Positions 1 to 48,147 of a DNA stretch of 48,147 bases are shown piece after piece (the stretch's first letter is position 1; every line of letters starts with the position of its first letter). Location of the stretch: contig DALYDS010000001.1 of NCBI GenBank assembly GCA_031973055.1, positions 1-48,147 of the forward strand, given 5' to 3'. Both the position numbers and the translations under genes were made by a program. Below the pieces are notes generated by a model that saw nothing but the letters and a program-made list of their open reading frames with translations, made no database searches and had not been told where the DNA came from. The stretch comes from a bacterium. GTDB lineage: Bacteria > Patescibacteriota > Gracilibacteria > BD1-5 > JAGOOR01.

Positions 1-1466
1 TGTTTTTCGTATTCAGCGTATTTGCGCTCAAAAGCAGAACCATAGATGTGGTGGAGTTCAGGAACATCTGATGGAGAGAAGAGAGTCCAGTCGCCATCTT
101 CTTGTACGCGTTTCATAAAGAGATCAGGAATCCATGCTGCTGTATTCATATCGTGTGTACGACGACGCTCATCACCAGTATTTTTGCGGAGTTCTGAGAA
201 GTCTGGGAAGTCGAGATGCCAACACTCGATGTACGCACAGAGTGCACCTTTTCGCTTACCACCTTGATTGACGGCTACAGCTGTATCGTTGGCGATTTTG
301 AGGAATGGGATAACACCCTGAGATTCACCGTTTGTTCCTTTGATTTTTGAGCCTGTTGCACGGATATTAGTCCAGTCATTTCCGAGACCTCCTGCCCATT
401 TACTGAGCTGTGCATCATCTGCGATGAGCTTGAAAATCGAATGAAGATCATCATCAACGGTTGAGAGATAACAAGAAGAGAGTTGGCTTCGTTTTGTCCC
501 TGAGTTGAAGAGTGTCGGAGTCGAGCTGACGAAATGAAGTTGTGAGAGTTGATTGTAAAATTGGATTGCCCATTTTTCTTTGTCTGCTTCTTTTTTTGCG
601 AGGCCCATCGCGACACGCATCCAGAATGCTTGTGGGAGTTCTCGACGATTTTTCTCGTGGTGGATGAAGTATCGGTCGTAGAGATTCTGAACTGAGAGGT
701 AGGTGAGGATATTGTCTCGATCTGGGTCAATTGCTTCTGCGAGCTTATCGAGATCGTAACTCATGAGGTCAGCAGAGAGATGATCTGTTTCGACGAGAAA
801 TTTTACATTGTATTTGAATGCCTCACGGTAACACTTGGTAAATCCTGCATTTTTCATATCAGAAGAACCGATGAGCTCTTTGTAGTAACTCATGAGGAAG
901 AGTTTCGCTGCAGCGTATGAGTATTGAGGATCTTGTTCGATGTAACTCTTGGCAGTCATGATAGTCGCCTGAGAAATATCACGAGATTGGATACCATCAA
1001 AAATGTTCGTATGGAAATTGCTAACCAATAAATCAATATCGATAGCCTTGTGTCCATTTGCAGCGAGCTCGAAGACACGACGAACTTTTGCCATATCAAA
1101 TGCTTCGATACGACCATCACGTTTCTGGATTTTGAGTGTCTGTTTTTCGATTTTTTCTTCGACGACTTCGTTGCGCTCTTCGATACGCTTCTGACGGTAG
1201 GTAATATAGTGTTTTGCTATTTCATAACGACCAGAACGCATGAGATGGAGCTCGACAGCATCCTGGATATCCTCCACGCTTGGGACGTATTCTGTCCCTC
1301 CAAATCGAGTCTGGAGAGCGAGAATAATCTCGGTTGTAATCTGTGGGATAAAGTTGATATCATTATGACCAATAGCGATACAAGCCTGCTCAACAGCATT
1401 TTCGATGCGAGAGCGGTCAAAAGGAACAAGCTCGTTATTGCGCTTGCGGATGGAATCGAGAGTCAT
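1..1466 (-). CDS. ribonucleotide reductase large (alpha) subunit with N-terminal ATP-cone; C-terminus lies beyond the window edge
   Basis: The minus frame is open from ATG (1464-1466) to position 1. Translation begins MTLDSIRKRNNELVPFDRSRIENAV (ATP-cone). It continues ...WAGGLGNDWTNIRATGSKIKGTNGESQGVIPFLKIANDTAVAVNQGGKRKGALCAYIECWHLD...RRRTHDMNTAAWIPDLFMKRV, which are RNR catalytic-barrel motifs. The gene is missing from the ORF track because it is edge-truncated. Class (Ia versus II) was not resolved. Confidence 0.85.
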   Translation of the reverse strand, partial: MTLDSIRKRNNELVPFDRSRIENAVEQACIAIGHNDINFIPQITTEIILALQTRFGGTEYVPSVEDIQDAVELHLMRSGRYEIAKHYITYRQKRIEERNEVVEEKIEKQTLKIQKRDGRIEAFDMAKVRRVFELAANGHKAIDIDLLVSNFHTNIFDGIQSRDISQATIMTAKSYIEQDPQYSYAAAKLFLMSYYKELIGSSDMKNAGFTKCYREAFKYNVKFLVETDHLSADLMSYDLDKLAEAIDPDRDNILTYLSVQNLYDRYFIHHEKNRRELPQAFWMRVAMGLAKKEADKEKWAIQFYNQLSQLHFVSSTPTLFNSGTKRSQLSSCYLSTVDDDLHSIFKLIADDAQLSKWAGGLGNDWTNIRATGSKIKGTNGESQGVIPFLKIANDTAVAVNQGGKRKGALCAYIECWHLDFPDFSELRKNTGDERRRTHDMNTAAWIPDLFMKRVQEDGDWTLFSPSDVPELHHIYGSAFERKYAEYEK

Positions 1467-1534
1467 ACGACAACTTTATTAGGAATTAAGGAGGAAAAAT
1501 GAAAAGTTTTTTGGTTGGTAGAAAAATCGACCAA

Positions 1535-1582
1535 ACACAATATCTTGTGTCCGATATTTATATTCAGACACTATATCTAGTC
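1535..1582 (-). promoter_or_regulatory. two NrdR-box-like 16-bp palindromes overlapping the RNR promoter
   Basis: acacaatatcttgtgt (1535-1550) and gacactatatctagtc (1567-1582) resemble the NrdR box acaCwAtATaTwgtgt. Their centres are 32 bp apart. They are interleaved with a minus-strand TTGACT (1579-1584) -N16- TATAAA (1557-1562) promoter, 69-116 nt upstream of the nrd ATG. Confidence 0.6.
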
Positions 1583-1706
1583 AAATGATTTTGTGTGAGT
1601 TTTTCAAAAACCCGCCTCAAAAGCACCTGAGTGCGAATACATTTTTTGTGCAAGCAATTTTGGGAGAAAATTTCTTGCATTTTTCCTAGGAGTTTTGGAC
1701 TAAATA

Positions 1707-2909
1707 TTATTCCGCTTCAGAATAAGCAAAACCAGCCTTTTTTATCAAAAGTGGTACTTGTTTTACGAGCGCTGCCGCTCATTCAAATTCTATACGAGCT
1801 GTCGTCGATGGACCAAAACTTTTATGGTGGACAATGTCGCCCAGATTCAGCCCTGAGGGCAACATACTTAATAATCTCAGCAATGCTCCTTCTCTATTTG
1901 GAAATATGACATCAAAAGTTGCCTTCTCTCATTTAAAATTCTCAGCTAAGCTCAGAGCTTCAGCCCACATCTCAGGTGAGACACAACGACCAGAGACGAC
2001 TGTCGCTACACTACCACGCAACTTCTGCGAAATCATATGGACTCCAGCGAGTCCGAGAGCTCCTGCTGGCTCGACAACTTGTCCTGCATCGTGGAAATCG
2101 AGCATGGTCCGTGCTACGAGTCACTCTGGAGCCAGGACAATCTCGGCTCATGATCTTCGTACAACATCAAATGTATTTTTCCCCACTTGTGCGACAGCGG
2201 CTCACCCGACAAACCTATCAACATGTTTCAGTGCAATATTTTTCCCATGATTGAGAGCGTGGGTCATACTCGGTGCCCCCTGTGGCTCTACACCGATAAT
2301 AGTCGCACTACTCCCGAGAGCATCACGAGCCATGATGCCTCCAGTCATGAGTCCACCGCCACCAGCGGGATAGACGAGATTATGTATCCTCGGATTTTCT
2401 TGGAGTATTTCTGCGGTTACCGTTGATTGACCGACGATAACATCACGATCATTGAATGGATGGACAAAGACAGCCTGATTCGATTGCTGGTATTTTTTGG
2501 CTGCCTTTTGTGCTTCATCGAAATAATCACCGACGAGTCGTACTTCGACATATTGCCCACCGAATTCTTTTACTCGACGGATTTTCATAGGATCCGTCGT
2601 ACGCGGCATATAGATAATTCATTGAGTTTCCATGAGTTTACAAGCATAAGCAACTCACTGAGCATGATTACCAGCCGATGCACAGACGACTCATCTCTTC
2701 CTCTGTTCGGGAGAGAGCTGAGATATAGCATACAGAGCTCATCGTATCTTATAAGAGCCTATCTCATTTGTATCTTCGCGTTTCCCGAGAACTATACCAT
2801 GTTGGTACGATATGAGATGCTGGAGAGATGTCAGTGGAGTATTTCCTATGCTATGCTCTCGTAATACTGACTGTGCTCGCTCTATTTCGGGACGTGTGAT
2901 AGTTTTCAT
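1707..2909 (-). CDS. ilvA: threonine ammonia-lyase (threonine dehydratase), PLP-dependent, with C-terminal ACT-like regulatory domain
   Basis: 400-codon frame in table 25 from ATG 2907-2909 to TAA 1707-1709, with 7 in-frame UGA. Motifs: GSYKIR[G]ALYAI, VVCASAGNHAQ[G]VAYAC, YPAGGGGLMTG, VEPAGALGLAG. The track shows only the 2202-2609 fragment. Confidence 0.85.
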
Positions 2910-2920
2910 AAAAAAAGAAT

Positions 2921-2946
2921 AAAAAAAACCTCTGCAGATGCAGAGG
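2921..2946 (-). terminator. intrinsic terminator/attenuator 12 nt upstream of the ilvA start codon
   Basis: The minus RNA reads CCUCUGCAUCUGCAGAGG followed by U8 (hairpin 2929-2946, U-run 2921-2928). Confidence 0.7.
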
Positions 2947-2972
2947 CGAGAAAATATGATGACAAGAAAATA

Positions 2973-3029
2973 TTATCCCTCTGCGTGATGCGAAGCGATA
3001 ATAATAATCATGTTTTGACGAGATGTCAT
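2973..3029 (-). promoter_or_regulatory. Ile-rich leader peptide ORF (MTSRQNMIIIIASHHAEG, or MIIIIASHHAEG from the second ATG at 3011)
   Basis: atg aca tct cgt caa aac atg att att att atc gct tcg cat cac GCA GAG Gga taa. The GCAGAGG just before the stop duplicates the 3' arm of the downstream terminator and can pair with its 5' arm CCUCUGC, forming an antiterminator. Confidence 0.55.
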
Positions 3030-3065
3030 AGAAAGAGTGTAATCGTCTGTAGAAAAAATCAAGAT

Positions 3066-4043
3066 TTATTCGTCAAAAATACCAGAAATACCAGCGCATA
3101 TTTCCGCGCAGCGAGTTCGTATATCATCTATCACTCCTGGATATATCACGCGAGGCTGTCTCGATGTAGCATCGAGTGCGGCCAATATTCATAGTATCTG
3201 AAGTACTACAAATCATACCACTATCTTCATCGTAGAGCTCGGAGCATTATGATATTTTCGTACACTATTTTCATCAGACATAATACGTGGACCGAACCAA
3301 TCACCCTCGGGAAGTGTTTTGTCGTCTATGGCACACCTGAGCGATTCATGAGCACAATGAAAAATCCGATCTATCTGATCTCAAAAAGGAAGCAATGCTG
3401 GCATTTCACGGATATCTGATACATGTAATGGTGTTCCTCAGAAAATCACAAATGCATCAAACAATCTCTGCCAACCGATATTTTCACATGCTTGTCCAAA
3501 TGCGTCACGTTGGGTTGGAGTCAATCACCAGACTGGATTATCGAGGAGATTTGCCATCAGGAGATTGTTCGCGTCACCCTGAAATGGTTGCAGAAGGTCG
3601 ATACAATATAACATCTTGAACTCTCGCTTATACCGCGACATATTTGCATCAAATGAATGGTACATATCCCATCGTTTTTGTAAGTCTGGAAATGAGAGAA
3701 GACTATATCCTCTCTCCTCCAACCAACCCAGAAATTCCTGAGAGAAAAATCTGGTATATGATACTATATCATGTGTATAGTTTTCTGTGTGAGTACGGTA
3801 GTATTCGGATGCTTGTCGTAGAGAAGGTAGCGATAAAAAGAAACGCTGGTGTTGCTGATACTGCGGAAAGTGACTACGAGTATTCCAACGATGTTCTAAT
3901 TCATCAAATGACAACCGTTCCATCCCGTGTTTTCGTAAAAATACAAACGTCTCTGGGAAGAATAATTCATAATCGAGGATATCATCCGCTGGTTTTTCAA
4001 AAGAAACATTCGGCCCATTATCACGTAATTCAAAATCTTCCAT
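3066..4043 (-). CDS. hypothetical protein (325 aa in table 25)
   Basis: Track ORF 3525-4043 ends at TGA. The same frame stays free of TAA/TAG for a further 152 codons to TAA 3066-3068, crossing 6 UGA. It has an internal repeat of an 'LSF.ELE.RW' type segment. I recognise no family. Confidence 0.55.
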
Positions 4044-4048
4044 GGAAA

Positions 4049-4381
4049 TTACTGTTGTTTATCCTGTGCTTCTAATTCTCTCATCTGGTCAGGAGTGACC
4101 TGAATTGCTTTTGGTACATCGTCTGGTTGTACGAGTTCGATAATTCGTTTGATGTCGTGTTCTATTTTTCCAAAATTAATATAGCTACGCTTCACTGCCA
4201 CTCCAGACAAAATCGCTGTCAAAACCAGTGCAAAAGTCATCGTCCAATAGCTCGTGCCCTGACGATTATTGTTCGAAATATGTTGCGTGCGAGTAGTGTG
4301 GTGATGTATGTGCTGTGGGGTATTGTCTGCAACTTGTTTTTGTTCCAATGCGCTTATTCTAGATTCAAACATATCATTCAT
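4049..4381 (-). CDS. hypothetical single-pass membrane protein; true N-terminus uncertain (frame open upstream to about 4555)
   Basis: ORF-track product has a hydrophobic helix YWTMTFALVLTAILSGVAV and ends at TAA 4049-4051. The upstream in-frame sequence ...RYYTLWEYLYEYAHDVIKENIQQEDENEDEDG looks coding. Confidence 0.5.
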   Translation of the reverse strand: MNDMFESRISALEQKQVADNTPQHIHHHTTRTQHISNNNRQGTSYWTMTFALVLTAILSGVAVKRSYINFGKIEHDIKRIIELVQPDDVPKAIQVTPDQMRELEAQDKQQ

Positions 4382-4938
4382 ATCGTTTCTCCCATCTTCA
4401 TCTTCATTTTCATCCTCTTGTTGAATATTTTCTTTAATAACATCATGGGCGTATTCGTAGAGATACTCCCAGAGTGTATAGTATCTTCATCACGCTCTAC
4501 CTCGAAGACTCCTCATTTTCCCGCTATCCATATATCATATAAATGTATACACCCTAGCTGAGTAAATACTGACTCAAGACGAGAAAATAATTCAGGGGTG
4601 AGTTGCACTTTTGGCTTTTTACTTGGAAGCCAATCTGTTCATAAAAAAACTTTTCCGAGGCGCACATTTGCTTCGTCTGTGTAGTGTCCTGATACAGTTA
4701 AAATGTTCGTAATCAAATCCTCAGCTTTTGGATATCCCCCGTGTATCTTGAGTTCTTCGTGCAAATCCTCGAGAGTAAGCTTATCCCACCCATTCTGTTC
4801 AAATTGGAGTCTAAAGACCTCCGGTATAAGACGAGACCAGCGCTGGACATCGGTAATGGCATCTTCTCGTAAGCCAGAATCAAGTTGTGTTGCTCCAGTA
4901 TTCATTTCGGTATTATGCAAATTTTTACTATTAGTCAA
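4354..4938 (-). CDS. hypothetical protein; 3' boundary uncertain
   Basis: Track ORF 4639-4938 ends at TGA. In table 25 the frame continues (GTDWLPSKKPKVQLTPELFSRLESVFTQLGCIHLYDIWIAGK...) to TAA 4354-4356. This overlaps the neighbouring frame by about 190 nt, and the last roughly 50 codons look non-protein-like (KMKMKMKMG). Confidence 0.4.
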
Positions 4939-4990
4939 TTCTCTTTTTAGATAAGCAGGAATCGACAGTTAGTAATTGATATATTTGTGC

Positions 4991-5605
4991 CTAATCCGTT
5001 GTCGCTACTTTGATACCAAGCACCACAAGCGCCCCTCAGAAAAATTTGTTGAAGAATCCCTGAAATCGCTCAAACACACGACGGACACGCGGGATTGTGA
5101 GAACGGTCGCGACAAAACCAAACCAGAGGAATGTCTGTACCACACACCAGACACCTATCGCGAGTTGTATCCACATCGGTGTCGATGGTGAGATGATGAG
5201 TGTAAATGCACTGAGAAAAAAGAGAGTTGCTTTGGGATTCAGAGCATTCGTGAGAAAGCCCATTTTCACCGCCTGAAATGCTGAAATCATATGCTTGTGT
5301 TTGTGGGCATCGATATGTATCGTCGTATGCTTCGCTCTCCATGACTGGATACCGATATAGATGAGATAGAGAGCTCCGAGCCATTTCATGATATTGAAGA
5401 GCATGATAGACTGTGAAATAATCACCGCAATACCAGCTATACAATAGGTCATATGAACAGCGATTCCTCCGCTAAAACCGAGAGCCGTCCAGAGTCCCAT
5501 CTTGCGTGAATACGCGAGACTATTTCGTGCACAGAGGATAAAATCTGGACCAGGACTAATGAGAGCCAGGAGATGAAGAAGTCCTACCGTGATAATAAGA
5601 GACAT
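4991..5605 (-). CDS. LysE/RhtB-family amino-acid exporter
   Basis: MSLIITVGLLHLLALISPGPDF... is a typical LysE N-terminus. The track ORF stops at TGA 5036. Table 25 adds GGALVVLGIKVATTD up to TAG 4991-4993, restoring the usual last transmembrane helix. Confidence 0.8.
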
Positions 5606-5609
5606 AAAA

Positions 5610-8600
5610 TTATTTTGTAAGACTTATGTTAACCACAAAACCTTCATCGAGTTCGACTTCTTTCGCACCTCCTTCATTTTTCATACCAATAGTACAGAGT
5701 GTTTCTTTCTCAATCATACTCTGATGTTTTTCCAGAATCTTACCAAGCATATCATTGTCTGAAGTAAGAGCGAGTTGGAGCCTGTCCATTACTTGGAATC
5801 CGAGTTCTTTTCGAGCGTCCTGAATACCACGAATCATGTCACGAGCGTAGCCCTCAAAGGTAAGTGCTTCGTCGAGCGTTGTATCGAGACCAATGACATA
5901 ACCAGCACTACCAGCAAAGGCGATTGTTGAACCAGATTTTGGTGTGTAAACTGCCTCAAATTCATCGGCTGCGAGAATAACAACTCCATTTGGTGCTTCT
6001 GGGACCGTGAGCTCAAGAGTTCCTTCTGGAGTTAAGTTTCCCTTCCCTGCTTTTGCGTCCGCGATAATCGTTTTCATCCACTGTTTTCTCTCGGTCGCTC
6101 CGATTTTTTTCGCATCTGGAGAATAGGTAATCGTGACGTAGTCTGAGACATCACCTACGCTGTGTATTTCCTTCACGTTTAATTCTTCAGCCAGCGTCTC
6201 ACGTGCACTATCATCGAGAGAGAGTGTTATCGTCGCTGCTCGAAGTGGTTGTCGGACACGGAGTTTCTCACGACCACGAATCGCGAGACCGAGATTCGTG
6301 AGATTTTGGAGGTCTGTCATTTTCTGATTTACGTCGAGATTGATGAGCTTTTTGTTTACTACTGGGAAATCCGTGAGGTGCACTGAATCCGTCGTATTCA
6401 TGAGATTCTGATAGAGATGCTCAGTGATAAATGGACAGATAGGTGCGAGGAGTTTGGTCATCGTGACGAGGACTTCATGAAGTGTCTCGTACGCACTCTT
6501 CTTATCTGCATCGAGTTCACTTCTCCAGAATCGACGACGATTACGTCGGATATACCAGTTATTGAGACCATCGAGGAAGACCATGATAGCATCACAGGTT
6601 TTCTGGAGATCATAAGCGTCCATTGAAATTCTCGTGTCTTGAATCAATGTATGGAGACGAGAAATAATCCAGGTATCGAGTTCGTGAGTTTTTGGAGTTG
6701 AATAATCCGTGAATTCCCATCCGTCGATATTGGCATAAGTGGCAAAGAAGGTGTACGAATTCCAGAGTGGAAGCAATACACGTTTGATTGATTCTTGAAT
6801 ACCTGCTTCTGAGAACGTCATATCTTCGCCCTTCATCAGCGTCCCACCCATGAGGTAAAAACGAATGGCATCTGCACCATATTTCTCAATCGTTTCACGA
6901 GGATCTGGATAATTGCCGAATGATTTACTCATCTTACGTCCATCAGTTCCGTTGATGACTCCTGTCACTGCCACATTTTTGAAGGCTGGTGATCATTTGA
7001 CCATCACACCAATCGCGTGCATCACATAAAACCACGCACGAATCTGCCCCGTGTATTCTGCGATGAAATCCGCTGGGAAACTCGCCTCCATCTTCTCTTG
7101 ATTTTCAAATGGGTAATGCACTTGCGCATACGGCATCGAAGCACTATCCATCCACACATCGAGGACTTCGGGGATGCGACGGAGTGGAGCACCGTGGAGG
7201 ATGACGCCAGTGATAAGTTGGGAATATTCGACATTGAAATGTCCCGCACCATTAATAGTCACACATTTCCCACCTGTTGCCTCTGCGACATTTTTCCCAG
7301 AAGTATGTGGAACACCGGGATCATCTTCACAATTGATAACAATGATTTCGTCGACATGATTTCGTAACTCTTCAAAAGTATAAGTAAATTGTTCTTGTTC
7401 AACTTTTACCAAAGCTCCTCGAGTACTTGCTTCGTATCGAGGTGCAACGAGAATCATTTTTTTGACATGAAGTCAGTGAGAGATGATATATTGTCTCGCT
7501 GTTTTTGCACCCATAGAGTGTGTCACCCACGTATCATAGCTCGCGATATCGAGACCGTCAAAGACCTTTTCCCAATTTTTGTAGTCTACAGCTTCGCCCT
7601 TCTCAAAAAATGGAGCGTCCATATGAATACCTTCTCTTGCAAGAACTTCTTTGGTTTTCTCAAAGAAATCAACAACATTGCCATGTTTATTATATCCATG
7701 AACGCCGAGTACTTTTTTTGGTTTTTCTGATGTTCCTGGGAGAAATACGCGGTCAATATACGGTCTATGGAGATTGATTTCTTTACCGGTATTGTTGTCG
7801 AGATAGAGCGGAATTGCTGTCGCTTTTGATGGAAGAGGTATTCCTTTTCAGAAATATTTTTTGCCAGATAAATGTTCGAGGATGAGTGCTATTTGGTCAG
7901 CATGGCTCACAACAATAACTGTTTTTCCTGGATATTTCTTTGAGATGTCAGTAATAAAATCCTTCATACGGACCAAAATATCATTGGCAGATTCACCACC
8001 TCCTGAAAATCTAAAGTCTCTATCCGTGAGATATTTATCATGTGCCTCGTCGTATTGTGACTGAATTTCTTTACGTATTTTTTGATCCATATCTCCCAAA
8101 AATACTTCTCGCAGACGATCATCATACTCTATATCGAGTTTGCAAAATTGATTGATTATTTCTGCCGTTTCCTGGGTACGTGCAAATGGAGAAGAAAAAA
8201 TAGCATCGATTGATTCTGATGTGAGACTTTCGCCAACTTTTTCCGCATCTGCCTTTCCTTTATCGGTCAGAGGAAGTCGTGGCTTATCACTTCCATCGAT
8301 AATACCGAGCGTATTTTTGAGACTCTCACCATGACGAACAAAGATAAATTTGGTTATCTGCCCAAGTGGTTTATTTCTCTGATACAATTCTTCGCGAGAA
8401 TCAATAACGACACGCTCGCTTCCATCAGTATTTTGCCATACTGGCATCGGCGTTCCCCAAAAACGAGAACGAGAGATACACCAATCTGGAGCAGATTCGA
8501 GAGATTTCAGGAATCGTCCGTGCTTGAAGTGATCTGGGAACCAATTGATAGATTCGTTCTGTGCGATGAGTTCTGATTTAATTCTCTGGATATCGATAAA

Positions 8601-10328
8601 CCATGACTTCTGTGCTTTTTGCATCAGTGGAGTATTGCTTCGAGGACAGTACGGAACGCGGTGCGTTATACCTTCTTTTTTGAAGAGTTTCCCTTCTGTC
8701 TTGAGTCGCTCCGTGATAGGATCGATAGCATCGATGTAGAGTGTACCTTGGTAGTCTGGGACTTGTGCGGTATATTTCCCTGCCTCATCAATCGCAGACG
8801 TGATGAAAATCCCCTCTTGCTTCGCGAGCTGGAAATCCACATCACCAAATTCTGGTGCTTCGTGGGCAATACCAGTACCATCAGTATCGGTGACGAAGTC
8901 GGCGTGGTAGACTTTGAAGTTTTTATCATCAATTTTCCCGACGTAATAATCAAATGGCGGATGATAATATTTACCAACCAAAAATGAACCAGGATACTCG
9001 GTAAGAACAGTAAAATTTTTCCCTTTCATGACTGTTTCAAGACGGTTTTTCGCGACCAAATAACCTTCATCTTCAATTTGCACTAACACATAGGTCAGAT
9101 CATTATGAACCGCAATTGCCATGTGCATCGGTATAGTCCATGGTGTCGTTGTCCATGCGAGCAATGATATATGTTTGAGTTCAGGTAATTTCTTCTCGAT
9201 AGCACGGAGAGCAAGCGCATCATACATCCGACCAAGCTGTTCGGTAATAATATGCTCACCATACTGGAGATAGTATCCATGAACGAGTTCTGGATCGTCT
9301 ACGATTTTCATCCACTGCATCTGAGCGTGTTTTTCTGGTTCTTGAATAGTTGGATTTGATAATAACTCAACTTCGAAATATTCCCCTTGCCACAAAGTAC
9401 GCTGAGTAAAAACTTTTCGATTTCAGAGATGTTTTCTGATGGTTATTTCGACTCAGAGTTCTTCTTTTATTTCTCTTTTGAGAGCCGTTTCTGCAGTTTC
9501 GCCTGCGTCAATTTTGCCACCAGGACACTGCCATGTATTTCAGTGTTTTTTATTCTGGAGCATGAGAACTTCACCATCAGCATTTCGGATAACAGCGAGG
9601 ACATATCGAAGATATCCGTCATCTGTATATTCAAATTTTCATCCCTGCACCTCGTCCTGTTTTGAAGTGTCTTGTGTGAGTGGAAATTTCACGGTAATAG
9701 CTGGATCCTGGACGTCCTGATAGCTGTCATCCATCGCGATTTCAAAGTTTGAAATCGGAGTCGAGAGCTTCCAAGAATACCATGAAACACGCTTTCCTTC
9801 GTAGATATAGCCTTTCTCCCAGATTTGCTTGAAAACCCACATCACTGACTCCATATAGTTCTGATCCATCGTGCGGTATGCATAGTCCATATCGACCCAT
9901 CGACCAATATGATCGATATACCATCCCCACTCAGATGAAGTGTCACGTGTATAATTATAACATTCATCGATAAATCCCTGGATTCCTCCAGCTGATTCCT
10001 CGATTTCTTTGTTTGATTCGAGTCAGAGTTTCTTCTGTACTTTTTGCTCAATAGGAAGTCCGTGACAATCCCATCCCCAGACACGTTCAACGCGCTTTCC
10101 GAGCATCGTTTGATAACGAGGCACGACGTCCTTAATTATCGAAGATAACAAGCTTCCATAATGCGGAGTTCCGGTGATAAATGGAGGACCATCGTAAAAT
10201 CGGTACGGATTCTCAGCTGACCTGGATTCGACTGACTTTTCAAACGTTTTATTTTCCTTCCAGTATTGGAGGATAGATTCTTCGAGTTTTGAGAACTCGG
10301 GTTTTCATTTGGGGAGAGAGAAGGGCAT
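5610..10328 (-). CDS. ileS: isoleucine--tRNA ligase (type 2-like core) carrying three in-frame inserted hydrolase domains; 1572 aa
   Basis: Track fragments 5610-6974, 6993-7457, 7848-9395 and 9639-9890 are all in one frame. The gaps contain only TGA stops; I located at least nine. ATG is at 10326-10328 and TAA at 5610-5612. Core motifs appear in order: PHYGS (HIGH), [87 protein letters not shown]. Confidence 0.9.
7190..7712 (-). other. alpha/beta serine-hydrolase domain (YdeN/RBBP9-like) inserted in IleS between 'LHRPYIDRV' and '[10 protein letters not shown]'
   Basis: [13 protein letters not shown]..., nucleophile elbow THSMGA (Ser at 7515-7517), NCEDDPGVP (Asp), INGAGHF (His). Confidence 0.7.
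7790..8370 (-). other. histidine-phosphatase (phosphoglycerate-mutase-like) domain inserted in IleS after 'WGTPMPVW...SREELYQRN'
   Basis: [14 protein letters not shown] (RHG motif), ...[11 protein letters not shown]..., ...[11 protein letters not shown] (second catalytic His). The normal 'LHRPYID' follows about 30 residues downstream. Confidence 0.75.
9168..9638 (-). other. Nudix hydrolase domain inserted in IleS between 'VKFPL' and '[10 protein letters not shown]'
   Basis: Complete Nudix box [22 protein letters not shown][G]V (GX5EX7REUXEEXGU). Its invariant Gly is encoded by UGA (9453-9455). Confidence 0.8.
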
Positions 10329-10495
10329 AAAAAAACACACAAAATAAACTGTGTGCTTCGGTCTCGATATTCTCGAGAAGTTACCACCGAAAGCGGTACT
10401 TGATTTATCTGCGTCACGTGCAGTGGTCGGAGGGGTCTACTTTAATTAAATTTCTTCCCTCAGCTCGTCCTGTGATAGCAGGAGTCAGTGCTGAT
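10329..10495 (-). promoter_or_regulatory. T-box-like leader of ileS (Ile specifier AUC)
   Basis: Minus-strand RNA elements:
- Antiterminator-like element GCUUUCGG-[UGGUAAC]-UUCUCGA-GAAUA-UCGAGA-CCGAAGC (10355-10394). It matches the T-box architecture helixA1 / 7-nt bulge UGGNACC / helixA2. UGGU is complementary to ACCA of tRNA-Ile (A73).
- Competing helix GAAGCACACA-guuuauuu-UGUGUGUUUU plus U-run, ending at the ATG (10329-10360).
- Short hairpin CCUG-CUAUCA-CAGG (10469-10482) presenting AUC followed by A. Confidence 0.6.
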
Positions 10496-10501
10496 AGAGG
10501 C

Positions 10502-10529
10502 AGTATACAAACTCTCGGCGTATTATCAA
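10502..10529 (-). promoter_or_regulatory. candidate sigma70-type promoter for the ileS leader
   Basis: Minus strand TTGATA (10524-10529) -N16- TATACT (10502-10507), just downstream of the stop of the preceding gene. Confidence 0.45.
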
Positions 10530-10533
10530 GTTA

Positions 10534-11028
10534 CTAAGTCACCATCAATTTTGCTAATACGTACCTATTGGTCTTCAGTGTTACTTTGAAAAAATTATCA
10601 TTAAAGAGTTTGAGGTAGTCTCCGCCAGATTTATAGACTGTAAACATTGCCTCTTCTTTTGTTTTTTTGTTTTGCTGTAATGCTGTCAAAATATGAAAAA
10701 ACTCTTCTTGTTCAGCAGCAGACCTAAAACTCTTCCTCTTTTCAGCATCAGCAAATATCTGAATAGCTCGCACCCTGAGAGTATCAACTGGAGGTTGTTC
10801 GAGTATTTTTGCAACATCTTTCTCAACTTGCCGTACCTCCTCAAATGAACCAGTTTGTGTTATCGTAGGAGCATCTGACGGAAGAGTTTGGGCAACAGCA
10901 TTATTATCTGGTGCGGCTATAAGTCCCCATCCCGCTAATAGGGCAACGGTCCCACTTGGGAGTTTCTTACTTAATTTTTGTAGGATACCTTGAGATGGCA
11001 CATTATTTGCTGGTGTATTTGTATTCAT
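10534..11028 (-). CDS. hypothetical secreted or membrane-anchored protein
   Basis: 164-aa ORF ending at TAG. N-terminal hydrophobic segment GTVALLAGWGLIAAP. No recognised family. Confidence 0.55.
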   Translation of the reverse strand: MNTNTPANNVPSQGILQKLSKKLPSGTVALLAGWGLIAAPDNNAVAQTLPSDAPTITQTGSFEEVRQVEKDVAKILEQPPVDTLRVRAIQIFADAEKRKSFRSAAEQEEFFHILTALQQNKKTKEEAMFTVYKSGGDYLKLFNDNFFKVTLKTNRYVLAKLMVT

Positions 11029-11067
11029 AGAGATATTCTACCATTCTTTTTTTCAGAAATCAAAAAT

Positions 11068-11096
11068 TTGCATACCAAATAAACACGTGGTATAAT
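11068..11096 (+). promoter_or_regulatory. promoter; its geometry implies a leaderless mRNA
   Basis: TTGCAT (11068-11073) -N17- (TGg)TATAAT (11091-11096). The ATG at 11104 lies 7 nt after the -10 element. Confidence 0.55.
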
Positions 11097-11103
11097 AGCT
11101 TAT

Positions 11104-11859
11104 ATGGGAAAAGAAAGTAATGCTAATCTCTCCGAATCTGGAAGTGCTGTAAAGGATAATGGTGAAAATATCATTACCCAGGAAACAGCACAACAAAAAC
11201 TCGAAGAAGCTACTCAAAAACTCCAGGATAATAATGATCAACAAACTGCTGCTGAAGCAGAAAGAAAACCCATAGCCGATAGATTGGAATTGAACCGTCC
11301 AAAGCTCAAAGAAACAGAACAAAAACTCGGTATCGCAGAAGAAAAGAGAAATACTCTCTCAACCGCTATACAGACCAATTCAAAGCGAATTACGGAAATT
11401 GAAGCGGAAATAACAGAGTTAACATCTAATGTTAGTACTTTATCACCAGAAGAAGTACAAGAAAAACTCAAAAAGCTGCAAACTGAAAAAGCAGATAAAG
11501 AAAGAGACAACGCAGAAAAAAAACCAATCCTTGCACAAACTGAAAAAGAAATAGCCACCCTATCCGCACAGAAAGCACAGCTATCAAAAGCAATTTCTGA
11601 CGATGAGACACTTATTAAACCTATTGAAGCAAGACTCGTTCAACTCAAAGAAGAATGGAAACCATTACAAAAAAAAGAATCACAACTAAGAGCAGAGAGT
11701 AAGGGTCTCGCAGAGGTTATAAACAAATGACAAAGAGAAGCTCAAAGAATTCAACAAATTACCCAAGATGGTCTCAAAAGGGAAGCAGAAGAGAATAGTA
11801 GAAAAGAACAAAAAATTACTCAGGCTGACTTTAATCGAGAATACGGAAGCTACATTTAG
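11104..11859 (+). CDS. coiled-coil protein, function unknown (251 aa)
   Basis: Highly charged, heptad-like sequence rich in E, K, Q and L. The track ORF ends at TGA 11728. Table 25 extends it 42 codons to TAG 11857-11859. Confidence 0.6.
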
Positions 11860-12389
11860 TCTCTCTTCTCATACCCTATTTTCCAGTCTTTCATTTCCTC
11901 ATCGAGCTCGAGAGCTCCTGGAAATACACGTTCGAGGTGATTCCAAAATGCTGTCTGGTGATGTTTGTGCACTGTATGTGTCAGTTCATGGACGATAATA
12001 TAGTCTCGAAGTTTCTTCGGGAGACGCATCAGCTCGATATTGAGACTGATGACATTGCGATGACTGCAGCTCCCCCATCGAGATTTCTGATGGCGAAATG
12101 TCACTCGTTGAAAACGAAATCCGAGTTCTTCTGCGAGCTCTGCGACTCTCCTAGGTAGAAATTTTTCTGCTCGATCTCGGAAATCACTGATTTGTTCTCT
12201 GGTTAATCTCACAAATCATGACATCTTGGACCGTTGTTTACGAATCCAGAGTGTATGAGTATCGAGGAATTTCTGGATTTGTACCTCTGTGGTTCGCATC
12301 GGAGCACGGACAAGTGCTTCACCGTTGGGATTCACACGGAGGCTCATACGACGAAGTCACGGTACATGTGTTATAGTAGTTTTTGCCAT
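11856..12389 (-). CDS. YgjP-like (DUF45/SprT-like) metal-dependent hydrolase
   Basis: HELTHTVHKHH zinc-binding motif and WGSCS motif. Table 25 extends the N-terminus through 2 UGA to ATG 12387-12389 (MAKTTITHVPGLRRMSLRVNPNGEALVRAP...). Confidence 0.7.
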
Positions 12390-12412
12390 TTATATTTTTG
12401 ATTTCTCTGCCC

Positions 12413-12580
12413 TTACCCGAGGAAACGAAGGAGATAGCTCACACCAATATAGCCAACATAAATTCCGACAATACCTGCGATACCGGCGAGCGCTTGTGGT
12501 GCTGGGATAGGGAGTTTCGCAAAAGAGAATATCACACCAACGATAGCTCCAGTAGAGAGTGAGAGAAGTATTTCACGCAT
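12413..12580 (-). CDS. small XapX-like (DUF1427-like) membrane protein, 55 aa
   Basis: MREILLSLSTGAIVGVIFSFAKLPIPAPQALAGIAGIVGIYVGYIGVSYLLRFLG. Below the ORF-track length cutoff. Confidence 0.5.
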   Translation of the reverse strand: MREILLSLSTGAIVGVIFSFAKLPIPAPQALAGIAGIVGIYVGYIGVSYLLRFLG

Positions 12581-12633
12581 AAATTTGATATTTATTGGTT
12601 ATATGAGTGTAATCCGTTCGAGACTTTATACAA

Positions 12634-13188
12634 TTATTTTTTCATTGCGTAAAAACGATTGAAAAACGGAGCAATCGCACACTGTGCGGCAAGTCGGAAT
12701 TGATCACCACGAGAGAGCATCATATCTGTCCACATACCGAAACTACCACAACTATGACTCGTGCCTGCTGGAGCACCCAGAGACTCAATAATCTGGTCTA
12801 TATCGCGCCCCGCCCCATCATGAAGTCACGACATAACTGCCTCTGGAACTGGGATATGACAAGTATATGCATAATGTCATTCACCTTCTCTATCTTCGAT
12901 ATAGACGGTCCCCATAAGCCATGATTCTGGACCAACACTGTCCTTGTAGACTCCTGCTTCCATACCCACAAAAAAATGTGCCTCTGGACAGAGACGACGA
13001 ACTTCATCTACACGGTTTTTTGCACCTACACGTATATCTTCGAGGCTCATCGGCATCTCTGGCACTCATGATGCGACCTTGAAGCCGAGTATCTGCGCTT
13101 CAGTTCATTCAAAATACGGACAACCAGACAGAGCATCTCGAAGTGCCTGAGTTTTTGGATTATTTTTAGTAGAGAGAGCAAAGAGCAT
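12634..13188 (-). CDS. yjjX: inosine/xanthosine triphosphatase (YjjX/DUF84 family non-canonical NTPase)
   Basis: 184-aa table-25 frame with 4 UGA. MLFALSTKNNPKTQALRDAL...VASGVPEMPMSLEDIRVGAKNRVDEVRRLCPEAHFFVGMEAGV is collinear with E. coli YjjX (ESGVPEQPFG..TRAGARNRV..). Confidence 0.7.
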
Positions 13189-13190
13189 AA

Positions 13191-13511
13191 TTATGCGAAT
13201 TCAAAACAAGTTATAGCCGCAATACCAAATATGATTCAGAGAATCTCAAGTCGTGAAATCGTTTCACCGAATTTCCAATAACTCACCGCCAAATACGTGA
13301 TGAGATTGAGCACTTCCATGATGACTGAAGCCACAGCGATATTTTCGAATTTATAGCTCCGTGCAAGGAAATTGAGCGCGATAAAGTAAAAAACTATACC
13401 TATCGTGTAGAGTTTCCATGAATCACCCGAATCAACCCAGGCATTGAGAACCAAATCACCAACCGTCAGGAGAATACCTGCTACAAGCAGGAGGAGAAAT
13501 CATTGATGCAT
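13191..13511 (-). CDS. small four-helix membrane transporter, SMR/DMT-like
   Basis: 106 aa: MHQGFLLLLVAGILLTVGDLVLNAW...SVIMEVLNLITYLAVSYWKFGE...GIIFGIAAITCFEFA. The track fragment 13236-13454 is extended on both sides through UGA. Confidence 0.55.
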
Positions 13512-13557
13512 AATATGTTTTTTTAGATGTTTTTTGAAAACCATAATTGTTATAACT

Positions 13558-13983
13558 CTATGAATTTTTGACAGATTCCCAGACTTTTTGTACCAAACAA
13601 TGTCTCTCATCTATTCATCGAGCCTTTTGGAGTTTTTTGACAGCATTCCAGAGTTCTTCGCGTTTTACAGGGTCTCATTCGAAGTAACCCTCTACATTAT
13701 ATGGCATACGTTCGGCGAATTTGCCTACCGCACGAGGACATACTCGGTCAATATCGATGAGTTTCTCATGGTCGAGCTTGTTGATGAGTGAGAGGACGTC
13801 CCATAGTAAATCACCGACTTCGAGCTCGAGTTCGTCGTGATTTTTGTCTTGAATACTTTTTTTGATCTCATTTATTTCACTCACAGCACCATCGAGATAA
13901 TACTCTATAGGTGACTCAGCGAACCATCCATTATACTCACGGTTGCGCTTCTGGAGCCAGAGAAGTCAGGTAAGTCATTGCAT
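13558..13983 (-). CDS. MazG-like nucleotide pyrophosphohydrolase domain protein
   Basis: 141 aa in table 25. ELELEVGDLLWDVLSLINKL matches the MazG helix motif (E..E.GDLLf). Confidence 0.6.
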
Positions 13984-14041
13984 AATTTCATTGTAGAGAA
14001 AAGGATTTTTTAGCAATATAAAGAAAATAGAGAGAAATAAT

Positions 14042-14070
14042 TTGACAGATTAATAATTATATGTTTTAAT
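14042..14070 (+). promoter_or_regulatory. candidate promoter of an orphan sRNA
   Basis: TTGACA (14042-14047) -N17- TTTAAT (14065-14070). It shares the spacer motif AATAATTATAT with the promoter at 18594. Confidence 0.45.
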
Positions 14071-14076
14071 ATTATT

Positions 14077-14316
14077 GTTGAGCTGTCCTAAGTGACGCCA
14101 TACGTCCTCACAAAATAGATACGTTAGTATCCTTCTATCACATACTATACTGATAGAGCTATAGGGTACGGAGCTGGTGAATACTCCTCAACTCACCACA
14201 GGGGATGGCACAACACTGATATACGAGTATGGTTCGTATTGTCCATGAGACCTTTTCCTAGCCAATCGTCATCGACACTTGTTATGACTGAGGGAGCCGA
14301 GAAGAGGTCTTTTTTA
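14077..14316 (+). ncRNA. candidate structured small RNA of unknown family (about 240 nt)
   Basis: The region has a promoter upstream and no open frame in any of the six table-25 readings on the + strand. Several local helices:
- CTATCA/TGATAG at 14138-14159.
- ATGGCACAA...TTGTCCAT enclosing ATACGA-gtatggt-TCGTAT at about 14206-14256.
- A 10-bp closing helix AGACCTTTTC/GAGAAGAGGTCT followed by TTTTTT at about 14258-14316.
No downstream + strand gene, so it is not a leader. Confidence 0.4.
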
Positions 14317-15642
14317 TTGCAAAGACTTCGTGATGAGGGTGTTGTTTTCGACACTGAGAATCCCGACGATTCATCGTCAATACTTCACCTCATAATATCC
14401 ATCTTCTTGCTCAAAATGAGCTTTTTTATTATTCTGGATATCTCCCCATTGCTCTGTCGTGAGCTCTATTTTGGGAATTTGCTCCGTTTCAGCAATAGCC
14501 CACAGTAGATGATGTGTAGGAGTAAAGGTATTTCATCTGATAGAACCGAGACGCATGCCTCCGTGGACGAAATAAAAATACTCAGCGAGTGGACCGAGAT
14601 TTCTCTGATTGAAATACGCGCCATCTTTTGAGAGATACAGATATCCATCCTTTAATTTTGTTTTGAGATGTTTTGAGACAAACCGTTCGACGATTTCTCT
14701 CTCCCCTTTTGTCGCTGGCTTCACAATCAGATTTTTCTGCCCCTGCGCTGCAAGTATAGGATAATCGTGGTGGACATCAGCAGAAGATTTTTTCTGAAAA
14801 ATAGATGCGAAAAATCCGCCAGTATGCTCTACATGAGGCCAGAAACGTTTTCGGAATAATTCGAGCAATTGTGGTTCTTCAATTTTTAACCTTGAATCGA
14901 GTACTTCTTCGTTTTCCATGACATTGAGTGTGCAGGTCGAATACGAGAGTGTGCCTCCTGAGGCCGTCACGGCTTCAGCTGTTTCCATGAGCTGCTTCTG
15001 GAGTTTCGCAATACGATCAATGTTTTTCTCATGCCAGTGGTCGACGATGGCGCTATCACGAAATGCTGTACCCTCACCGCTACAAGGTGCGTCGAGGAGG
15101 ACCGCATCAAAAAAACCAGGAAAATTTTGGAAAAATCGACCATCACATGAGACAACTGCGACATTGTCATAACCCATACGGTCGAGATTGTCGAAGAGTT
15201 GTGGCGTACGAGTCCGATTCACTTCGTTGGCGATGATGAGTGATTCTGGGAAATAGTCTGCGAGCTGTGTCGTTTTCCCCCCTGGTGAAGCACACATATC
15301 GAGAATCTTATCTGGTTGATTCGTGATATGTTTTTTCAGAAGATAGGGTGGATGCGCGGCAGCAACTTCTTGGATATAAAACCAACCGGCAGAGTGCTCG
15401 ATTGTACGACCGAGGGCTACGGTTGTATCGTCACGATCTATGAGAAATACTTCGGGAATATCAGTATCAGTCAGTGTCCAACCTTGTTCTTTTGCATGGA
15501 TTTTGAAATTTTCTAGAGAGATTTTTCGAGTATTCACACGTATACTTTTCCCAATGGGTTTAATCATCGCAGTAATAATCTCATCTGCTTCAGTAGAAGA
15601 GAAACCAAATATTTTCTGGATGTAATCGGAAAAACGAGACAT
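14314..15642 (-). CDS. rsmF: rRNA cytosine-C5 methyltransferase, RsmF/RsmB (NOL1/NOP2/Sun) family with C-terminal extension domain
   Basis: SAM-binding motif ILDMCASPGGKTTQLA and catalytic motifs DAPCSGEG and YSTCT. The track ORF 14533-15642 ends at TGA. Table 25 adds 72 codons to TAA 14314-14316. Confidence 0.8.
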
Positions 15643-15728
15643 ACGTGGATTGTAGTGATTTTTCTGAAAATTCTAGAAACAGCGGATAGAAATTGACAAA
15701 TTATTAAAAATAATATCTTAGTATTATT

Positions 15729-16285
15729 ATGAAACCATCTATAAGTAAAATGGCTATTGTATCTCCTAGCCGAGAAGTAATTTGATGAGCCATCGAAGGT
15801 CCAAACCAGGTGCTCTGAATAAAAAAATTCAAAGAAGTCATTTGAGAACTGACTCTTCAGGAAAGGCACTATAAAGATAGAAGAGGCTACTCCCACGAAG
15901 CTCTTCTACAAAAAGCAGTTTGTGTCATTCATCCAGACTCATGAACTGTTCTTACTACTCAAGGAAATGATAATTCTTCTATATTAATTACCGGGTCAGG
16001 CAAAAAAGATTTTAGAGATATAGTCACAGAAAAAACAAGTGGACTCGAAACAGGTATTGCTGAGCAAAATTTTTGAGAGTGTTACGCTCTTACAGAGGAT
16101 TATAAATGACCTCTCTACGTATTTCACACTCGAATCGTTATAGCTCATACGCAAGGAGCTGTTACTTCTCTCATTGGTCATACAACATCTTGGAAGAATC
16201 CTCAAAAAGCCATGGAACAGGTCGGAGCAATGGAAAAAAACATAATATTATGGCTTGCTAATGAGATCCAAAAGAAGCGAAACTA
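15729..16285 (+). CDS. hypothetical protein, 185 aa (invisible in standard code: 8 in-frame UGA)
   Basis: ATG 15729 to TAA 16283-16285 with only TGA interruptions. MKPSISKMAIVSPSREVIGGAIEGPNQVLGIKKF...AVCVIHPDSGTVLTTQGN... The track lists only antisense shadow ORFs here. Possibly a degenerate Nudix-like fold, with low certainty. Confidence 0.5.
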
Positions 16286-16298
16286 AAGTTCTTAAATA

Positions 16299-16326
16299 TT
16301 GTAAAAAAGAAAAAATAATCTATACT
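16299..16326 (+). promoter_or_regulatory. candidate promoter for the proB leader region (leaderless geometry)
   Basis: TTGTAA (16299-16304) -N16- TATACT (16321-16326). The ATG of the first mini-ORF lies 6 nt downstream. Confidence 0.4.
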
Positions 16327-16332
16327 CAGCTC

Positions 16333-16389
16333 ATGTTCTGCAACCAAAACATCTCAGTTCCGCCATACCTCAACTTCATGAAGAGGTAG
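16333..16389 (+). promoter_or_regulatory. mini-ORF 1: MFCNQNISVPPYLNFMKR (Pro-Pro leader peptide candidate)
   Basis: atg...gtt ccg cca tac...atg AAG AGG tag. AAGAGG is complementary to CCTCTT in the 5' arm of terminator 1. Confidence 0.45.
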
Positions 16390-16414
16390 ATTATTATATA
16401 TTTTTAATTCAAAA

Positions 16415-16439
16415 TCCCTCTTCAACAGAGGGATTTTTT
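16415..16439 (+). terminator. intrinsic terminator 1 (attenuator candidate)
   Basis: TCCCTCT-tcaac-AGAGGGA followed by TTTTTT. Confidence 0.75.
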
Positions 16440-16445
16440 ATTGCT

Positions 16446-16508
16446 ATGAATCATATTTTTCAAATCACATTACCCGTTCCTCCGCTTCTCTTCTCTCCCA
16501 AGGGGTAG
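16446..16508 (+). promoter_or_regulatory. mini-ORF 2: MNHIFQITLPVPPLLFSPKG (Pro-rich leader peptide candidate)
   Basis: atg...tta ccc gtt cct ccg ctt...tct ccC AAG GGG tag. CAAGGGG can pair, with one bulge, with CCCTCTTG, the 5' arm of terminator 2. Confidence 0.45.
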
Positions 16509-16535
16509 CTTTTAAGTACTCAATATTCTTTTCAG

Positions 16536-16567
16536 CCCTCTTGTTACACAAGAGGGTTTTTATTTTT
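16536..16567 (+). terminator. intrinsic terminator 2, 14 nt upstream of proB (attenuator candidate)
   Basis: CCCTCTTG-ttaca-CAAGAGGG followed by TTTTTATTTTTT. Confidence 0.75.
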
Positions 16568-16580
16568 TACACAACTATTT

Positions 16581-17336
16581 ATGAACAAAACTATTATCGT
16601 CAAAGTCGGCACAGAATCTCTCGCAAATTTTCACACGAGCGTAAAAGTAGGCAATATGGTCAGAGATATAGCTCGACTTATGCGAGAAAAAATCCGCGTC
16701 GTACTGATATCTTCTGGAGCAGTCGGATGTGGCAAGGAAATACTCTGATGAGACAAAAATAACCAAGTATATGCTAGTGTGGGACAACCAGTGCTGATGG
16801 GGCGTTATGCAGAGAAATTTCAAAAGCGAAAAATCGTCACAGCGCAAATTCTCCCAACTCATGCTACGCTCGAAGATATAGAGAGTCATCGAACTCAATT
16901 TATACGCACGGTCAACGATATTATCGAGGCTGGAGTACTCCCAATTATCAACGAAAACGATGCACTCTCGACCGCAGAAATGCAAGCCCTAGGAAGAGGC
17001 GCTGATAACGATCAAAATGCTCTCCTCATAGCCCGTATACTCGGAGCAACAGACATCATCCTCCTTACAAATACTAACGGTGTTTATCGTGATAAAAATG
17101 ATAGTTCTTCGAGAATAAAAATACTCAGAGCTAAAACAATTACCGACGAATGGATACATCGAGTTTGTGGGGGGAAATCGGCGAGCTGAACTGGTGGCAT
17201 GCAGTCAAAAGTAATCATTGGAAGAGAATTTGCGAAAAATGGTGGAGTGACACATGTGTGTGATGGTATACATTCGACGGTCTACGAGCACGCTCTGGGG
17301 AGAGATATTCACGGTGGAACTCATATAAAAGTATAA
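16581..17336 (+). CDS. proB: glutamate 5-kinase (short form, no PUA domain)
   Basis: MNKTIIVKVGTESL..., ISSGAVGCGKEIL[G][G], ASVGQPVLMGRY, INENDALST, S[G]TGGMQSKV. 251 aa with 3 in-frame UGA. TAA at 17334-17336. Confidence 0.85.
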
Positions 17337-17372
17337 ATTTACATTCATATTCTTTGCGATACAATCCTCCCG

Positions 17373-17855
17373 ATGAATACATTTGTCACTACAACTGATA
17401 AAGACGGTGGAACTCACGAGGTAGCTATTGCTGACCTTGTCTGGAGACCTGCTGCATACGGAATTATTATCCAAGAAGGTAAGATTTTAATGGTGCCACA
17501 ATGGGATGGTTACGACCTCCCTGGTGGTGGTATAGATATCGAAGAATTAGGAGAAAAAGCAGTCGTTCGTGAGGTAAAAGAAGAAACTGGCTTGGACGTC
17601 ATAGTTGATACACTGATAGCTACTCGTGAGAGCTTTTTTACTTTCAGGAAAAAAGGAAAACACACGCACTCTATTGCGTTCTACTATACTGCTCACGTTG
17701 TTGGTGGGGAGCTCTCTGAAGAGGGTTTTGTCGGTGGCGAAAAAGAATATATGCATCTGGCTGAGTGGATACCATTGGAGAAATTCCACGAACTCACGAT
17801 ATATAGCTCGATTGATATCAAGCCAATTATCTTAAGTCTCATCTCTAACACCTAA
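17373..17855 (+). CDS. Nudix hydrolase
   Basis: Nudix box GGGIDIEELGEKAVVREVKEETGLDV. 160-aa ORF ending at TAA. Confidence 0.85.
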   Translation: MNTFVTTTDKDGGTHEVAIADLVWRPAAYGIIIQEGKILMVPQWDGYDLPGGGIDIEELGEKAVVREVKEETGLDVIVDTLIATRESFFTFRKKGKHTHSIAFYYTAHVVGGELSEEGFVGGEKEYMHLAEWIPLEKFHELTIYSSIDIKPIILSLISNT

Positions 17856-17866
17856 TTCTCTTTTCT

Positions 17867-18577
17867 ATGTTCTCATTCTTCAAAAAATCACACGAAGCAA
17901 CTCCACAAGAGACGAAGCTCGTCATCCTCGTCGCACTCTATATATTCTGCGTCATCATGACTGAGACACTCGGCGTAAAAACATCTCCAGTTGGAAACAT
18001 TTCGCTCCACTTCGGACCAATAAATATTCCGCAGTTGAAAGTTTCTATGGCTATATTTTTTATTCCTTTTATTTATTGCATCAATGACGTATTAGCACAG
18101 GTCTGGGGGTACAAAACAGCCCGAACAGTTTACCGTATTTCACTCTTTTCTATTGTTGGTCTCGCTTTTTTCTCATGGCTCAGCACATCTTTGCCTGCCA
18201 GTATGATTTTTGTCGATAAAGAAGCAGCTTTTGATACGATTTTTGGTCAGACACTCCGTTTCTCTCTCGCCAGCATCGCAGCATTCGCTGTCTCGGATAT
18301 ACTCGACGTGATTATATTTTGCCGTCTTCGTGATAAATTAAAATGAAAATCGCTCTGGCTCTCAACGAACCTCTCCAATTTTATCTCTCAAGGAATTGAT
18401 GGCGCCCTCTTCGTCTATCTCGCGATGTATACTCCTGGAACAGAATCATTCTGGGCTGGTAATCACGCATTTATGTGGTGAGTTATTCTGCCATATTGGG
18501 TATTCCGATGCTGCATGAGTATCTTTGCGACACCTCTCGTCTACGCAGGAGTAAAATGGGCAAAAGGCTCAAAATAA
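17867..18577 (+). CDS. yhhQ: queuosine-precursor transporter family (YhhQ/DUF165, VUT family)
   Basis: Multi-pass membrane protein with ...IPFIYCINDVLAQVWGYKTAR... and ...SQGIDGALFV... The track ORF 17867-18346 is extended through 2 UGA to TAA 18575-18577 (236 aa). Confidence 0.65.
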
Positions 18578-18593
18578 ATAATCGTCTCAATAA

Positions 18594-18621
18594 TTGACAA
18601 TATAATAATTATATTTAATAT
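18594..18621 (+). promoter_or_regulatory. promoter with leaderless geometry
   Basis: TTGACA (18594-18599) -N16- TAATAT (18616-18621). ATG at 18629 lies 7 nt downstream. Confidence 0.5.
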
Positions 18622-18628
18622 AAATATA

Positions 18629-19162
18629 ATGGATGTAAATTTGGAACATTTGGAAAAAGTGTATGATGCTTTGGTAAACTCAGATTTGCTCGCTACCATT
18701 GATGAACAAACATGAACTAGCCGAAGTAGTATAGAATTCCCTTACGTAAAATGTGACACCTCATCTCTGATAGTGCGTGTATGTTTTGGATATGAAATAA
18801 TTATGGGGACATACTCTCATCCGTCTGAAGCAAGTTTTGTAGACTATCGCTCAAGGATTATGAAACATGTTGATAAAAAAGACCGTGCACAAGATATTGA
18901 TGCCTATTTCATGGGAAATTCTTTTAGGAGTGAATTTTTCCACATGTATCATTACTTCAATTATGACCCCTCTAACAAACAATTTATCGATTTTACATAC
19001 GGACAATATGATCCTCAGGTAAGGATATATACAAATTCAAATCCACCTCCCCATCTTTCAGCCATAAGTAATGTCAAAAAAACTTATAGAGAAGAATGAC
19101 AACCTCAGGTTCGAGAAATAATCCGCAATATTTGTTCTGACCGTTGATTAATATGAAAGTAA
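18629..19162 (+). CDS. hypothetical protein (177 aa)
   Basis: ATG 18629. Same frame as track ORF 18773-19099, joined and extended through UGA codons to TAA 19160-19162. No recognised motif. Confidence 0.5.
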
Positions 19163-19392
19163 CAGTGCACGTCAAACCAGGAAGCAGGAAAGAATCTATC
19201 GATTGGGTGGAGAATTTATTCTGAGAAAAGACTCTCGTTGTGAAAATACGTGAAAAACCTGTCGATGGCGAAGCAAATCGTGGGCTAATTGAAGCTCTCT
19301 CGGAATTTTTCGACGTGCCAAAATCACATATCTCCATACTCCATGGACATACATCGAGAGAGAAGGTGGTGGAGATTGCAACAAAAGAATAA
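19153..19392 (+). CDS. DUF167 (YggU-like, UPF0235) protein
   Basis: MKVTVHVKPGSRKESIDW...VVKIREKPVDGEANRGLIEALSEFFDVPKSHISILHGHTSREKVVEI is the canonical YggU pattern. One UGA. Overlaps the upstream gene by 10 nt. Confidence 0.75.
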
Positions 19393-19473
19393 TATCTCTA
19401 TAGGCAAGACCTATAAAATTCATAAACCATGGTTGATGTTTATAATGATTCAGCTATTTCTTAATACTCTCCC

Positions 19474-20250
19474 ATGAATTCATTTCTCAAAAACCTCCTC
19501 GGACTCGCCCTCATCATCTCCCTCGGCGGTGCTCTCTATCTCGGCTTCCTCATAACCAAGACCTACGATAGATCGAGTGAGCCATCGAATTTCCGCAGCT
19601 TCACAGTCCAGGGTGATGGTAAAGCGGTCGGAGTACCTGATGTGGCTAGTTTCTCATTTGATGTTATCACTGAGGGCGACACTGACCTTGCAACACTGCA
19701 ATCCAAGAATGCAGAAAAGATGAACAAAGCCATCGAATTTGTCACCAAACAAGGTATCGATAAAAAAGATATCAAAACGGCTCAATACAGCATCCAGCCT
19801 CGTTATGAAAATATCGTCTGTGATTATAGCATCAAAGGTGGCATCTGTCCTCCTCCGAAAATCGACGGATACACTATCCAGCAATCTGTTTCTCTCAAAA
19901 TACGTGATTTCAAGAAGATAAGTGATTTACTCTCGGGCGTGGTCAAAAATGGTGCTAACACTGTCTCAAATCTCCAATTCGCTATCGACGATTCGACTGC
20001 ACTCGAAAATACTGCCCGCGCTGAAGCCATCAAAAAAGCTCAAGAAAAAGCGCAGAGTACAGCCAAGGCTGCTGGGTTCACCCTCGGACGACTCCTCGAA
20101 ATCAGCGAAAGTTTCTCTTCTCCATACAATCAACCACGAGTCTATATGGAATCAAAAGCTATAGCAGCAGACAGTTCTATCGCTCCAACGATTGAAGCAG
20201 GATCACAGGAAGTGACGATTCAAATCAATCTCAAATACGAAATAAACTAA
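19474..20250 (+). CDS. SIMPL-domain (DUF541) periplasmic/envelope protein
   Basis: N-terminal transmembrane or signal segment, then ...FTVQGDGKAVGVPDVASFSFDV...DIKTAQYSIQPRY...TARAEAIKKAQEKAQSTAKAAG... Confidence 0.75.
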   Translation: MNSFLKNLLGLALIISLGGALYLGFLITKTYDRSSEPSNFRSFTVQGDGKAVGVPDVASFSFDVITEGDTDLATLQSKNAEKMNKAIEFVTKQGIDKKDIKTAQYSIQPRYENIVCDYSIKGGICPPPKIDGYTIQQSVSLKIRDFKKISDLLSGVVKNGANTVSNLQFAIDDSTALENTARAEAIKKAQEKAQSTAKAAGFTLGRLLEISESFSSPYNQPRVYMESKAIAADSSIAPTIEAGSQEVTIQINLKYEIN

Positions 20251-20265
20251 GAATTATTTTTCGTC

Positions 20266-20295
20266 AAAAAAACCTCTGAGAAATCAGAGGTTTTT
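20266..20295. terminator. bidirectional intrinsic terminator shared by the SIMPL gene (+) and ybeY (-)
   Basis: AAAAAAA-CCTCTGA-gaaa-TCAGAGG-TTTTT. Confidence 0.75.
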
Positions 20296-20719
20296 ATTTG
20301 AGGTGTTGTTGAATTTTCATTTCCACCTTTTCCATCTCCTGCCAGTCAGCTTCATTTTCATGATCATATCCCATAAGATGGGTGAGTCCGTGGATGATGA
20401 TATACTCGAGTTGTTCTTTGTAGGTCTTTCAAGATTCTTTTGCATAGAGCTTGATTTTGTCGAGACAGAGATATATCTCGCCAGCTGTATCATTTTTTTT
20501 GAGTGAAGAAGAATAGTAAGAAAAAGTGAGGATATCCGTCGGACCAGTTTTCCCACGAAACTTCTCATTCATTTGAGCCATTTCTTCTGCACCTATCACA
20601 ATGAGATTGATAATTCCCTGCTGTGGTTTTTTCACAACTATCTCAAGTGCCTGAAGAGCTCGTGAGCAATAGTCGTGAGAGAGAATTTTTGGAATTTTGA
20701 AATATTGGAATTGAAACAT
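20294..20719 (-). CDS. ybeY: endoribonuclease YbeY (rRNA maturation factor)
   Basis: HGLTHLMGYDHENE zinc-binding motif. The track ORF is joined through UGA 20429. Start taken at MFQFQYFKIP (20717-20719), 1 nt after the upstream gene's stop. Confidence 0.8.
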
Positions 20720-20720
20720 A

Positions 20721-22661
20721 CTACGGGTAAAAATGCCGGTAAAGAACCTGTGATGGATCTCGCACAATCACTCTCGTATTACGGAGTCCTGGCTGTTTAT
20801 AAAAATATGTCTCATCTGTGCAATACTTCTCAGGGAGTGTATATTCGAGCGTAAATAATGATGTCGTATCTGGTCGAGTCGTATAGTATCAGTGGATAGT
20901 AGTATAGAGTGTGTTGTTATCTACAACACCGAAATTACTTCATCCCTTCGAGCGTTTGAACTGTGTCCCTGGAGGCAGTACGAATCGGAGGTACTGAATA
21001 TTATCTCCTTGTCCTTGAATAAAAAAGAGAGTTGAAAGATTTTCAATGACTCAGAGCTCTGCAGCATATTTTTTGACACGAGCTTCTTCGATGAGATCAA
21101 ACCAATGTTTCTGAGTGAGACGAAGTGTGCGGTCACATCGATTCGTGTGTTCTATGTCAAATGTTCGCTCCATAAATCTATCTGATTTGTTTTTGGAAAT
21201 AGACGTAAAAATCGGATATACCCAATCTCTCGTTTGTCCTTTCCATTGATCAAAAATACCGAGGTCATCAATGGCAGCCTGTATATCTGGATGTTTCGAA
21301 CCAATGGCGATTTCACCAGAGAGCAGATGTGATACAAAAATTGTGAGTGCCTGTTTTTCTTTTTGTGATTGGTGGAGCGATTGAACTATGGTAGCTGCGA
21401 GCTCTTTGACTGTTCATTTTGGTGTATCGGTAATAGTTTTTTTGGCTTCGACCAGAATAGAGAGGATAGCATTTACATTTGTATGATCGAGAGCAATTGG
21501 CACTCACGAAATATGAATAGGCTCTACGAGCCTGATGATATCTTCGAGGAGTTTCTGATTAATACCAACCACGACATCGACTTTACCTATGCCGGCGATT
21601 TGCGCCAATTCATCGATTTTTCGAGCACTCTCTGCGAAAAGCGGATAATAGTTCGCATCGCGCATCTCGAATTCTACTGGCTTCCCTGGATAATCGATTG
21701 ATTTGAAACGATCAATACCTGGTGGAGATGGACGATAGCCTGTGAGCTTATAATCGAGAGCATAGATATCATGAAATGAGAGATGGACCATGCGGCCCTC
21801 GTCCCACTCCATCACAAAAGCTGTTCCAGGAAAACCGCCTCCAGCTCTGAGTTCGTCACTATTTTGATTGAGAAACAGTATTCGCATGGGGCCTTGAGCT
21901 CCGAGAACCTTGAACCATATATCACGATTTTGGATGAGAGCAGCAAAACTCGTCAGAGAATTTTCTCATCGGGTCATAAGGTCTGGATTGAGAGCTCAGA
22001 GCCTCTGGAGCGCTGGTGAGAGTCATTGAAATACCCCCTGAATATCACCTAGACCCTCGAAAATGCTCTCTAAAATTGGGAAAATACTAACCTCTTCTCT
22101 TTGTTTTGTCCAAAGCAATACCTGTGGCTGAAGAGCAAGAATTCCATCAGTACTATCAGCAACATCCCTCAATCATCTCAAAATTTTCCCATAACTCGCT
22201 AGTGGCTCCAGGGGAAATATTGGATTTTCAGCAACAACTCAGAGGACTTGGTAATCTCTCCACAAATTATCGAGAAGATGTCACATACGAGGACTCGCGA
22301 TGTCTACGTCGGAACTATAAAACAGTGCTCGTACATTATTCTCTGTCCTCACAACAAAACCAATTCCATACACTACATAGCTCAGGAAAAGTATCAAAAT
22401 GATTAAGCTCCATCGTCATAGTGTCATCTCCGTTAACGTATTCCATCCTCGTAAGAGAATTTTTTCGAGAAATTGCGATATGTTATGTCCTGTCCACTGA
22501 AATCGAGAAGATGTACCTGATACGGAATCAATGGAAACAGTTTGTGAACGTCTCCCTATATCTTTGTGAATTTTTTTTCCAGAATGACTCACAGAAATAC
22601 CAGAACCACTGAGCGTGGTGGACGATTTTTTTCAACGAAAGAGGGCATCAAATAATTTCAT
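20721..22661 (-). CDS. DUF4012-domain envelope protein (646 aa)
   Basis: Single table-25 frame from ATG 22659-22661 to TAG 20721-20723 with more than 15 UGA. N-terminal transmembrane helix WSLIILILFLSYVVYGIGFVV. Core FLNQNSDELRAGGGFPGTAFVMEWDEGRMVHLSFHDIYALD is typical of DUF4012. The track shows only 21504-21887. Confidence 0.7.
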
Positions 22662-22811
22662 TCTGAGAAAGTATAGGAAAAGTTATAAAAAAGAAATTTT
22701 CTCCGTCGAATACAATTGCATTATTTTCTTGACAATAAAAGACTTTCCATAAGATATCGACCAAGAAAAGACAGAGTGTCTCCTGGCTTTTTGTGTTTTT
22801 TTATTTTACCT

Positions 22812-23087
22812 ATGCCTATTCTCCGCTCTGCTAAAAAGCAGCTCCGACAAAACGAAACTCACCGTCTTCGCAATAATCATTTCCGTGATCTTTTCCGTGA
22901 AGCACGTGTTGGATTTGAACGTCTCATCAATGCTGAAAAAGTCGAAGAAGCAATCGCTGCTTTCCCAAAACTCCAAAAAATCATCGATACTCTCGCTAAG
23001 AAAAAAATCATCGAAAAAAATACTGCGGCACGACGCAAGTCTCGCTTCTCTGGCATGATTGCCAAACTCCAGCCTTACCAGAAATAA
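22812..23087 (+). CDS. rpsT: 30S ribosomal protein S20
   Basis: MPILRSAKKQLRQNETHRLRNNHFR... Start taken at ATG 22812 inside the longer track ORF. Confidence 0.85.
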   Translation: MPILRSAKKQLRQNETHRLRNNHFRDLFREARVGFERLINAEKVEEAIAAFPKLQKIIDTLAKKKIIEKNTAARRKSRFSGMIAKLQPYQK

Positions 23088-23090
23088 TCA

Positions 23091-23642
23091 ATGTACCCTC
23101 CTAAAAAGAGAATCAATGAGCAAATCATTGCTCAAAAAATACAGGTCATTTCAGAAGAAGGAGAACAGCTCGGCACCATGTCACTCCATGAGGCCCTCTC
23201 TCTCGCTCGAGAACAAGATCTCGATCTCGTAGAAGTCGCTGAGAGAAATGGAGTTGTTGTTGCTAAAATCATCAACTGGCAAAAACACCTCTTCATAGAA
23301 AAAAAGAAAAAGACACAATCAGCATCAAAGAAAGTAGAACTCAAAACTCTACGTCTGAGTTACGCAATCGGAGAACACGATATGGAGATACGCCGCAACC
23401 AAGCAGAAAAGTTTGCAAAAGATGGACATATTCTTAGGATAGAGCTACCTCTACGGTGACGTGAGATGCGCTTCCAAGACATTGCTCGAGTCAAACTCCA
23501 ATCCTTCGTTGACAGCATCGCCAAAATATACAAAATCGACGGACCAATCAAATTCATGGGTCGACGATTCAATATACAACTTCACCCTTTAACCTCTTCA
23601 TCATGAAAGCAAAAACCCACTCAGGAAGCAAAAAGCGCATAA
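23091..23642 (+). CDS. infC: translation initiation factor IF-3
   Basis: ...INEQIIAQKIQVISEEGEQLGTMSLHEALSLAREQDLDLVEV... and LPLR[G]REMRF... In table 25 the frame also passes the TGA of the ATGA junction with rpmI and ends at TAA 23640-23642. Confidence 0.85.
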
Positions 23643-23989
23643 AAGTAACTGGTACTGGTAAATTCCGTACTGGTAAAATCGGTAAACGCCATTTATTGAA
23701 AAATAAATCTGCTAAATCAAAAGGCAAAGGCAAATACGGCTACGCTACTCATATCGCTAATGAGCGAAAGATGAAGGCTGCTATGCAGGTGCAAGGTCTC
23801 CGTACTCCTCGCAACAAAAAAACAATCCTCAACAAAACAGCTGACGGACGCATCATCAAAGCTCCTCGTGTAGCACCAAAGATAAAAATAGTTGCACCTA
23901 AGGCTGTCAAAGTTTCTGCTGCTAAATCTGCTCCAAAAGCAGCTCCTAAAAAGGCTCCTGCTAAAAAGACAGCTGCTAAGAAAAAATAA
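23603..23989 (+). CDS. rpmI: 50S ribosomal protein L35 with a roughly 60-aa Lys/Ala/Pro-rich C-terminal extension
   Basis: MKAKTHSGSKKRIKVTGTGKFRTGKIGKRHLL (L35 core), then ...APKIKIVAPKAVKVSAAKSAPKAAPKKAPAKKTAAKKK. Confidence 0.85.
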   Translation: MKAKTHSGSKKRIKVTGTGKFRTGKIGKRHLLKNKSAKSKGKGKYGYATHIANERKMKAAMQVQGLRTPRNKKTILNKTADGRIIKAPRVAPKIKIVAPKAVKVSAAKSAPKAAPKKAPAKKTAAKKK

Positions 23990-24043
23990 ACTAGACTATT
24001 TCAAAAAGTTATTATAATCCCTTTCACTTACTAAAATTATCGT

Positions 24044-24388
24044 ATGGTACGCGTCAAACGAGGTCTCATGACCAAAAAACGACATAAAAGTGTTCTCAAA
24101 CTCGCAAAAGGATACCGAGGTGTTCGTTCTAGTGCATTCAAACATGCTAAAATCGCTACAATGAAGGCTGGTCTCAATGCTTACAAAGATCGTCGCCGTA
24201 AGAAGCGTGATTTCCGCAAGCTCTGGACTATCCGTCTCAATGCTGCAGTTCGCCCTCTCGGTCTCACATACAGCAAGTTTATCCACAGCATGTATCTCAA
24301 GCACGTGAAACTCAATCGTAAAGTTCTCTCAAATCTCGCTATCGCAAATCCAGCTATTTTTGCTGATGTCGTGAAATTTGTAAAATAG
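24044..24388 (+). CDS. rplT: 50S ribosomal protein L20
   Basis: MVRVKRGLMTKKRHKSVLKLAKGYRG...RRKKRDFRKLWITRLNAA-type sequence. Confidence 0.9.
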   Translation: MVRVKRGLMTKKRHKSVLKLAKGYRGVRSSAFKHAKIATMKAGLNAYKDRRRKKRDFRKLWTIRLNAAVRPLGLTYSKFIHSMYLKHVKLNRKVLSNLAIANPAIFADVVKFVK

Positions 24389-24411
24389 TTCTTTCGTCTC
24401 AAAGCTATACG

Positions 24412-24434
24412 CCCTCCACTTTGGAGGGTTTTTT
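24412..24434 (+). terminator. intrinsic terminator after rplT
   Basis: CCCTCCA-ctt-TGGAGGG followed by TTTTTT. Confidence 0.8.
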
Positions 24435-24469
24435 ATTGGTTTTTAGCTTCTCTTACTATAATAACCATC

Positions 24470-26200
24470 ATGATATTACCCCTTGGAGAAAATATTGTTG
24501 AAACAAAGAAATGTCGCCTAACAGGCAAAGAGTTTGTGGTGACCGATAGAGATAGGGATTTTATAGATAAAGTCTCGCCTATTTTTTGTGGAAAGAAATA
24601 TGAAATTCCTTCACCCTCACTCTGCCCTGAAGAGAGAATGAAAAGAAGGCTTGCTTTTCGAAATCCAAGAAGTGTTTATCTTAGAAAAAGTGATGCAACT
24701 GGTGAAACAATGTTTAGCCAATATGCTCCCAATAAACCTTATCCTGTATATGATAATGAAACTTTTTACAGTGATACATGGACCCCTAGTACTTTTGGAA
24801 AATTTTTTGACATGAATAAATCCTTTCATGAACAATTTCTCGAACTCAATAATTCAGTCCCTCATTTTGCTCGATCTGTGAGCAATCTCATAAATTCAGA
24901 TTACTGTAGTAGTTGTAATGACCTCAAGGATTGCTATCTTTGCTCTAACGGATGAAACTCAGAAAAGATGATTTACAACAACTGATTTAAGAGATGCTTT
25001 GGATGCATAGACTCAACACTTCTCATTGATTCACGAAATTGCTATATGTGTATAGACAGTGAGAATTGCGATTCGTGCTTCTATTCACAAGACTGTAGTC
25101 ATTGTAGTGAATGTTGGTACTGCGACGAATGCGTTGGGTGTCAGAATTGTTTTAGCTGTTCAAATTTGAGAAATAAACAGTACTGCATAGCAAATAAAAC
25201 TTATGAGAAAACAGAATATTTTAAAAAAATATCGCAAATAAAAAACACAAGCCTAGACATAGCGCATGTTGCAAAAGAGTGGTCTTCCAAGCAAATAAAA
25301 AAAGATTTGCACCTTCTCAAAACAGAAAATTCATTCTGAAACTACCTCGTCAATACCAATAACTGTTATCACTGTTTTGAATGTTCAGAATCACAAAATT
25401 TGAGATACTGCGATACAATTAAAACAGGAAATGATTGTATGGATATCTCATCATTTGGATGGCATCCGGAATGGTCCTATGAGTGCTCGAGTCTTGGACA
25501 TAATGCCAATCATATTTTGTTTTGTTTTTCAGTTCTTCAAGATGTAAAGGATATTTTTTATTCTTCGTACTGCCAAAATAGCTCTGACTGTTTTGGATGT
25601 GTCGGACTTCACTCTCATGAGCATCACTGCATATTCAATAAACCTTATTCCATCGCCGAATACGAACAATTGTGTGGCCACATCATAGACCATATGAGAT
25701 CTACAGGAGAGTGGTGAGAGTTCTTTCCTCATGAACTATCACCCTTTGGTTACAATGAGACAGTAGCTCAAGAATACTTCCCTCTGACAGAATCTGAAGT
25801 GAAGTCTCGTGGATGGAATTGGTACAATGCACCAGAGAAGTCCTTTGACGGTGGGACCCTCCAACCTCTCAGCATATCCGAGTACGATGAGAAGACTGTC
25901 TGATTCGAAGCAGCTCAGAAAAACATCGATACTCTCCTCGCATGAGTAGTGAAGTGTGAGATAACAGGAAAACCATTTAAGATTATCAAACAAGAACTCG
26001 CTTTCTACATAGAACACCATCTCCCTATTCCTACCAAACATCCAGACCAGAGACACAAAGAAAGAATGGATATGAGAAATCCACGGACACTCTTCGAACG
26101 TACGTGTGCTGAATGTCACAAAGATATCATAACTACCTATACACCAGACAGACCAGAGAGAGTAGTATGTGAAGAGTGTTATCGTAAGTTGGTTTATTAA
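24470..26200 (+). CDS. cysteine-rich repeat protein (576 aa) flanked by two homologous zinc-ribbon-like modules
   Basis: Track ORFs 24470, 25046, 25400 and 25949 are all in one frame, joined by 6 UGA. The centre is dense in C-x2-C / C-x5-C repeats (CYMCIDSENCDSCFYSQDCSHCSECWYCDECVGCQNCFSCSN). N-terminal KCRLTGKEFVV...PEERMKRRLAFRNPRSVY and C-terminal KCEITGKPFKI...PDQRHKERMDMRNPRTLFERTCAECHKDI...VCEECY are duplicated modules. Confidence 0.7.
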
Positions 26201-26214
26201 AAATAACACGCATT

Positions 26215-26463
26215 ATGAATTCTCTCGTTATACAACTCATCAAAGCCTACCAATTCCTTCTCTCACCTGACCATAGCTTCTGGGCGAGAGCTCTCGGGAA
26301 ACACCATTGTCGCTATTATCCGACCTGTAGCATGTACGGAAAAGAATGTTTCGAGAAGTTCGGATTTTTCCGTGCGACGAAACTCACTGTATGGCGCGTA
26401 CTACGCTGTAATCCTTGGTCAAAAGGCGGCCTCGACCCTGTACCGGATATAAAACACAAGTAA
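26215..26463 (+). CDS. yidD: membrane protein insertion efficiency factor YidD
   Basis: LIKAYQFLLSP...CRYYPTCSMYGKECFEKFG...RVLRCNPWSKGGLDPVP. Confidence 0.9.
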   Translation: MNSLVIQLIKAYQFLLSPDHSFWARALGKHHCRYYPTCSMYGKECFEKFGFFRATKLTVWRVLRCNPWSKGGLDPVPDIKHK

Positions 26464-26548
26464 AACGACTACAGTACAAAGAAAAAAGTGATTTTATAAA
26501 GGATTAGTTTTTGACCTGTTTGTGTATTTATTATACTATTAGCAAGTT

Positions 26549-27157
26549 ATGAATGCCCTCCAAAATCTCATCAATCTCGACATTCAGTGTCTCGAATGGA
26601 TACGAACAACCTTCACTTTGAATACTTCATGGTTTCCAACTGTTATTACTCTCTTTGCCGATAGTGAACCACTCCTCTTCAGTCTCTTGCTGATAGGGCT
26701 CTGGGGCTACGGCACAATCAAGAGAGAAAAAGGCATCAAACATGTCTCTCTGGATTTATTTTGGCACGTACTCATAGCGTTTGGCATTTACTGGATTATC
26801 AATCAACTCCTCCCGATGCGTCCGAGACCTGAGACTGTTTCAAGTTTACCAGCTCTCATTAGTCATCTCCCCGATAATTCATTTCCTTCTGGACACGCGA
26901 TGTATTTCGGTGCTTCTTGGTGGGCACTCCACAAGCTCACTCCTTGGAAACATATCACATGGTTTTTCTTTGTGGTTGGTTTTTTGACAGTTTTTACTCG
27001 CGTTATCGCTGGCATACACTATCCTCTCGATATACTCGTCGGTTTTTTTCTTGGTTGGGGAATTATGCATGGGCTTATTTCACTTCCTCATGGGAAGATA
27101 TATCAGAAATTTGCTCAAGACCTCCCTATCAAAATTATGTCATCTATCGGTCTCTAG
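26549..27157 (+). CDS. PAP2-family lipid phosphatase (undecaprenyl-diphosphatase-like)
   Basis: Multi-pass membrane protein with PAP2 motifs: ...MRPRP..., FPSGHAMYF, TRVIAGIHYPLD. Confidence 0.8.
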   Translation: MNALQNLINLDIQCLEWIRTTFTLNTSWFPTVITLFADSEPLLFSLLLIGLWGYGTIKREKGIKHVSLDLFWHVLIAFGIYWIINQLLPMRPRPETVSSLPALISHLPDNSFPSGHAMYFGASWWALHKLTPWKHITWFFFVVGFLTVFTRVIAGIHYPLDILVGFFLGWGIMHGLISLPHGKIYQKFAQDLPIKIMSSIGL

Positions 27158-27169
27158 TTTTTATTTCAA

Positions 27170-28738
27170 ATGAAAAAATATCTCTTCTCTCTCCTCTGTC
27201 TCACTCTCATAGCTGGTGCCGCTGTCACGACCAGTCAAGGGTATACTGAGTTAGAACTCCAGATAGCGAATAATTTTGCGAAAAAAGGTATCATCATCGA
27301 TTATTCAAAAAATCCTGAACTGTATCGTCTCAATGAGAACATCACACGATCCGAACTTATGGCCATAGCACTCAAAATCAAGGGTGTGAAACTCCCTGAC
27401 GAATTCGTCTGCCAAGGAAAATATGCTGATGTCACGGATAATAACTGGATATGCAGAACGGTTGAACTCTCTCTCGACAATCAACTCATCCGATCCCCTA
27501 GCTCAGATAAAAATACTGCACGTCCCTTGGATGTAGTAACGCGAGCAGAAGCACTCGCAATTTTACTGAAAGCAAACGGACTGAACTATTCAAAAAATAT
27601 CGCACGTGGCTCAAATCCTGCAAGTATGCCACAATGGCAGATAGACGTCATGGAAGGAGCTGTAACGCTCAAAATCATACCTACTACCCAATGACGCGGG
27701 CCAAACACTATTATCAAAAGAAAAGAGGTACTCTGACTCGCGCATAACATGAAATATGCTACTGGTGAATATAAACTCAGCACTATTACGACACCTCAGG
27801 CGCTCAACTCAGCACCACAAGAAAATACAGAAGCAGCTAAAAAAAATATACTCAATTCAACCATCACCGTCAAACAAGATCCTGTCGAGAAACTCAAGTA
27901 TACTTTTTCTGTGGCACCAAAAACACTCGAATGAGTCGTCAAGAGTGTCAATTGGTATATACAAAAAACGAGTGATACTTCTGTCGGTAAAAGCCTCTGA
28001 ACGGGAACGAATTATATTTATTCATTCACTGAATCTGGAAAATATACTATTGAAGCAAAAATTGAAGACAGTTTCGGTAATATACTCACAGCACGTATGG
28101 TCGCAGAAATAACCATTACTGGAACTGGAAATACGCCCACCACACCTGGCACAACAACGCCCCCTGCGACTACGACTCCTCCAGCACCAGGTACGACCGT
28201 CAGCGGTGAAGCAGCTCTCACTACTCCGCCTACTACAGGAGACAAAGTATCTGTAAAAATAAATAATGTTGCCACTACTTTTACTGTTGGTGATAGTGAA
28301 AATACTTTGACCGAGGTGGATGAAGCAGTGAGAACTATGAAAATAGGAGATAAAAAAAATGTCACTATCTCTTCACGAACAGGCGGGAAAATAACGACCA
28401 ATACTTTTGTTGTGGAACTTGTCGATATACAGAGAGGTGGTTTACAAAAAATTAATATAACCATAACAGAACCCTCATCAAATATTACCTTATCTACAGA
28501 TTCAGTCACTATCAGTGGCACTTCCAAAGGAACAAGTAAAGTAAATATAATCATCAATGGTAAACAGGTTGCTTCGACACAAACAAATTCTTTATGATTA
28601 TTTAGTATAACAGTTAATGGTCTTACCGTAGGTGAGAATATCATTGTTGCAGAAGTATTGGACGGAACTGGTCAGATAAATGGTTCATCAATTCCAATCA
28701 AGATAAAAGTGGTTACTGAGGCTCCTCTAAATAGTTAA
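27170..28738 (+). CDS. secreted modular surface protein (SLH-like, PKD-like, Thr/Pro linker and Ig-like segments), 522 aa
   Basis: Signal peptide MKKYLFSLLCLTLIAGAAV. SLH-like YADVTDNNWICRTVE...VVTRAEALAILLKANGL. PKD-like YIYSFTESGKYTIEAKIEDSFGN. Linker TPTTPGTTTPPATTTPPAPGTT. Track ORFs 27170, 27749 and 28097 are in one frame joined by UGA. TAA at 28736-28738. Confidence 0.65.
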
Positions 28739-28756
28739 CAGAATTAAATAAATACT

Positions 28757-29386
28757 ATGTTCGATCCATTTTACGAATATATCTATCATCTTTTCCAGAC
28801 TATAGATTACACTGCAGTATTTCTGATGATGATGATTGAAGCCTCTATCATCCCCTTCCCCTCTGAAATACCCATGCTCGCTGTGGGTATCCAGAGCTAC
28901 CACGGTGATATGAACCCTCTTATTGGCCTCCTCGTAGCTCTCTGTGGCGTCACAGTTGGTACTACAGCGAATTATTTCATTTGATATTTCGTTGGTGATA
29001 TTTTCGTAGAACGGTATGGGAAATATTTCGGCATCAAAAAAGAATCGTACCATCATGCACAGGCCCTCTTCCATAAAGATGCAAATTTTTACACATTCTT
29101 CGGTAGGCTGGTGCCAGTAATACGGCAAATTATCTCTATCCCTGCTGGGATGGCACATATGTATTTCCCTCGTTTCATATTACTCTCGCTCGCTGGCTCA
29201 ACAATATGGCTAACAGTGCTTATCGTATTGGGATATTTTATTGGTGATAATACAGAACTAATCAGGCCTTATACGACAGGCATTACTGCTCTTATATGTA
29301 TTTGCTGATTGGTCTGGTTTGCGACACATCACAAGGCTCTCGTTAAAAAAACCATTGTAAGAATAAAAAGAGCATGCCTGAAGTAA
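28757..29386 (+). CDS. DedA-family membrane protein
   Basis: ...MMMIEASIIPFPSEIPMLAVG... and ...GRLVPVIRQIISIPAGMA... Track fragments are joined through UGA 28982. Read-through of UGA 29306 adds 25 codons to TAA 29384-29386. Confidence 0.75.
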
Positions 29387-30101
29387 TCAGTGCAACTCCA
29401 GTATAGAGAAAAATACTCACGACATGTGGACCCCAGAAAAAATAGGGCTCCGCTCCAACCAATCGTCCGATGACGAGCTCGTCATAAAAAAGTCGAACAT
29501 GATATCGCAACACTGAGAATATCAGGAGTATCATAACAATGGCCGTTAACACCAAGAAAAAGACTACAGCGTGTACTGTGCGCTCTATAGTGTTGAGAGA
29601 TGACTCAAATGATCGGAGATGCTGACGTACAGAATCAATCGATGATGTCTGTTCAAATATGTCACGATACTCGAGCACCCGTATCCACAAACGCTCTATA
29701 TCTGTACCGTAGAGAGGAACCATCAGTGTATCAGGGAGAGGATTCTCACCTGACAAAACAGAGAGTATGGAAGAATCGCGCTGTATCTGTGCGTCGAGTG
29801 CTACTTCTTTGGAAATAGTCGTTACCTGTGTCGATGTGATTTTGTCTGTTGTGAGACTCTCTATAAAAGCATTTACCCGAGGACTCTCGAGGCTAATTTG
29901 TTTTTGGAGGAAAAGAGGGTACGTAAATTTCTCTGATACTTGATTTCGTTGTGAACGAAGAAACCCCACCATAGATATACCAATAAAAATCGTGAGGAAT
30001 AATACCGTCAAAATACCCATAATACCGAGAGAGGCATTTCTCATGCGGGTCATGTGTGTCCAAGATGTTCGGAGTATGCAACCAATCATAACGCTCAGCA
30101 T
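29343..30101 (-). CDS. ftsX: FtsX-like permease (cell-division ABC transporter permease family)
   Basis: N-terminal transmembrane helix, a large extracytoplasmic loop and three C-terminal transmembrane helices. ...LVIGRLVGAEPYFFWGPHVV... resembles FtsX 'MrLVGAt..fIr.PF'. Confidence 0.6.
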   Translation of the reverse strand: MLSVMIGCILRTSWTHMTRMRNASLGIMGILTVLFLTIFIGISMVGFLRSQRNQVSEKFTYPLFLQKQISLESPRVNAFIESLTTDKITSTQVTTISKEVALDAQIQRDSSILSVLSGENPLPDTLMVPLYGTDIERLWIRVLEYRDIFEQTSSIDSVRQHLRSFESSLNTIERTVHAVVFFLVLTAIVMILLIFSVLRYHVRLFYDELVIGRLVGAEPYFFWGPHVVSIFLYTGVALITSGMLFLFLQWFF

Positions 30102-30123
30102 AATGAGAAAATGCTAAAAGTAC

Positions 30124-30147
30124 AAAAAATGACCCCAAAAGGGTCAT
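30124..30147 (-). terminator. intrinsic terminator after rpmA
   Basis: Minus RNA AUGACCC-uuuug-GGGUCAU followed by UUUUUU. Confidence 0.75.
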
Positions 30148-30174
30148 TGATTATAGACGGAAATATGGATTGTA

Positions 30175-30462
30175 CTATTTCTGTGCTACTGTATCAACAG
30201 TGACAAATGTTGAACGTACTTGTTTTCCATCAAAACGTGTACGACCTTTTTCATAGAATCGAACTACGCCGTCAGTGATAGCCTGGAGAGTGAAATCTTT
30301 CCCTTGCATAACACCTTCTCCTGGGAAAATCTTGTTACCTTTTTGACGTACGATGATATTACCAGCGATAACTGGAGTACCAGCATACACTTTCACACCA
30401 CGTCGTTTTGCTTGTGAATCACGACCGTTGTTGGTAGAGGAGACCGCCTTTTTATGAGCCAT
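30175..30462 (-). CDS. rpmA: 50S ribosomal protein L27
   Basis: [51 protein letters not shown]... Confidence 0.9.
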
Positions 30463-30488
30463 ATACTTAAATTAAAATTAAGAACGAA

Positions 30489-30932
30489 TTAATTGTTCTG
30501 ATTACTATTTGCTGTTCGTGCGAATCGAGCATTCACTTTATTTGCATCAGCATTTTTGTAGACATCGAGTTTCTTCTTGTAGGCATTTCCTGTCTCCTGA
30601 GATGCTTCGATAATTTCAGTTGCGAGAGCTTCTGCAAATGGAGTACCTTTTTTACCTTGTGCTGATTCTTTGATCCATTTTGAAGCAAGGAAAAATTGAC
30701 GCTTTGGGAGGACATCACCAGGAACCTGGAAAATAGCACCACCGATACGTTTTGGACGAACTTCAACACGAGGCATGATATTCTCAAATGCTTTCGCGAG
30801 AAGAGCGTCTGGATCTTTGTTGCCTTTTTCTTTGACGATAAGGAGAGCATCAGCGAGGAGTTTTTGAGCTGTATGCTTTTTACCACCTTGCATGATGTAG
30901 TTTATAAATTTACTTTTCTGGAGATTAATCAT
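30489..30932 (-). CDS. rpsG: 30S ribosomal protein S7 (N-terminally short form)
   Basis: ...KFINYIMQGGKKHTAQKLL...IMPRVEVRPKRIGGAIFQVPGDV...AYKKKLDVYKNADANK. An in-frame TAA lies 4 codons upstream of the ATG. Confidence 0.85.
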   Translation of the reverse strand: MINLQKSKFINYIMQGGKKHTAQKLLADALLIVKEKGNKDPDALLAKAFENIMPRVEVRPKRIGGAIFQVPGDVLPKRQFFLASKWIKESAQGKKGTPFAEALATEIIEASQETGNAYKKKLDVYKNADANKVNARFARTANSNQNN

Positions 30933-30944
30933 AGGAATAATATA

Positions 30945-31358
30945 TTATTTTTTAGGTCGTTTAGCACCGTATTGGCTACGTGACTGTTTGCGATCTGCAA
31001 CTCATTGAGTATCGAGAACACCACGAACAATATGGTAACGTACACCTGGGAGATCTTTGACACGTCCGCCACGAATCATCACAACTGAATGCTCCTGGAG
31101 ATTATGTCCTTCACCACCGATATAAGCGATGACTTCGTATCCATTCGTGAGACGTACTTTCGCAACCTTACGAAGAGCCGAGTTAGGCTTCTTTGGTGTC
31201 ATAGTGTACACTTTTGTACATACGCCTCGCTTCTGTGGAGATGCGAGAGGCAGGTCAAGTCTTTCGAGGTTGTTGCGAATCATCATGAGCGCAGGAGACT
31301 TGCTCTTGCGAATCTTGTTCACACGTGGTTTGCGGATAAGTTGTTGAATTGTAGGCAT
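30945..31358 (-). CDS. rpsL: 30S ribosomal protein S12
   Basis: [12 protein letters not shown]...[19 protein letters not shown]...[12 protein letters not shown][G][18 protein letters not shown]. The track ORF stops at the UGA, which aligns with the conserved Gly of '..GV.DRKQ.RS.YG'. Confidence 0.95.
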
Positions 31359-31375
31359 AGGAAATTGAGAGAATA

Positions 31376-31756
31376 TTAACGTTTAGACCATTGGATACGC
31401 TTACGAGCTTTATGGAGACCTGGTTTCTTTCGTTCAACTTTTCGTGCATCACGAGTGAGGAGACCTTGTTCACGGAGAGCTGATTTAAATGTTTCATCGA
31501 TTTTGACGAGAGCACGAGCAATACCATGTGCAATTGCGTGTGCTTGAGCACTTTCACCTGATCCTGAGACAACAACTGAGAAATGATATTCTGTTGCTGC
31601 TATCTTGAGAGGTGCGTGTACTTTTGAGAGGAGATCATCACGAGTAACATATTCCTTGAGAGGTTTACCATTTACTTCTGAGTTTCCTTTTCCTGCAAAA
31701 AGTCGTACACGTGCAGTTGCTGTTTTTCGACGACCAAGTCCGTAAGTATATTCCAT
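31376..31756 (-). CDS. rpsI: 30S ribosomal protein S9
   Basis: ...[14 protein letters not shown]...[11 protein letters not shown]-type motif...[27 protein letters not shown]. Confidence 0.9.
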
Positions 31757-31768
31757 AGTAATTGCGAA

Positions 31769-32197
31769 TTAGAGAGAGAAAGTAAGAATTTCTGGTGTTT
31801 GTGCCTCGTGGCTATGTTCAGAACCTTGAAATTGTTTCAAACGATCGAGCATATGATCTCGGTGGCTATTTTTTGGGAGCATACCGGCAACAGCGAGCTT
31901 GAGCGGTTCAAATGGTTTCTTGGTACGAAGATCAGCGAGTGTGATAGTCTTGAGTCCACCCATATATTGTGAATGTGTGTGGTATTCTTTTTGTGATTCT
32001 TTACGGCCTGTTGTGACGATTTTATCGATATTGATAACGACGACATAGTCACCACCATCAATATGAGCAGCATAGGTAGGCTTCTCTTTACCAGAGAGCT
32101 TACGAGCAATACCCTGAGCTACACGACCGAGCGTGAGACCAGCGGCATCAACGAGATACCATTTTCTTTCGACATTATTTGGGAAAAGTGTTTTCAT
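31769..32197 (-). CDS. rplM: 50S ribosomal protein L13
   Basis: ...KWYLVDAAGLTLGRVAQGIARKLSGKEKPTYAAHIDGGDYVVVINIDKI... Confidence 0.9.
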   Translation of the reverse strand: MKTLFPNNVERKWYLVDAAGLTLGRVAQGIARKLSGKEKPTYAAHIDGGDYVVVINIDKIVTTGRKESQKEYHTHSQYMGGLKTITLADLRTKKPFEPLKLAVAGMLPKNSHRDHMLDRLKQFQGSEHSHEAQTPEILTFSL

Positions 32198-32211
32198 AAA
32201 AGAGACAAGAA

Positions 32212-32568
32212 TTAGACAACAAGTTCAAGAGTAACAAGCATGCTCGCATCACCAGCACGATATTTGAGAGGAGTCATGCGAGTAAAACCAGATGTTTTAG
32301 TAGTTTTTTTAGCGATTTCCATAGCTGCCACACATGCTGCCTCTGTATAGAGAGAAGCCTGGAGAGCACGGATTGTATTCATCGTATTGTTGTTGAGACA
32401 TTTACCGATGAGATTGTGCACGAGAGGTGTCACAGCACGAGCACGCTTTTGTGTTGTCGCTATTTTACCGTGAAGGAATAAGCTCGAAGCGAGATTTCGA
32501 AGTACTGCATCACGATGATTAACGTCACGTCAGTTGAGCTTGAGATGTTTTTTGGAACGGTGTCGCAT
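32212..32568 (-). CDS. rplQ: 50S ribosomal protein L17
   Basis: MRHRSKKHLKLN[G]RDVNHRDAVLRNLASSLFLHGKIATTQKRAR... The start was recovered by reading UGA. The track lists only the C-terminal 73 aa. Confidence 0.85.
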
Positions 32569-32611
32569 AAAAGGGAATTAAGTGAAAAGTGTAAGTGATT
32601 TATTGAATGGT

Positions 32612-33604
32612 CTAATCATCTCCGAGGAGTTTTTTATTTTGAGTAGCGAGAGCAGCTCGAACTTCGTCCATAGCTTTCTTTCCGAAACCTTTGATAGATG
32701 AGAGTTTTGCTTCTGTGCATTTTTCGAGTTGTTCGACAGAGAGGATATTTCCATTGACGAGTGCGTTGAGCGTACGTGGTGAGAGACCGAGGAAATCAAT
32801 ATGTGTGAAATTCTCACGGTGTTCTGTCGCTTGTGCGTCTTTTTTCTCTTTTTCACGAAGTGTGCGTACATCTCCCATGAAATCACTCTCGACGATAACA
32901 TCAGAGTCGCAGAAAATATCAAAGTATGAACGGAGCATCTGAGAACCAAACTTGAGGGCTGTTTCTGGAGAGATAGAGCCGTTGGTTTTGATAGTGAGAG
33001 AGAGCTTGTCGAGATCTGTCATGTCACCATAACGTTCACTCGTAACGTCAGAACTCACATTGAGAACTGGAGAGAAGCTCGCATCGACGAGGAGAATCAT
33101 GACATCATCATCTTCTTTCTTGAGAGTCTCGATTGATTTGTATCCAACATTTTTTTCAACACGAATTTGGATATCGAGTTCGAATCCATCACGATCAATC
33201 TCTGTGATATAGAGGTCTTTGTTGAGAATTTCAACACCACCACCTGTCTTGATATCATTTGCTGTTACTTTACCAGCTTTGTTTTTCTTGAGAGTAATCC
33301 ATGTAACACCAATATCAGATTTTTCGAGAACGAGATTTTTGAGATTGAGCATGATATCGAGAACACTCTCACGGATACCTGGAAGAGTTGTATACTCATG
33401 TGTTACTCCTTGTATCTTGATACCAGTGACACGTGTCCCTGGGATAGATGAGAGAATCACTCGACGAAGAGCATGACCGAGAGTCACACCATATCCTCGT
33501 GGGAGTGGAGTTATATCAAACACTGATTCCATGCAAAATGCATCCTGAGAAAGACGCTGTTCAGAAACCTTTGGGAGACCGATAATCGTATGGAGTGTGT
33601 GCAT
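32612..33604 (-). CDS. rpoA: DNA-directed RNA polymerase subunit alpha
   Basis: ...PLPRGYGVTLGHALRRVILSSIPG... N-terminal domain, and a C-terminal domain ...LGLSPRTLNALVNGNILSVEQL... Confidence 0.9.
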   Translation of the reverse strand: MHTLHTIIGLPKVSEQRLSQDAFCMESVFDITPLPRGYGVTLGHALRRVILSSIPGTRVTGIKIQGVTHEYTTLPGIRESVLDIMLNLKNLVLEKSDIGVTWITLKKNKAGKVTANDIKTGGGVEILNKDLYITEIDRDGFELDIQIRVEKNVGYKSIETLKKEDDDVMILLVDASFSPVLNVSSDVTSERYGDMTDLDKLSLTIKTNGSISPETALKFGSQMLRSYFDIFCDSDVIVESDFMGDVRTLREKEKKDAQATEHRENFTHIDFLGLSPRTLNALVNGNILSVEQLEKCTEAKLSSIKGFGKKAMDEVRAALATQNKKLLGDD

Positions 33605-33632
33605 GGATAAAAAGGGATAAGAAGTAAGAAAA

Positions 33633-34259
33633 CTACTTAGAGTAAAATTCGACGATTTTTTTCATATCAATACTTTGATCAAAATCAGTTGGCTCTGGGA
33701 GTCGCTTGATAGTAATCTTGTATGTTTTTGGGTCAGCATCAATCCACTCTACCGCTGAAACCTTCCCTGATTTATTGGTTTTGAGAAATTCTTCTGACTC
33801 AACCTGGAGATTCTTGTAGATAGGTGTATCTTTGAGCTTTTCACGAACTTCGATAACATCACCTACAGAAATTTGGTATGATGGAATATCTACTTTCTGA
33901 CCATTGATAACAAAATGTGCGTGACTTACGAACTGACGAGCTTGCATGATTGTACGAGCAAAGTTTGCCTTGAGTACTGCCATATCGAGACGCATTTCGA
34001 GAAGTCTCTGCATGTTTTCAAGAGTATTCCCCTTCATGCGAGATGCTTTTTTGAAGTAATTTGAAAATTGCTTTTCAGAAACTCCGAACATACGCTTCGC
34101 AGATTGCTTCGCACGGAGTTGTTGTCCGTAGAGCCCCATACGACCGACATTTCTACCGAGGAGTTTTCGCTTTGAACCATCGAGTGAATATTTTTCACTT
34201 CCGAAAAGGTTTTTACCTTCACGACGACAGAGTTTCTTTTTTGGACCAGTATAACGCAT
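33633..34259 (-). CDS. rpsD: 30S ribosomal protein S4
   Basis: MRYTGPKKKLCRREGKNLF...YGQQLRAKQ...RLDMAVLKANFARTIMQARQFVSHAHFVINGQKVDIPSYQI. Confidence 0.9.
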   Translation of the reverse strand: MRYTGPKKKLCRREGKNLFGSEKYSLDGSKRKLLGRNVGRMGLYGQQLRAKQSAKRMFGVSEKQFSNYFKKASRMKGNTLENMQRLLEMRLDMAVLKANFARTIMQARQFVSHAHFVINGQKVDIPSYQISVGDVIEVREKLKDTPIYKNLQVESEEFLKTNKSGKVSAVEWIDADPKTYKITIKRLPEPTDFDQSIDMKKIVEFYSK

Positions 34260-34283
34260 AAATAATTGAGACTAAGAGAGATA

Positions 34284-34673
34284 TTAGAGTTTACGTATTT
34301 TCTTTTTCTTCGTACCGTTGTATGGTACTGGTGTTTCATCTACTATTGAATCGATTTCGATACCAGCAGCAACAATAGCTCGGAGAGCATTATCTCGACC
34401 AGCACCAACACCTTTTACAGAAACATGAACGCGTTTGAGACCGTAGAGACGGATAGCTTCTTCGAGACATTTTTCCATGGCCATAGTAGCTGCGTATGGA
34501 GTTGCTTCACGAGCACCCTTGAAACCAGCACGACCACCACTGTGCCATGTGAGAACATTGCCTTCTGTATCAGAGACACTCACGTGTGTATTGTTGTAGA
34601 GAGCAGAAACACAAATAACGCCTTGTTCGACAACACGTTTTGTTTTCTTAGATCTGCGGAGAGTTTGAGCCAT
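34284..34673 (-). CDS. rpsK: 30S ribosomal protein S11
   Basis: ...NNTHVSVSDTEGNVLTWHSGGRAGFKGAREATPYAA...VKGVGAGRDNALRA... Confidence 0.9.
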   Translation of the reverse strand: MAQTLRRSKKTKRVVEQGVICVSALYNNTHVSVSDTEGNVLTWHSGGRAGFKGAREATPYAATMAMEKCLEEAIRLYGLKRVHVSVKGVGAGRDNALRAIVAAGIEIDSIVDETPVPYNGTKKKKIRKL

Positions 34674-34685
34674 AAATAAGAGGTA

Positions 34686-35057
34686 TTAAGCGACAGCTTT
34701 TTTGTTAGCAACAGTATTTTTCTTGCCTCGTTTTGTACGAGCATTTGTCTTCGTGCGTTGACCACGAACAGGAAGTCCTTTTTTGTGACGTACACCGCGG
34801 TAGCAGTTGACGTCTTGGAGAGCTTTGATATTCGTCATCACTTCTCGTCGAAGGTCTCATTCAAGAGTATATTTTTTGAGTTCATCACGAACCAATCCGA
34901 GCTCTTCTTCAGAGAGAGATTCAGCTTGGCGATTGAGTTCTATCTTGCATGAAGCAAGGATAGCTTTTGAACGAGTAGGTCCAACGCCATAAATAGCGGT
35001 GAGTGCTACCCAGAGGTGCTTGTTGTTTGGAATGTTGACTCCAGAAATACGTACCAT
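34686..35057 (-). CDS. rpsM: 30S ribosomal protein S13
   Basis: [30 protein letters not shown]...YTLE[G]DLRREV...[30 protein letters not shown] 34857 read as Gly. TAA at 34686-34688. Confidence 0.9.
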
Positions 35058-35074
35058 AATAGTAAAATAGATAA

Positions 35075-35212
35075 TTAGCCTTGTCTTTGGTTATAACGAC
35101 GATTCTTTTTGTTGATAATACGGACATACCTTTTGGTATGACTCTTGTTCCAACGAACAACGATAACATCGTTACGTGGATCGCGAGGCTTTATGGACGG
35201 GCGTACTTTCAT
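35075..35212 (-). CDS. rpmJ: 50S ribosomal protein L36 (Cys-free, non-zinc type), 45 aa
   Basis: MKVRPSIKPRDPRNDVIVVRWNKSHTKRYVRIINKKNRRYNQRQG. Below the track cutoff. Its ATG forms an ATGA junction with infA. Confidence 0.75.
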   Translation of the reverse strand: MKVRPSIKPRDPRNDVIVVRWNKSHTKRYVRIINKKNRRYNQRQG

Positions 35213-35469
35213 ACAGATTGTGCTACGTTATGACGATAAATAATACGACCTTTCCCAGTGTCGTAGGGGGTAATTTCGATATCCACTTTGTCCCCGTTAA
35301 GGAGTGAGATATTGCACTTACGCATGTGACCGGATACATATCCAATCACAATCATACCATTTTCACCGAGTTCCTGACCAGAGAGAGTCGTAACCTGAAC
35401 ACGATAGTCACCACTTGGAAGGGATTCCAAAATGGTTCCCTGTGCTAAAATCTTCTCTTCTTTGACCAT
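35191..35469 (-). CDS. infA: translation initiation factor IF-1
   Basis: MVKEEKILAQGTILESLPSGDYRVQV...GYVSGHMRKCNISLLNGDKVDIEITPYDTGKGRIIYR. Read-through of UGA 35209 adds KYARP before TAA 35191-35193. Confidence 0.9.
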
Positions 35470-35502
35470 GAAATATGGGCGAAATTTATGATACGTGGCG
35501 GC

Positions 35503-35530
35503 ATTGTATAAAAAAAGTCACCCTTTGCAA
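35503..35530 (-). promoter_or_regulatory. candidate promoter of the infA-...-rpmA operon
   Basis: Minus strand TTGCAA (35525-35530) -N16- TACAAT (35503-35508). Confidence 0.45.
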
Positions 35531-35783
35531 ATCTTTTTTATCAAAAAATAAAATACAAATATAGGAAGAGAAAAAAAACATGATAAATAGGCTTAAAAGT
35601 CATTTTGTGAGCTATTTTTTGACGGGAGAAAAATAGTGATATTTTTCATAAAAAACAAAAATACATTTTTTGACCTCAAAACTGTATAAAAAAAGTGAAA
35701 AATTGATAACTATATTTGTTCTAAATAAAAACTCTAAAACAATTCCGTAATTAATTGACACAAAATGTATACTCTATTGACAG

Positions 35784-35812
35784 TTGCAATGAGTGATAAA
35801 AGAGGATATAAT
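35784..35812 (+). promoter_or_regulatory. candidate promoter of the DUF1761 gene
   Basis: TTGCAA (35784-35789) -N17- TATAAT (35807-35812). Confidence 0.5.
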
Positions 35813-35834
35813 AGTGCTACTTTAAACCCCTACT

Positions 35835-36269
35835 ATGAATTTTTTCGTTTCCCAAGTTGTTGAAGTAATCAGCCATATGTCCTTCAAAGCGGATATTTCA
35901 GCTACTATTGTTGCCATGGCCATCACTATAGCATGGTATCATTCCTCAATTTTTGGGAAAACTTGGTCACACCTCACTGGAGTGAAGAATAACATAAAGA
36001 CAAAAAAAGCACTCAGAAAAGCTATGATATGGAATTTTATTCTCTATTTTTTCTTAGCTGCTAATATAACAGCGTTTTGTAAGCACTTCCAATGGAATAC
36101 TATTGATCGTGGTTTTCTCCTGGGCTATGATCTCGGTCTCATGATCTGTGTAGCTATGGGCATACAAGCTCTCTACGAAAGACGCCCCCTCAAGCTCTAT
36201 CTCATCACGGCTGGATGCATACTCCTCACTATGAGTACTATGGGCGTTGTAGTTGCTTGGGTTCTCTAA
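35835..36269 (+). CDS. DUF1761-like membrane protein
   Basis: Four predicted transmembrane helices. ...AITIAWYHSSIFGKTWSHLTG... matches the DUF1761 'WYSP.lFGk.W' signature. Confidence 0.6.
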   Translation: MNFFVSQVVEVISHMSFKADISATIVAMAITIAWYHSSIFGKTWSHLTGVKNNIKTKKALRKAMIWNFILYFFLAANITAFCKHFQWNTIDRGFLLGYDLGLMICVAMGIQALYERRPLKLYLITAGCILLTMSTMGVVVAWVL

Positions 36270-36286
36270 GGATTCATTTTTAACAA

Positions 36287-36317
36287 TAAAAATCCCCTGC
36301 CATGGCAGGGGATTTTT
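36287..36317. terminator. bidirectional intrinsic terminator (DUF1761 gene on +, rpoC on -)
   Basis: AAAAA-TCCCCTGCC-at-GGCAGGGGA-TTTTTT. Confidence 0.8.
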
Positions 36318-36334
36318 TATTTTCAGAATTCTGA

Positions 36335-39300
36335 CTATTCAACATTTGGGACCAATGCATGAGCAGAATGTACTTCTGTCACATCGGTCACATTGCCTTC
36401 ATAGTATTGTTCGTCTGGTTCGAGATTGTTCTGGAAGTACTGAAGTGTTGGGATACGGCGACCAATAATCACATTTGATTTGATATCAACGAGGTGATCA
36501 ATACGTCGTTTTCCTGCAGCATCAACGAGAACTTTCACAGTTTCTTGGAATGATGCAGCAGAGAGCCATGAATCAGAATGAAGCGATACTTTCGCGATAC
36601 CGAGAACAAGGCGCTGACCAATAGCCTGTTTCTTGCTAGCGGCAACGAGTTTTTTATTCGCATCATTAAATACACCTATATCAACTGTATCTCCCTGGAA
36701 AAATTCACTCTCCCCTGGTTCAATAATCGTCACTTTTGAGAACATCTGTCGTACGATACAACTGACGTGCTTCGCATTGACGGTTTGACCTTGAGAAGCA
36801 TAGATTTCTTTGACTGCTGCGACGATATACTGTTGAGATCTTGCTGGTCCAGCAATCATCATAAGCTCTTCAACATCGATATTTCCTTCACAGAGTTTAT
36901 CGCCTTTTTTGATTTTTTGCTCCTCGACGACAGTGAGCTTACGACCAAATGGAATAACATATTCCAATGTCTGAGCTTCTGTATCTGAGACATAGATGAT
37001 ACCATTTTCAATTTTTGAAACGATTCCACCTGTTGAAGCGATAATCTTTTGCTTCGTCTCTGGAGAGATAGCGAGTACTTGTTTCACTTTGATAGATTCT
37101 CCTGTTTTCACTTTTTGTTCGTGATCGTGAGGGATGTAATATTCTCGCGTTTCAGGCTTGTATGCTTTTATGTACACAGTCGCTGAATTTTTGGTATGTT
37201 CAATTTTGATAACCTCACCATCGATATGACTGATTTTTGCGAGATATTTCGGAGTACGAGCTTCGAAAAGTTCTTCGACACGAGTAAGACCCGTTGTGAT
37301 ATCTCCCCCTTCTTTCGCGACTCATCCTGAGTGGAATGTACGCATCGTAAGCTGAGTACCAGGTTCACCAATAGATTGAGCAGCAACAATACCAACTGGG
37401 GTACCGATTTCGACAAGCCGATTACGTGCGAGATCCATACCATAACAACATTGGCAGACACCTTCGTGAGTTTCACAGTTGAGCATGCTACGAACAGGGA
37501 TATTATCAACATCAGATGCCACAATAGTCTTGAGGAGTGTCTGATCGATAACATCTTGTTTCTTCGCCATGACAGTTCATTTTTTATCAACGAGGTCTTT
37601 TGCAAGAATTTTTCCGTAGATACGTTCTTCGAAAGATTCTTCGAATACGACACCTGATGTAGCACGAGTAATTTCTTCGAAATGCAGTGTGCCACAATCG
37701 AGTTCTCGAACGAGGATATTCTGAGCTGCATCGACGAGACGACGAGTCATGTAACCAGATTGAGCGGTTTTGAGCGCTGTATCCGCTTTACCTTTACGTC
37801 CTCCGTGTGTCGCAATGAAGTACTCGAGAGCTGTGAGACCTTCTTTGAAATTTGATTTGATTGGGAGCTCAATAGTTTTACCAGATGGTGATGCTACGAG
37901 ACCTTTCATACCACAAAGCTGTGTGACGTTACCCCAAGAACCTCGGGCACCAGAGTCAATGAAGTGGTAAATATGATTGTGTTTTGGGAATACTTTTTTC
38001 ATCTCAGATTCAATCACGTTCTTTGCCTGACTCCAGATACGAATAGATTGTTCATAACGCTCATCATCAGTGAGGAAACCTTCGTAGGCCATTGACTGGA
38101 TAGTACGAACTTTCTCTGTTGCTTTTTCGAGGATTTCTCCTTTGTTTGATGGTGTGAGCATATCACTCTCAGAAATTGAGAGGCCACTCATAGTCGCATA
38201 TTTGAAACCAATATTTTTGATTTCATTCGCTACTTGAGCTGTGATAGCAGTACCGTAGTTCTCGAAAATATCGGAGAGAAGTTTTGAGAGCTGCTTCTTG
38301 GTCATCGTCATATTCTGGAATGGATATCCAGCAGGGAGAGCTGCATGGAATCTCATACGTCCATAAGTGGTGCATTTACCATCTTGTATGAGCGGAGTCC
38401 AATCTCGTACTCGAATTTGAGTGTGGAGATCAATTTCTCGATTCATGAAAGCAATAGATGCATCATCGTATGAAGCAAAGACGTGTCCTTTGAATCCTGC
38501 TTCGTTTTCTTTTGTGAGGAAGTAACATCCGAGAATCATATCCTGTGTTGGAGAAACAATTGGTTCTCCATTGCTCGGATTGAGCATGTTCGCTGATGTC
38601 GCCATGAGCTCACGAGCTTCTGCTTGTGCCTCTGGTGTAAGAGGGAGATGGACAGCCATCTGATCTCCGTCAAAATCCGCATTGAATGCTACACAAGTAA
38701 GGGGGTGAAGATGGATAGCTTTACCTTCTACGAGGGTTGGTTGGAATGCTTGGATACCAAGTCGGTGGAGAGTCGGAGCACGATTGAGAAGGACGTATTT
38801 TCCTTTGATAACTTCTTCGAGAGCATCCCAAACTTCTTTGGCATTTTCTTCGATGATTTTTTCAGCGTGTTTCACATTAAATGCATACTCCCCTTCTATG
38901 AGTTTACCAATAACGAATGGCCGGAAAAGTGTGAGAGCAATTGTTTTTGGGAGACCACATTGATCCATCGCGAGATGAGGACCAACCACGATAACAGAAC
39001 GACCAGAATAGTCGACACGTTTACCGAGGAGATTTTGACGGAATCGGCCTTGTTTACCCTTGAGAATATCTGTGAGAGATTTCAACTTACGCTTGTTCGC
39101 CATAGCATAACCAGAACGTGAACTACGAACTGAACCAGAGATGAGAGCATCGACTGATTCCTGGAGCATACGTTTTTCATTCTTTAGGATGACATCTGGA
39201 GCTCCGAGTTGGATGAGTTTCTTGAGACGATTATTTCGGTTGATGACACGACGATAGAGATCATTCAGATCTGAAGACGCCATACGTCCACCATCGAGCT

Positions 39301-40543
39301 GAATCATCGGACGAAGATCTGGTGGGAGAATCTGGAGAGCATCCATGATGAAATCACGTGGATGTTGATTGCTCGCAAAGAGGTCAATAGCGAGACGGAG
39401 TTTTTGGAGGAGTTTCTTTTCTTTTGATTTTGGCGCTGTTTTGATTTCTTTTTGAAGTGTCTGAATGAGGCTACCGAGATCGATACGATCGAGGAGCATC
39501 TTGATTGCTTCACCTCCTGTTCCACCTGTAAATACTTGAGGAAAGCGCTCTGCGAGAAGTCTGTAATCAAGCTCTGAGATAACCATGCCTGATTCGAGCG
39601 AGATGAGTTTGTCACGCATACCTCGGTATTCTTCATCGAGTTCATCGAGTTTTTCTGTACAGTCGCGCTCCATTTCATTAAATGCTTTTGATTTCATTTC
39701 TCCTGCTTCGTGTGCTATTTTTGCTTCGTTTAACATGCCTTGAAATTCTTTTTGCATTTCAGTGCGTGCCTGCTTGAATCTATCTTCGAGTGCTGCGAGA
39801 GCATCCTTGCGGAAATCATCGTGAACATCAGTGATGAGGTATGCTGCAAAATAGACGACTTGATCGAGTTTTTTCACAGGAACATCGAGCATGAGACCAA
39901 CACGAGATGGGACAGATTTGAGGAACCAGATATGAGCGACAGGAGAAGCGAGCTCAATATGAGCCATTCTCTGACGTCGAACCTGAGAAGTTGTCACTTC
40001 TACACCACAACGCTCACAGATGATACCCTTGTATCGGATACGTTTGTATTTACCACACGCACATTCATAGTTCTTTCGTGGACCGAAAATCTGCTCACAG
40101 AAGAGACCACCACGCTCAGGACGCTGCGTACGGTAGTTGATTGTTTCTGAAATAAGTATTTCACCATGAGACTGAGCGAGGATATCTTCTTTTTTTGCAA
40201 TAGAGATAGAAATACCACGAACCTTGTTGAGGTTTTTACCAGCTGTGATATTTTGTTTTCCGGCATTTTTGGAAATAGCAGAGTAATCAGTGATACGATC
40301 ATTGAGAAAGTCTGTCATTTCATCCGTAAGATACGGATTCATGTTGTCATCACCGAGAAAACTCTCTTTTTCAGCACCGATTTCATCAAACTCTGGACCG
40401 AGAAGATCGTCTTCTGAAGGAGATGATACGACATCATCTTCTTCTGGAAGTACCATCTCCTCATCCATAGAGTCGAGTGAAGCGTCGAGGGCTGCGTCGA
40501 GTTGTGTTTCCTCTTGTTCAGCTGGGTTTGATTGTTTGACCAT
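36335..40543 (-). CDS. rpoC: DNA-directed RNA polymerase subunit beta' with a roughly 105-aa acidic N-terminal extension (1402 aa)
   Basis: Track fragments 36335-37177, 37322-37570 and 37577-40543 are in one frame. [12 protein letters not shown] catalytic loop, zinc-finger [29 protein letters not shown][G]VA. Confidence 0.95.
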
Positions 40544-40574
40544 AAACGAAGATTAAAAAGAAAATGAAAAGGTA

Positions 40575-43500
40575 TTATTCGCTCTCAGAAGTATTTTTGA
40601 CAAGATCTGAGAAGACTTCAACCTCTCCCATACGTCCTGCATACTCATCACCACGGTTATCGACTTCTCCTTGTTCGAGGAGTTCGAGCTTGAGACCGAG
40701 AGCTTGGAGCTCTTTGATCATCACGTGGAATGATTCTGGAACACTCGGACGTTTGATTGGTTCATTTTTGACAATAGCACGATATGCCTGTGTACGTCCT
40801 GTGATGTCATCTGACTTAATCGTGAGAATTTCTTGGAGGATATTTGCTGCACCGTAACCCTGAATAGCCCAACATTCCATTTCTCCGAATCTCTGACCTC
40901 CATTCTGAGCTTTACCTCCGAGTGGTTGCTGAGTAATCATAGAGTAAGGACCAACAGCACGGGCATGAATTTTATCTTCGACGAGATGGTGGAGTTTGAG
41001 CATGTAGACTGTACCAAGCATTGTTTTTTCTGCGAATGGTTCTCCAGTTTGTCCATCATAGAGTTGGACTTTACCAGATGTATCCATGCCTGCTTTTTTC
41101 ATGAGGTCATGAATAGTATCTATATTAATACCGTTGAGAACTGGTGTTGCCACTTTGATACCGAGACGACGAGCAGCTTCACCGATATGAGCCTCGAGTA
41201 CTTGTCCGATATTCATACGAGAGACGACACCAAGAGGATTGAGAATGATGTCGACTGGTTGACCATCTGCTGTATGAGGCATATCTTCTGGTGGGACGAT
41301 ACGAGCGACGATACCTTTGTTACCATGTCGACCCGCCATCTTGTCACCAACTTCGATTTTTCGAGTTTGAGCCACGTAGACTTTTACTTGTTGGAAAACA
41401 CCTGTTGCGAGATTATCACCTTCTTCTTTTCGTAAAATCTGAATATCGATAACCTTACCTCCTGAACCTGATGGGAGATAGAGAGAAGAGTCTTTGACGT
41501 CTTTTGATTTATCACCAAAGATTGCTCGGAGAAGGCGTTCTTCTGGAGAGAGTTCTTGTTCACCTTTTGGTGTGATTTTACCGACGAGGATATCACCACC
41601 TTTGACGAAAGCACCAATACGAACAATACCATTTTCATCGAGGTCTTTGAGTTTCGCACTTGAGACATTTGGGATGTCACTGGTAGTGCTCTCTGGTCAG
41701 AGTTTTGTCTCACGAACATCAAGTGTATATTCGTTAATAGATACATTTGTGAAATAATCTTGTTCTACGAGTCGTGAGTTGAGGATGACCGCATCTTCAA
41801 AGTTATATCCATTCCATGGCATATAGGCAACACGGAGATTTTGACCGAGAGCGAGTTCACCTTGTTCCATAGAGTGTCCATCAGCCAAGATATCACCAGC
41901 ACGGAATTCTTGTCCATGAGAGACACGAGGATATTGGTGGATTTGCATGTCGTGATTTGAACGCTCAAATGTGAGGAGTTCGTAGGTTCGTTTTTCACCA
42001 TTATTGTACATAACAGTGATATGTTTCGCATCGACACCGACAACTTTTCCGTCAAAATCAGCCTGAATACAGTAACCACTTTTTTCACCAAATATTTTTT
42101 CATTACCAGTACCTACAATAGGCGCAGACGAACGAACGAGAGGAACAGCCTGACGCATCATGTTTGATCCCATTTCCGCACGAGTCGCATCATCATGTTC
42201 CAAGAATGGAATAAGTGATGTTGTCTCAGAAACGATTTGTTTTGGAGAGATATCAATATGAGTAATATCACGAACATAGACGATAGTTGCTTCACTGTTT
42301 TGTCGAGCACCGAGACGTGTCTCAGCGAAATTACCAAATATATCAATTGGAGAATTGGCTTCAGCGATAGTGAAATCACGTTCTACGTAGGCATCGACAT
42401 ATTCGTACGCATCAGTGAGATGTCCACGAACGAGGACTTCTTTTTCTTTGTATGATTTTTTGAGAAGTTCTGCGTGTTCTTTTTTCATGAGAACTTTTTC
42501 TGGTACGATGACTTTTCCTTTTTCATCGACGATATCCTCGAGTGTAATACGATTCACTGCTGAGAGTCCGTCATTTGCTACGAAATGGCTAATCTTGCGA
42601 TATGGAGTTTGTATGAAACCATACTGATCAACACGAGCAAATGATGAGAAATGAAGAACGAGACCGATATTTGGACCTTCTGGAGTAGCAATAGGACAGA
42701 TACGACCATATTGTGTCGGATGTACGTCTCGAACTTCGAATGATGCACGTTCACGTGTGAGACCTCCAGGACCCATCGCAGAAATACGACGCTTATGGGC
42801 CAACTCTGAGAGAGGATTGCTCTGATCCATGAATTGTGAGAGTTGTGAACTACTGAAGAATTCTTTTACTACTGCTTCAATAGGTCGGTGATTGATAAAG
42901 CTTCGTGCTGTTGATTCATCGAGATTAATGACGGTCATACGATCTTTCGCAATTCGCTCCATACGAGCGAGACCAACGAGAAATTTCTCTTGTACGAGCT
43001 CTCCAACTGATCGGATACGACGATTATCGAGTCGATCAATATCATCAGGTGTACAGCTCGGATCATCCATCTGGAGCTTCATGAGATAACGAAGTGTTTC
43101 TACGATATCATCCGTTGAGAGAAAACGACCATCACCTTCGTATGTACCATTGACGTGAAGTTTTCGAGACATTTTGAGACGTGCGACTTCACCGAGGTCA
43201 AATCGTTTTGCATTGTAAAAAGTCGTACGGAAAAGATCCTCAACTCGCTCATCAGTACCGAGATCTCCTGGTCGGATAAGCTTATAGAGTGCGTGCCATG
43301 CTTCTACCTGGTTTTTTGTTTTATCTTTATCGAGTGTTGGTTGGATAAATTTCGCGAGGATATCTTTATCGTCTTTGAATGCTTTGATAATAGCAGCATC
43401 TGATTCAACGCCGAATGCTCGGAGAAGTGTCGTCGCTGGCATTTTTCGTTTCTTGTCGATACGAACTGTGATCATACCTCGACGATCTGTCGAGAATTCG

Positions 43501-44450
43501 AGCCATGCACCTTTTTTTGGTTTGATTTTCGCACTGTAGACACCAGCATCTACTTCAAAAGCGATACCGTCGGCCTTGATAATTTGATGAACGACAACTC
43601 GTTCAACTCCATTCACGATAAATGTTCCCTTCTCTGTCATGAGAGGTATACCGCCCATAAATACTGTATCTTCTTTAATTTCACCTGTTTCCTTATTCAA
43701 CATTTGGAGTTTGACACGGAGGTATGATTCGTAGTTGAGATTTTTTCGACGACATTCTTTGCTCGTGTAACGAGGTGCCTCGAGCTCCATACCTTTGAAG
43801 TGGATTTCTACACGCTCTTCAGAAAAGTCTGAAATAGGAAACACACTCTCGAGAGCCTCATTAATACCGTGCTCAATAAATGATCGGTAAGAATCAAGCT
43901 GTGCTGCGATAAGCTCAGGCATTTCGATAATAGCACGGTCTTCTGTAAAAAAGTGACGTCCAGATCGGACATAGAGAGCACCGTGTGTTGCTTTTTCGAG
44001 ACGTGGAGTATGTGTAATGGCTGGCACTGGAGAGAGTGAGAGTTGTTTGCGAGGCTCTTTTACTTTTTTTACGACTTCTGGTTTTTTAGATTTTTTTGGA
44101 GCTGGAGTTATTTTTTCTGCTTTTTCCGCAATTACTTTCTTAGGAGTCACCTTTTTTGCGACTTCTTTTTTCTTTGGAGCTTCTTTTTTTGGAGCTGGCT
44201 TTTTTTTGGAGTTCACAGGAGATTTTTTAGGAGATTTAGTTGATTTTGAGTTTACCTTTTTTGCGACTTCTTTTTTCTTTGGAGTTGGCTTCTTTGGGAG
44301 AACCTTCTTTACTGGTTTTTTTGCAATTACTTTCTTAGGAGTCACCTTTTTTGCGACTTCTTTTTTCTTTGGAGTTGGTTTCTTCACAACCTTTGCAGAC
44401 ACTTTACCTCCTGCTTTCTTGGCAGGCTTGGTGAGTTTTTTCGCATTCAT
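40575..44450 (-). CDS. rpoB: DNA-directed RNA polymerase subunit beta with a roughly 175-aa Lys-rich repetitive N-terminal extension (1291 aa)
   Basis: Track fragments 40575-41375 and 41697-44477 are in one frame. The junction RETKL[G][11 protein letters not shown] aligns with E. coli RDTKLGPEEIT. Also [14 protein letters not shown] and [11 protein letters not shown]-type [22 protein letters not shown]. Start taken at ATG 44448-44450 ([12 protein letters not shown]...). Confidence 0.95.
44128..44384 (-). repeat. in-frame direct DNA repeats encoding the [16 protein letters not shown] units of the RpoB N-terminal extension
   Basis: An identical 52-nt unit gcaattactttcttaggagtcaccttttttgcgacttcttttttctttggag occurs at 44128-44179 and 44323-44374. 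A third, partial copy (accttttttgcgacttcttttttctttggagttgg) is at 44254-44288. Confidence 0.85.
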
Positions 44451-44568
44451 AACGTAAAAAAAGGAGATAAAAGACACAGAAAAACCGCATACTTGCTATG
44501 CGATAAACACGGACGAGTTATCTAGTTGGTTCGTGCACGAAAATCGGGATATATGTGATATGCGGAGG

Positions 44569-44596
44569 AGTATAGTAAGTGTGTCAAAATTGTCAA
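44569..44596 (-). promoter_or_regulatory. candidate rpoBC promoter
   Basis: Minus strand TTGACA (44591-44596) -N16- TATACT (44569-44574), about 120 nt upstream of the rpoB ATG. Confidence 0.5.
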
Positions 44597-44612
44597 ATTA
44601 ATTTTTCAATAC

Positions 44613-44948
44613 TTACAATTGACTGTCATCTGTGTCCATAAAACCTTCTGGGAGTTTTCTACTAAAAGCCATCTGCGTATGTCAGCATCCATCATCAAAT
44701 CATTCACCTTCTACAATTTCTCCTCCAGCTGAAAAAATAAGCCAAACCCTGTCCCCATTGGCCTTTAGTAATGCTCCTACTAGTTCTGGCAATTCAGAAA
44801 GTGTCACGTCATGTTTTGGGTTTCCGCCAAGTACACTATACACTCACCTCACAATTCCAACACAGGGGCAATGAGTACATTTTCCACGACAAATAGGATT
44901 CTCTCATTTTTTAGAAATTCTTTTACATATGTGTGCTGGTACATTCAT
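44613..44948 (-). CDS. small Cys-rich hypothetical protein (111 aa) with a CxxxCxxC motif
   Basis: Table-25 frame ATG 44946-44948 to TAA 44613-44615 with 4 UGA: MNVPAHICKRISKK[G]ENPICRGKCTHCPCVGIVR[G]VYSVLGGNPKHD... Not in the track; only an antisense shadow ORF, 44632-44874 (+), is listed. Confidence 0.45.
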
Positions 44949-45001
44949 GCAATATAGTATACTTTACATTATAATAAATTATGTTTATATAACAATAAGT
45001 A

Positions 45002-46078
45002 CTACTGTTGAATTTTACGAAACATCTCTTTATTCATATGAACTAACATATCATACGGTATAGTCTGTGCGCGTTCTGATTGTCGTACGAGACTCACTGG
45101 AGACTCATAATTTTCATCAATAATAACCACCTCATCTCCAATTTTTGCATCGATCACATGCGATATATCTATAGTAGTCAGATTCATCGATATTCGGCCA
45201 ATAATTGGGCATAAAATATTATTTATCAAAACTACACCCGTATTCAAAAATCGTCTATCGATACCGTCATTATAACCAATTGGTAGTATTCCAATTTTCG
45301 TATTTTTCTCAGCACAATAGACACCATCATACCCAACAACATCTCCTGGCTGTATCATTTTTATCTGAATCAATTTCGTGGCACAACGCAACGCTGGCTG
45401 TAAATCTGGGTGACCATAACCAAAAAATGCGAGCCCTGTACGTGCGATATTCCCCAGAGGAAAATGATATTTCTCAGCATGAATAAGTCAGCTTGATGCA
45501 CAGATGTGTTTATATTTCGGATGTATGTCTATGTCTTCGAGAAGAGATTGAAATTTCTGAAATGTTGCTAACTGATTATCTGTGAAAACAAAATCTTCTG
45601 GTGTAGCAAGGTGGGACATGAGTCCTTCTATGTTTGAACGTATTTTTATGAGTATATCTTTTGCAAAAATAGAGTCGAGCATTTGGATGCCCTCTCGATG
45701 CATGCCTGTATCAACAAAAAGATGTATCCTGGCACGAGGATATCTCCGAATCACGGCACTGGCATAATCTAAATCAGAAACAGCGTAGATGAAATTTTTT
45801 CTCCGAGGTATATCGCGTGGGTCAATATAACCCATGATGAGGATATCTTTTTTATAACCGTATTTTTCGAGTTCATATGCCTCGTAGAGAGAGTCCACAC
45901 AAATAAAAGGAATTGAATACTTCGTCAAGAAAGGAGTCAGAATTTTGATTCAATGGCCGTACGAATTACTCTTTACAACTGGAACAGCTAAGACACCATT
46001 GTGAAGTCCTGAGAGTACTTGGAGATTATGAATAAACCTGTCAGGAAAAATCGTGAGTGTATTGAGATTGTGATACAT
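45002..46078 (-). CDS. alr: alanine racemase
   Basis: MYHNLNTLTI...AVPVVKSNSYGH[G]IKIL (PLP-Lys motif), ...HLATPED..., C-terminal ...IGILPIGYNDGIDRR...GRISMNLTTIDIS. Three track fragments are in one frame. 358 aa. Confidence 0.85.
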
Positions 46079-46135
46079 GGCGAATTGACAAATACAAAAA
46101 AAGAGTAATTTATAGTGGTTATTATACAAAAAAAT

Positions 46136-47095
46136 ATGAATGCTCCAAGCTCAGAAATTATCGTTGTATGAGGAAGAAACAAAATCAATGAAAAACCGAA
46201 TCATGGCGGTAATCACCTAGCCCATTTGGTACAATTTGGAGTACCGACTACGTCACTCGATATTTTACCTATCAAAGAAGAACGTGAATGAATAATTACC
46301 CATAAGCAGTGAACATTGGCAGAATATCTTAAGAGCTGAATAGCTACACCTCGTTGAGTACTAATTTCAACACCCGATGAATGTCATATCGCAGATTTAC
46401 GAGCATCAATAGAAGCAGGAGTAAGGGTAATTCTCGTAGAAAAACCCATAGGACTAAGTGCTGATGATTATAGAGAATTTCAAAGACTCTACGCTCTTGC
46501 CAAAGAACAATGACAGATAATCATGTCTTGTCTCCCCCGTCTCACAGATACACCATACCGACATCTCACTATGGGTATGTCAGAACTTATCAATCTCTAT
46601 GGTGATGTTACGGAGATATCCCATACTTTTGGATTCAATAAAGACGTAAACAAAGGCTTCGCTGGGCAAGATCATATTGCTCATGAAATTACGACTGTCA
46701 TGCAAATACTCTGATATACATGAAAAATAGAAGATATCCAAATACATATAACAAAAAGTTCGGCTGATGAATATTCGTGTTACTGATGGATTGGTGGTGT
46801 TCATTTTACTATTGGTGGCAACAAGAAATCCACAGAGAAATATGAGCAAGTTACAATAAAATTTGAAAAAGGTACTGCTCATCTCGATGCTGCCAACGGT
46901 AAATTTACTCATTCTCCTAATTCATGAGGACAAAAGTTTGAGTACGATGCAGGGAAAAGTAATCCTGTCGATCGTTTAACAACTGTGTCACGTAATTTTG
47001 TAGAATTTGCTTTGGGAACAGAGGGGGTAAAATTATATTTGCCTGATAATAGTCTTGCAGCCTCTGCTTTTTTCCCATCTACATTGGACTGGTAA
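46136..47095 (+). CDS. Gfo/Idh/MocA-family NAD(P)-dependent oxidoreductase
   Basis: 319-aa table-25 frame with about 10 UGA. N-terminal Rossmann SEIIVV[G]GRNKI..., VLISTPDECHIADLRASIEAGVRVILVEKPIGLS (EKP motif). The track shows only 46523-46714. Confidence 0.65.
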
Positions 47096-47984
47096 AATCC
47101 GATAGCTGGTTCGTAATACTCCAACCAGTTTGTTGTAGTTTATTTGAATCAAGTGCAGTTCGTTGAATTTCCCCTAGTGCTGATGAATGCTGAGGAGCAA
47201 GTGAAGTTTTGGTAGTTTCTGCAAGAATACTCCAGAGCTCATTGACGGATGTTTCGATACCAGTACCAACATGATATATACCTGTGAGATTTTTCTCCAG
47301 TGAATGGAGATTGGCAGAAACGACATCATCCACATGAACGAAGTCACGCGTCTGATCTCCATCTCCAAAAATAGTTGGCACTTCATTATTTTTTATTTTT
47401 TCGAGAAAAATAGAAACAACCCCTGCTTCACCGTGAGCATTTTGTCTTGGTCAGTACACATTTGCGTAGCGTAATATCGTTGACTGAATACCATACTGTC
47501 TCTCATAAAAACCAAGAAGAAACTCTACTGAACGTTTTGAGATTCCATAAGGTGTTTCAGGGTTGGCGATATGTTCCTCAGAATATGGTGGAGTATCTCC
47601 GCCAAACATAGCCCCACCAGTCGAAGAAAATATCATACGTTCACAACCAACTTCTCTCATTGCTTCTAGGATATTCAGAGTTCAGAGAATATTTACTTCA
47701 ACATCTCTTTGTGGATTTTTGATAGATTCTCTCACATTTATCTGCGCAGCAAGATGAAAAACTACCTCTGGTTGGAAAGAATGGAAAATGCTCTTCATAC
47801 GATGAACATCACATATATCTCCTTCACAGACGAGGAGACGTGTATTGTTTTTATGTTGCTCAATATTGGCACGTGCTCCAGATGAAAAATCATCCACAAC
47901 GCACACATTATTTCACGCATCTATACATGCATCAACAAGATGTGAGCCGATAAAACCAGCTCCACCAGTAATAAGGATTTTCAT
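47079..47984 (-). CDS. NAD-dependent epimerase/dehydratase (UDP-glucose 4-epimerase-like)
   Basis: MKILITGGAGFIGSHLVDACIDA[G]NNV..., ...PYGISKRSVEFLL (YxxxK), ...GDGDQTRDFVHVDDVV... Three track fragments are in one frame. 301 aa. Confidence 0.8.
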
Positions 47985-47992
47985 AGAATAAA

Positions 47993-48147
47993 CTAGAAAT
48001 TACAACCACTATAGTCTCCTGACTTCACGAGTATTTCTGGGAGCTCATTCACCGGTATCGTCTTGTAGTTGATGTGGAGAGTACATTGAGCAGTACCGTC
48101 GTCATTGATGTAGCGGAAGCGTTCGAGGTCTTGTTCTGCGGCGAGGT
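47993..48147 (-). CDS. C-terminal end of an unidentified protein (N-terminus outside the window)
   Basis: Open minus frame ...LAAEQDLERFRYINDDGTAQCTLHINYKTIPVNELPEILVKSGDYSGCNF ending at TAG 47993-47995. It sits directly upstream of the epimerase, so it is possibly a sugar-nucleotide-modifying enzyme. Confidence 0.35.
   Translation of the reverse strand, partial: LAAEQDLERFRYINDDGTAQCTLHINYKTIPVNELPEILVKSGDYSGCNF

Follow-up and report, generated by a model that had tools for sequence, protein, structure and literature searches.

An isoleucine-codon mini-ORF and terminator upstream of ilvA as a likely ribosome-mediated transcription attenuator in a recoded Gracilibacterium

The window that we analyzed, a 48,147-nucleotide stretch of a Gracilibacteria contig, carries on its minus strand an ilvA gene (positions 1707 to 2909, ATG at 2909) encoding 400 amino acids under genetic code 25, in which TGA is read as glycine. 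The in-frame TGAs of ilvA sit at conserved glycine positions, thus confirming code 25 (Gracilibacteria). The product matches the Pfam PALP family (1.3e-65) and is a PALP-domain threonine ammonia-lyase. Its best NCBIfam matches were the IlvA short-form models, below their cut-offs and with the C-terminal domain unmatched, and the JGI name for a fragment of the IlvA C terminus is “C-terminal regulatory domain of Threonine dehydratase.” Upstream lie ileS, lysE, and hypothetical genes, and the gene ending at 3066 has no terminator of its own before that of the ilvA leader. The ileS gene is itself preceded by an unclassified conserved leader ending in a terminator.

Reading the window sequence upstream of ilvA, we found all of the leader elements reported in the original prediction where it had placed them on the minus strand. 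A -35-like hexamer, TTGATT (3057 to 3062), begins 3 nt past the stop of the upstream gene (3066 to 4043) and lies 15 nt from a -10-like hexamer, TACACT (3036 to 3041). The latter stands 6 nt before the first ATG of a mini-ORF, MTSRQNMIIIIASHHAEG (2973 to 3029; ATG at 3029-3027, TAA at 2975-2973), composed of 18 codons and a TAA stop. The mini-ORF contains a second in-frame ATG (3011-3009), four putatively regulatory Ile codons, ATT ATT ATT ATC (2997 to 3008), and, within its last three sense codons GCA GAG GGA, the sequence GCAGAGG (region 2; 2978 to 2984), which copies the 3' arm of the terminator that follows. An optional 1:2 hairpin (2971 to 3003) pairs UAUUAUC of the Ile-codon region with GAUAAUA around the stop codon. 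A 26-nt spacer (2972-2947) leads from the mini-ORF stop to the hairpin of an intrinsic terminator, CCTCTGC-ATCT-GCAGAGG (regions 3 and 4; 2929 to 2946), with 7 bp plus a closing G.U pair and a 4-nt loop. The stem was originally described as 8 bp with a 2-nt loop, which we correct to 7 to 8 bp and 4 nt. A U-tract of eight Ts (2921 to 2928) and a U-rich linker of 11 nt, ATTCTTTTTTT (2910 to 2920), without a Shine-Dalgarno motif, complete the distance to the ilvA ATG. A TTG-initiated, 29-codon version of the ORF (2973 to 3062) is unsupported; that TTG belongs to the -35 hexamer TTGATT.

Nine further loci, metagenomic or genomic, carry the same device before ilvA; their IlvA proteins are 57 to 99% identical to that of the window, and the ten leaders span at least eight lineages. 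The claim of an Ile-codon leader peptide plus terminator before ilvA is therefore one that recurs in ten loci. The leader is more conserved than neutral sites. The window leader is 95% identical to that of locus L004, compared with 62 to 85% third-position identity at identical amino acids in the neighboring genes, and 82% identical to that of L005, compared with 45 to 68%. At the depth of L005, both flanking noncoding stretches are 51 to 53% identical, which is the random level (shuffle mean 59%, maximum 67%). The device stays with ilvA while the upstream gene differs among loci, being a 325-amino-acid hypothetical in the window, an S-methyltransferase in L004 and L173, and a 166-amino-acid protein in L005. 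A metagenome scan added a single member, L088; the remaining 72 loci were distant PALP enzymes and lacked the leader motifs. A scan of a genome collection with the IlvA alignment, in which back-translated patterns took Gly as GGN, gave no recoded relative among the matches listed, which were IlvA proteins of Bacteroidota, Firmicutes, Proteobacteria, and similar groups at ≤44% identity.

Each of the ten mini-ORFs keeps its start, frame, and stop at a length of 17 to 18 codons, contains 3 to 5 consecutive Ile codons, and places the last Ile codon 12 nt from GCAGAGG. Counted over the window, four consecutive Ile codons occur in 7 of 680 mini-ORFs and in 0 of 47 long ORFs. Changes in the Ile run only keep or add Ile (ATC to ATT in L173; ATG to ATC, Met to Ile, in L172), apart from the loss of one ATT in L170, and this in-frame deletion of 3 nt is the sole indel inside the mini-ORF across the ten loci. 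Indels of 1 to 2 nt, in contrast, are confined to the noncoding spacer and tail. The fixed parts of the leader are the ATG, the Ile run, GCAGAGGG-R-TAA, the stem, and the U-tract, and the drifting parts are mini-ORF codons 2 to 7 and 12 to 15, the spacer, and the terminator loop. Residues that vary are T/N/I/A, S/L/T, R/S/C, Q/H, M/N/I, A/T, H/L/P, and H/S. In place of the second in-frame ATG, L005 has AAC and L172 has ATC; as this codon is not conserved, translation would begin at the first ATG. Accordingly, for the peptide originally proposed as M(TSRQNM)IIIIASHHAEG, the four Ile codons stand and the optional start at the second ATG does not.

The promoter-like elements before the mini-ORF are likewise shared. 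All ten leaders have TAnnnT-N6-ATG (TACACT, TATAAT, TACAAT, or TATCAT), with TTGAWT at a constant 15 nt from the -10 box while the sequence between them varies. TAnnnT-N6-ATG is found at 23% of the 47 gene starts in the window compared with 2% of 1849 background ATGs, an approximately tenfold enrichment, and the gene-upstream sequences of the window contain no evident Shine-Dalgarno motifs. Because the -10 box stands 6 nt before the ATG, the leader transcript is predicted to be leaderless, probably starting at or next to the A of the ATG. The box behind the suggestion that TACACT may specify a leaderless transcript is present in ten of ten leaders, and we add to it the -35-like TTGATT.

The terminator hairpin was the top terminator-like site in 12 kb in a terminator scan, and the 167-nt leader has a folding z of -3.8. 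At the sequence level, all ten leaders have a GC-rich stem of 7 to 8 bp, a loop of 3 to 4 nt, and T6 to T8. The stem is invariant, the loop varies (ATCT, ATCC, ATCA, TCAC, or ATC), and the closing pair is A-U or G.U except in L172, where C-G represents a change on both sides. The distance from the mini-ORF stop to the terminator is 25 to 27 nt, and the linker from the U-tract to the ilvA start varies among relatives from 10 to 14 nt. We also considered the 18-bp palindrome as a DNA operator of a dimeric repressor and rejected this as the main reading, as it has a U-tract and resembles the other terminators of this genome (CCCTCT.../...AGAGGG plus a T-run).

Region 2, GCAGAGG, is invariant in the ten leaders, in keeping with the claim that the last sense codons copy the terminator 3' arm and pair with CCUCUGC; in a count over six leaders, the pairing of this 2:3 helix was 100%. 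The antiterminator has a predicted dG of -10.7 to -11.7 kcal/mol, comparable to the -11.5 to -12.4 kcal/mol of the terminator. We folded nascent RNA ending before the terminator 3' arm with ribosome masks applied. In all ten leaders, a ribosome placed at the stop codon gave an antiterminator probability of 0.00, whereas one with its A site at either the first or the last Ile codon gave 0.94 to 1.00. The folding of both constrained states that had been suggested as a check thus separates them in nascent RNA. Equilibrium folding of the full leader with ribosome masks, in contrast, kept the terminator in every state and revealed no switch, indicating that the switch must be kinetic. The kinetic timing, through pausing and transcription-translation coupling on leaderless RNA, is assumed in our model. 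The elements, their conservation, their geometry, and the thermodynamic feasibility of the states are established.

The 1:2 hairpin appeared in the minimum free energy fold and in the RNAalifold consensus, and its strength is not conserved. Without a ribosome, the probability of the 2:3 helix ranged from 0.05 to 0.98 among lineages, and on these predicted folds L172 and L173 would default to read-through. One compensatory pair in the 1:2 helix is not significant, as 77 of 500 shuffles score as high. Support for the near-invariant terminator and antiterminator stems comes from conservation with essentially no covariation in alignments of 6 and 10 sequences, in which MAFFT misregisters the L172 terminator. 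The search for conserved Ile runs and compensatory changes in relatives therefore gave a clear result for the former (ten of ten leaders) and for the latter the one both-sided change in L172 and the one nonsignificant 1:2 pair.

These findings together make it likely that the ilvA leader is a ribosome-mediated (leader-peptide) transcription attenuator that links ilvA transcription to the supply of charged tRNA-Ile. The ribosome-position logic of the original prediction is supported by conservation, informative variation, fixed geometry, and constrained folding. The course of events, from transcription start and ORF translation to in vivo termination and the isoleucine response, is inferred as follows. 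Transcription would start at the TTGATT-N15-TACACT promoter, approximately 7 nt past the -10 box, producing an RNA whose 5' end is at or next to the AUG of the 18-codon ORF, and a ribosome would translate the mini-ORF while RNA polymerase heads toward the terminator approximately 55 to 109 nt downstream. With plentiful Ile-tRNA, the ribosome would reach the UAA and its footprint would cover GCAGAGG, leaving CCUCUGC to pair with the next GCAGAGG, form the terminator, and stop transcription at the U-tract. With scarce Ile-tRNA, the ribosome would stall on one of the 3 to 5 Ile codons with its leading edge just short of GCAGAGG, which would then be free to pair with CCUCUGC once made, block the terminator, and allow polymerase to enter ilvA. 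The ilvA mRNA would be translated from a U-rich start without a Shine-Dalgarno sequence, 11 nt past the U-tract. In an untranslated leader of most lineages, the Ile-codon region would pair with the stop region, hide GCAGAGG, and favor termination.

One alternative, which we regard as improbable, is that the hairpin simply terminates the operon upstream (ileS, lysE, and hypotheticals), with ilvA transcribed from its own leaderless promoter and the mini-ORF being either incidental or a small gene in its own right. The T-run and ATTCT before ilvA do read TATTCT-N6-ATG, so ilvA formally has the TAnnnT-N6-ATG that is the commonest start architecture in this genome. The ilvA leader hairpin is also the first terminator after the upstream gene ends at 3066, and other terminators in the window also directly adjoin a following start codon (for example, at 30146-30130 before the gene at 30101). 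Against an own promoter, this ilvA-proximal box has no TTG -35 at spacings of 15 to 18, and in sequences read by eye it is kept in 6 of 10 relatives, being absent in L004, L168, L172, and L173; moreover, the region before ilvA is so T-rich that one A suffices to create such a box. An own promoter would also give no reason for the conservation of the ORF frame, for the Ile run, for the constant 12-nt spacing, or for the GCAGAGG duplicate, and all of these features accompany ilvA while the upstream gene changes. Considering the missing -35 and the patchy conservation of the box, read-through into ilvA remains the better reading, though not a forced one. The original assertion that there is no room for a promoter and that ilvA must be expressed by read-through thus holds for the read-through but not for the “must,” since TATTCT-N6-ATG matches the architecture of 23% of gene starts.

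Across the ten leaders, the Ile codons hardly vary, third positions included, and the nucleotide-level invariance of ATTATTAT is equally compatible with a -10 box. These observations could point to a promoter inside the mini-ORF, ATGACA-N17-TATTAT, with a start near 2994 that would leave the ORF outside the RNA and a switch set by a protein, small RNA, or metabolite. This promoter scores 10 of 12 in a consensus scan and TATTAT occurs in all ten leaders, but the would-be -35 decays to ATGAAT, ATGATT, or ATGGCT in relatives, with just the ATG kept. An internal promoter also leaves unexplained the conserved upstream TTGAWT-N15-TAnnnT-N6 promoter, the in-frame 3-nt deletion, the Met-to-Ile change that lengthens the Ile run, and the stop fixed after GCAGAGG. 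Furthermore, an Rfam scan (window positions 1 to 12000, E ≤ 1) gave no match to a leader (Thr, Leu, His, Trp, and others), T-box, or riboswitch family in this region; its sole hit, to OmrA-B at the terminator (E = 0.36), reached 24.9 bits and thus stayed below the gathering score of 40. We therefore consider an internal promoter highly improbable. That the mini-ORF encodes a functional micropeptide, with the adjacent terminator a coincidence, would suit an ORF conserved with its start, stop, and leaderless-type promoter but is barely credible for 17 to 18 residues without features of a stable peptide, which change freely outside the Ile run and a C-terminal AEG that equals the RNA element GCAGAGG and whose conservation is better explained by nucleotide pairing with the terminator arm.

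The attenuator reading raises the question of what isoleucine-specific control would serve in this organism. Neither the 48-kb window nor the flanks that we read showed another ilv gene, and for a closed Gracilibacteria genome nearly all amino acid synthesis was reported missing, with EC 4.3.1.19 used in a serine-to-pyruvate step (PMC6851277). Together, these points weigh against the attenuator reading, as they give Ile-specific control no evident physiological sense. The original argument that ilvA commits threonine to isoleucine synthesis is accordingly weakened, although the enzyme itself is of the IlvA type. Our search of the literature on Ile or Thr metabolism in Gracilibacteria/Absconditabacteria found nothing specific.

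A second device in the same window is an independent parallel to the ilvA attenuator. A ProB-like gene is preceded by mini-ORFs with conserved VPP/PVP (Pro) codons; in their last codons, these mini-ORFs repeat the 3' arm of the terminator that comes next, and this device is conserved down to 46% protein identity. The comparison of ProB leaders covered eight units, with window_u1, L163_u1, and L164_u1 uninformative, and in the L166 leader the antiterminator pairing is made with different bases. The second mini-ORF upstream of the ProB-like gene has a U-tract-then-AUG layout similar to that of the ilvA start. In both the ilvA and ProB-like leaders, the codons specify the amino acid that is the canonical end product of the pathway to which the enzyme belongs. 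As a tentative extension, Gracilibacteria, symbionts regarded as having no biosynthesis of this kind, may run a family of leaderless leader-peptide attenuators (Ile/ilvA, tandem Pro units/ProB-like kinase, and the unclassified ileS leader) that keeps selected first-step amino acid enzymes under end-product-specific control. This might reflect either cryptic Ile and Pro synthesis or the use of 2-oxobutyrate from IlvA in a noncanonical or host-shared route governed by Ile-tRNA charging.

To our knowledge, almost nothing is known of gene regulation in CPR/Patescibacteria. In agreement with the original statement that leader-peptide attenuation has not been described for CPR lineages, a literature search of incomplete coverage found no report joining it with Gracilibacteria, Patescibacteria, or CPR, and a 2024 perspective on CPR/Patescibacteria leaves attenuation unmentioned. 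A conserved attenuator would imply that a code-25 Gracilibacterium couples transcription and translation, translates leaderless mRNA efficiently, and monitors the charging of individual tRNAs. It would also pose the puzzle of why isoleucine should specifically control a threonine deaminase in a lineage said to have no amino acid biosynthesis. As a small, well-defined RNA element, the leader could find use in reporter constructs, or as a regulatory part, for bacteria that are hard to manipulate.

In Firmicutes, ileS and ilv genes are usually controlled by T-box riboswitches. The ilvA leader resembles them in that the charging of a specific tRNA would be sensed and a choice made between terminator and antiterminator, but sensing here would occur via codon translation rather than direct tRNA binding. 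Permissive thresholds gave no T-box match in the ilvA leader (E ≤ 1) or in the neighboring ileS leader (E ≤ 10), and the latter also lacked matches to other Rfam leader or riboswitch families. Mycobacterial polycysteine uORFs are described, in the available portion of a preprint, as leaderless short ORFs with single-amino-acid codon runs that lie upstream of metabolism genes for that amino acid and act as attenuators (bioRxiv 10.1101/834739). The ilvA mini-ORF is likewise a leaderless-type short ORF with a run of codons for one amino acid, differing in phylum and amino acid from those uORFs, which that portion reports to control operonic gene expression.

The Corynebacterium glutamicum ilvBNC attenuator (IlvL, MTIIRLVVVTARRLP; ilvB-II uORF motif) similarly has an ORF of approximately 15 to 18 codons with branched-chain amino acid codons (PMC11857589, PMC10272879). 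Its leader peptide is translated from a transcript beginning one nucleotide before the start codon (PMC11857589), and uORF attenuation is documented for ilvB genes (PMC10272879). Both leaders lack a ribosome-binding site, have a transcript start at or one nucleotide before the start codon (here predicted), and lead into an ilv gene through alternative hairpins and an intrinsic terminator. In contrast to C. glutamicum, the gene regulated here would be a solitary ilvA rather than ilvBNC, the codons are Ile only (3 to 5 in a row) rather than mixed Ile/Val/Leu, and the distance from the AUG to the gene start is 120 nt rather than 292 nt. The terminator also ends 11 nt before the structural-gene ATG in a code-25 Gracilibacterium host, and the two leaders have no sequence similarity.

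The ilvA gene of Escherichia coli stands at the end of ilvGMEDA and is governed by a multivalent Ile/Leu/Val leader. Consistent with the established logic of enterobacterial attenuators (trp, leu, his, thr, ilvGMEDA, and ilvBN; PMC1183508), the position of the ribosome would choose between a 2:3 antiterminator and a 3:4 terminator in the ilvA leader. An untranslated leader can form a 1:2 hairpin in both, and four consecutive regulatory codons are also found in the leu leader. Enterobacterial leaders, however, are longer and have Shine-Dalgarno sites and 5' untranslated regions, whereas in the Gracilibacteria device region 2 lies inside the last sense codons, so that a ribosome on the stop codon would mask it directly, and some lineages have a 1:2 element that is weak or dispensable. 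With these differences, the ilvA device is a well-supported further case of a textbook mechanism.

On the minus strand, 156 nt separate the stop codon of a hypothetical 325-aa gene (3066) from the ATG of ilvA (2909), and reading this interval recovered every leader element of the original prediction, whose description proved accurate. A putative promoter (TTGATT at 3062-3057, a 15-nt spacer, and TACACT at 3041-3036) ends 6 nt before a mini-ORF running from the ATG at 3029 to the TAA at 2973 (ATG ACA TCT CGT CAA AAC ATG ATT ATT ATT ATC GCT TCG CAT CAC GCA GAG GGA TAA). After a 26-nt spacer come the terminator hairpin (CCTCTGC-ATCT-GCAGAGG, 2946-2929), a T8 tract (2928-2921), and the linker ATTCTTTTTTT to the ilvA ATG. 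The leader has two copies of GCAGAGG, one at 2984-2978 within the closing sense codons of the ORF and one forming the 3' arm of the hairpin. The hairpin ranked first among terminator-like sites in the first 12 kb, which were scanned, and the leader folded with a z score of -3.8. The downstream gene (1707-2909) is readable under genetic code 25 only, with in-frame TGAs at conserved glycines (SYKIR-G-A and AGNHAQ-G-VA), and encodes a PALP-domain threonine ammonia-lyase. This IlvA is nearest to short-form IlvA models at scores below the model cut-offs and retains a regulatory-type, divergent C-terminal domain.

Among 5.8 billion proteins, close IlvA relatives formed only three clusters (97, 73, and 54% identity); the remaining homologues were Bacteroidota-type at ≤47% identity, the named ones mostly from Bacteroidota. 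Since this IlvA is confined to a small set of recoded lineages and its other homologues are so distant, one Gracilibacteria subclade may have acquired it horizontally. We collected loci from the contexts of the three clusters, from one metagenome match (L088), and from a query with the lineage-specific C-terminal domain, a step that retrieved fragments of genes broken at TGA. This yielded ten distinct leaders including that of the window, one of them on a 1.05-Mb chromosome (OZ246415.1), and synteny from IleRS to ilvA and the ribonucleotide reductase gene (RNR) held in all ten loci. The predicted leader peptides are MTSRQNMIIIIASHHAEG (window and L001), MNLSQNMIIIIASHHAEG (L002), MTTRQNMIIIIASHHAEG (L004), MTSRHNMIIIIASHHAEG (L088), MILRQNMIIIIASHHAEG (L168), MTSRHNMIIITSLHAEG (L170), MASCHNIIIIIASLHAEG (L172), MTLRQNMIIIIASLHAEG (L173), and MTSRHNNIIIITSPSAEG (L005).

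The window and L004 leaders share 95% identity, compared with 62-85% for third positions at identical amino acids in four neighbouring genes; at this depth the ilvA-RNR spacer likewise reaches 94%, so high non-coding identity there is not peculiar to the leader. Against the more distant L005, the leader remains 82% identical versus 45-68% for third positions, while the 150 nt preceding the leader promoter (53%) and the ilvA-RNR spacer (51%) are at the random level (shuffle mean, 59%; maximum, 67%). These comparisons indicate that conservation of the leader exceeds shared ancestry.

The invariant parts are the ATG, the Ile run, GCAGAGGG-R-TAA, the stem, and the U-tract, and TTGAWT-N15-TAnnnT-N6-ATG was kept in all ten leaders. 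Codons 2-7 and 12-15, the linker to ilvA, the post-stop spacer (1-2-nt indels), and the terminator loop (ATCT, ATCC, ATCA, TCAC, or ATC) drift. All changes in the Ile run preserve Ile: ATC>ATT in L173, ATG>ATC creating a fifth Ile in L172, and loss of one ATT in L170, a 3-nt in-frame deletion that is the sole indel within the mini-ORF. The final codon changes only synonymously (GGA>GGG). In every leader, 12 nt separate the last Ile codon from GCAGAGG, and the terminator follows the stop codon by 25-27 nt.

These patterns bear on other readings of the region. A plain upstream terminator followed by a separate ilvA promoter could draw on the T-run, which yields TATTCT-N6-ATG; this box has no TTG -35 and is absent in four of the ten leaders, and such a promoter leaves the rest of the leader unexplained. 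For a promoter inside the mini-ORF (ATGACA-N17-TATTAT), TATTAT is present in every leader, but the -35 decays to ATGAAT, ATGATT, or ATGGCT with only the ATG kept, and neither the reading-frame evidence nor the upstream promoter is accounted for. A micropeptide gene fits poorly with residues that drift freely except in the Ile run and the RNA element. No match to a known RNA family or T-box was found.

For the attenuator reading, we analyzed how ribosome position would affect pairing. At equilibrium, the terminator formed under every mask, as expected because the attenuator decision is kinetic. Folding was therefore restricted to nascent RNA ending at the terminator loop, with a 28-29-nt ribosome footprint masked (A site -15 to +13). 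Across the ten leaders, the probability of the GCAGAGG:CCUCUGC antiterminator was 0.00 with the A site at the stop codon, 0.94-1.00 with the A site on the first or last Ile codon, and 0.05-0.98 without a ribosome. The switch originally proposed between a ribosome at the stop codon and one stalled on the Ile codons was thus reproduced only in predicted folds of the nascent RNA. The alternative helices are closely matched in energy (antiterminator alone, -10.7 to -11.7 kcal/mol; terminator, -11.5 to -12.4 kcal/mol). In most ribosome-free leaders, a further hairpin between UAUUAUC in the Ile-codon region and GAUAAUA in the stop region hides GCAGAGG; RNAalifold recovered it independently, and its weakness in L172 and L173 leads us to treat it as an optional third element.

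By pair counting, the terminator and antiterminator helices were 100% paired and almost invariant, the only both-sides change being the terminator closing pair (A-U or G.U to C-G in L172), and the optional helix showed one compensatory pair, which was not significant. Of the features anticipated upstream of ilvA in relatives, the Ile run was kept in all ten leaders; with stems so nearly invariant, structural support comes from conservation and mutually exclusive design rather than covariation. Together with the fixed geometry, these predicted folds support the original interpretation, and the ilvA leader is most likely a ribosome-mediated, Ile-codon leader-peptide attenuator.

An independent parallel device precedes a ProB-like glutamate-5-kinase gene (16581-17336, plus strand), where two tandem leader units occupy 16321-16580. 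Unit 1 begins with TATACT-N6-ATG (ATG at 16333), encodes MFCNQNISVPPYLNFMKR ending in GAAGAGG-TAG, and terminates at 16415-16433 (TCCCTCT-TCAAC-AGAGGGA, then T6). Unit 2 encodes MNHIFQITLPVPPLLFSPKG ending in CAAGGGG-TAG, and its terminator (CCCTCTTGT-TAC-ACAAGAGGG, 16536-16556) ends approximately 12 nt before the gene. In both units, the last codons duplicate the 3' arm of the next terminator. The design recurs in L161, L163, L164, and L166. Relatives with 71, 60, 56, and 46% protein identity carry one or two units with VPP or PVP codons, and L166 retains the pairing of ORF end and terminator arm with different bases (CGACUCUCG:CGAGAGUCG). In footprint tests of five fully captured units, a stop-codon ribosome left the terminator arm free, and the antiterminator could form when the ribosome sat on upstream Pro codons. 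In both devices the codons correspond to the enzyme's textbook end product, Ile for IlvA and Pro for ProB, and this match, with the same design occurring twice, argues strongly that both are real amino-acid-sensing attenuators. We know of no described proline leader-peptide attenuator.

The ATG of unit 2 (16446) lies 6 nt past the unit 1 U-tract, and the two devices indicate that an AUG lying a few nucleotides behind such a tract works as a start in this genome. Shine-Dalgarno motifs were not evident upstream of window genes (47 ORF starts). A TAnnnT box occurs 6 nt before the ATG at 23% of these 47 starts versus 2% of 1849 background ATGs, and 7 nt before it at 10.6% versus 2.3%, indicating that leaderless-type starts are normal here. 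Approximately one-third of window genes have the box at either distance, often followed by a pyrimidine-rich 6-mer (atctct, ctccc, ccctct). The mini-ORF matches this layout exactly (TAnnnT, 6 nt, ATG), in line with the earlier proposal that its transcript may be leaderless, and the enrichment suggests that leaderless mRNAs are widespread in this Gracilibacterium. Annotation of the relatives of another window protein as 'Candidatus Gracilibacteria bacterium' is consistent with code 25.

On the minus strand, IleRS is followed by a LysE-family exporter of RhtB/RhtC-like type, hypothetical genes, the leader, ilvA, and the large subunit of ribonucleotide reductase; no second ilv gene occurs within the 48-kb window. 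IleRS (5610-10328; 1572 aa) contains NUDIX, histidine-phosphatase (His_Phos_1), and serine-hydrolase insertions, the last assigned from the precomputed Pfam list of L004; they sit inside the synthetase and are kept in relatives of 1544-1583 aa (L004, L005, and L168). The LysE-family protein (4991-5605) is closest to RhtB/RhtC homoserine/threonine exporters, below curated cut-offs, and its synteny with ileS and ilvA in the window, L001, L002, L004, and L168 points to a threonine/isoleucine theme at the locus. IlvA evolves faster than its neighbours (75% amino acid identity between the window and L004; LysE and reductase, 98-99%).

Other candidate leaders were observed. An approximately 170-nt ileS leader (10329-10529, minus strand) starts from a TTGATA-N16-TATACT promoter and ends in a hairpin (CACACA-N8-TGTGTG) and T7 directly adjoining the ileS ATG. 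It contained no ATG-initiated ORF and matched no Rfam family, including T-box, even at E<=10. Its 3' two-thirds, including AAATCAAGTACCGCTTTCGGTGGTAAC and the terminator, are nearly identical in the most distant relative (L005 150-396), where short tandem repeats are additionally inserted. The element could represent an unclassified leader that responds to Ile or tRNA. The 240-nt ilvA-reductase spacer (1467-1706, minus strand) contains an 11-bp hairpin (1555-1530) and may serve the reductase gene as a regulatory leader. Minus-strand terminator hairpins also lie 23 nt before the gene at 30101 (30130-30146) and approximately 35 nt before rpoB at 44450 (44486-44502), the latter resembling in position the rplL-rpoB attenuator known in E. 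coli.

A closed Gracilibacteria genome reportedly lacks almost all amino-acid synthesis and uses EC 4.3.1.19 for serine to pyruvate (PMC6851277). The host may or may not make Ile, which limits the reading of why ilvA is regulated, not how, and the leader exposes a testable metabolic puzzle of Ile control against this reported near-absence. Among the hits listed by our full-text literature search, of incomplete coverage, there was no report of leader-peptide attenuation in Gracilibacteria, Patescibacteria, or CPR, in keeping with the original remark that it was undescribed for CPR. The predicted ilvA leader gives a recoded, barely understood lineage a first regulatory RNA device with good support; its mechanism is textbook and follows the classical scheme of the trp, leu, his, thr, and ilv leaders. 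Among documented cases, C. glutamicum ilvBNC comes closest: its leader, the ilvB-II motif (PMC10272879), encodes a 15-residue peptide that is translated, with no ribosome-binding site, from a transcript starting 1 nt before the start codon (PMC11857589). Mycobacteria, too, are reported to have attenuators built on leaderless short ORFs (bioRxiv 10.1101/834739). The ilvA leader differs from these systems in its Ile-only codons, solitary ilvA, and Gracilibacteria host, and in its very compact form, with the antiterminator segment inside the last sense codons and the terminator almost touching the ATG of the structural gene.

What the first reader, a model, noticed from the sequence alone, without database searches (positions are those of the whole stretch)
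5610..10328. Isoleucyl-tRNA synthetase carrying three inserted hydrolase domains (Nudix, histidine phosphatase, alpha/beta serine hydrolase)
ileS is one uninterrupted 1572-codon frame (no TAA or TAG), roughly 500 residues longer than a normal type-2 IleS.

The full synthetase scaffold is present and collinear: HYGS/HIGH, WTTTPWT of the CP1 editing domain, [56 protein letters not shown] and KMSKS.

Three extra enzyme modules are spliced into surface-loop positions:
- 9168-9638: a Nudix fold with a perfect Nudix box ([24 protein letters not shown]), inserted between 'VKFPL' and '[10 protein letters not shown]'.
- About 7790-8370: a histidine-phosphatase/PGAM-like fold (FVRHGES ... VVSHADQI), inserted after 'WGTPMPVW...'.
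- About 7190-7712: a YdeN/RBBP9-like serine hydrolase with an intact Ser-Asp-His set (HSMGA, EDDPGVP, GAGHF). It occupies the site where type-2 IleS normally has its Cys zinc knuckle, between 'HRPYID' and 'RR.PEV.DVW'.

Catalytic residues of all three inserts look intact, so these are unlikely to be decayed relics. I know of no described aaRS with this architecture.

Possible roles, all speculative: in-cis removal of synthetase side products (Ap4A/ApnN, misactivated aminoacyl-adenylate), an additional deacylase or editing activity, or hydrolytic protection against ester-containing IleS inhibitors of the mupirocin type.
Basis: partly seen in the sequence, partly recalled or inferred. Interest (0 to 1): 0.9.

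Follow-up and report, generated by a model that had tools for sequence, protein, structure and literature searches.

The report
IleRS carrying three swappable hydrolase cassettes
This is a genuine isoleucyl-tRNA synthetase from a tiny TGA-recoded bacterium with three working-looking hydrolase enzymes built into its surface loops; these inserts belong to an undescribed pool of modules that close strains swap in and out, and the same kinds of inserts occur in leucyl-tRNA synthetases of other ultra-small microbes.

Summary
Window 5610-10328 (-) is one 1572-codon frame whose only internal stops are nine TGA codons (TGA=Gly, code 25). It encodes a complete type-2 IleRS, collinear with P. megaterium IleRS2. 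Three inserts all score above Pfam cut-offs: Nudix, histidine phosphatase and YdeN/RBBP9-type serine hydrolase.

It is not a misassembly. Dozens of independent assemblies hold relatives, in 19 different insert combinations at five fixed loop sites.

The new result is that the inserts behave as exchangeable cassettes:
- Proteins with 87-97% identical cores carry cassettes only 27-66% identical.
- DNA identity to the closest genome drops from about 90% to undetectable exactly at cassette borders.
- One MAG bin holds alleles with and without the Nudix cassette.

The cassettes are under purifying selection (dN/dS 0.03 for Nudix, 0.15 for the hydrolase) and keep their catalytic residues. Free-standing homologues of the hydrolase cassette exist in TGA-recoded bacteria. 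The same domain families are also inserted in LeuRS of DPANN archaea and Patescibacteria.

Function is inferred, not shown. The most likely role is hydrolytic clean-up or proofreading next to the synthetase. RBBP9-type enzymes cleave bonds to single hydrophobic amino acids. I found no published description.

The parts
5610..10328 (-). ileS: one 1572-codon ORF (TGA=Gly) encoding a type-2 isoleucyl-tRNA synthetase with three inserted domains. ATG at 10326-10328, TAA at 5610-5612.
   Evidence: frame; only TGA internal stops. (Pfam). (TIGR00392 806 bits against cut-off 621). (collinear with 8C8V in three blocks).
9678..10328 (-). Core segment 1 (aa 1-217): first half of the Rossmann fold, with the HIGH-type motif PHYGS at aa 55, ending in VKFPL.
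   Evidence: aligns to 8C8V residues 12-212. (motif). (dN/dS 0.03 against L001).
9165..9674 (-). Cassette A (aa 219-388): MutT-like Nudix hydrolase domain, inserted at the N-terminal hinge of the CP1 editing domain between VKFPL and [10 protein letters not shown]. The Nudix box is [23 protein letters not shown]. The cassette contains 4 TGA(Gly) codons.
   Evidence: PF00293, 66 bits. (best PDB hit 4DYW, E 2e-9). (98% aa identity to L001 with dS 0.36; dN/dS 0.028). (DNA similarity to L002 stops at 9682 and resumes at 9161). (GC3 0.33).
8385..9164 (-). Core segment 2 (aa 389-648): CP1 editing domain ([22 protein letters not shown]) and the connective region through [17 protein letters not shown].
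   Evidence: aligns to 8C8V 219-474. (motifs). (H489, A491, P492 and D498 are invariant in 72 relatives).
7773..8384 (-). Cassette B (aa 649-852): histidine phosphatase (branch 1, PspA/PhoE/CobC-like) with RHG (FVRHGES), Arg ([10 protein letters not shown]), Glu (LREVFLGD) and the distal His (VVSHADQ). It contains one TGA codon.
   Evidence: PF00300, 135 bits. (4IJ5 E 1e-17; 1H2E). (no DNA similarity to L001, L002 or L005 across this stretch). (against P0001: pN 0.21, pS 0.76). (GC3 0.29).
7728..7772 (-). Short conserved IleRS link (aa 853-867, [15 protein letters not shown]) between cassettes B and C.
   Evidence: conserved between strains; 100% aa identity to L027. (equivalent to ELHKPYVDD in 8C8V).
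7191..7727 (-). Cassette C (aa 868-1046): YdeN/RBBP9-family alpha/beta serine hydrolase with Ser (HSMGA), Asp (EDDPG) and His (GAGHF). It replaces the hairpin that carries a CxxC zinc knuckle in P. megaterium IleRS2. It contains one TGA codon.
   Evidence: PF06821, 34.1 bits against cut-off 22. (triad aligned to RBBP9 S75/D138/H165). (AF2 model of the 82%-identical cassette in P0121, pLDDT about 90; Foldseek 1UXO TM 0.78, RBBP9 TM 0.76-0.82). (Ser, Asp and His at least 90% conserved in 25 cassettes). (dN/dS 0.15 against L027). (zinc-knuckle site).
5613..7190 (-). Core segment 3 (aa 1047-1572): second half of the Rossmann fold with KMSKS (aa 1132), the anticodon-binding domain and the C-terminal DUF5915 domain typical of type-2 IleRS.
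   Evidence: Anticodon_1, DUF5915. (aligns to 8C8V 505-1001). (dN/dS 0.05-0.10).

Best explanation
SHOWN. The gene encodes one polypeptide, a complete type-2 isoleucyl-tRNA synthetase of a TGA=Gly (code 25) Gracilibacteria-type CPR bacterium. Its synthetic and CP1 editing motifs are intact. Three surface loops each host a whole enzyme domain:
- a Nudix domain at the hinge where CP1 leaves the Rossmann fold;
- a histidine phosphatase on one side of the short NLHRPYID strand downstream of the WGTPMPVW motif;
- a YdeN/RBBP9-type serine hydrolase on the other side of that strand.
All three inserts are folded domains with catalytic residues in place, and they are under purifying selection.

The inserts are cassettes from a lineage-wide pool. 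At each site, very close relatives carry a different cassette lineage or none. The borders are sharp at DNA level. This is best explained by homologous recombination in the conserved IleRS flanks. Free-standing genes of the same hydrolase family exist in TGA-recoded bacteria and are the likely source.

INFERRED. The cassettes are active hydrolases that work beside the synthetase on molecules tied to aminoacylation. The serine hydrolase would act as an aminoacyl-ester (or aminoacyl-adenylate) hydrolase, that is, an extra deacylase or proofreading step for hydrophobic amino acids. The Nudix domain would cleave nucleoside-diphosphate-X by-products such as Ap4A or adenylates. The phosphatase would remove a phosphomonoester from a nucleotide or a tRNA 3' end.

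Confidence by layer: anatomy about 0.95, cassette exchange about 0.85, functional coupling to aminoacylation about 0.35-0.4.
For: Anatomy.

Catalytic residues and folds. The P0117 IleRS with Nudix and HisPhos cassettes modelled at pLDDT 84 and pTM 0.78.

Not an artefact: relatives occur in many independent assemblies, including a complete chromosome. Every cassette uses TGA(Gly) codons.

Selection: Nudix dN/dS 0.028, equal to the core. Hydrolase 0.15. Phosphatase pN 0.21 against pS 0.76.

Cassette exchange:
- Core identity of 87-97% goes with cassette identity of 27-66%, and the query's Nudix and hydrolase cassettes are closest to cassettes in proteins with 45-61% core identity.
- L001 is 97-98% identical through core1, Nudix and core2, but 47% in the phosphatase and 37% in the hydrolase.
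- blastn breakpoints fall at cassette edges, and the flanks are syntenic.
- L005 lacks cassettes B and C.
- L027 has the same C cassette but a different B cassette.
- L015 and L018, from one MAG bin, differ by presence or absence of the Nudix cassette.
- There are 19 architectures among 119 relatives.

Source pool: free-standing genes P0146 and P0150 are 45-48% identical to cassettes.

Functional coupling:
- Among 1.84 billion representative proteins, the only recognisable multi-domain hosts of this hydrolase subfamily are IleRS and LeuRS.
- LeuRS of DPANN archaea and Patescibacteria carry Nudix, Ser_hydrolase and HAD inserts.
- RBBP9 activates the L-valyl ester valacyclovir (Shenoy 2020, cited in PMC7730578).
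Against: No activity was measured for any domain.

The alpha-amine-anchoring Glu108 of RBBP9 is not clearly conserved in the cassettes.

CP1 editing residues are intact in relatives with and without cassettes, so no lost function needs replacing.

Phosphatase cassettes also occur at a site next to the anticodon-binding domain, far from the acceptor end.

GNAT and even a Y1-transposase-like domain occur at other sites. This fits 'permissive scaffold' as well as it fits 'functional coupling'.

The query itself could not be modelled (length limit and exact-sequence rule), so the geometry of the cassettes relative to the active sites is unknown.

The particular A+B+C combination in this contig could in principle be an in-silico join of co-occurring strains, because A and B are separated by 780 nt of conserved core.
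Confidence: 0.55

Rival explanations
1. Hitch-hiking fusions. The three domains are ordinary house-cleaning enzymes with no mechanistic link to aminoacylation. Class Ia synthetases are simply unusually insertion-tolerant, essential and constitutively expressed scaffolds. In genomes of about 1 Mb, fusing small enzymes into them secures expression. Cassette turnover is then largely neutral gain, loss and recombination.
For: aaRSs are known preferred hosts for domain insertion (PMC13114784). Unrelated domains (GNAT, Y1-transposase-like, short low-complexity peptides) also land in these loops. Presence or absence varies among very close strains, and 42 of 119 relatives have no insert, so no cassette is essential. 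The genome also has a stand-alone Nudix gene and an ITPase-like gene. Cassettes have different codon composition from the core (GC3 0.29-0.33 against 0.42-0.47).
Against: The same few hydrolase families recur in two different class Ia editing synthetases in two unrelated ultra-small lineages. In an exhaustive search, the hydrolase subfamily's only recognisable multi-domain hosts were IleRS and LeuRS. Purifying selection on the Nudix cassette is as strong as on the core.
Confidence: 0.28
2. In-cis immunity or repair modules. The cassettes protect the aminoacylation step against inhibitors or toxins. Examples are ester-containing IleRS inhibitors of the mupirocin type, aminoacyl-adenylate mimics, and toxins that pyrophosphorylate, phosphorylate or acylate tRNA 3' ends. 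Rapid cassette turnover would reflect an arms race.
For: The pattern resembles conflict loci: strain-level presence/absence, replacement of cassettes between otherwise near-identical alleles, and many architectures. The bond types attacked (carboxyl ester, pyrophosphate, phosphomonoester) match the ways an acceptor end or an adenylate mimic can be blocked or inactivated; this is inference from known toxin and antibiotic chemistry, from my own knowledge. IleRS and LeuRS are both targets of natural-product inhibitors (PMC9437257; PMC5059758 abstract).
Against: There is no direct evidence. Each cassette lineage shows purifying rather than diversifying selection. The window has no neighbouring toxin, antitoxin or resistance genes. 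GNAT cassettes and the phosphatase cassettes near the anticodon-binding domain are not explained.
Confidence: 0.12
3. Non-catalytic or decaying inserts. The domains have lost enzymatic function and serve only as structural spacers or binding surfaces, or are relics on the way to deletion.
For: Cassettes are dispensable in many relatives. A few cassettes in relatives deviate from consensus motifs, e.g. 3 of 33 Nudix boxes.
Against: Catalytic residues are intact in the query and retained in nearly all cassettes. dN/dS is 0.03-0.15. The folds are confident.
Confidence: 0.04
4. Artefact. A chimeric assembly, or separate adjacent genes wrongly read as one frame because TGA was read through.
For: The public record of this contig calls the gene as fragments (P0125, 154 aa, on a 48,147-bp contig). 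Many MAG contigs break inside this gene.
Against: The only internal stops are TGA, and they fall on Gly-conserved columns. The IleRS core is split by the inserts, so it cannot function unless translated through them. The same junction types recur in dozens of independent assemblies, including a closed chromosome. Purifying selection runs across the junctions. There is no excess of promoter- or terminator-like sites.
Confidence: 0.01

Closest known systems
Type-2 (eukaryote-like) bacterial IleRS, e.g. Priestia megaterium IleRS2 (PDB 8C8U/8C8V)
   Same: Best solved relative (E 5e-210). It is collinear over the whole core in three blocks. It shares the HIGH-type and KMSKS motifs, the CP1 editing motifs, the anticodon-binding domain and the C-terminal DUF5915 domain.
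   Different: About 540 extra residues. About 6 residues at the CP1 hinge are replaced by a 170-aa Nudix cassette. About 30 residues, including the CxxC zinc hairpin, are replaced by about 400 aa holding the phosphatase and hydrolase cassettes. It does not reach the MupA or MupB resistance-model cut-offs.
NCBIfam NF040702 'isoleucine--tRNA ligase, N-acetyltransferase domain-containing' (ileS_w_GNAT)
   Same: A curated precedent for an IleRS with a whole enzyme domain built in.
   Different: The query scores 260 bits against a cut-off of 1999 and has no GNAT domain. Even the GNAT-bearing Gracilibacteria and SR1 relatives score only about 248 bits. That model therefore describes a different lineage.
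Idiosyncratic insertions of class Ia synthetases (CP1 editing domain, zinc-binding hairpins, LeuRS-specific domains)
   Same: The same permissive loop positions between the halves of the Rossmann fold. CP1 is itself an inserted hydrolytic (deacylase) domain, so adding hydrolases in cis has a precedent (own knowledge; PMC13114784).
   Different: Those insertions are ancient, fixed and family-specific. These are complete domains of independent enzyme families, they are variable between close strains, and they are exchanged as cassettes.
RBBP9 / B. subtilis YdeN serine hydrolases (PF06821)
   Same: Fold match TM 0.76-0.82 with the Ser/Asp/His triad aligned. RBBP9 cleaves bonds to single hydrophobic amino acids with a free alpha-amine and activates an L-valyl ester prodrug.
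   Different: About 18-20% sequence identity. Here the domain is embedded in a synthetase. The substrate is unknown, and the RBBP9 Glu108 amine anchor is not clearly conserved.
Free-standing trans-editing deacylases (AlaX, YbaK/ProX, DTD) and eukaryotic aaRS domain accretion (GST, WHEP, EMAPII-like)
   Same: The idea of extra hydrolytic or accessory modules associated with a synthetase (own knowledge).
   Different: Unrelated folds. Those modules are terminal appendages or separate proteins, not internal insertions, and no cassette exchange has been reported for them.
LeuRS of DPANN archaea and Patescibacteria with Nudix, Ser_hydrolase or HAD inserts (found here: P0149, P0161, P0163, P0302 and many)
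   Same: The same domain families inserted at equivalent class Ia positions: the CP1 hinges, and after KMSKS.
   Different: A different synthetase and different lineages. As far as I could find these are also undescribed, so this is a parallel rather than a 'known' system.

Membership tests
Isoleucyl-tRNA synthetase (TIGR00392 ileS equivalog) | Whole-protein score above the curated cut-off | tested here: met
   805.7 bits against a cut-off of 621.4.
Isoleucyl-tRNA synthetase (TIGR00392 ileS equivalog) | Class I signature motifs (HIGH-type, KMSKS) and the WCISR/WGxP motif | tested here: met
   PHYGS at aa 55, KMSKS at aa 1132 and DWCISRSR at aa 615. K1132, M1133, S1134 and K1135 are invariant in 72 relatives.
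Isoleucyl-tRNA synthetase (TIGR00392 ileS equivalog) | CP1 editing domain with the Thr-rich and GTGxxHxAP / Asp motifs | tested here: met
   WTTTPWT at aa 392, GTGIAHEAP at aa 484 and FGDVDF at aa 494. H489 and D498 are invariant.
Isoleucyl-tRNA synthetase (TIGR00392 ileS equivalog) | Ile-tRNA(Ile) formation; being the cell's only IleRS | not testable with these tools
The rest of the genome is not held, so a second ileS copy could not be excluded.
Type-2 IleRS (IleRS2 clade) | Closest to IleRS2 and eukaryote-like structures rather than IleRS1; C-terminal DUF5915-type domain | tested here: met
   8C8V E 5e-210 against IleRS1 8C9E E 2e-81 and 1FFY E 1e-76. PF19302 scores 94 bits.
Mupirocin-resistance IleRS (NCBIfam MupA/MupB exception models) | Score above the curated cut-off of 1900 bits | tested here: not met
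   644 and 614 bits.
Nudix hydrolase superfamily (PF00293) | HMM score above the gathering threshold and a Nudix box GX5EX7REUXEEXGU | tested here: met
   66 bits against 21.1. [23 protein letters not shown] fits the consensus exactly. The box is intact in 30 of 33 cassettes at this site.
Nudix hydrolase superfamily (PF00293) | Substrate class (8-oxo-dGTP, Ap4A, RNA 5' ends, and so on) | tested here: inconclusive
   Best PDB hits are generic MutT/NUDIX, NudG, MutT and RppH at E 1e-9 to 1e-6. NCBIfam MutT scores 46.8 bits against a cut-off of 97.9.
Histidine phosphatase superfamily, branch 1 (PF00300) | HMM score above threshold; the catalytic RHG His, two Arg, the Glu proton donor and the distal His | tested here: met
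   135 bits against 21.7. [25 protein letters not shown] and VVSHADQ align to PspA 4IJ5 and PhoE 1H2E. The Arg-His dyad is kept in essentially all cassettes.
Ser_hydrolase / YdeN / RBBP9 family (PF06821) | HMM score above threshold; compact alpha/beta-hydrolase fold; Ser-Asp-His triad | tested here: met
   34.1 bits against 22. The triad aligns to RBBP9 S75/D138/H165. The AF2 model of the 82%-identical cassette matches 1UXO (TM 0.78) and RBBP9 (TM up to 0.82). The triad is at least 90% conserved in 25 cassettes. The fold test was done on a close relative, not on the query itself.
NCBIfam NF040702 ileS_w_GNAT | Score above 1999 bits; GNAT domain present | tested here: not met
   259.8 bits and no GNAT Pfam hit in the query. 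GNAT-bearing relatives also fail, at about 248 bits.
Inteins (self-splicing protein insertions) | Hint/intein domain; Cys/Ser/Thr at the N-junction and His-Asn followed by Cys/Ser/Thr at the C-junction | tested here: not met
   No Hint or intein family in Pfam. The junction sequences lack these residues.

The most novel reading that the evidence does not exclude
IleRS in Gracilibacteria-type CPR bacteria, and LeuRS in DPANN archaea and Patescibacteria, serve as platforms for a horizontally exchanged, rapidly turning-over set of hydrolase cassettes. Together these would form an in-cis proofreading and repair or immunity system for the aminoacylation step. Its tasks would be to deacylate wrong or blocked aminoacyl esters and to strip pyrophosphate or phosphate from nucleotides or from damaged tRNA 3' ends. 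This would be a new layer of translational quality control, or of defence, specific to ultra-small episymbionts.
Probability: 0.15. Interest if true: 0.95.

Novelty: new variant of a known kind. Interest (0 to 1): 0.8.

Why it matters
Aminoacyl-tRNA synthetases are among the most conserved and best-studied enzymes. Acquisition of new domains is regarded mainly as a eukaryotic theme, and as terminal appendages.

Here a bacterial IleRS carries three complete hydrolases inside its catalytic body. The inserts behave as interchangeable cassettes among near-identical strains. A parallel set occurs in LeuRS of unrelated ultra-small archaea and bacteria.

If the cassettes act on aminoacyl esters, adenylates or tRNA ends, this is a new and directly testable form of translational proofreading or protection.

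If they do not, it is still a striking natural experiment in domain insertion and modular recombination within an essential gene.

It also has practical consequences. Table-11 gene calling shatters the gene, automated names include 'alpha/beta fold hydrolase' and 'HAD-IA family hydrolase', and the strain-level polymorphism breaks MAG assemblies at this universal marker gene.

Tried and rejected
1. Structure of the query itself. I modelled close relatives instead: P0121 for cassette C and P0117 for Nudix plus HisPhos in an IleRS core. No coordinates are returned, so distances from the cassettes to the active sites could not be measured.

2. Cassette-only word-index search. It returned only 7 hits, all table-11 fragments of IleS genes. 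It was too insensitive to answer the stand-alone question, which the exhaustive HMMER search answered.

3. Intein or self-splicing idea. Rejected: no Hint domain and no junction residues.

4. Internal transcription units. Promoter-like sites numbered 12 against 11.6 expected, and terminator-like sites 7 against 4.4±2.0, so there is no signal.

5. The window's stand-alone Nudix gene as the source of cassette A. Rejected: only 33% identity over 57 aa around the Nudix box.

6. The 'hypervariable gene' of the Gracilibacteria BD1-5 paper. It is a PTD-repeat gene, unrelated to ileS.

7. Loss of CP1 editing compensated by the hydrolase. Rejected: CP1 residues are invariant with or without cassettes.

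8. No tRNA genes were found in the window, so a tRNA-Gly(UCA) could not be used as evidence for the genetic code.

9. dN/dS between different cassette lineages (0.35-0.47) is not meaningful because dS is saturated. Only same-lineage pairs were used.

10. Literature. Nine searches found no description of these IleRS or LeuRS architectures. The library lacks most subscription journals, so absence is not proof.

Full report
**1. The observation**

The minus strand of window 5610-10328 is a 1573-codon frame ending in TAA. Its nine table-11 stops are all TGA, and there is no TAA or TAG. Treating TGA as sense roughly doubles the ORF content of the whole 48-kb window, from 18,009 to 45,812 residues in ORFs of at least 100 aa. 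Removing TAA or TAG instead has much less effect.

Where the alignment is informative, the TGA positions sit on Gly columns. At codon 102 (KKLGLES) and codon 292 (the Gly of the Nudix box), 90% of relatives have G, or W in proteins whose gene calls used table 4. So the gene is read with TGA=Gly (code 25).

The public record of this very contig apparently calls it in pieces. A 154-aa fragment identical to aa 957-1110 is on record from a 48,147-bp NCBI contig.

**2. What the protein is**

Pfam finds the following:

| Family | Score | Residues |
|---|---|---|
| tRNA-synt_1 | 391 bits | |
| His_Phos_1 | 135 bits | aa 662-823 |
| Anticodon_1 | 103 bits | |
| DUF5915 | 94 bits | |
| NUDIX | 66 bits | aa 241-342 |
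| Ser_hydrolase PF06821 | 34.1 bits (cut-off 22) | aa 935-1034 |

NCBIfam TIGR00392 (ileS) scores 806 bits against a cut-off of 621.

The best solved relative is *Priestia megaterium* IleRS2 (8C8V, E 5e-210), far ahead of type-1 IleRS (E 1e-76 to 2e-81). The match is three collinear blocks: query 14-218, 389-648 and 1047-1544 against chain 12-212, 219-474 and 505-1001. So about 6 residues of the reference are replaced by 170 aa (insert A), and about 30 residues by about 400 aa (inserts B and C, separated by the conserved strand NLHRPYID).

The class I and editing motifs are all present: [35 protein letters not shown] and KMSKS. They are invariant across 72 relatives.

In *P. megaterium* IleRS2, the hairpin that insert C replaces carries TCPVCSG, paired with ECEGC after WGTPLNVW.

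**3. The three inserts as enzymes**

*Nudix.[23 protein letters not shown] fits GX5EX7REUXEEXGU exactly. The closest solved proteins are generic MutT-like Nudix enzymes (4DYW, E 2e-9), so the substrate class is open.

*Phosphatase.* The closest solved proteins are phosphoserine phosphatase PspA (4IJ5, E 1e-17) and PhoE (1H2E). The RHG His, the Arg, the Glu of LRE and the distal His all align.

*Hydrolase.* Sequence similarity to RBBP9 is weak (E 0.015), but HSMGA, EDDPG and GHF align with the S75/D138/H165 triad. An AlphaFold model of P0121, an IleS fragment whose cassette is 82% identical to the query's, has pLDDT of about 90 over the cassette. It matches *B. subtilis* YdeN (1UXO, TM 0.78, rmsd 3.0 Å) and RBBP9 (TM 0.76-0.82).

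*An IleRS with two cassettes.* A 1187-residue model of P0117, an IleRS with Nudix and HisPhos cassettes, has mean pLDDT 84 and pTM 0.78. Both cassettes are confidently folded within an intact core.

Across relatives, the Nudix box is intact in 30 of 33 cassettes, the Arg-His dyad is present in essentially all phosphatase cassettes, and the Ser/Asp/His triad is present in 20-21 of 21 hydrolase cassettes. There is no intein signature. There is no excess of internal promoter- or terminator-like sites.

**4. It is one member of a large mosaic family**

A search of 5.8 billion proteins returned IleRS of Gracilibacteria, Absconditabacteria/SR1 and related CPR bacteria with every kind of architecture. 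I aligned 120 hits to an insert-free relative (P0055, 1027 aa). Large inserts fall at five fixed sites, given here in P0055 coordinates:

| Site | Position | Insert |
|---|---|---|
| A | ~212-226 | Nudix; GNAT in two proteins |
| B | ~470-503 | histidine phosphatase |
| C | ~505-522 | serine hydrolase |
| D | ~540-550 | GNAT; one Y1-transposase-like domain |
| F | ~670-685 | a second, very common phosphatase site that is empty in the query |

There are 19 architectures among 119 proteins. Forty-two have no large insert. Only two (P0002, P0006) share the query's A+B+C pattern. One protein (P0022, 2143 aa) has three phosphatases, a hydrolase and a GNAT.

Named genome records call the hosts Candidatus Gracilibacteria or Candidatus Peribacteria. 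One of them is a closed 1.05-Mb chromosome. This recurrence rules out a one-off misassembly.

**5. The inserts are exchangeable cassettes**

After excising the inserts, the query's core is 87-92% identical to six proteins (P0001-P0006) and about 60% identical to all others. Within that tight clade the cassettes are far more divergent than the cores:

| Site | Cassette identity within the clade |
|---|---|
| A | 27-40% between the query and the six |
| B | 39-66% |
| C | 36-37% |

The query's Nudix cassette is 54-58% identical to cassettes in proteins whose cores are only 45-61% identical. Its hydrolase cassette is closest (39-41%) to cassettes in proteins with 59-60% core identity. P0001 and P0004 have 97% identical cores and Nudix cassettes but 43% identical phosphatases.

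The genome locus L001 compares with the query as follows:

| Segment | aa identity to query |
|---|---|
| core1 | 97% |
| Nudix | 98% |
| core2 | 97% |
| phosphatase | 47% |
| hydrolase | 37% |
| core3 | 90% |

At DNA level, identity to L001 is 90% over window 10470-8322. It is undetectable over 8322-7202, apart from the 118-nt link. It is then 87% over 7202-4992, running into the downstream LysE-type gene. Against L002, the Nudix cassette (9682-9161) drops out as well. L005 has only about 50 aa where the query has 419. L027 has a 100% identical link, 98% identical core3 and an 82% identical hydrolase cassette, but a 37% identical phosphatase.

In one MAG bin, two contigs with core1 97-98% identical to the query differ in having a Nudix cassette (L015) or none (L018). 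In 14 of the 15 partial loci examined, ileS runs off a contig end. Several ends lie at or near cassette borders (query residues ~657, 688-692, 1025, 1049). That is what strain-level cassette polymorphism does to short-read assemblies.

The simplest mechanism is homologous recombination in the conserved core flanks between alleles that carry different cassettes. This step is inferred.

**6. The cassettes are maintained by selection and are native to the recoded lineage**

| Comparison | Result |
|---|---|
| Nudix cassette, window vs L001 | dN/dS 0.028 at dS 0.36 (flanking core 0.03) |
| Hydrolase cassette, window vs L027 | dN/dS 0.15 at dS 0.82 |
| Phosphatase cassette, window vs its nearest relative (P0001, 66% aa) | pN 0.21, pS 0.76 (saturated) |

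Every cassette contains in-frame TGA(Gly) codons: four in A, one in B and one in C. GC3 is lower in the cassettes (0.29-0.33) than in the core (0.42-0.47). This is consistent with a separate history within TGA-recoded genomes.

An exhaustive HMMER scan of 1.84 billion representatives with a hydrolase cassette found only 62 relatives. Among them, P0146 (174 aa) and P0150 (182 aa) are free-standing genes. Each has an ATG start, in-frame stops upstream, a TAA stop and no IleS sequence nearby, and P0146 follows a SET-domain gene. They sit in TGA=Gly genomes and are 45-48% identical to particular cassettes, which is as close as cassettes are to each other. Free-standing genes of the lineage are therefore a plausible source of the cassettes.

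**7. The same domains in LeuRS**

The same scan recovered leucyl-tRNA synthetases:
- P0149 has two tandem Ser_hydrolase domains between MQRNWIGKSEG and TTRPDTIFG, the position equivalent to IleRS site A. It also has a Nudix domain after the editing domain.
- P0163 has one hydrolase at that site.
- P0161 has one after KMSKS, equivalent to site F.

A search with P0149 shows that most of the top 120 LeuRS hits carry PF00293 and/or PF06821. They are named Pacearchaeota, Woesearchaeota, Nanoarchaeota, 'archaeon' or Patescibacteria. P0302, which its source names a 'HAD-IA family hydrolase', is a LeuRS with a HAD insert.

Among the multi-domain hits of the exhaustive scan, the only recognisable hosts are IleRS and LeuRS.

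**8. How it most likely works**

*Shown:* an intact synthetase with three folded, selected hydrolase domains that keep their catalytic residues, at loops around the CP1 hinge and the connective-peptide region.

*Inferred:* the hydrolases act next to the synthetase on molecules linked to aminoacylation.

The best lead is the serine hydrolase. [quoted passage not shown] It requires a free alpha-amine. [quoted passage not shown] It was also identified as a valacyclovir-activating (L-valyl ester) hydrolase (Shenoy et al. 2020, cited in PMC7730578). An enzyme of this fold embedded in the synthetases for Ile and Leu is a natural candidate for an additional aminoacyl-ester or adenylate hydrolase.

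Nudix enzymes hydrolyse nucleoside-diphosphate-X compounds such as Ap4A, a known synthetase by-product (abstracts listed). The phosphatase would act on a phosphomonoester.

I put about 0.35-0.4 on functional coupling of this kind, about 0.28 on hitch-hiking of unrelated house-cleaning enzymes in a permissive scaffold, and about 0.12 on an immunity or repair role against inhibitors or toxins.

Points against coupling are the intact CP1 site in all relatives, the phosphatase site next to the anticodon-binding domain, the GNAT and transposase-like inserts, and the dispensability of every cassette.

**9. Comparison with what is known, and novelty**

The scaffold is an ordinary type-2 IleRS. Whole-domain insertion in class Ia synthetases is known in the form of CP1 itself, and aaRSs are noted as preferred insertion hosts (PMC13114784). 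NCBI curates an IleRS with a GNAT domain (NF040702), but neither the query nor its GNAT-bearing relatives meet that model.

Nine full-text searches and five papers read found no description of IleRS or LeuRS with Nudix, histidine-phosphatase or HAD, or RBBP9-type inserts, nor of cassette exchange in a synthetase. The library does not cover most subscription journals.

I therefore rate it a new variant of a known kind. It is real, widespread in databases and apparently undescribed.

**10. Caveats**

- The query itself could not be modelled.
- Reads cannot be mapped here. The A+B+C combination in this contig could be an in-silico join of co-occurring strains across the 780-nt conserved core2. 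B and C are only 45 nt apart, so that pairing is safe.
- Whether the genome has a second ileS was not testable.
- All functional statements are inference.

Noticed in passing
Proteins P0149, P0161, P0163, P0175, P0191, P0302 and many hits (not in the window): Leucyl-tRNA synthetases of DPANN archaea (Pace-, Woese- and Nanoarchaeota) and some Patescibacteria carry Ser_hydrolase (PF06821), Nudix and, in one case, HAD domains. The inserts sit at the CP1 hinges or after KMSKS, which parallels the IleRS cassettes. Source annotations include 'alpha/beta fold hydrolase' and 'HAD-IA family hydrolase'.
   Followed up: partly
L029:2715-3239 (P0146) and L030:26-574 (P0150): Free-standing 174-182 aa genes of the same serine-hydrolase family in TGA=Gly genomes. 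They are 45-48% identical to particular IleRS cassettes. P0146 lies directly after a SET-domain gene.
   Followed up: yes
window 5610-10328 (public record of this contig): The deposited gene calls for this contig appear to split ileS at TGA codons. A 154-aa product identical to aa 957-1110 is on record from a 48,147-bp NCBI contig. Many database relatives are translated with table 4, giving W where Gly is conserved.
   Followed up: partly
Loci L004, L007-L020 (relatives): In 14 of 15 partial loci examined, ileS runs off a contig end, often near cassette borders. One MAG bin (CAZLKD01) holds two different N-terminal alleles: L015 with a Nudix cassette and L018 without. This suggests that strain-level cassette polymorphism fragments assemblies at this marker gene.
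   Followed up: partly
Relatives P0006, P0009, P0018, P0022, P0023, P0030, P0033, P0068 and others, at minor sites (P0055 coordinates ~250-262, ~295-310, ~578-585, ~779-783, ~900): Short (25-45 aa) low-complexity in-frame inserts share motifs such as SPLLKEG...NPQSLRDSSFxKG and SLKEKGLGDEV. They recur at different positions, sometimes three times in one protein. They look like in-frame insertions of a short repeat element, comparable to Rickettsia palindromic elements. None is present in the query.
   Followed up: partly
Relative P0083, aa ~769-984: An IleRS with a Y1 (IS200/IS605-type) transposase-like domain (PF01797 in the precomputed Pfam list) in frame at site D, between two phosphatase cassettes.
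   Followed up: no
window 17373-17855 (+) and 12634-13188 (-): A stand-alone Nudix hydrolase gene (PF00293, 59 bits), only 33% identical to the IleRS Nudix cassette over 57 aa. Also an ITPase-like NTPase (PF01931). The genome therefore also encodes separate nucleotide house-cleaning enzymes.
   Followed up: partly
window 4991-5605 (-): A LysE-type amino-acid exporter gene begins 4 bp after the ileS stop. It is syntenic with ileS in L001, L002 and L005.
   Followed up: partly
window 44000-44450 (-), N-terminus of the rpoB ORF 40575-44450: RpoB carries a Lys/Pro/Ala-rich, histone-H1-like N-terminal extension of about 150 aa ([13 protein letters not shown] repeats) ahead of the first Pfam RNA-polymerase domain, which starts at aa 180.
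   Followed up: no
window 24470-26200 (+): A 576-aa ORF very rich in cysteine motifs (many CxxC and CxC runs) with no Pfam family at E<=1e-5.
   Followed up: no
window 7191-9674 against the rest of ileS: The three cassettes have markedly lower third-position GC (0.29-0.33) than the IleRS core segments (0.42-0.47).
   Followed up: partly

Follow-up and report, generated by a model that had tools for sequence, protein, structure and literature searches.

What decides whether transcription reaches a proB gene that lies behind two intrinsic terminators, each of them preceded by a mini-ORF with clustered proline codons? A sequence-only reading had noticed this arrangement in a 48,147-nucleotide stretch of Gracilibacteria DNA (contig DALYDS010000001.1, hereafter the window). 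It had described two Pro-Pro mini-ORF/terminator modules 5' of proB and proposed that translation of the tandem ORFs governs the choice between terminator and antiterminator. We found all elements of the two modules, with small corrections to the coordinates of the terminators, and the proposed control was supported by every computational test that was run, conservation foremost.

The window is translated with genetic code 25 (TGA = Gly). Those ORFs that reach 100 aa or more sum to 30,964 aa under table 25 versus 11,697 aa under table 11, and ORFs of rpoB/rpoC size are seen under table 25 only. Neither of the two mini-ORFs has a TGA codon in frame. The gene downstream of the leader (16581-17336, on the + strand like every part of the leader) encodes 251 aa under code 25, with an AA_kinase domain only and without a PUA domain. 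Its best family is proB (TIGR01027, E 5e-42, 144 bits), and because this score lies under the curated cutoff of 186 bits, the identification as proB is probable, not certain; the proline link of the leader supports annotating this divergent glutamate-5-kinase-like gene. Only proB, not proS, lies downstream of the leader in the window, and neither proA nor proC was seen in the DNA at hand, which holds only fragments of each genome.

For comparison we used three groups of relatives: clade A (proB 56-75% identical: the window, L001, L002, L003, L085, L086, L087, L089 and L098), clade B (46-48% identical: L007, L091, L092 and L095), and clade C (L102, L106, L107 and L108) together with L104, which were found via proS. 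The leader occurs in three gene contexts: ahead of proB, ahead of proB-proS, and ahead of a small ORF followed by proS. The clade B proB homologues have proS directly 3', and the proS of the relatives scores 368 bits on TIGR00409, over the cutoff of 306.7.

The leader begins with a sigma-70-like promoter site (16299-16326) made up of a -35 element TTGTAA (16299-16304), a 16-nt spacer and a -10 element TATACT (16321-16326). A gap of 6 nt separates the -10 box from the first ATG (ATG1), which would put the transcription start on the A of ATG1 or beside it and make the transcript leaderless. The suggestion of a leaderless promoter, which the sequence-only reading had based on the TATACT hexamer, gains support from the -35 element at 16-nt spacing and from conservation in clade A, where the -10 box stands 6-7 nt 5' of ATG1 in 9/9 loci. 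The clade C promoter reads TTGACA-16-TACTAT-6-ATG. In the genome at large, Shine-Dalgarno (SD) motifs were found at 0/25 genes, and in many cases a -10 box stands 6-8 nt ahead of the ATG.

In module 1, leader ORF1 (16333-16389; 18 codons, MFCNQNISVPPYLNFMKR followed by a stop) carries the regulatory Pro codons CCG CCA at 16360-16365, codons 10-11. Two regulatory codons are the minimum seen among classical attenuators. Directly 3' of these codons begins hairpin 1:2 (16366-16388), a short anti-antiterminator or pause hairpin in which UACCUC (16366-16371) pairs with GAGGUA (16383-16388); its 6 bp are recovered in the ribosome-free MFE fold, in the centroid structure and in the consensus fold of seven relatives (columns 34-39/51-56). 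The antiterminator 2:3 (16379-16424) joins the last codons of ORF1, UGAAGAGG (16379-16386), to CCUCUUCA (16417-16424), which comprises the 5' arm and first loop bases of terminator T1. T1 itself, hairpin 3:4, spans 16411-16437, with a U6 tract running to 16439, and has a predicted stability of -13.4 kcal/mol.

Module 2 repeats this order. Leader ORF2 (16446-16508; MNHIFQITLPVPPLLFSPKG followed by a stop), whose coordinates, like those of ORF1, had been given exactly by the sequence-only reading, contains Pro codons CCC (16473-16475), CCU CCG (16479-16484) and CCC (16497-16499). Its hairpin 1:2 is G-U rich and pairs the codons GUU CCU C at 16476-16482 with the stop-proximal GGGG-UAGC segment. 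The antiterminator (16499-16543) pairs CAAGGGGU (16499-16506) with GCCCUCUUG (16535-16543) with one bulge, and terminator T2 consists of a stem-loop at 16534-16558 (-15.2 kcal/mol) with a T-rich tail to 16568, its end 12 nt from the proB ATG. The 1:2 hairpin, which starts at the Pro codons or closely follows them, is a third element and had been missed in the sequence-only reading.

The complementarity between the stop-proximal codons and the terminator arm had been proposed for both modules. In module 1 it is perfect, the best duplex (-13.6 kcal/mol) being matched by 0/500 dinucleotide shuffles; in module 2 it is imperfect and weaker than implied (-10.8 kcal/mol, shuffle p = 0.04, marginal). 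Module 2 is also the weaker module overall and decays in some relatives: T2 is intact in the window, L002, L087, L089 and L098, whereas L001 has a degenerate copy and L086 has lost it. The module 2 antiterminator of L089 is perfect (CAAGAGG/CCUCUUG, -14.1 kcal/mol, p < 0.002). Since the 1:2 hairpin was found, the arrangement amounts to a full trp-type attenuator, and the anatomy of both modules is the classical 1:2 / 2:3 / 3:4 layout.

The two modules and a similar leader upstream of ilvA had been counted as three independent instances. Judging from their alignment (z = 4.8), modules 1 and 2 are paralogous to each other and do not count as independent, and relatives with a single module resemble fusions of the two. 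The ilvA leader does stand apart: MTSRQNMIIIIASHHAEG and a terminator precede ilvA in the window and in a relative, forming an Ile attenuator of textbook type that is a genuinely separate instance from the proB modules. A GGUGGUA motif had raised the suspicion of a T-box 5' of the IleRS gene, but Rfam gave no match there at E <= 1.

To ask whether the leader could adopt alternative structures, as the sequence-only reading had suggested, we predicted them and obtained mutually exclusive 1:2, 2:3 and 3:4 pairings. As a whole, 16333-16572 folds at -48.6 kcal/mol versus -32.5 +/- 3.9 for shuffled sequences (z = -4.1). Between 15500 and 17500 there are three terminator-like sites, compared with 1.0 +/- 1.1 in shuffles, and T1 and T2 are the best two; strong terminators are rare across the whole window. 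In all 18 intact clade A and B modules (18/18), the constrained folds changed with the ribosome: without one they gave the 1:2 hairpin plus terminator, with one at the Pro codons the 2:3 antiterminator, and with one at the stop nothing but the terminator. With the ribosome at the Pro codons, 2:3 reached -11.6 and -10.9 kcal/mol in the window and -18 to -20 kcal/mol in clade B. The clade C modules and L104 mostly fit, L108 and L104 being those whose ribosome-free MFE fold has no clean 1:2 hairpin plus terminator. In each of the 18 modules tested, the terminator 5' arm had its best partner between -18 and +7 relative to the stop codon.

Two features of these folds qualify how the switch would operate. 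Each terminator roughly equals or surpasses its own antiterminator in thermodynamic stability, and the model therefore leans on co-transcriptional kinetics. In clades B and C the geometry is ideal for the first Pro codon only, because a ribosome whose A site held the second one would overlap region 2 in part, leaving -4 to -6 kcal/mol.

Taken with the conservation described below, we think it probable that tandem paralogous ribosome-mediated (leader-peptide) attenuators tie proB expression to the supply of prolyl-tRNA(Pro). RNA polymerase would initiate on or beside the A of ATG1, and a ribosome would begin ORF1 on the leaderless transcript. When Pro-tRNA is plentiful, the ribosome would reach the UAG stop and mask region 2, so that 3:4 forms and transcription ends at T1. 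When Pro-tRNA is scarce, it would stall with a Pro codon in the A site, region 1 being covered or melted and region 2 left free; region 2 would then pair with the terminator 5' arm before the 3' arm is made, and polymerase would read through. If no ribosome is present, 1:2 and 3:4 would both form and transcription would terminate. Read-through transcripts would reach the homologous ORF2/T2 module, where the decision would be repeated; stalling would thus have to occur twice in a row before polymerase could enter proB, and a lower basal level and a sharper response are expected from this. We infer from the DNA that the ORFs are translated, where transcription begins, that ribosomes stall at the Pro codons and how the system responds in vivo.

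It is the comparative data that are decisive for the putative tandem attenuators being real and conserved. They comprise about 25 leader modules from 18 distinct loci of Gracilibacteria, in which ORF, Pro cluster, stop-proximal antiterminator and terminator are retained, the last of these in 23/25 modules. Across them the ATG, frame and stop position are maintained and indels are frame-preserving, as they are in ORF1 among the clade A relatives. The sequence elements, with their alternative pairings, geometry, conservation and association with proline genes, are what the DNA itself shows. The sequence-only reading had named a lack of mini-ORFs and Pro codons in relatives as grounds against its own proposal; both are conserved. 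T1 is kept in 9/9 clade A loci.

The antiterminator helix occurs as two unrelated sequences, (U/C)GA(A/G)GAGG : CCUCUUC(A/G) in clade A and CGACUCUCGA : UCGAGAGUCG in clades B and C, so that its sequence changes between clades and its position is constant. Within the clade A helix there are compensatory changes, U-A to C-G, and G-C to C-G between modules; the module 1 helix of L003 shows the former (CGAGGAGG/CCUCUUCG). The clade B hairpin 1:2 has 8 bp (CCUUUCGA-CUC-UCGAAAGG); those of clade A are short and weak. RNAalifold on seven two-module leaders recovered the hairpins with a covariation term of about 0, the sequences being too similar, and our covariation evidence is drawn from the comparison of clade with clade and of paralogue with paralogue.

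Four proB relatives (L004, L093, L096 and L097) were without the leader. A metagenome scan with the proB alignment returned distant proB genes of other phyla at 77/80 loci, and its patterns were too generic; the three useful loci were L005 (identical to L002), L006 (without upstream DNA) and L007. Ahead of proS in more distant Patescibacteria (L112-L181) we found only ordinary upstream-gene terminators and not the leader, which appears to be confined to Gracilibacteria.

The synteny of these relatives also bears on the simplest alternative, that T1 merely ends the 185-aa upstream gene, T2 is redundant or spurious, and the Pro-Pro mini-ORFs are coincidental. A co-directional gene does end 125 nt 5' of T1 in the window, and T1 would inevitably stop read-through from it too. 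That the terminator serves only this gene, an option the sequence-only reading had raised, is refuted as a full account of it: in L001, L085, L086, L089 and L098 the 185-aa gene is absent and the leader adjoins a divergent rsmB/F-like gene, yet mini-ORF1 and T1 are intact. Moreover, the conserved promoter sits between the upstream gene and T1, and in L091 a separate terminator, 5' of the promoter, serves the upstream gene. Chance also fits poorly with the rarity of PP in ATG mini-ORFs of 15-25 codons (3% of 234 in the window), with the module 1 antiterminator (p < 0.002) and with the z-score of the fold. We regard ordinary terminators with chance ORFs as so improbable as to be nearly negligible.

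The level of conservation raises other possibilities. Among two-module relatives, nucleotide identity is 80-90% in the leader, 64-77% in the proB coding sequence (CDS) and 44-61% in the 60 nt upstream, and conservation above the CDS level extends to the spacers between stop codon and terminator. This is more than a leader peptide alone requires and would suit a translation-independent riboregulator, in which a protein, a tRNA (as in a T-box) or a small ligand switches the hairpins and the mini-ORFs are incidental. Codon-position and synonymous/non-synonymous counts gave a coding signal in module 2 (9/13 variable ORF2 sites at third codon positions among relatives with intact T2; 6 synonymous changes in frame versus 1-2 out of frame), which favours translated ORFs; the weak signal in ORF1 and clade B, where substitutions are too few, lends some weight to the riboregulator. 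In addition, some conserved 'leader peptides' of Actinobacteria act otherwise than by classical attenuation (PMC1262725). However, the ATG, frame, stop and Pro codons are kept throughout the approximately 25 modules though the helix sequence has fully turned over, the Pro codons vary synonymously, and the stretch from ATG to terminator is short (about 80 nt) and mostly unstructured 5' of the Pro codons. Nor did Rfam identify a known element: at gathering score the whole window had zero matches to any RNA family, whether T-box or leader families (Trp_leader, His_leader, Leu_leader, Thr_leader, Phe_leader and others). Scanned permissively (E <= 10), 16200-16700 gave only sub-threshold noise carried by the terminator hairpins (anti-hemB, OrzO-P, PyrR and others), with no match to the T-box family RF00230. 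We judge such a riboregulator to be very improbable.

The same unusually high leader conservation could point to products that act in trans, the terminated leaders (about 107 nt and about 235 nt) being small RNAs or micropeptide mRNAs and attenuation secondary. Passages in PMC6614838 and PMC7298713 provide a precedent, the attenuator-derived rnTrpL/peTrpL of Sinorhizobium. Against this, we saw no evident target or partner, the peptide outside the Pro cluster is not retained between clades, and the place directly 5' of proB or proS is constant in all contexts. We consider trans action as the main role to be highly improbable.

We return to ribosome-mediated attenuation and to the amino acid involved. 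The Pro cluster (PP, PPP, PVP or PTP) is the sole peptide feature common to all clades, and the rest of the peptide turns over freely between them. It takes the form of PP in module 1, PVPP or PVP in module 2, PVP or PTP in clade B and PVP or PPP in clade C. PP is invariant in ORF1 across the nine distinct clade A loci, with codons that vary synonymously (CCG CCA / CCC CCA / CCT CCT). Exceptions are the decayed module 2 of L001 and L086, and a reduced cluster despite an intact terminator is found in L087 module 2 (PVPL) and in L106 (a single Pro). The rare codons CCG and CCC make up 4/6 leader Pro codons in the window versus 17% of genomic Pro codons (binomial p = 0.009).

Consecutive Pro codons are known to slow peptide-bond formation and to stall the ribosome intrinsically, a stall relieved by EF-P. 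The leader might thus depend on ribosomes without sensing proline supply, the Pro-Pro stall reporting elongation capacity or EF-P activity, or serving as a fixed timing delay. PP or PPP in module 1 and in two clade C leaders would fit, and sections of PMC5299641 and PMC6460261 document EF-P dependence for the Pro-codon leaders of Salmonella mgtA/mgtB. However, clade B and several clade C leaders keep the whole layout with PxP (PVP, PTP), not counted among the classic EF-P motifs; the element is tied exclusively to proB and proS; and the use of rare Pro codons fits tRNA-supply sensing. We find it improbable that EF-P or timing replaces proline sensing here; the two readings are compatible, not mutually exclusive.

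Sensing of proline supply by attenuation would place the proB leader close to E. coli trpL/trp, hisL, leuL, thrL, ilvL and pheL. Like these it has a short ORF with clustered cognate codons, overlapping 1:2, 2:3 antiterminator and 3:4 intrinsic terminator hairpins, a choice of hairpin set by ribosome position (regulatory codons or stop), and a first pathway enzyme as the regulated gene; trpL, too, has two adjacent regulatory codons. It differs in its amino acid, proline, in its code-25 Gracilibacteria (CPR) genome without Shine-Dalgarno signals, in an apparently leaderless ORF1, in its two tandem modules and in lacking an Rfam leader-family match. An incomplete literature search found no leader-peptide attenuator of proline biosynthesis and no attenuator of any kind from Gracilibacteria or Patescibacteria, which is absence of evidence.

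B. subtilis proBA and proI are controlled by T-box riboswitches, which lift termination at an intrinsic terminator when tRNA(Pro) is uncharged or in short supply. They share the physiological logic of the proB leader; T-boxes, however, bind tRNA directly with no need of translation, and the proB leader has no T-box signature in Rfam. Mycobacteria use leaderless cysteine-rich leader ORFs as attenuators, which as far as is known act largely without a canonical intrinsic terminator. These resemble the proB leader as leaderless small ORFs with cognate codons 5' of amino-acid genes, and belong to another phylum and another amino acid.

There is a functional likeness to Salmonella mgtP, a 17-codon leader ORF whose Pro codons 10-11 are necessary for sensing proline limitation; mgtP scrambled except for these codons and the stem-loop C sequence retains the response, which is to reduced Pro-tRNA(Pro), and the mgtCBR leader contains two tandem attenuators (PMC3641672). 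As in mgtP/mgtL, a short ORF (17 codons there, 18 in ORF1) has consecutive Pro at 10-11(-12), and translation selects among stem-loops. The mgt leaders act on genes for virulence and for Mg2+ transporters, whereas the proB leader modules precede proB or proS; the mgt tandem ORFs sense ATP and proline, whereas both proB modules are proposed to be paralogous Pro sensors; and the mgt ORFs are SD-dependent and lie within a long 5' leader, without homology to the proB leader, so that the likeness is functional only. For the leaders that precede proS, a passage in PMC1262725 cites leader-peptide control of pheST (E. coli pheM-pheST) and of Streptomyces trpS/leuS. As in pheM-pheST, a tRNA synthetase gene (proS in clades B and C) lies behind a cognate-codon leader ORF, with another amino acid and in another lineage. 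From its layout, conservation and proline link, the proB leader is most likely a proline, CPR, leaderless and tandem case of known ribosome-mediated transcription attenuation.

CPR/Patescibacteria are usually portrayed as metabolically minimal symbionts and, to our knowledge, their gene regulation is almost unexplored. Attenuators on proB and proS, together with the nearby Ile attenuator of ilvA, would imply that these cells monitor their charged-tRNA pools and that transcription and translation are tightly coupled, on messages that are leaderless and have no SD and with an altered genetic code. Proline would join the short list of amino acids with biosynthetic genes under leader-peptide attenuation; earlier, Pro-codon leaders were known to us from genes of Mg2+ transport, and tRNA(Pro) T-boxes from the proline genes of Firmicutes. 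In practice, the leader would be a compact, testable sensor.

A bolder reading, which is speculative and on present evidence unlikely, is that Gracilibacteria have a family-wide 'proline regulon' of leaderless leader peptides. In such a regulon, 70S ribosomes would load on the 5'-terminal AUG of the nascent transcript fast enough for coupling with RNA polymerase, the duplicated tandem modules would act as a multiplicative gate that offsets having only two regulatory codons, and the terminated leader RNAs, more conserved than the proB CDS, may have an extra trans-acting or pausing function. If true, this would be the first evidence of classical coupling and attenuation in the CPR, and on leaderless mRNA.

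Read with genetic code 25 (TGA = Gly), the window gives long, sensible ORFs, including those of rpoB/rpoC size; with table 11 these are fragmented. An AA_kinase gene at 16581-17336 (+) has glutamate 5-kinase as its best family (TIGR01027, E 5e-42). Its product scores 144 bits, below the curated cutoff of 186, and is without the PUA domain; we consider it a probable ProB. The gene is followed by those for a Nudix protein (17373-17855) and a queuosine-precursor transporter (17867-18577). A gap of 294 nt separates it from a 185-aa ORF of no family (15729-16286, +), which in turn follows an RsmB/F-type methyltransferase gene (14314-15642, -) assigned by synteny with Pfam-annotated relatives. Across loci, the neighbors of the proB-like gene are Nudix, the transporter, or proS, and neither proA nor proC lies next to it in the window or in any related locus examined.

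Strong terminators are scarce across the 48 kb window. Ordinary ones follow rplT and rpmA, two are bidirectional, and the rest lie directly 5' of ilvA, proB (two), and the IleRS gene. A sequence-only reading had placed two tandem modules, each a Pro-Pro mini-ORF followed by an intrinsic terminator, ahead of proB, and we found both ORFs exactly where it had put them: ORF1 at 16333-16389 (+, MFCNQNISVPPYLNFMKR) and ORF2 at 16446-16508 (+, MNHIFQITLPVPPLLFSPKG). The terminators, T1 (16411-16437, + strand, then U6, -13.4 kcal/mol) and T2 (16534-16558, + strand, then a T-rich tail, -15.2 kcal/mol), are the top two of their neighborhood. The TATACT pointed out earlier is indeed present, ending 6 nt 5' of the ORF1 start codon, with TTGTAA at a 16-nt spacing, forming a promoter-like site. 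The fold energy of the leader has a z of -4.1 against dinucleotide shuffles; it matched no Rfam family at all, leader families and the T-box included.

When the 3' arm of the terminator was withheld, the MFE fold of both modules joined the last codons of the ORF to the terminator 5' arm. In module 1, UGAAGAGG (16379-86) forms 8 perfect pairs with CCUCUUCA (16417-24), and the best duplex, at -13.6 kcal/mol, was reached in 0 of 500 shuffles. In module 2, CAAGGGGU (16499-16506) pairs with GCCCUCUUG (16535-43) at -10.8 kcal/mol (shuffle p = 0.04). The proposed complementarity between stop-proximal codons and terminator arm is thus perfect in module 1 and interrupted by one bulge in module 2. Each module also contains a hairpin near the Pro codons (1:2) that had been overlooked. 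That of module 1, UACCUC (16366-71) with GAGGUA (16383-88), starts directly 3' of the Pro codons, and that of module 2 joins the Val-Pro-Pro codons, GUUCCUC, to the stop-proximal GGGG-UAGC.

The constrained folds assumed a ribosome footprint reaching ~15 nt 3' from the first base of its P site. With no ribosome, the 1:2 hairpin and the terminator formed; with a Pro codon in the ribosomal A site, the antiterminator (2:3) formed; with the ribosome at the stop codon, only the terminator formed. Terminator and antiterminator are mutually exclusive, and the three modeled outcomes correspond to the truth table of a classical attenuator. The leader would then be a trp-type, ribosome-mediated, proline-specific attenuator in two copies in series, and it seems to us likely that these tandem attenuators control proB. 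The elements, how they pair, their geometry, their conservation, and their link to proline genes are shown here; where transcription starts, that the ORFs are translated, that ribosomes stall at the Pro codons, and the kinetic competition are inferred.

Searching with the proB product yielded distinct loci at 43-75% protein identity, from genomes titled 'Candidatus Gracilibacteria' or 'Peribacteria' in GenBank. Mini-ORFs and Pro codons are conserved in relatives. In clade A (the window and related loci L001, L002, L003, L085, L086, L087, L089, and L098; 56-75% identical), every locus has T1, a -10 box 6-7 nt before the first ATG, and an ORF1 with an invariant Pro-Pro whose codons vary synonymously (CCG CCA, CCC CCA, CCT CCT). 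Module 2 is intact with PVPP in the window, L002, L089, and L098, and with PVPL in L087; L001 has PVPS and a degenerate T2, and L086 has PIPR and no T2. L003 and L085 carry a single module, module-1-like in its 5' half and module-2-like in its 3' half. The two modules, earlier counted as independent instances, align with each other in the window (z = 4.8) and are paralogues produced by a tandem duplication, so they did not arise separately.

Clade B (L007, L091, L092, L095; 46-48% identical) has one module, with peptides such as MYIRTNLVLISFSPVPLSTLER and MTKTTFAYLVPTPLSTLER, and proS (proline-tRNA ligase; 368 bits vs a cutoff of 306.7) directly after proB. Its strong 8-bp 1:2 hairpin, CCUUUCGA-CUC-UCGAAAGG, begins within the second Pro codon, its 10-bp antiterminator, CGACUCUCGA with UCGAGAGUCG, is unrelated in sequence to the clade A helix, and its terminator reaches -20 to -22 kcal/mol. 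Four proB relatives (L004, L093, L096, L097) had no leader. The alternative that T1 serves only to terminate the 185-aa gene is contradicted by L001, L085, L086, L089, and L098, where this gene is absent and the leader adjoins the divergent methyltransferase gene. In L091, too, a separate terminator serves the upstream gene and lies 5' of the leader promoter.

A ProS search found further, homologous leaders, each with a terminator and a TTGACA-16-TACTAT-6-ATG promoter. Those of clade C end in ...LLPVPLPTL(G/S)R (L102 and L107), ...LVPPPLRTLR (L108), or ...LLPVLLSTLR, with a single Pro only (L106), and are followed by an 80-92-aa ORF and then proS; L104 (...LVPPPLSTPGR) is followed by proS directly. 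The small ORF (MSKHSVHQLQSRDLDLYHDICHSN...; L102 384-662, L106 403-663, L107 420-662, L108 383-661, L111 379-633) is conserved, had no Pfam match, and appears to be co-regulated with proS. The L104 leader ORF (144-209, MNLKEILLTYLVPPPLSTPGR) reads an in-frame TGA as Gly (code 25) two codons ahead of its TAA stop; the standard code would end it earlier, leaving a different RNA segment under the terminating ribosome.

In 18 of 18 clade A/B modules tested, the terminator 5' arm pairs best with the stop-proximal codons. The helix differs wholly in sequence between these clades and keeps its position on those codons; within clade A, compensatory changes occur (U-A to C-G in L003, G-C to C-G between modules). 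Because a Pro cluster is the sole peptide feature common to all leaders, and proB and proS are the sole common downstream functions, the element is tied to proline. Intrinsic poly-Pro/EF-P stalling, instead of Pro-tRNA supply, could be the signal, but we regard this as improbable, since the leaders with PxP and the association of the element with proB/proS both favor Pro-tRNA supply.

Comparing window 16333-16580 with L087, L002, L089, L098, and L001, we found 80-90% nucleotide identity in the leader vs 64-77% in the proB coding sequence and 44-61% in the 60 nt upstream. At the sequence level, the leader thus appears to be under stronger nucleotide constraint than proB. The stop-to-terminator spacers share in this conservation, and L087 is the extreme case, with 89% identity in its leader against 56% in its ProB protein. 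Extra constraints (pause sites, trans function) or recombination are possible explanations of the excess. Module 2 shows a moderate coding signal, with 9 of 13 variable sites at third positions and 6 synonymous codon changes in frame vs 1-2 out of frame; elsewhere this signal is weak. Rare codons are frequent in classical attenuators; in the window, CCG and CCC, together 17% of the Pro codons of its long ORFs, account for four of the six in the leader (p = 0.009).

Of 25 confident window genes, none carries an SD-like motif between -18 and -5 (background 11%), and in many a -10-like hexamer lies 6-8 nt 5' of the ATG. In this genome, then, leaderless mRNAs and initiation without an SD seem to be the rule; a leaderless ORF1, with ORF2 and proB initiated SD-independently in A/U-rich unstructured RNA, would therefore fit that apparent habit.

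The same window contains a textbook isoleucine attenuator (2928-3029, -) upstream of ilvA (1707-2909, -). In its leader ORF (2973-3029, -; MTSRQNMIIIIASHHAEG, then stop), four Ile codons stand in a row, and the last codons, GCAGAGG, are identical to the 3' arm of a terminator spanning 2947-2928 (-); the stall/stop folding logic is that of the proB leader. L100, on the contig that carries the L002 proB, has a conserved version of this attenuator (MTSRHNMIIIIASHHAEG). An IleRS-like ORF (5610-10328, -; 1,572 aa; tRNA-synt_1, Anticodon_1, DUF5915) has an unusual synthetase architecture, with internal insertions of NUDIX (aa 241-342), His_Phos_1 histidine phosphatase (662-823), and Ser_hydrolase (935-1034) domains. 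Upstream of it (10329-10533, -), a terminator-like hairpin with a U-tract (10359-10332, -11.7 kcal/mol) stops 3 nt short of the start codon. Motifs 5' of the hairpin, CGGUGGUAAC and CUAUCAGC, recall the T-box; no mini-ORF precedes it, and Rfam gave nothing at E <= 1 for this region, which may hold an ileS riboregulator that is either not yet described or strongly diverged.

Functionally, the proB leader would belong with the trp/his/leu/thr/ilv/phe leader-peptide attenuators, every structural feature tested being present in its sequence. As a precedent for sensing through Pro codons, Salmonella mgtP comes closest: a 17-codon ORF in which Pro10/Pro11 are essential, in a leader that likewise holds tandem attenuators and that, unlike the proB/proS leaders, governs Mg2+ transport genes (PMC3641672). 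For leader-peptide control of a tRNA synthetase, as in the proS leaders, PMC1262725 gives pheST and Streptomyces trpS/leuS as precedents. In the literature searched, we found neither a leader-peptide attenuator described for proline-biosynthesis genes nor any attenuator described for Gracilibacteria/Patescibacteria. The initial interpretation was essentially correct, and the feature is real and conserved. The mechanism itself is well known; what sets this case apart is the combination of proline, a CPR host, an apparently leaderless arrangement, and tandem paralogous modules. The proB leader offers a clear, testable view of regulation, and of how transcription and translation are coupled, in a little-studied lineage.
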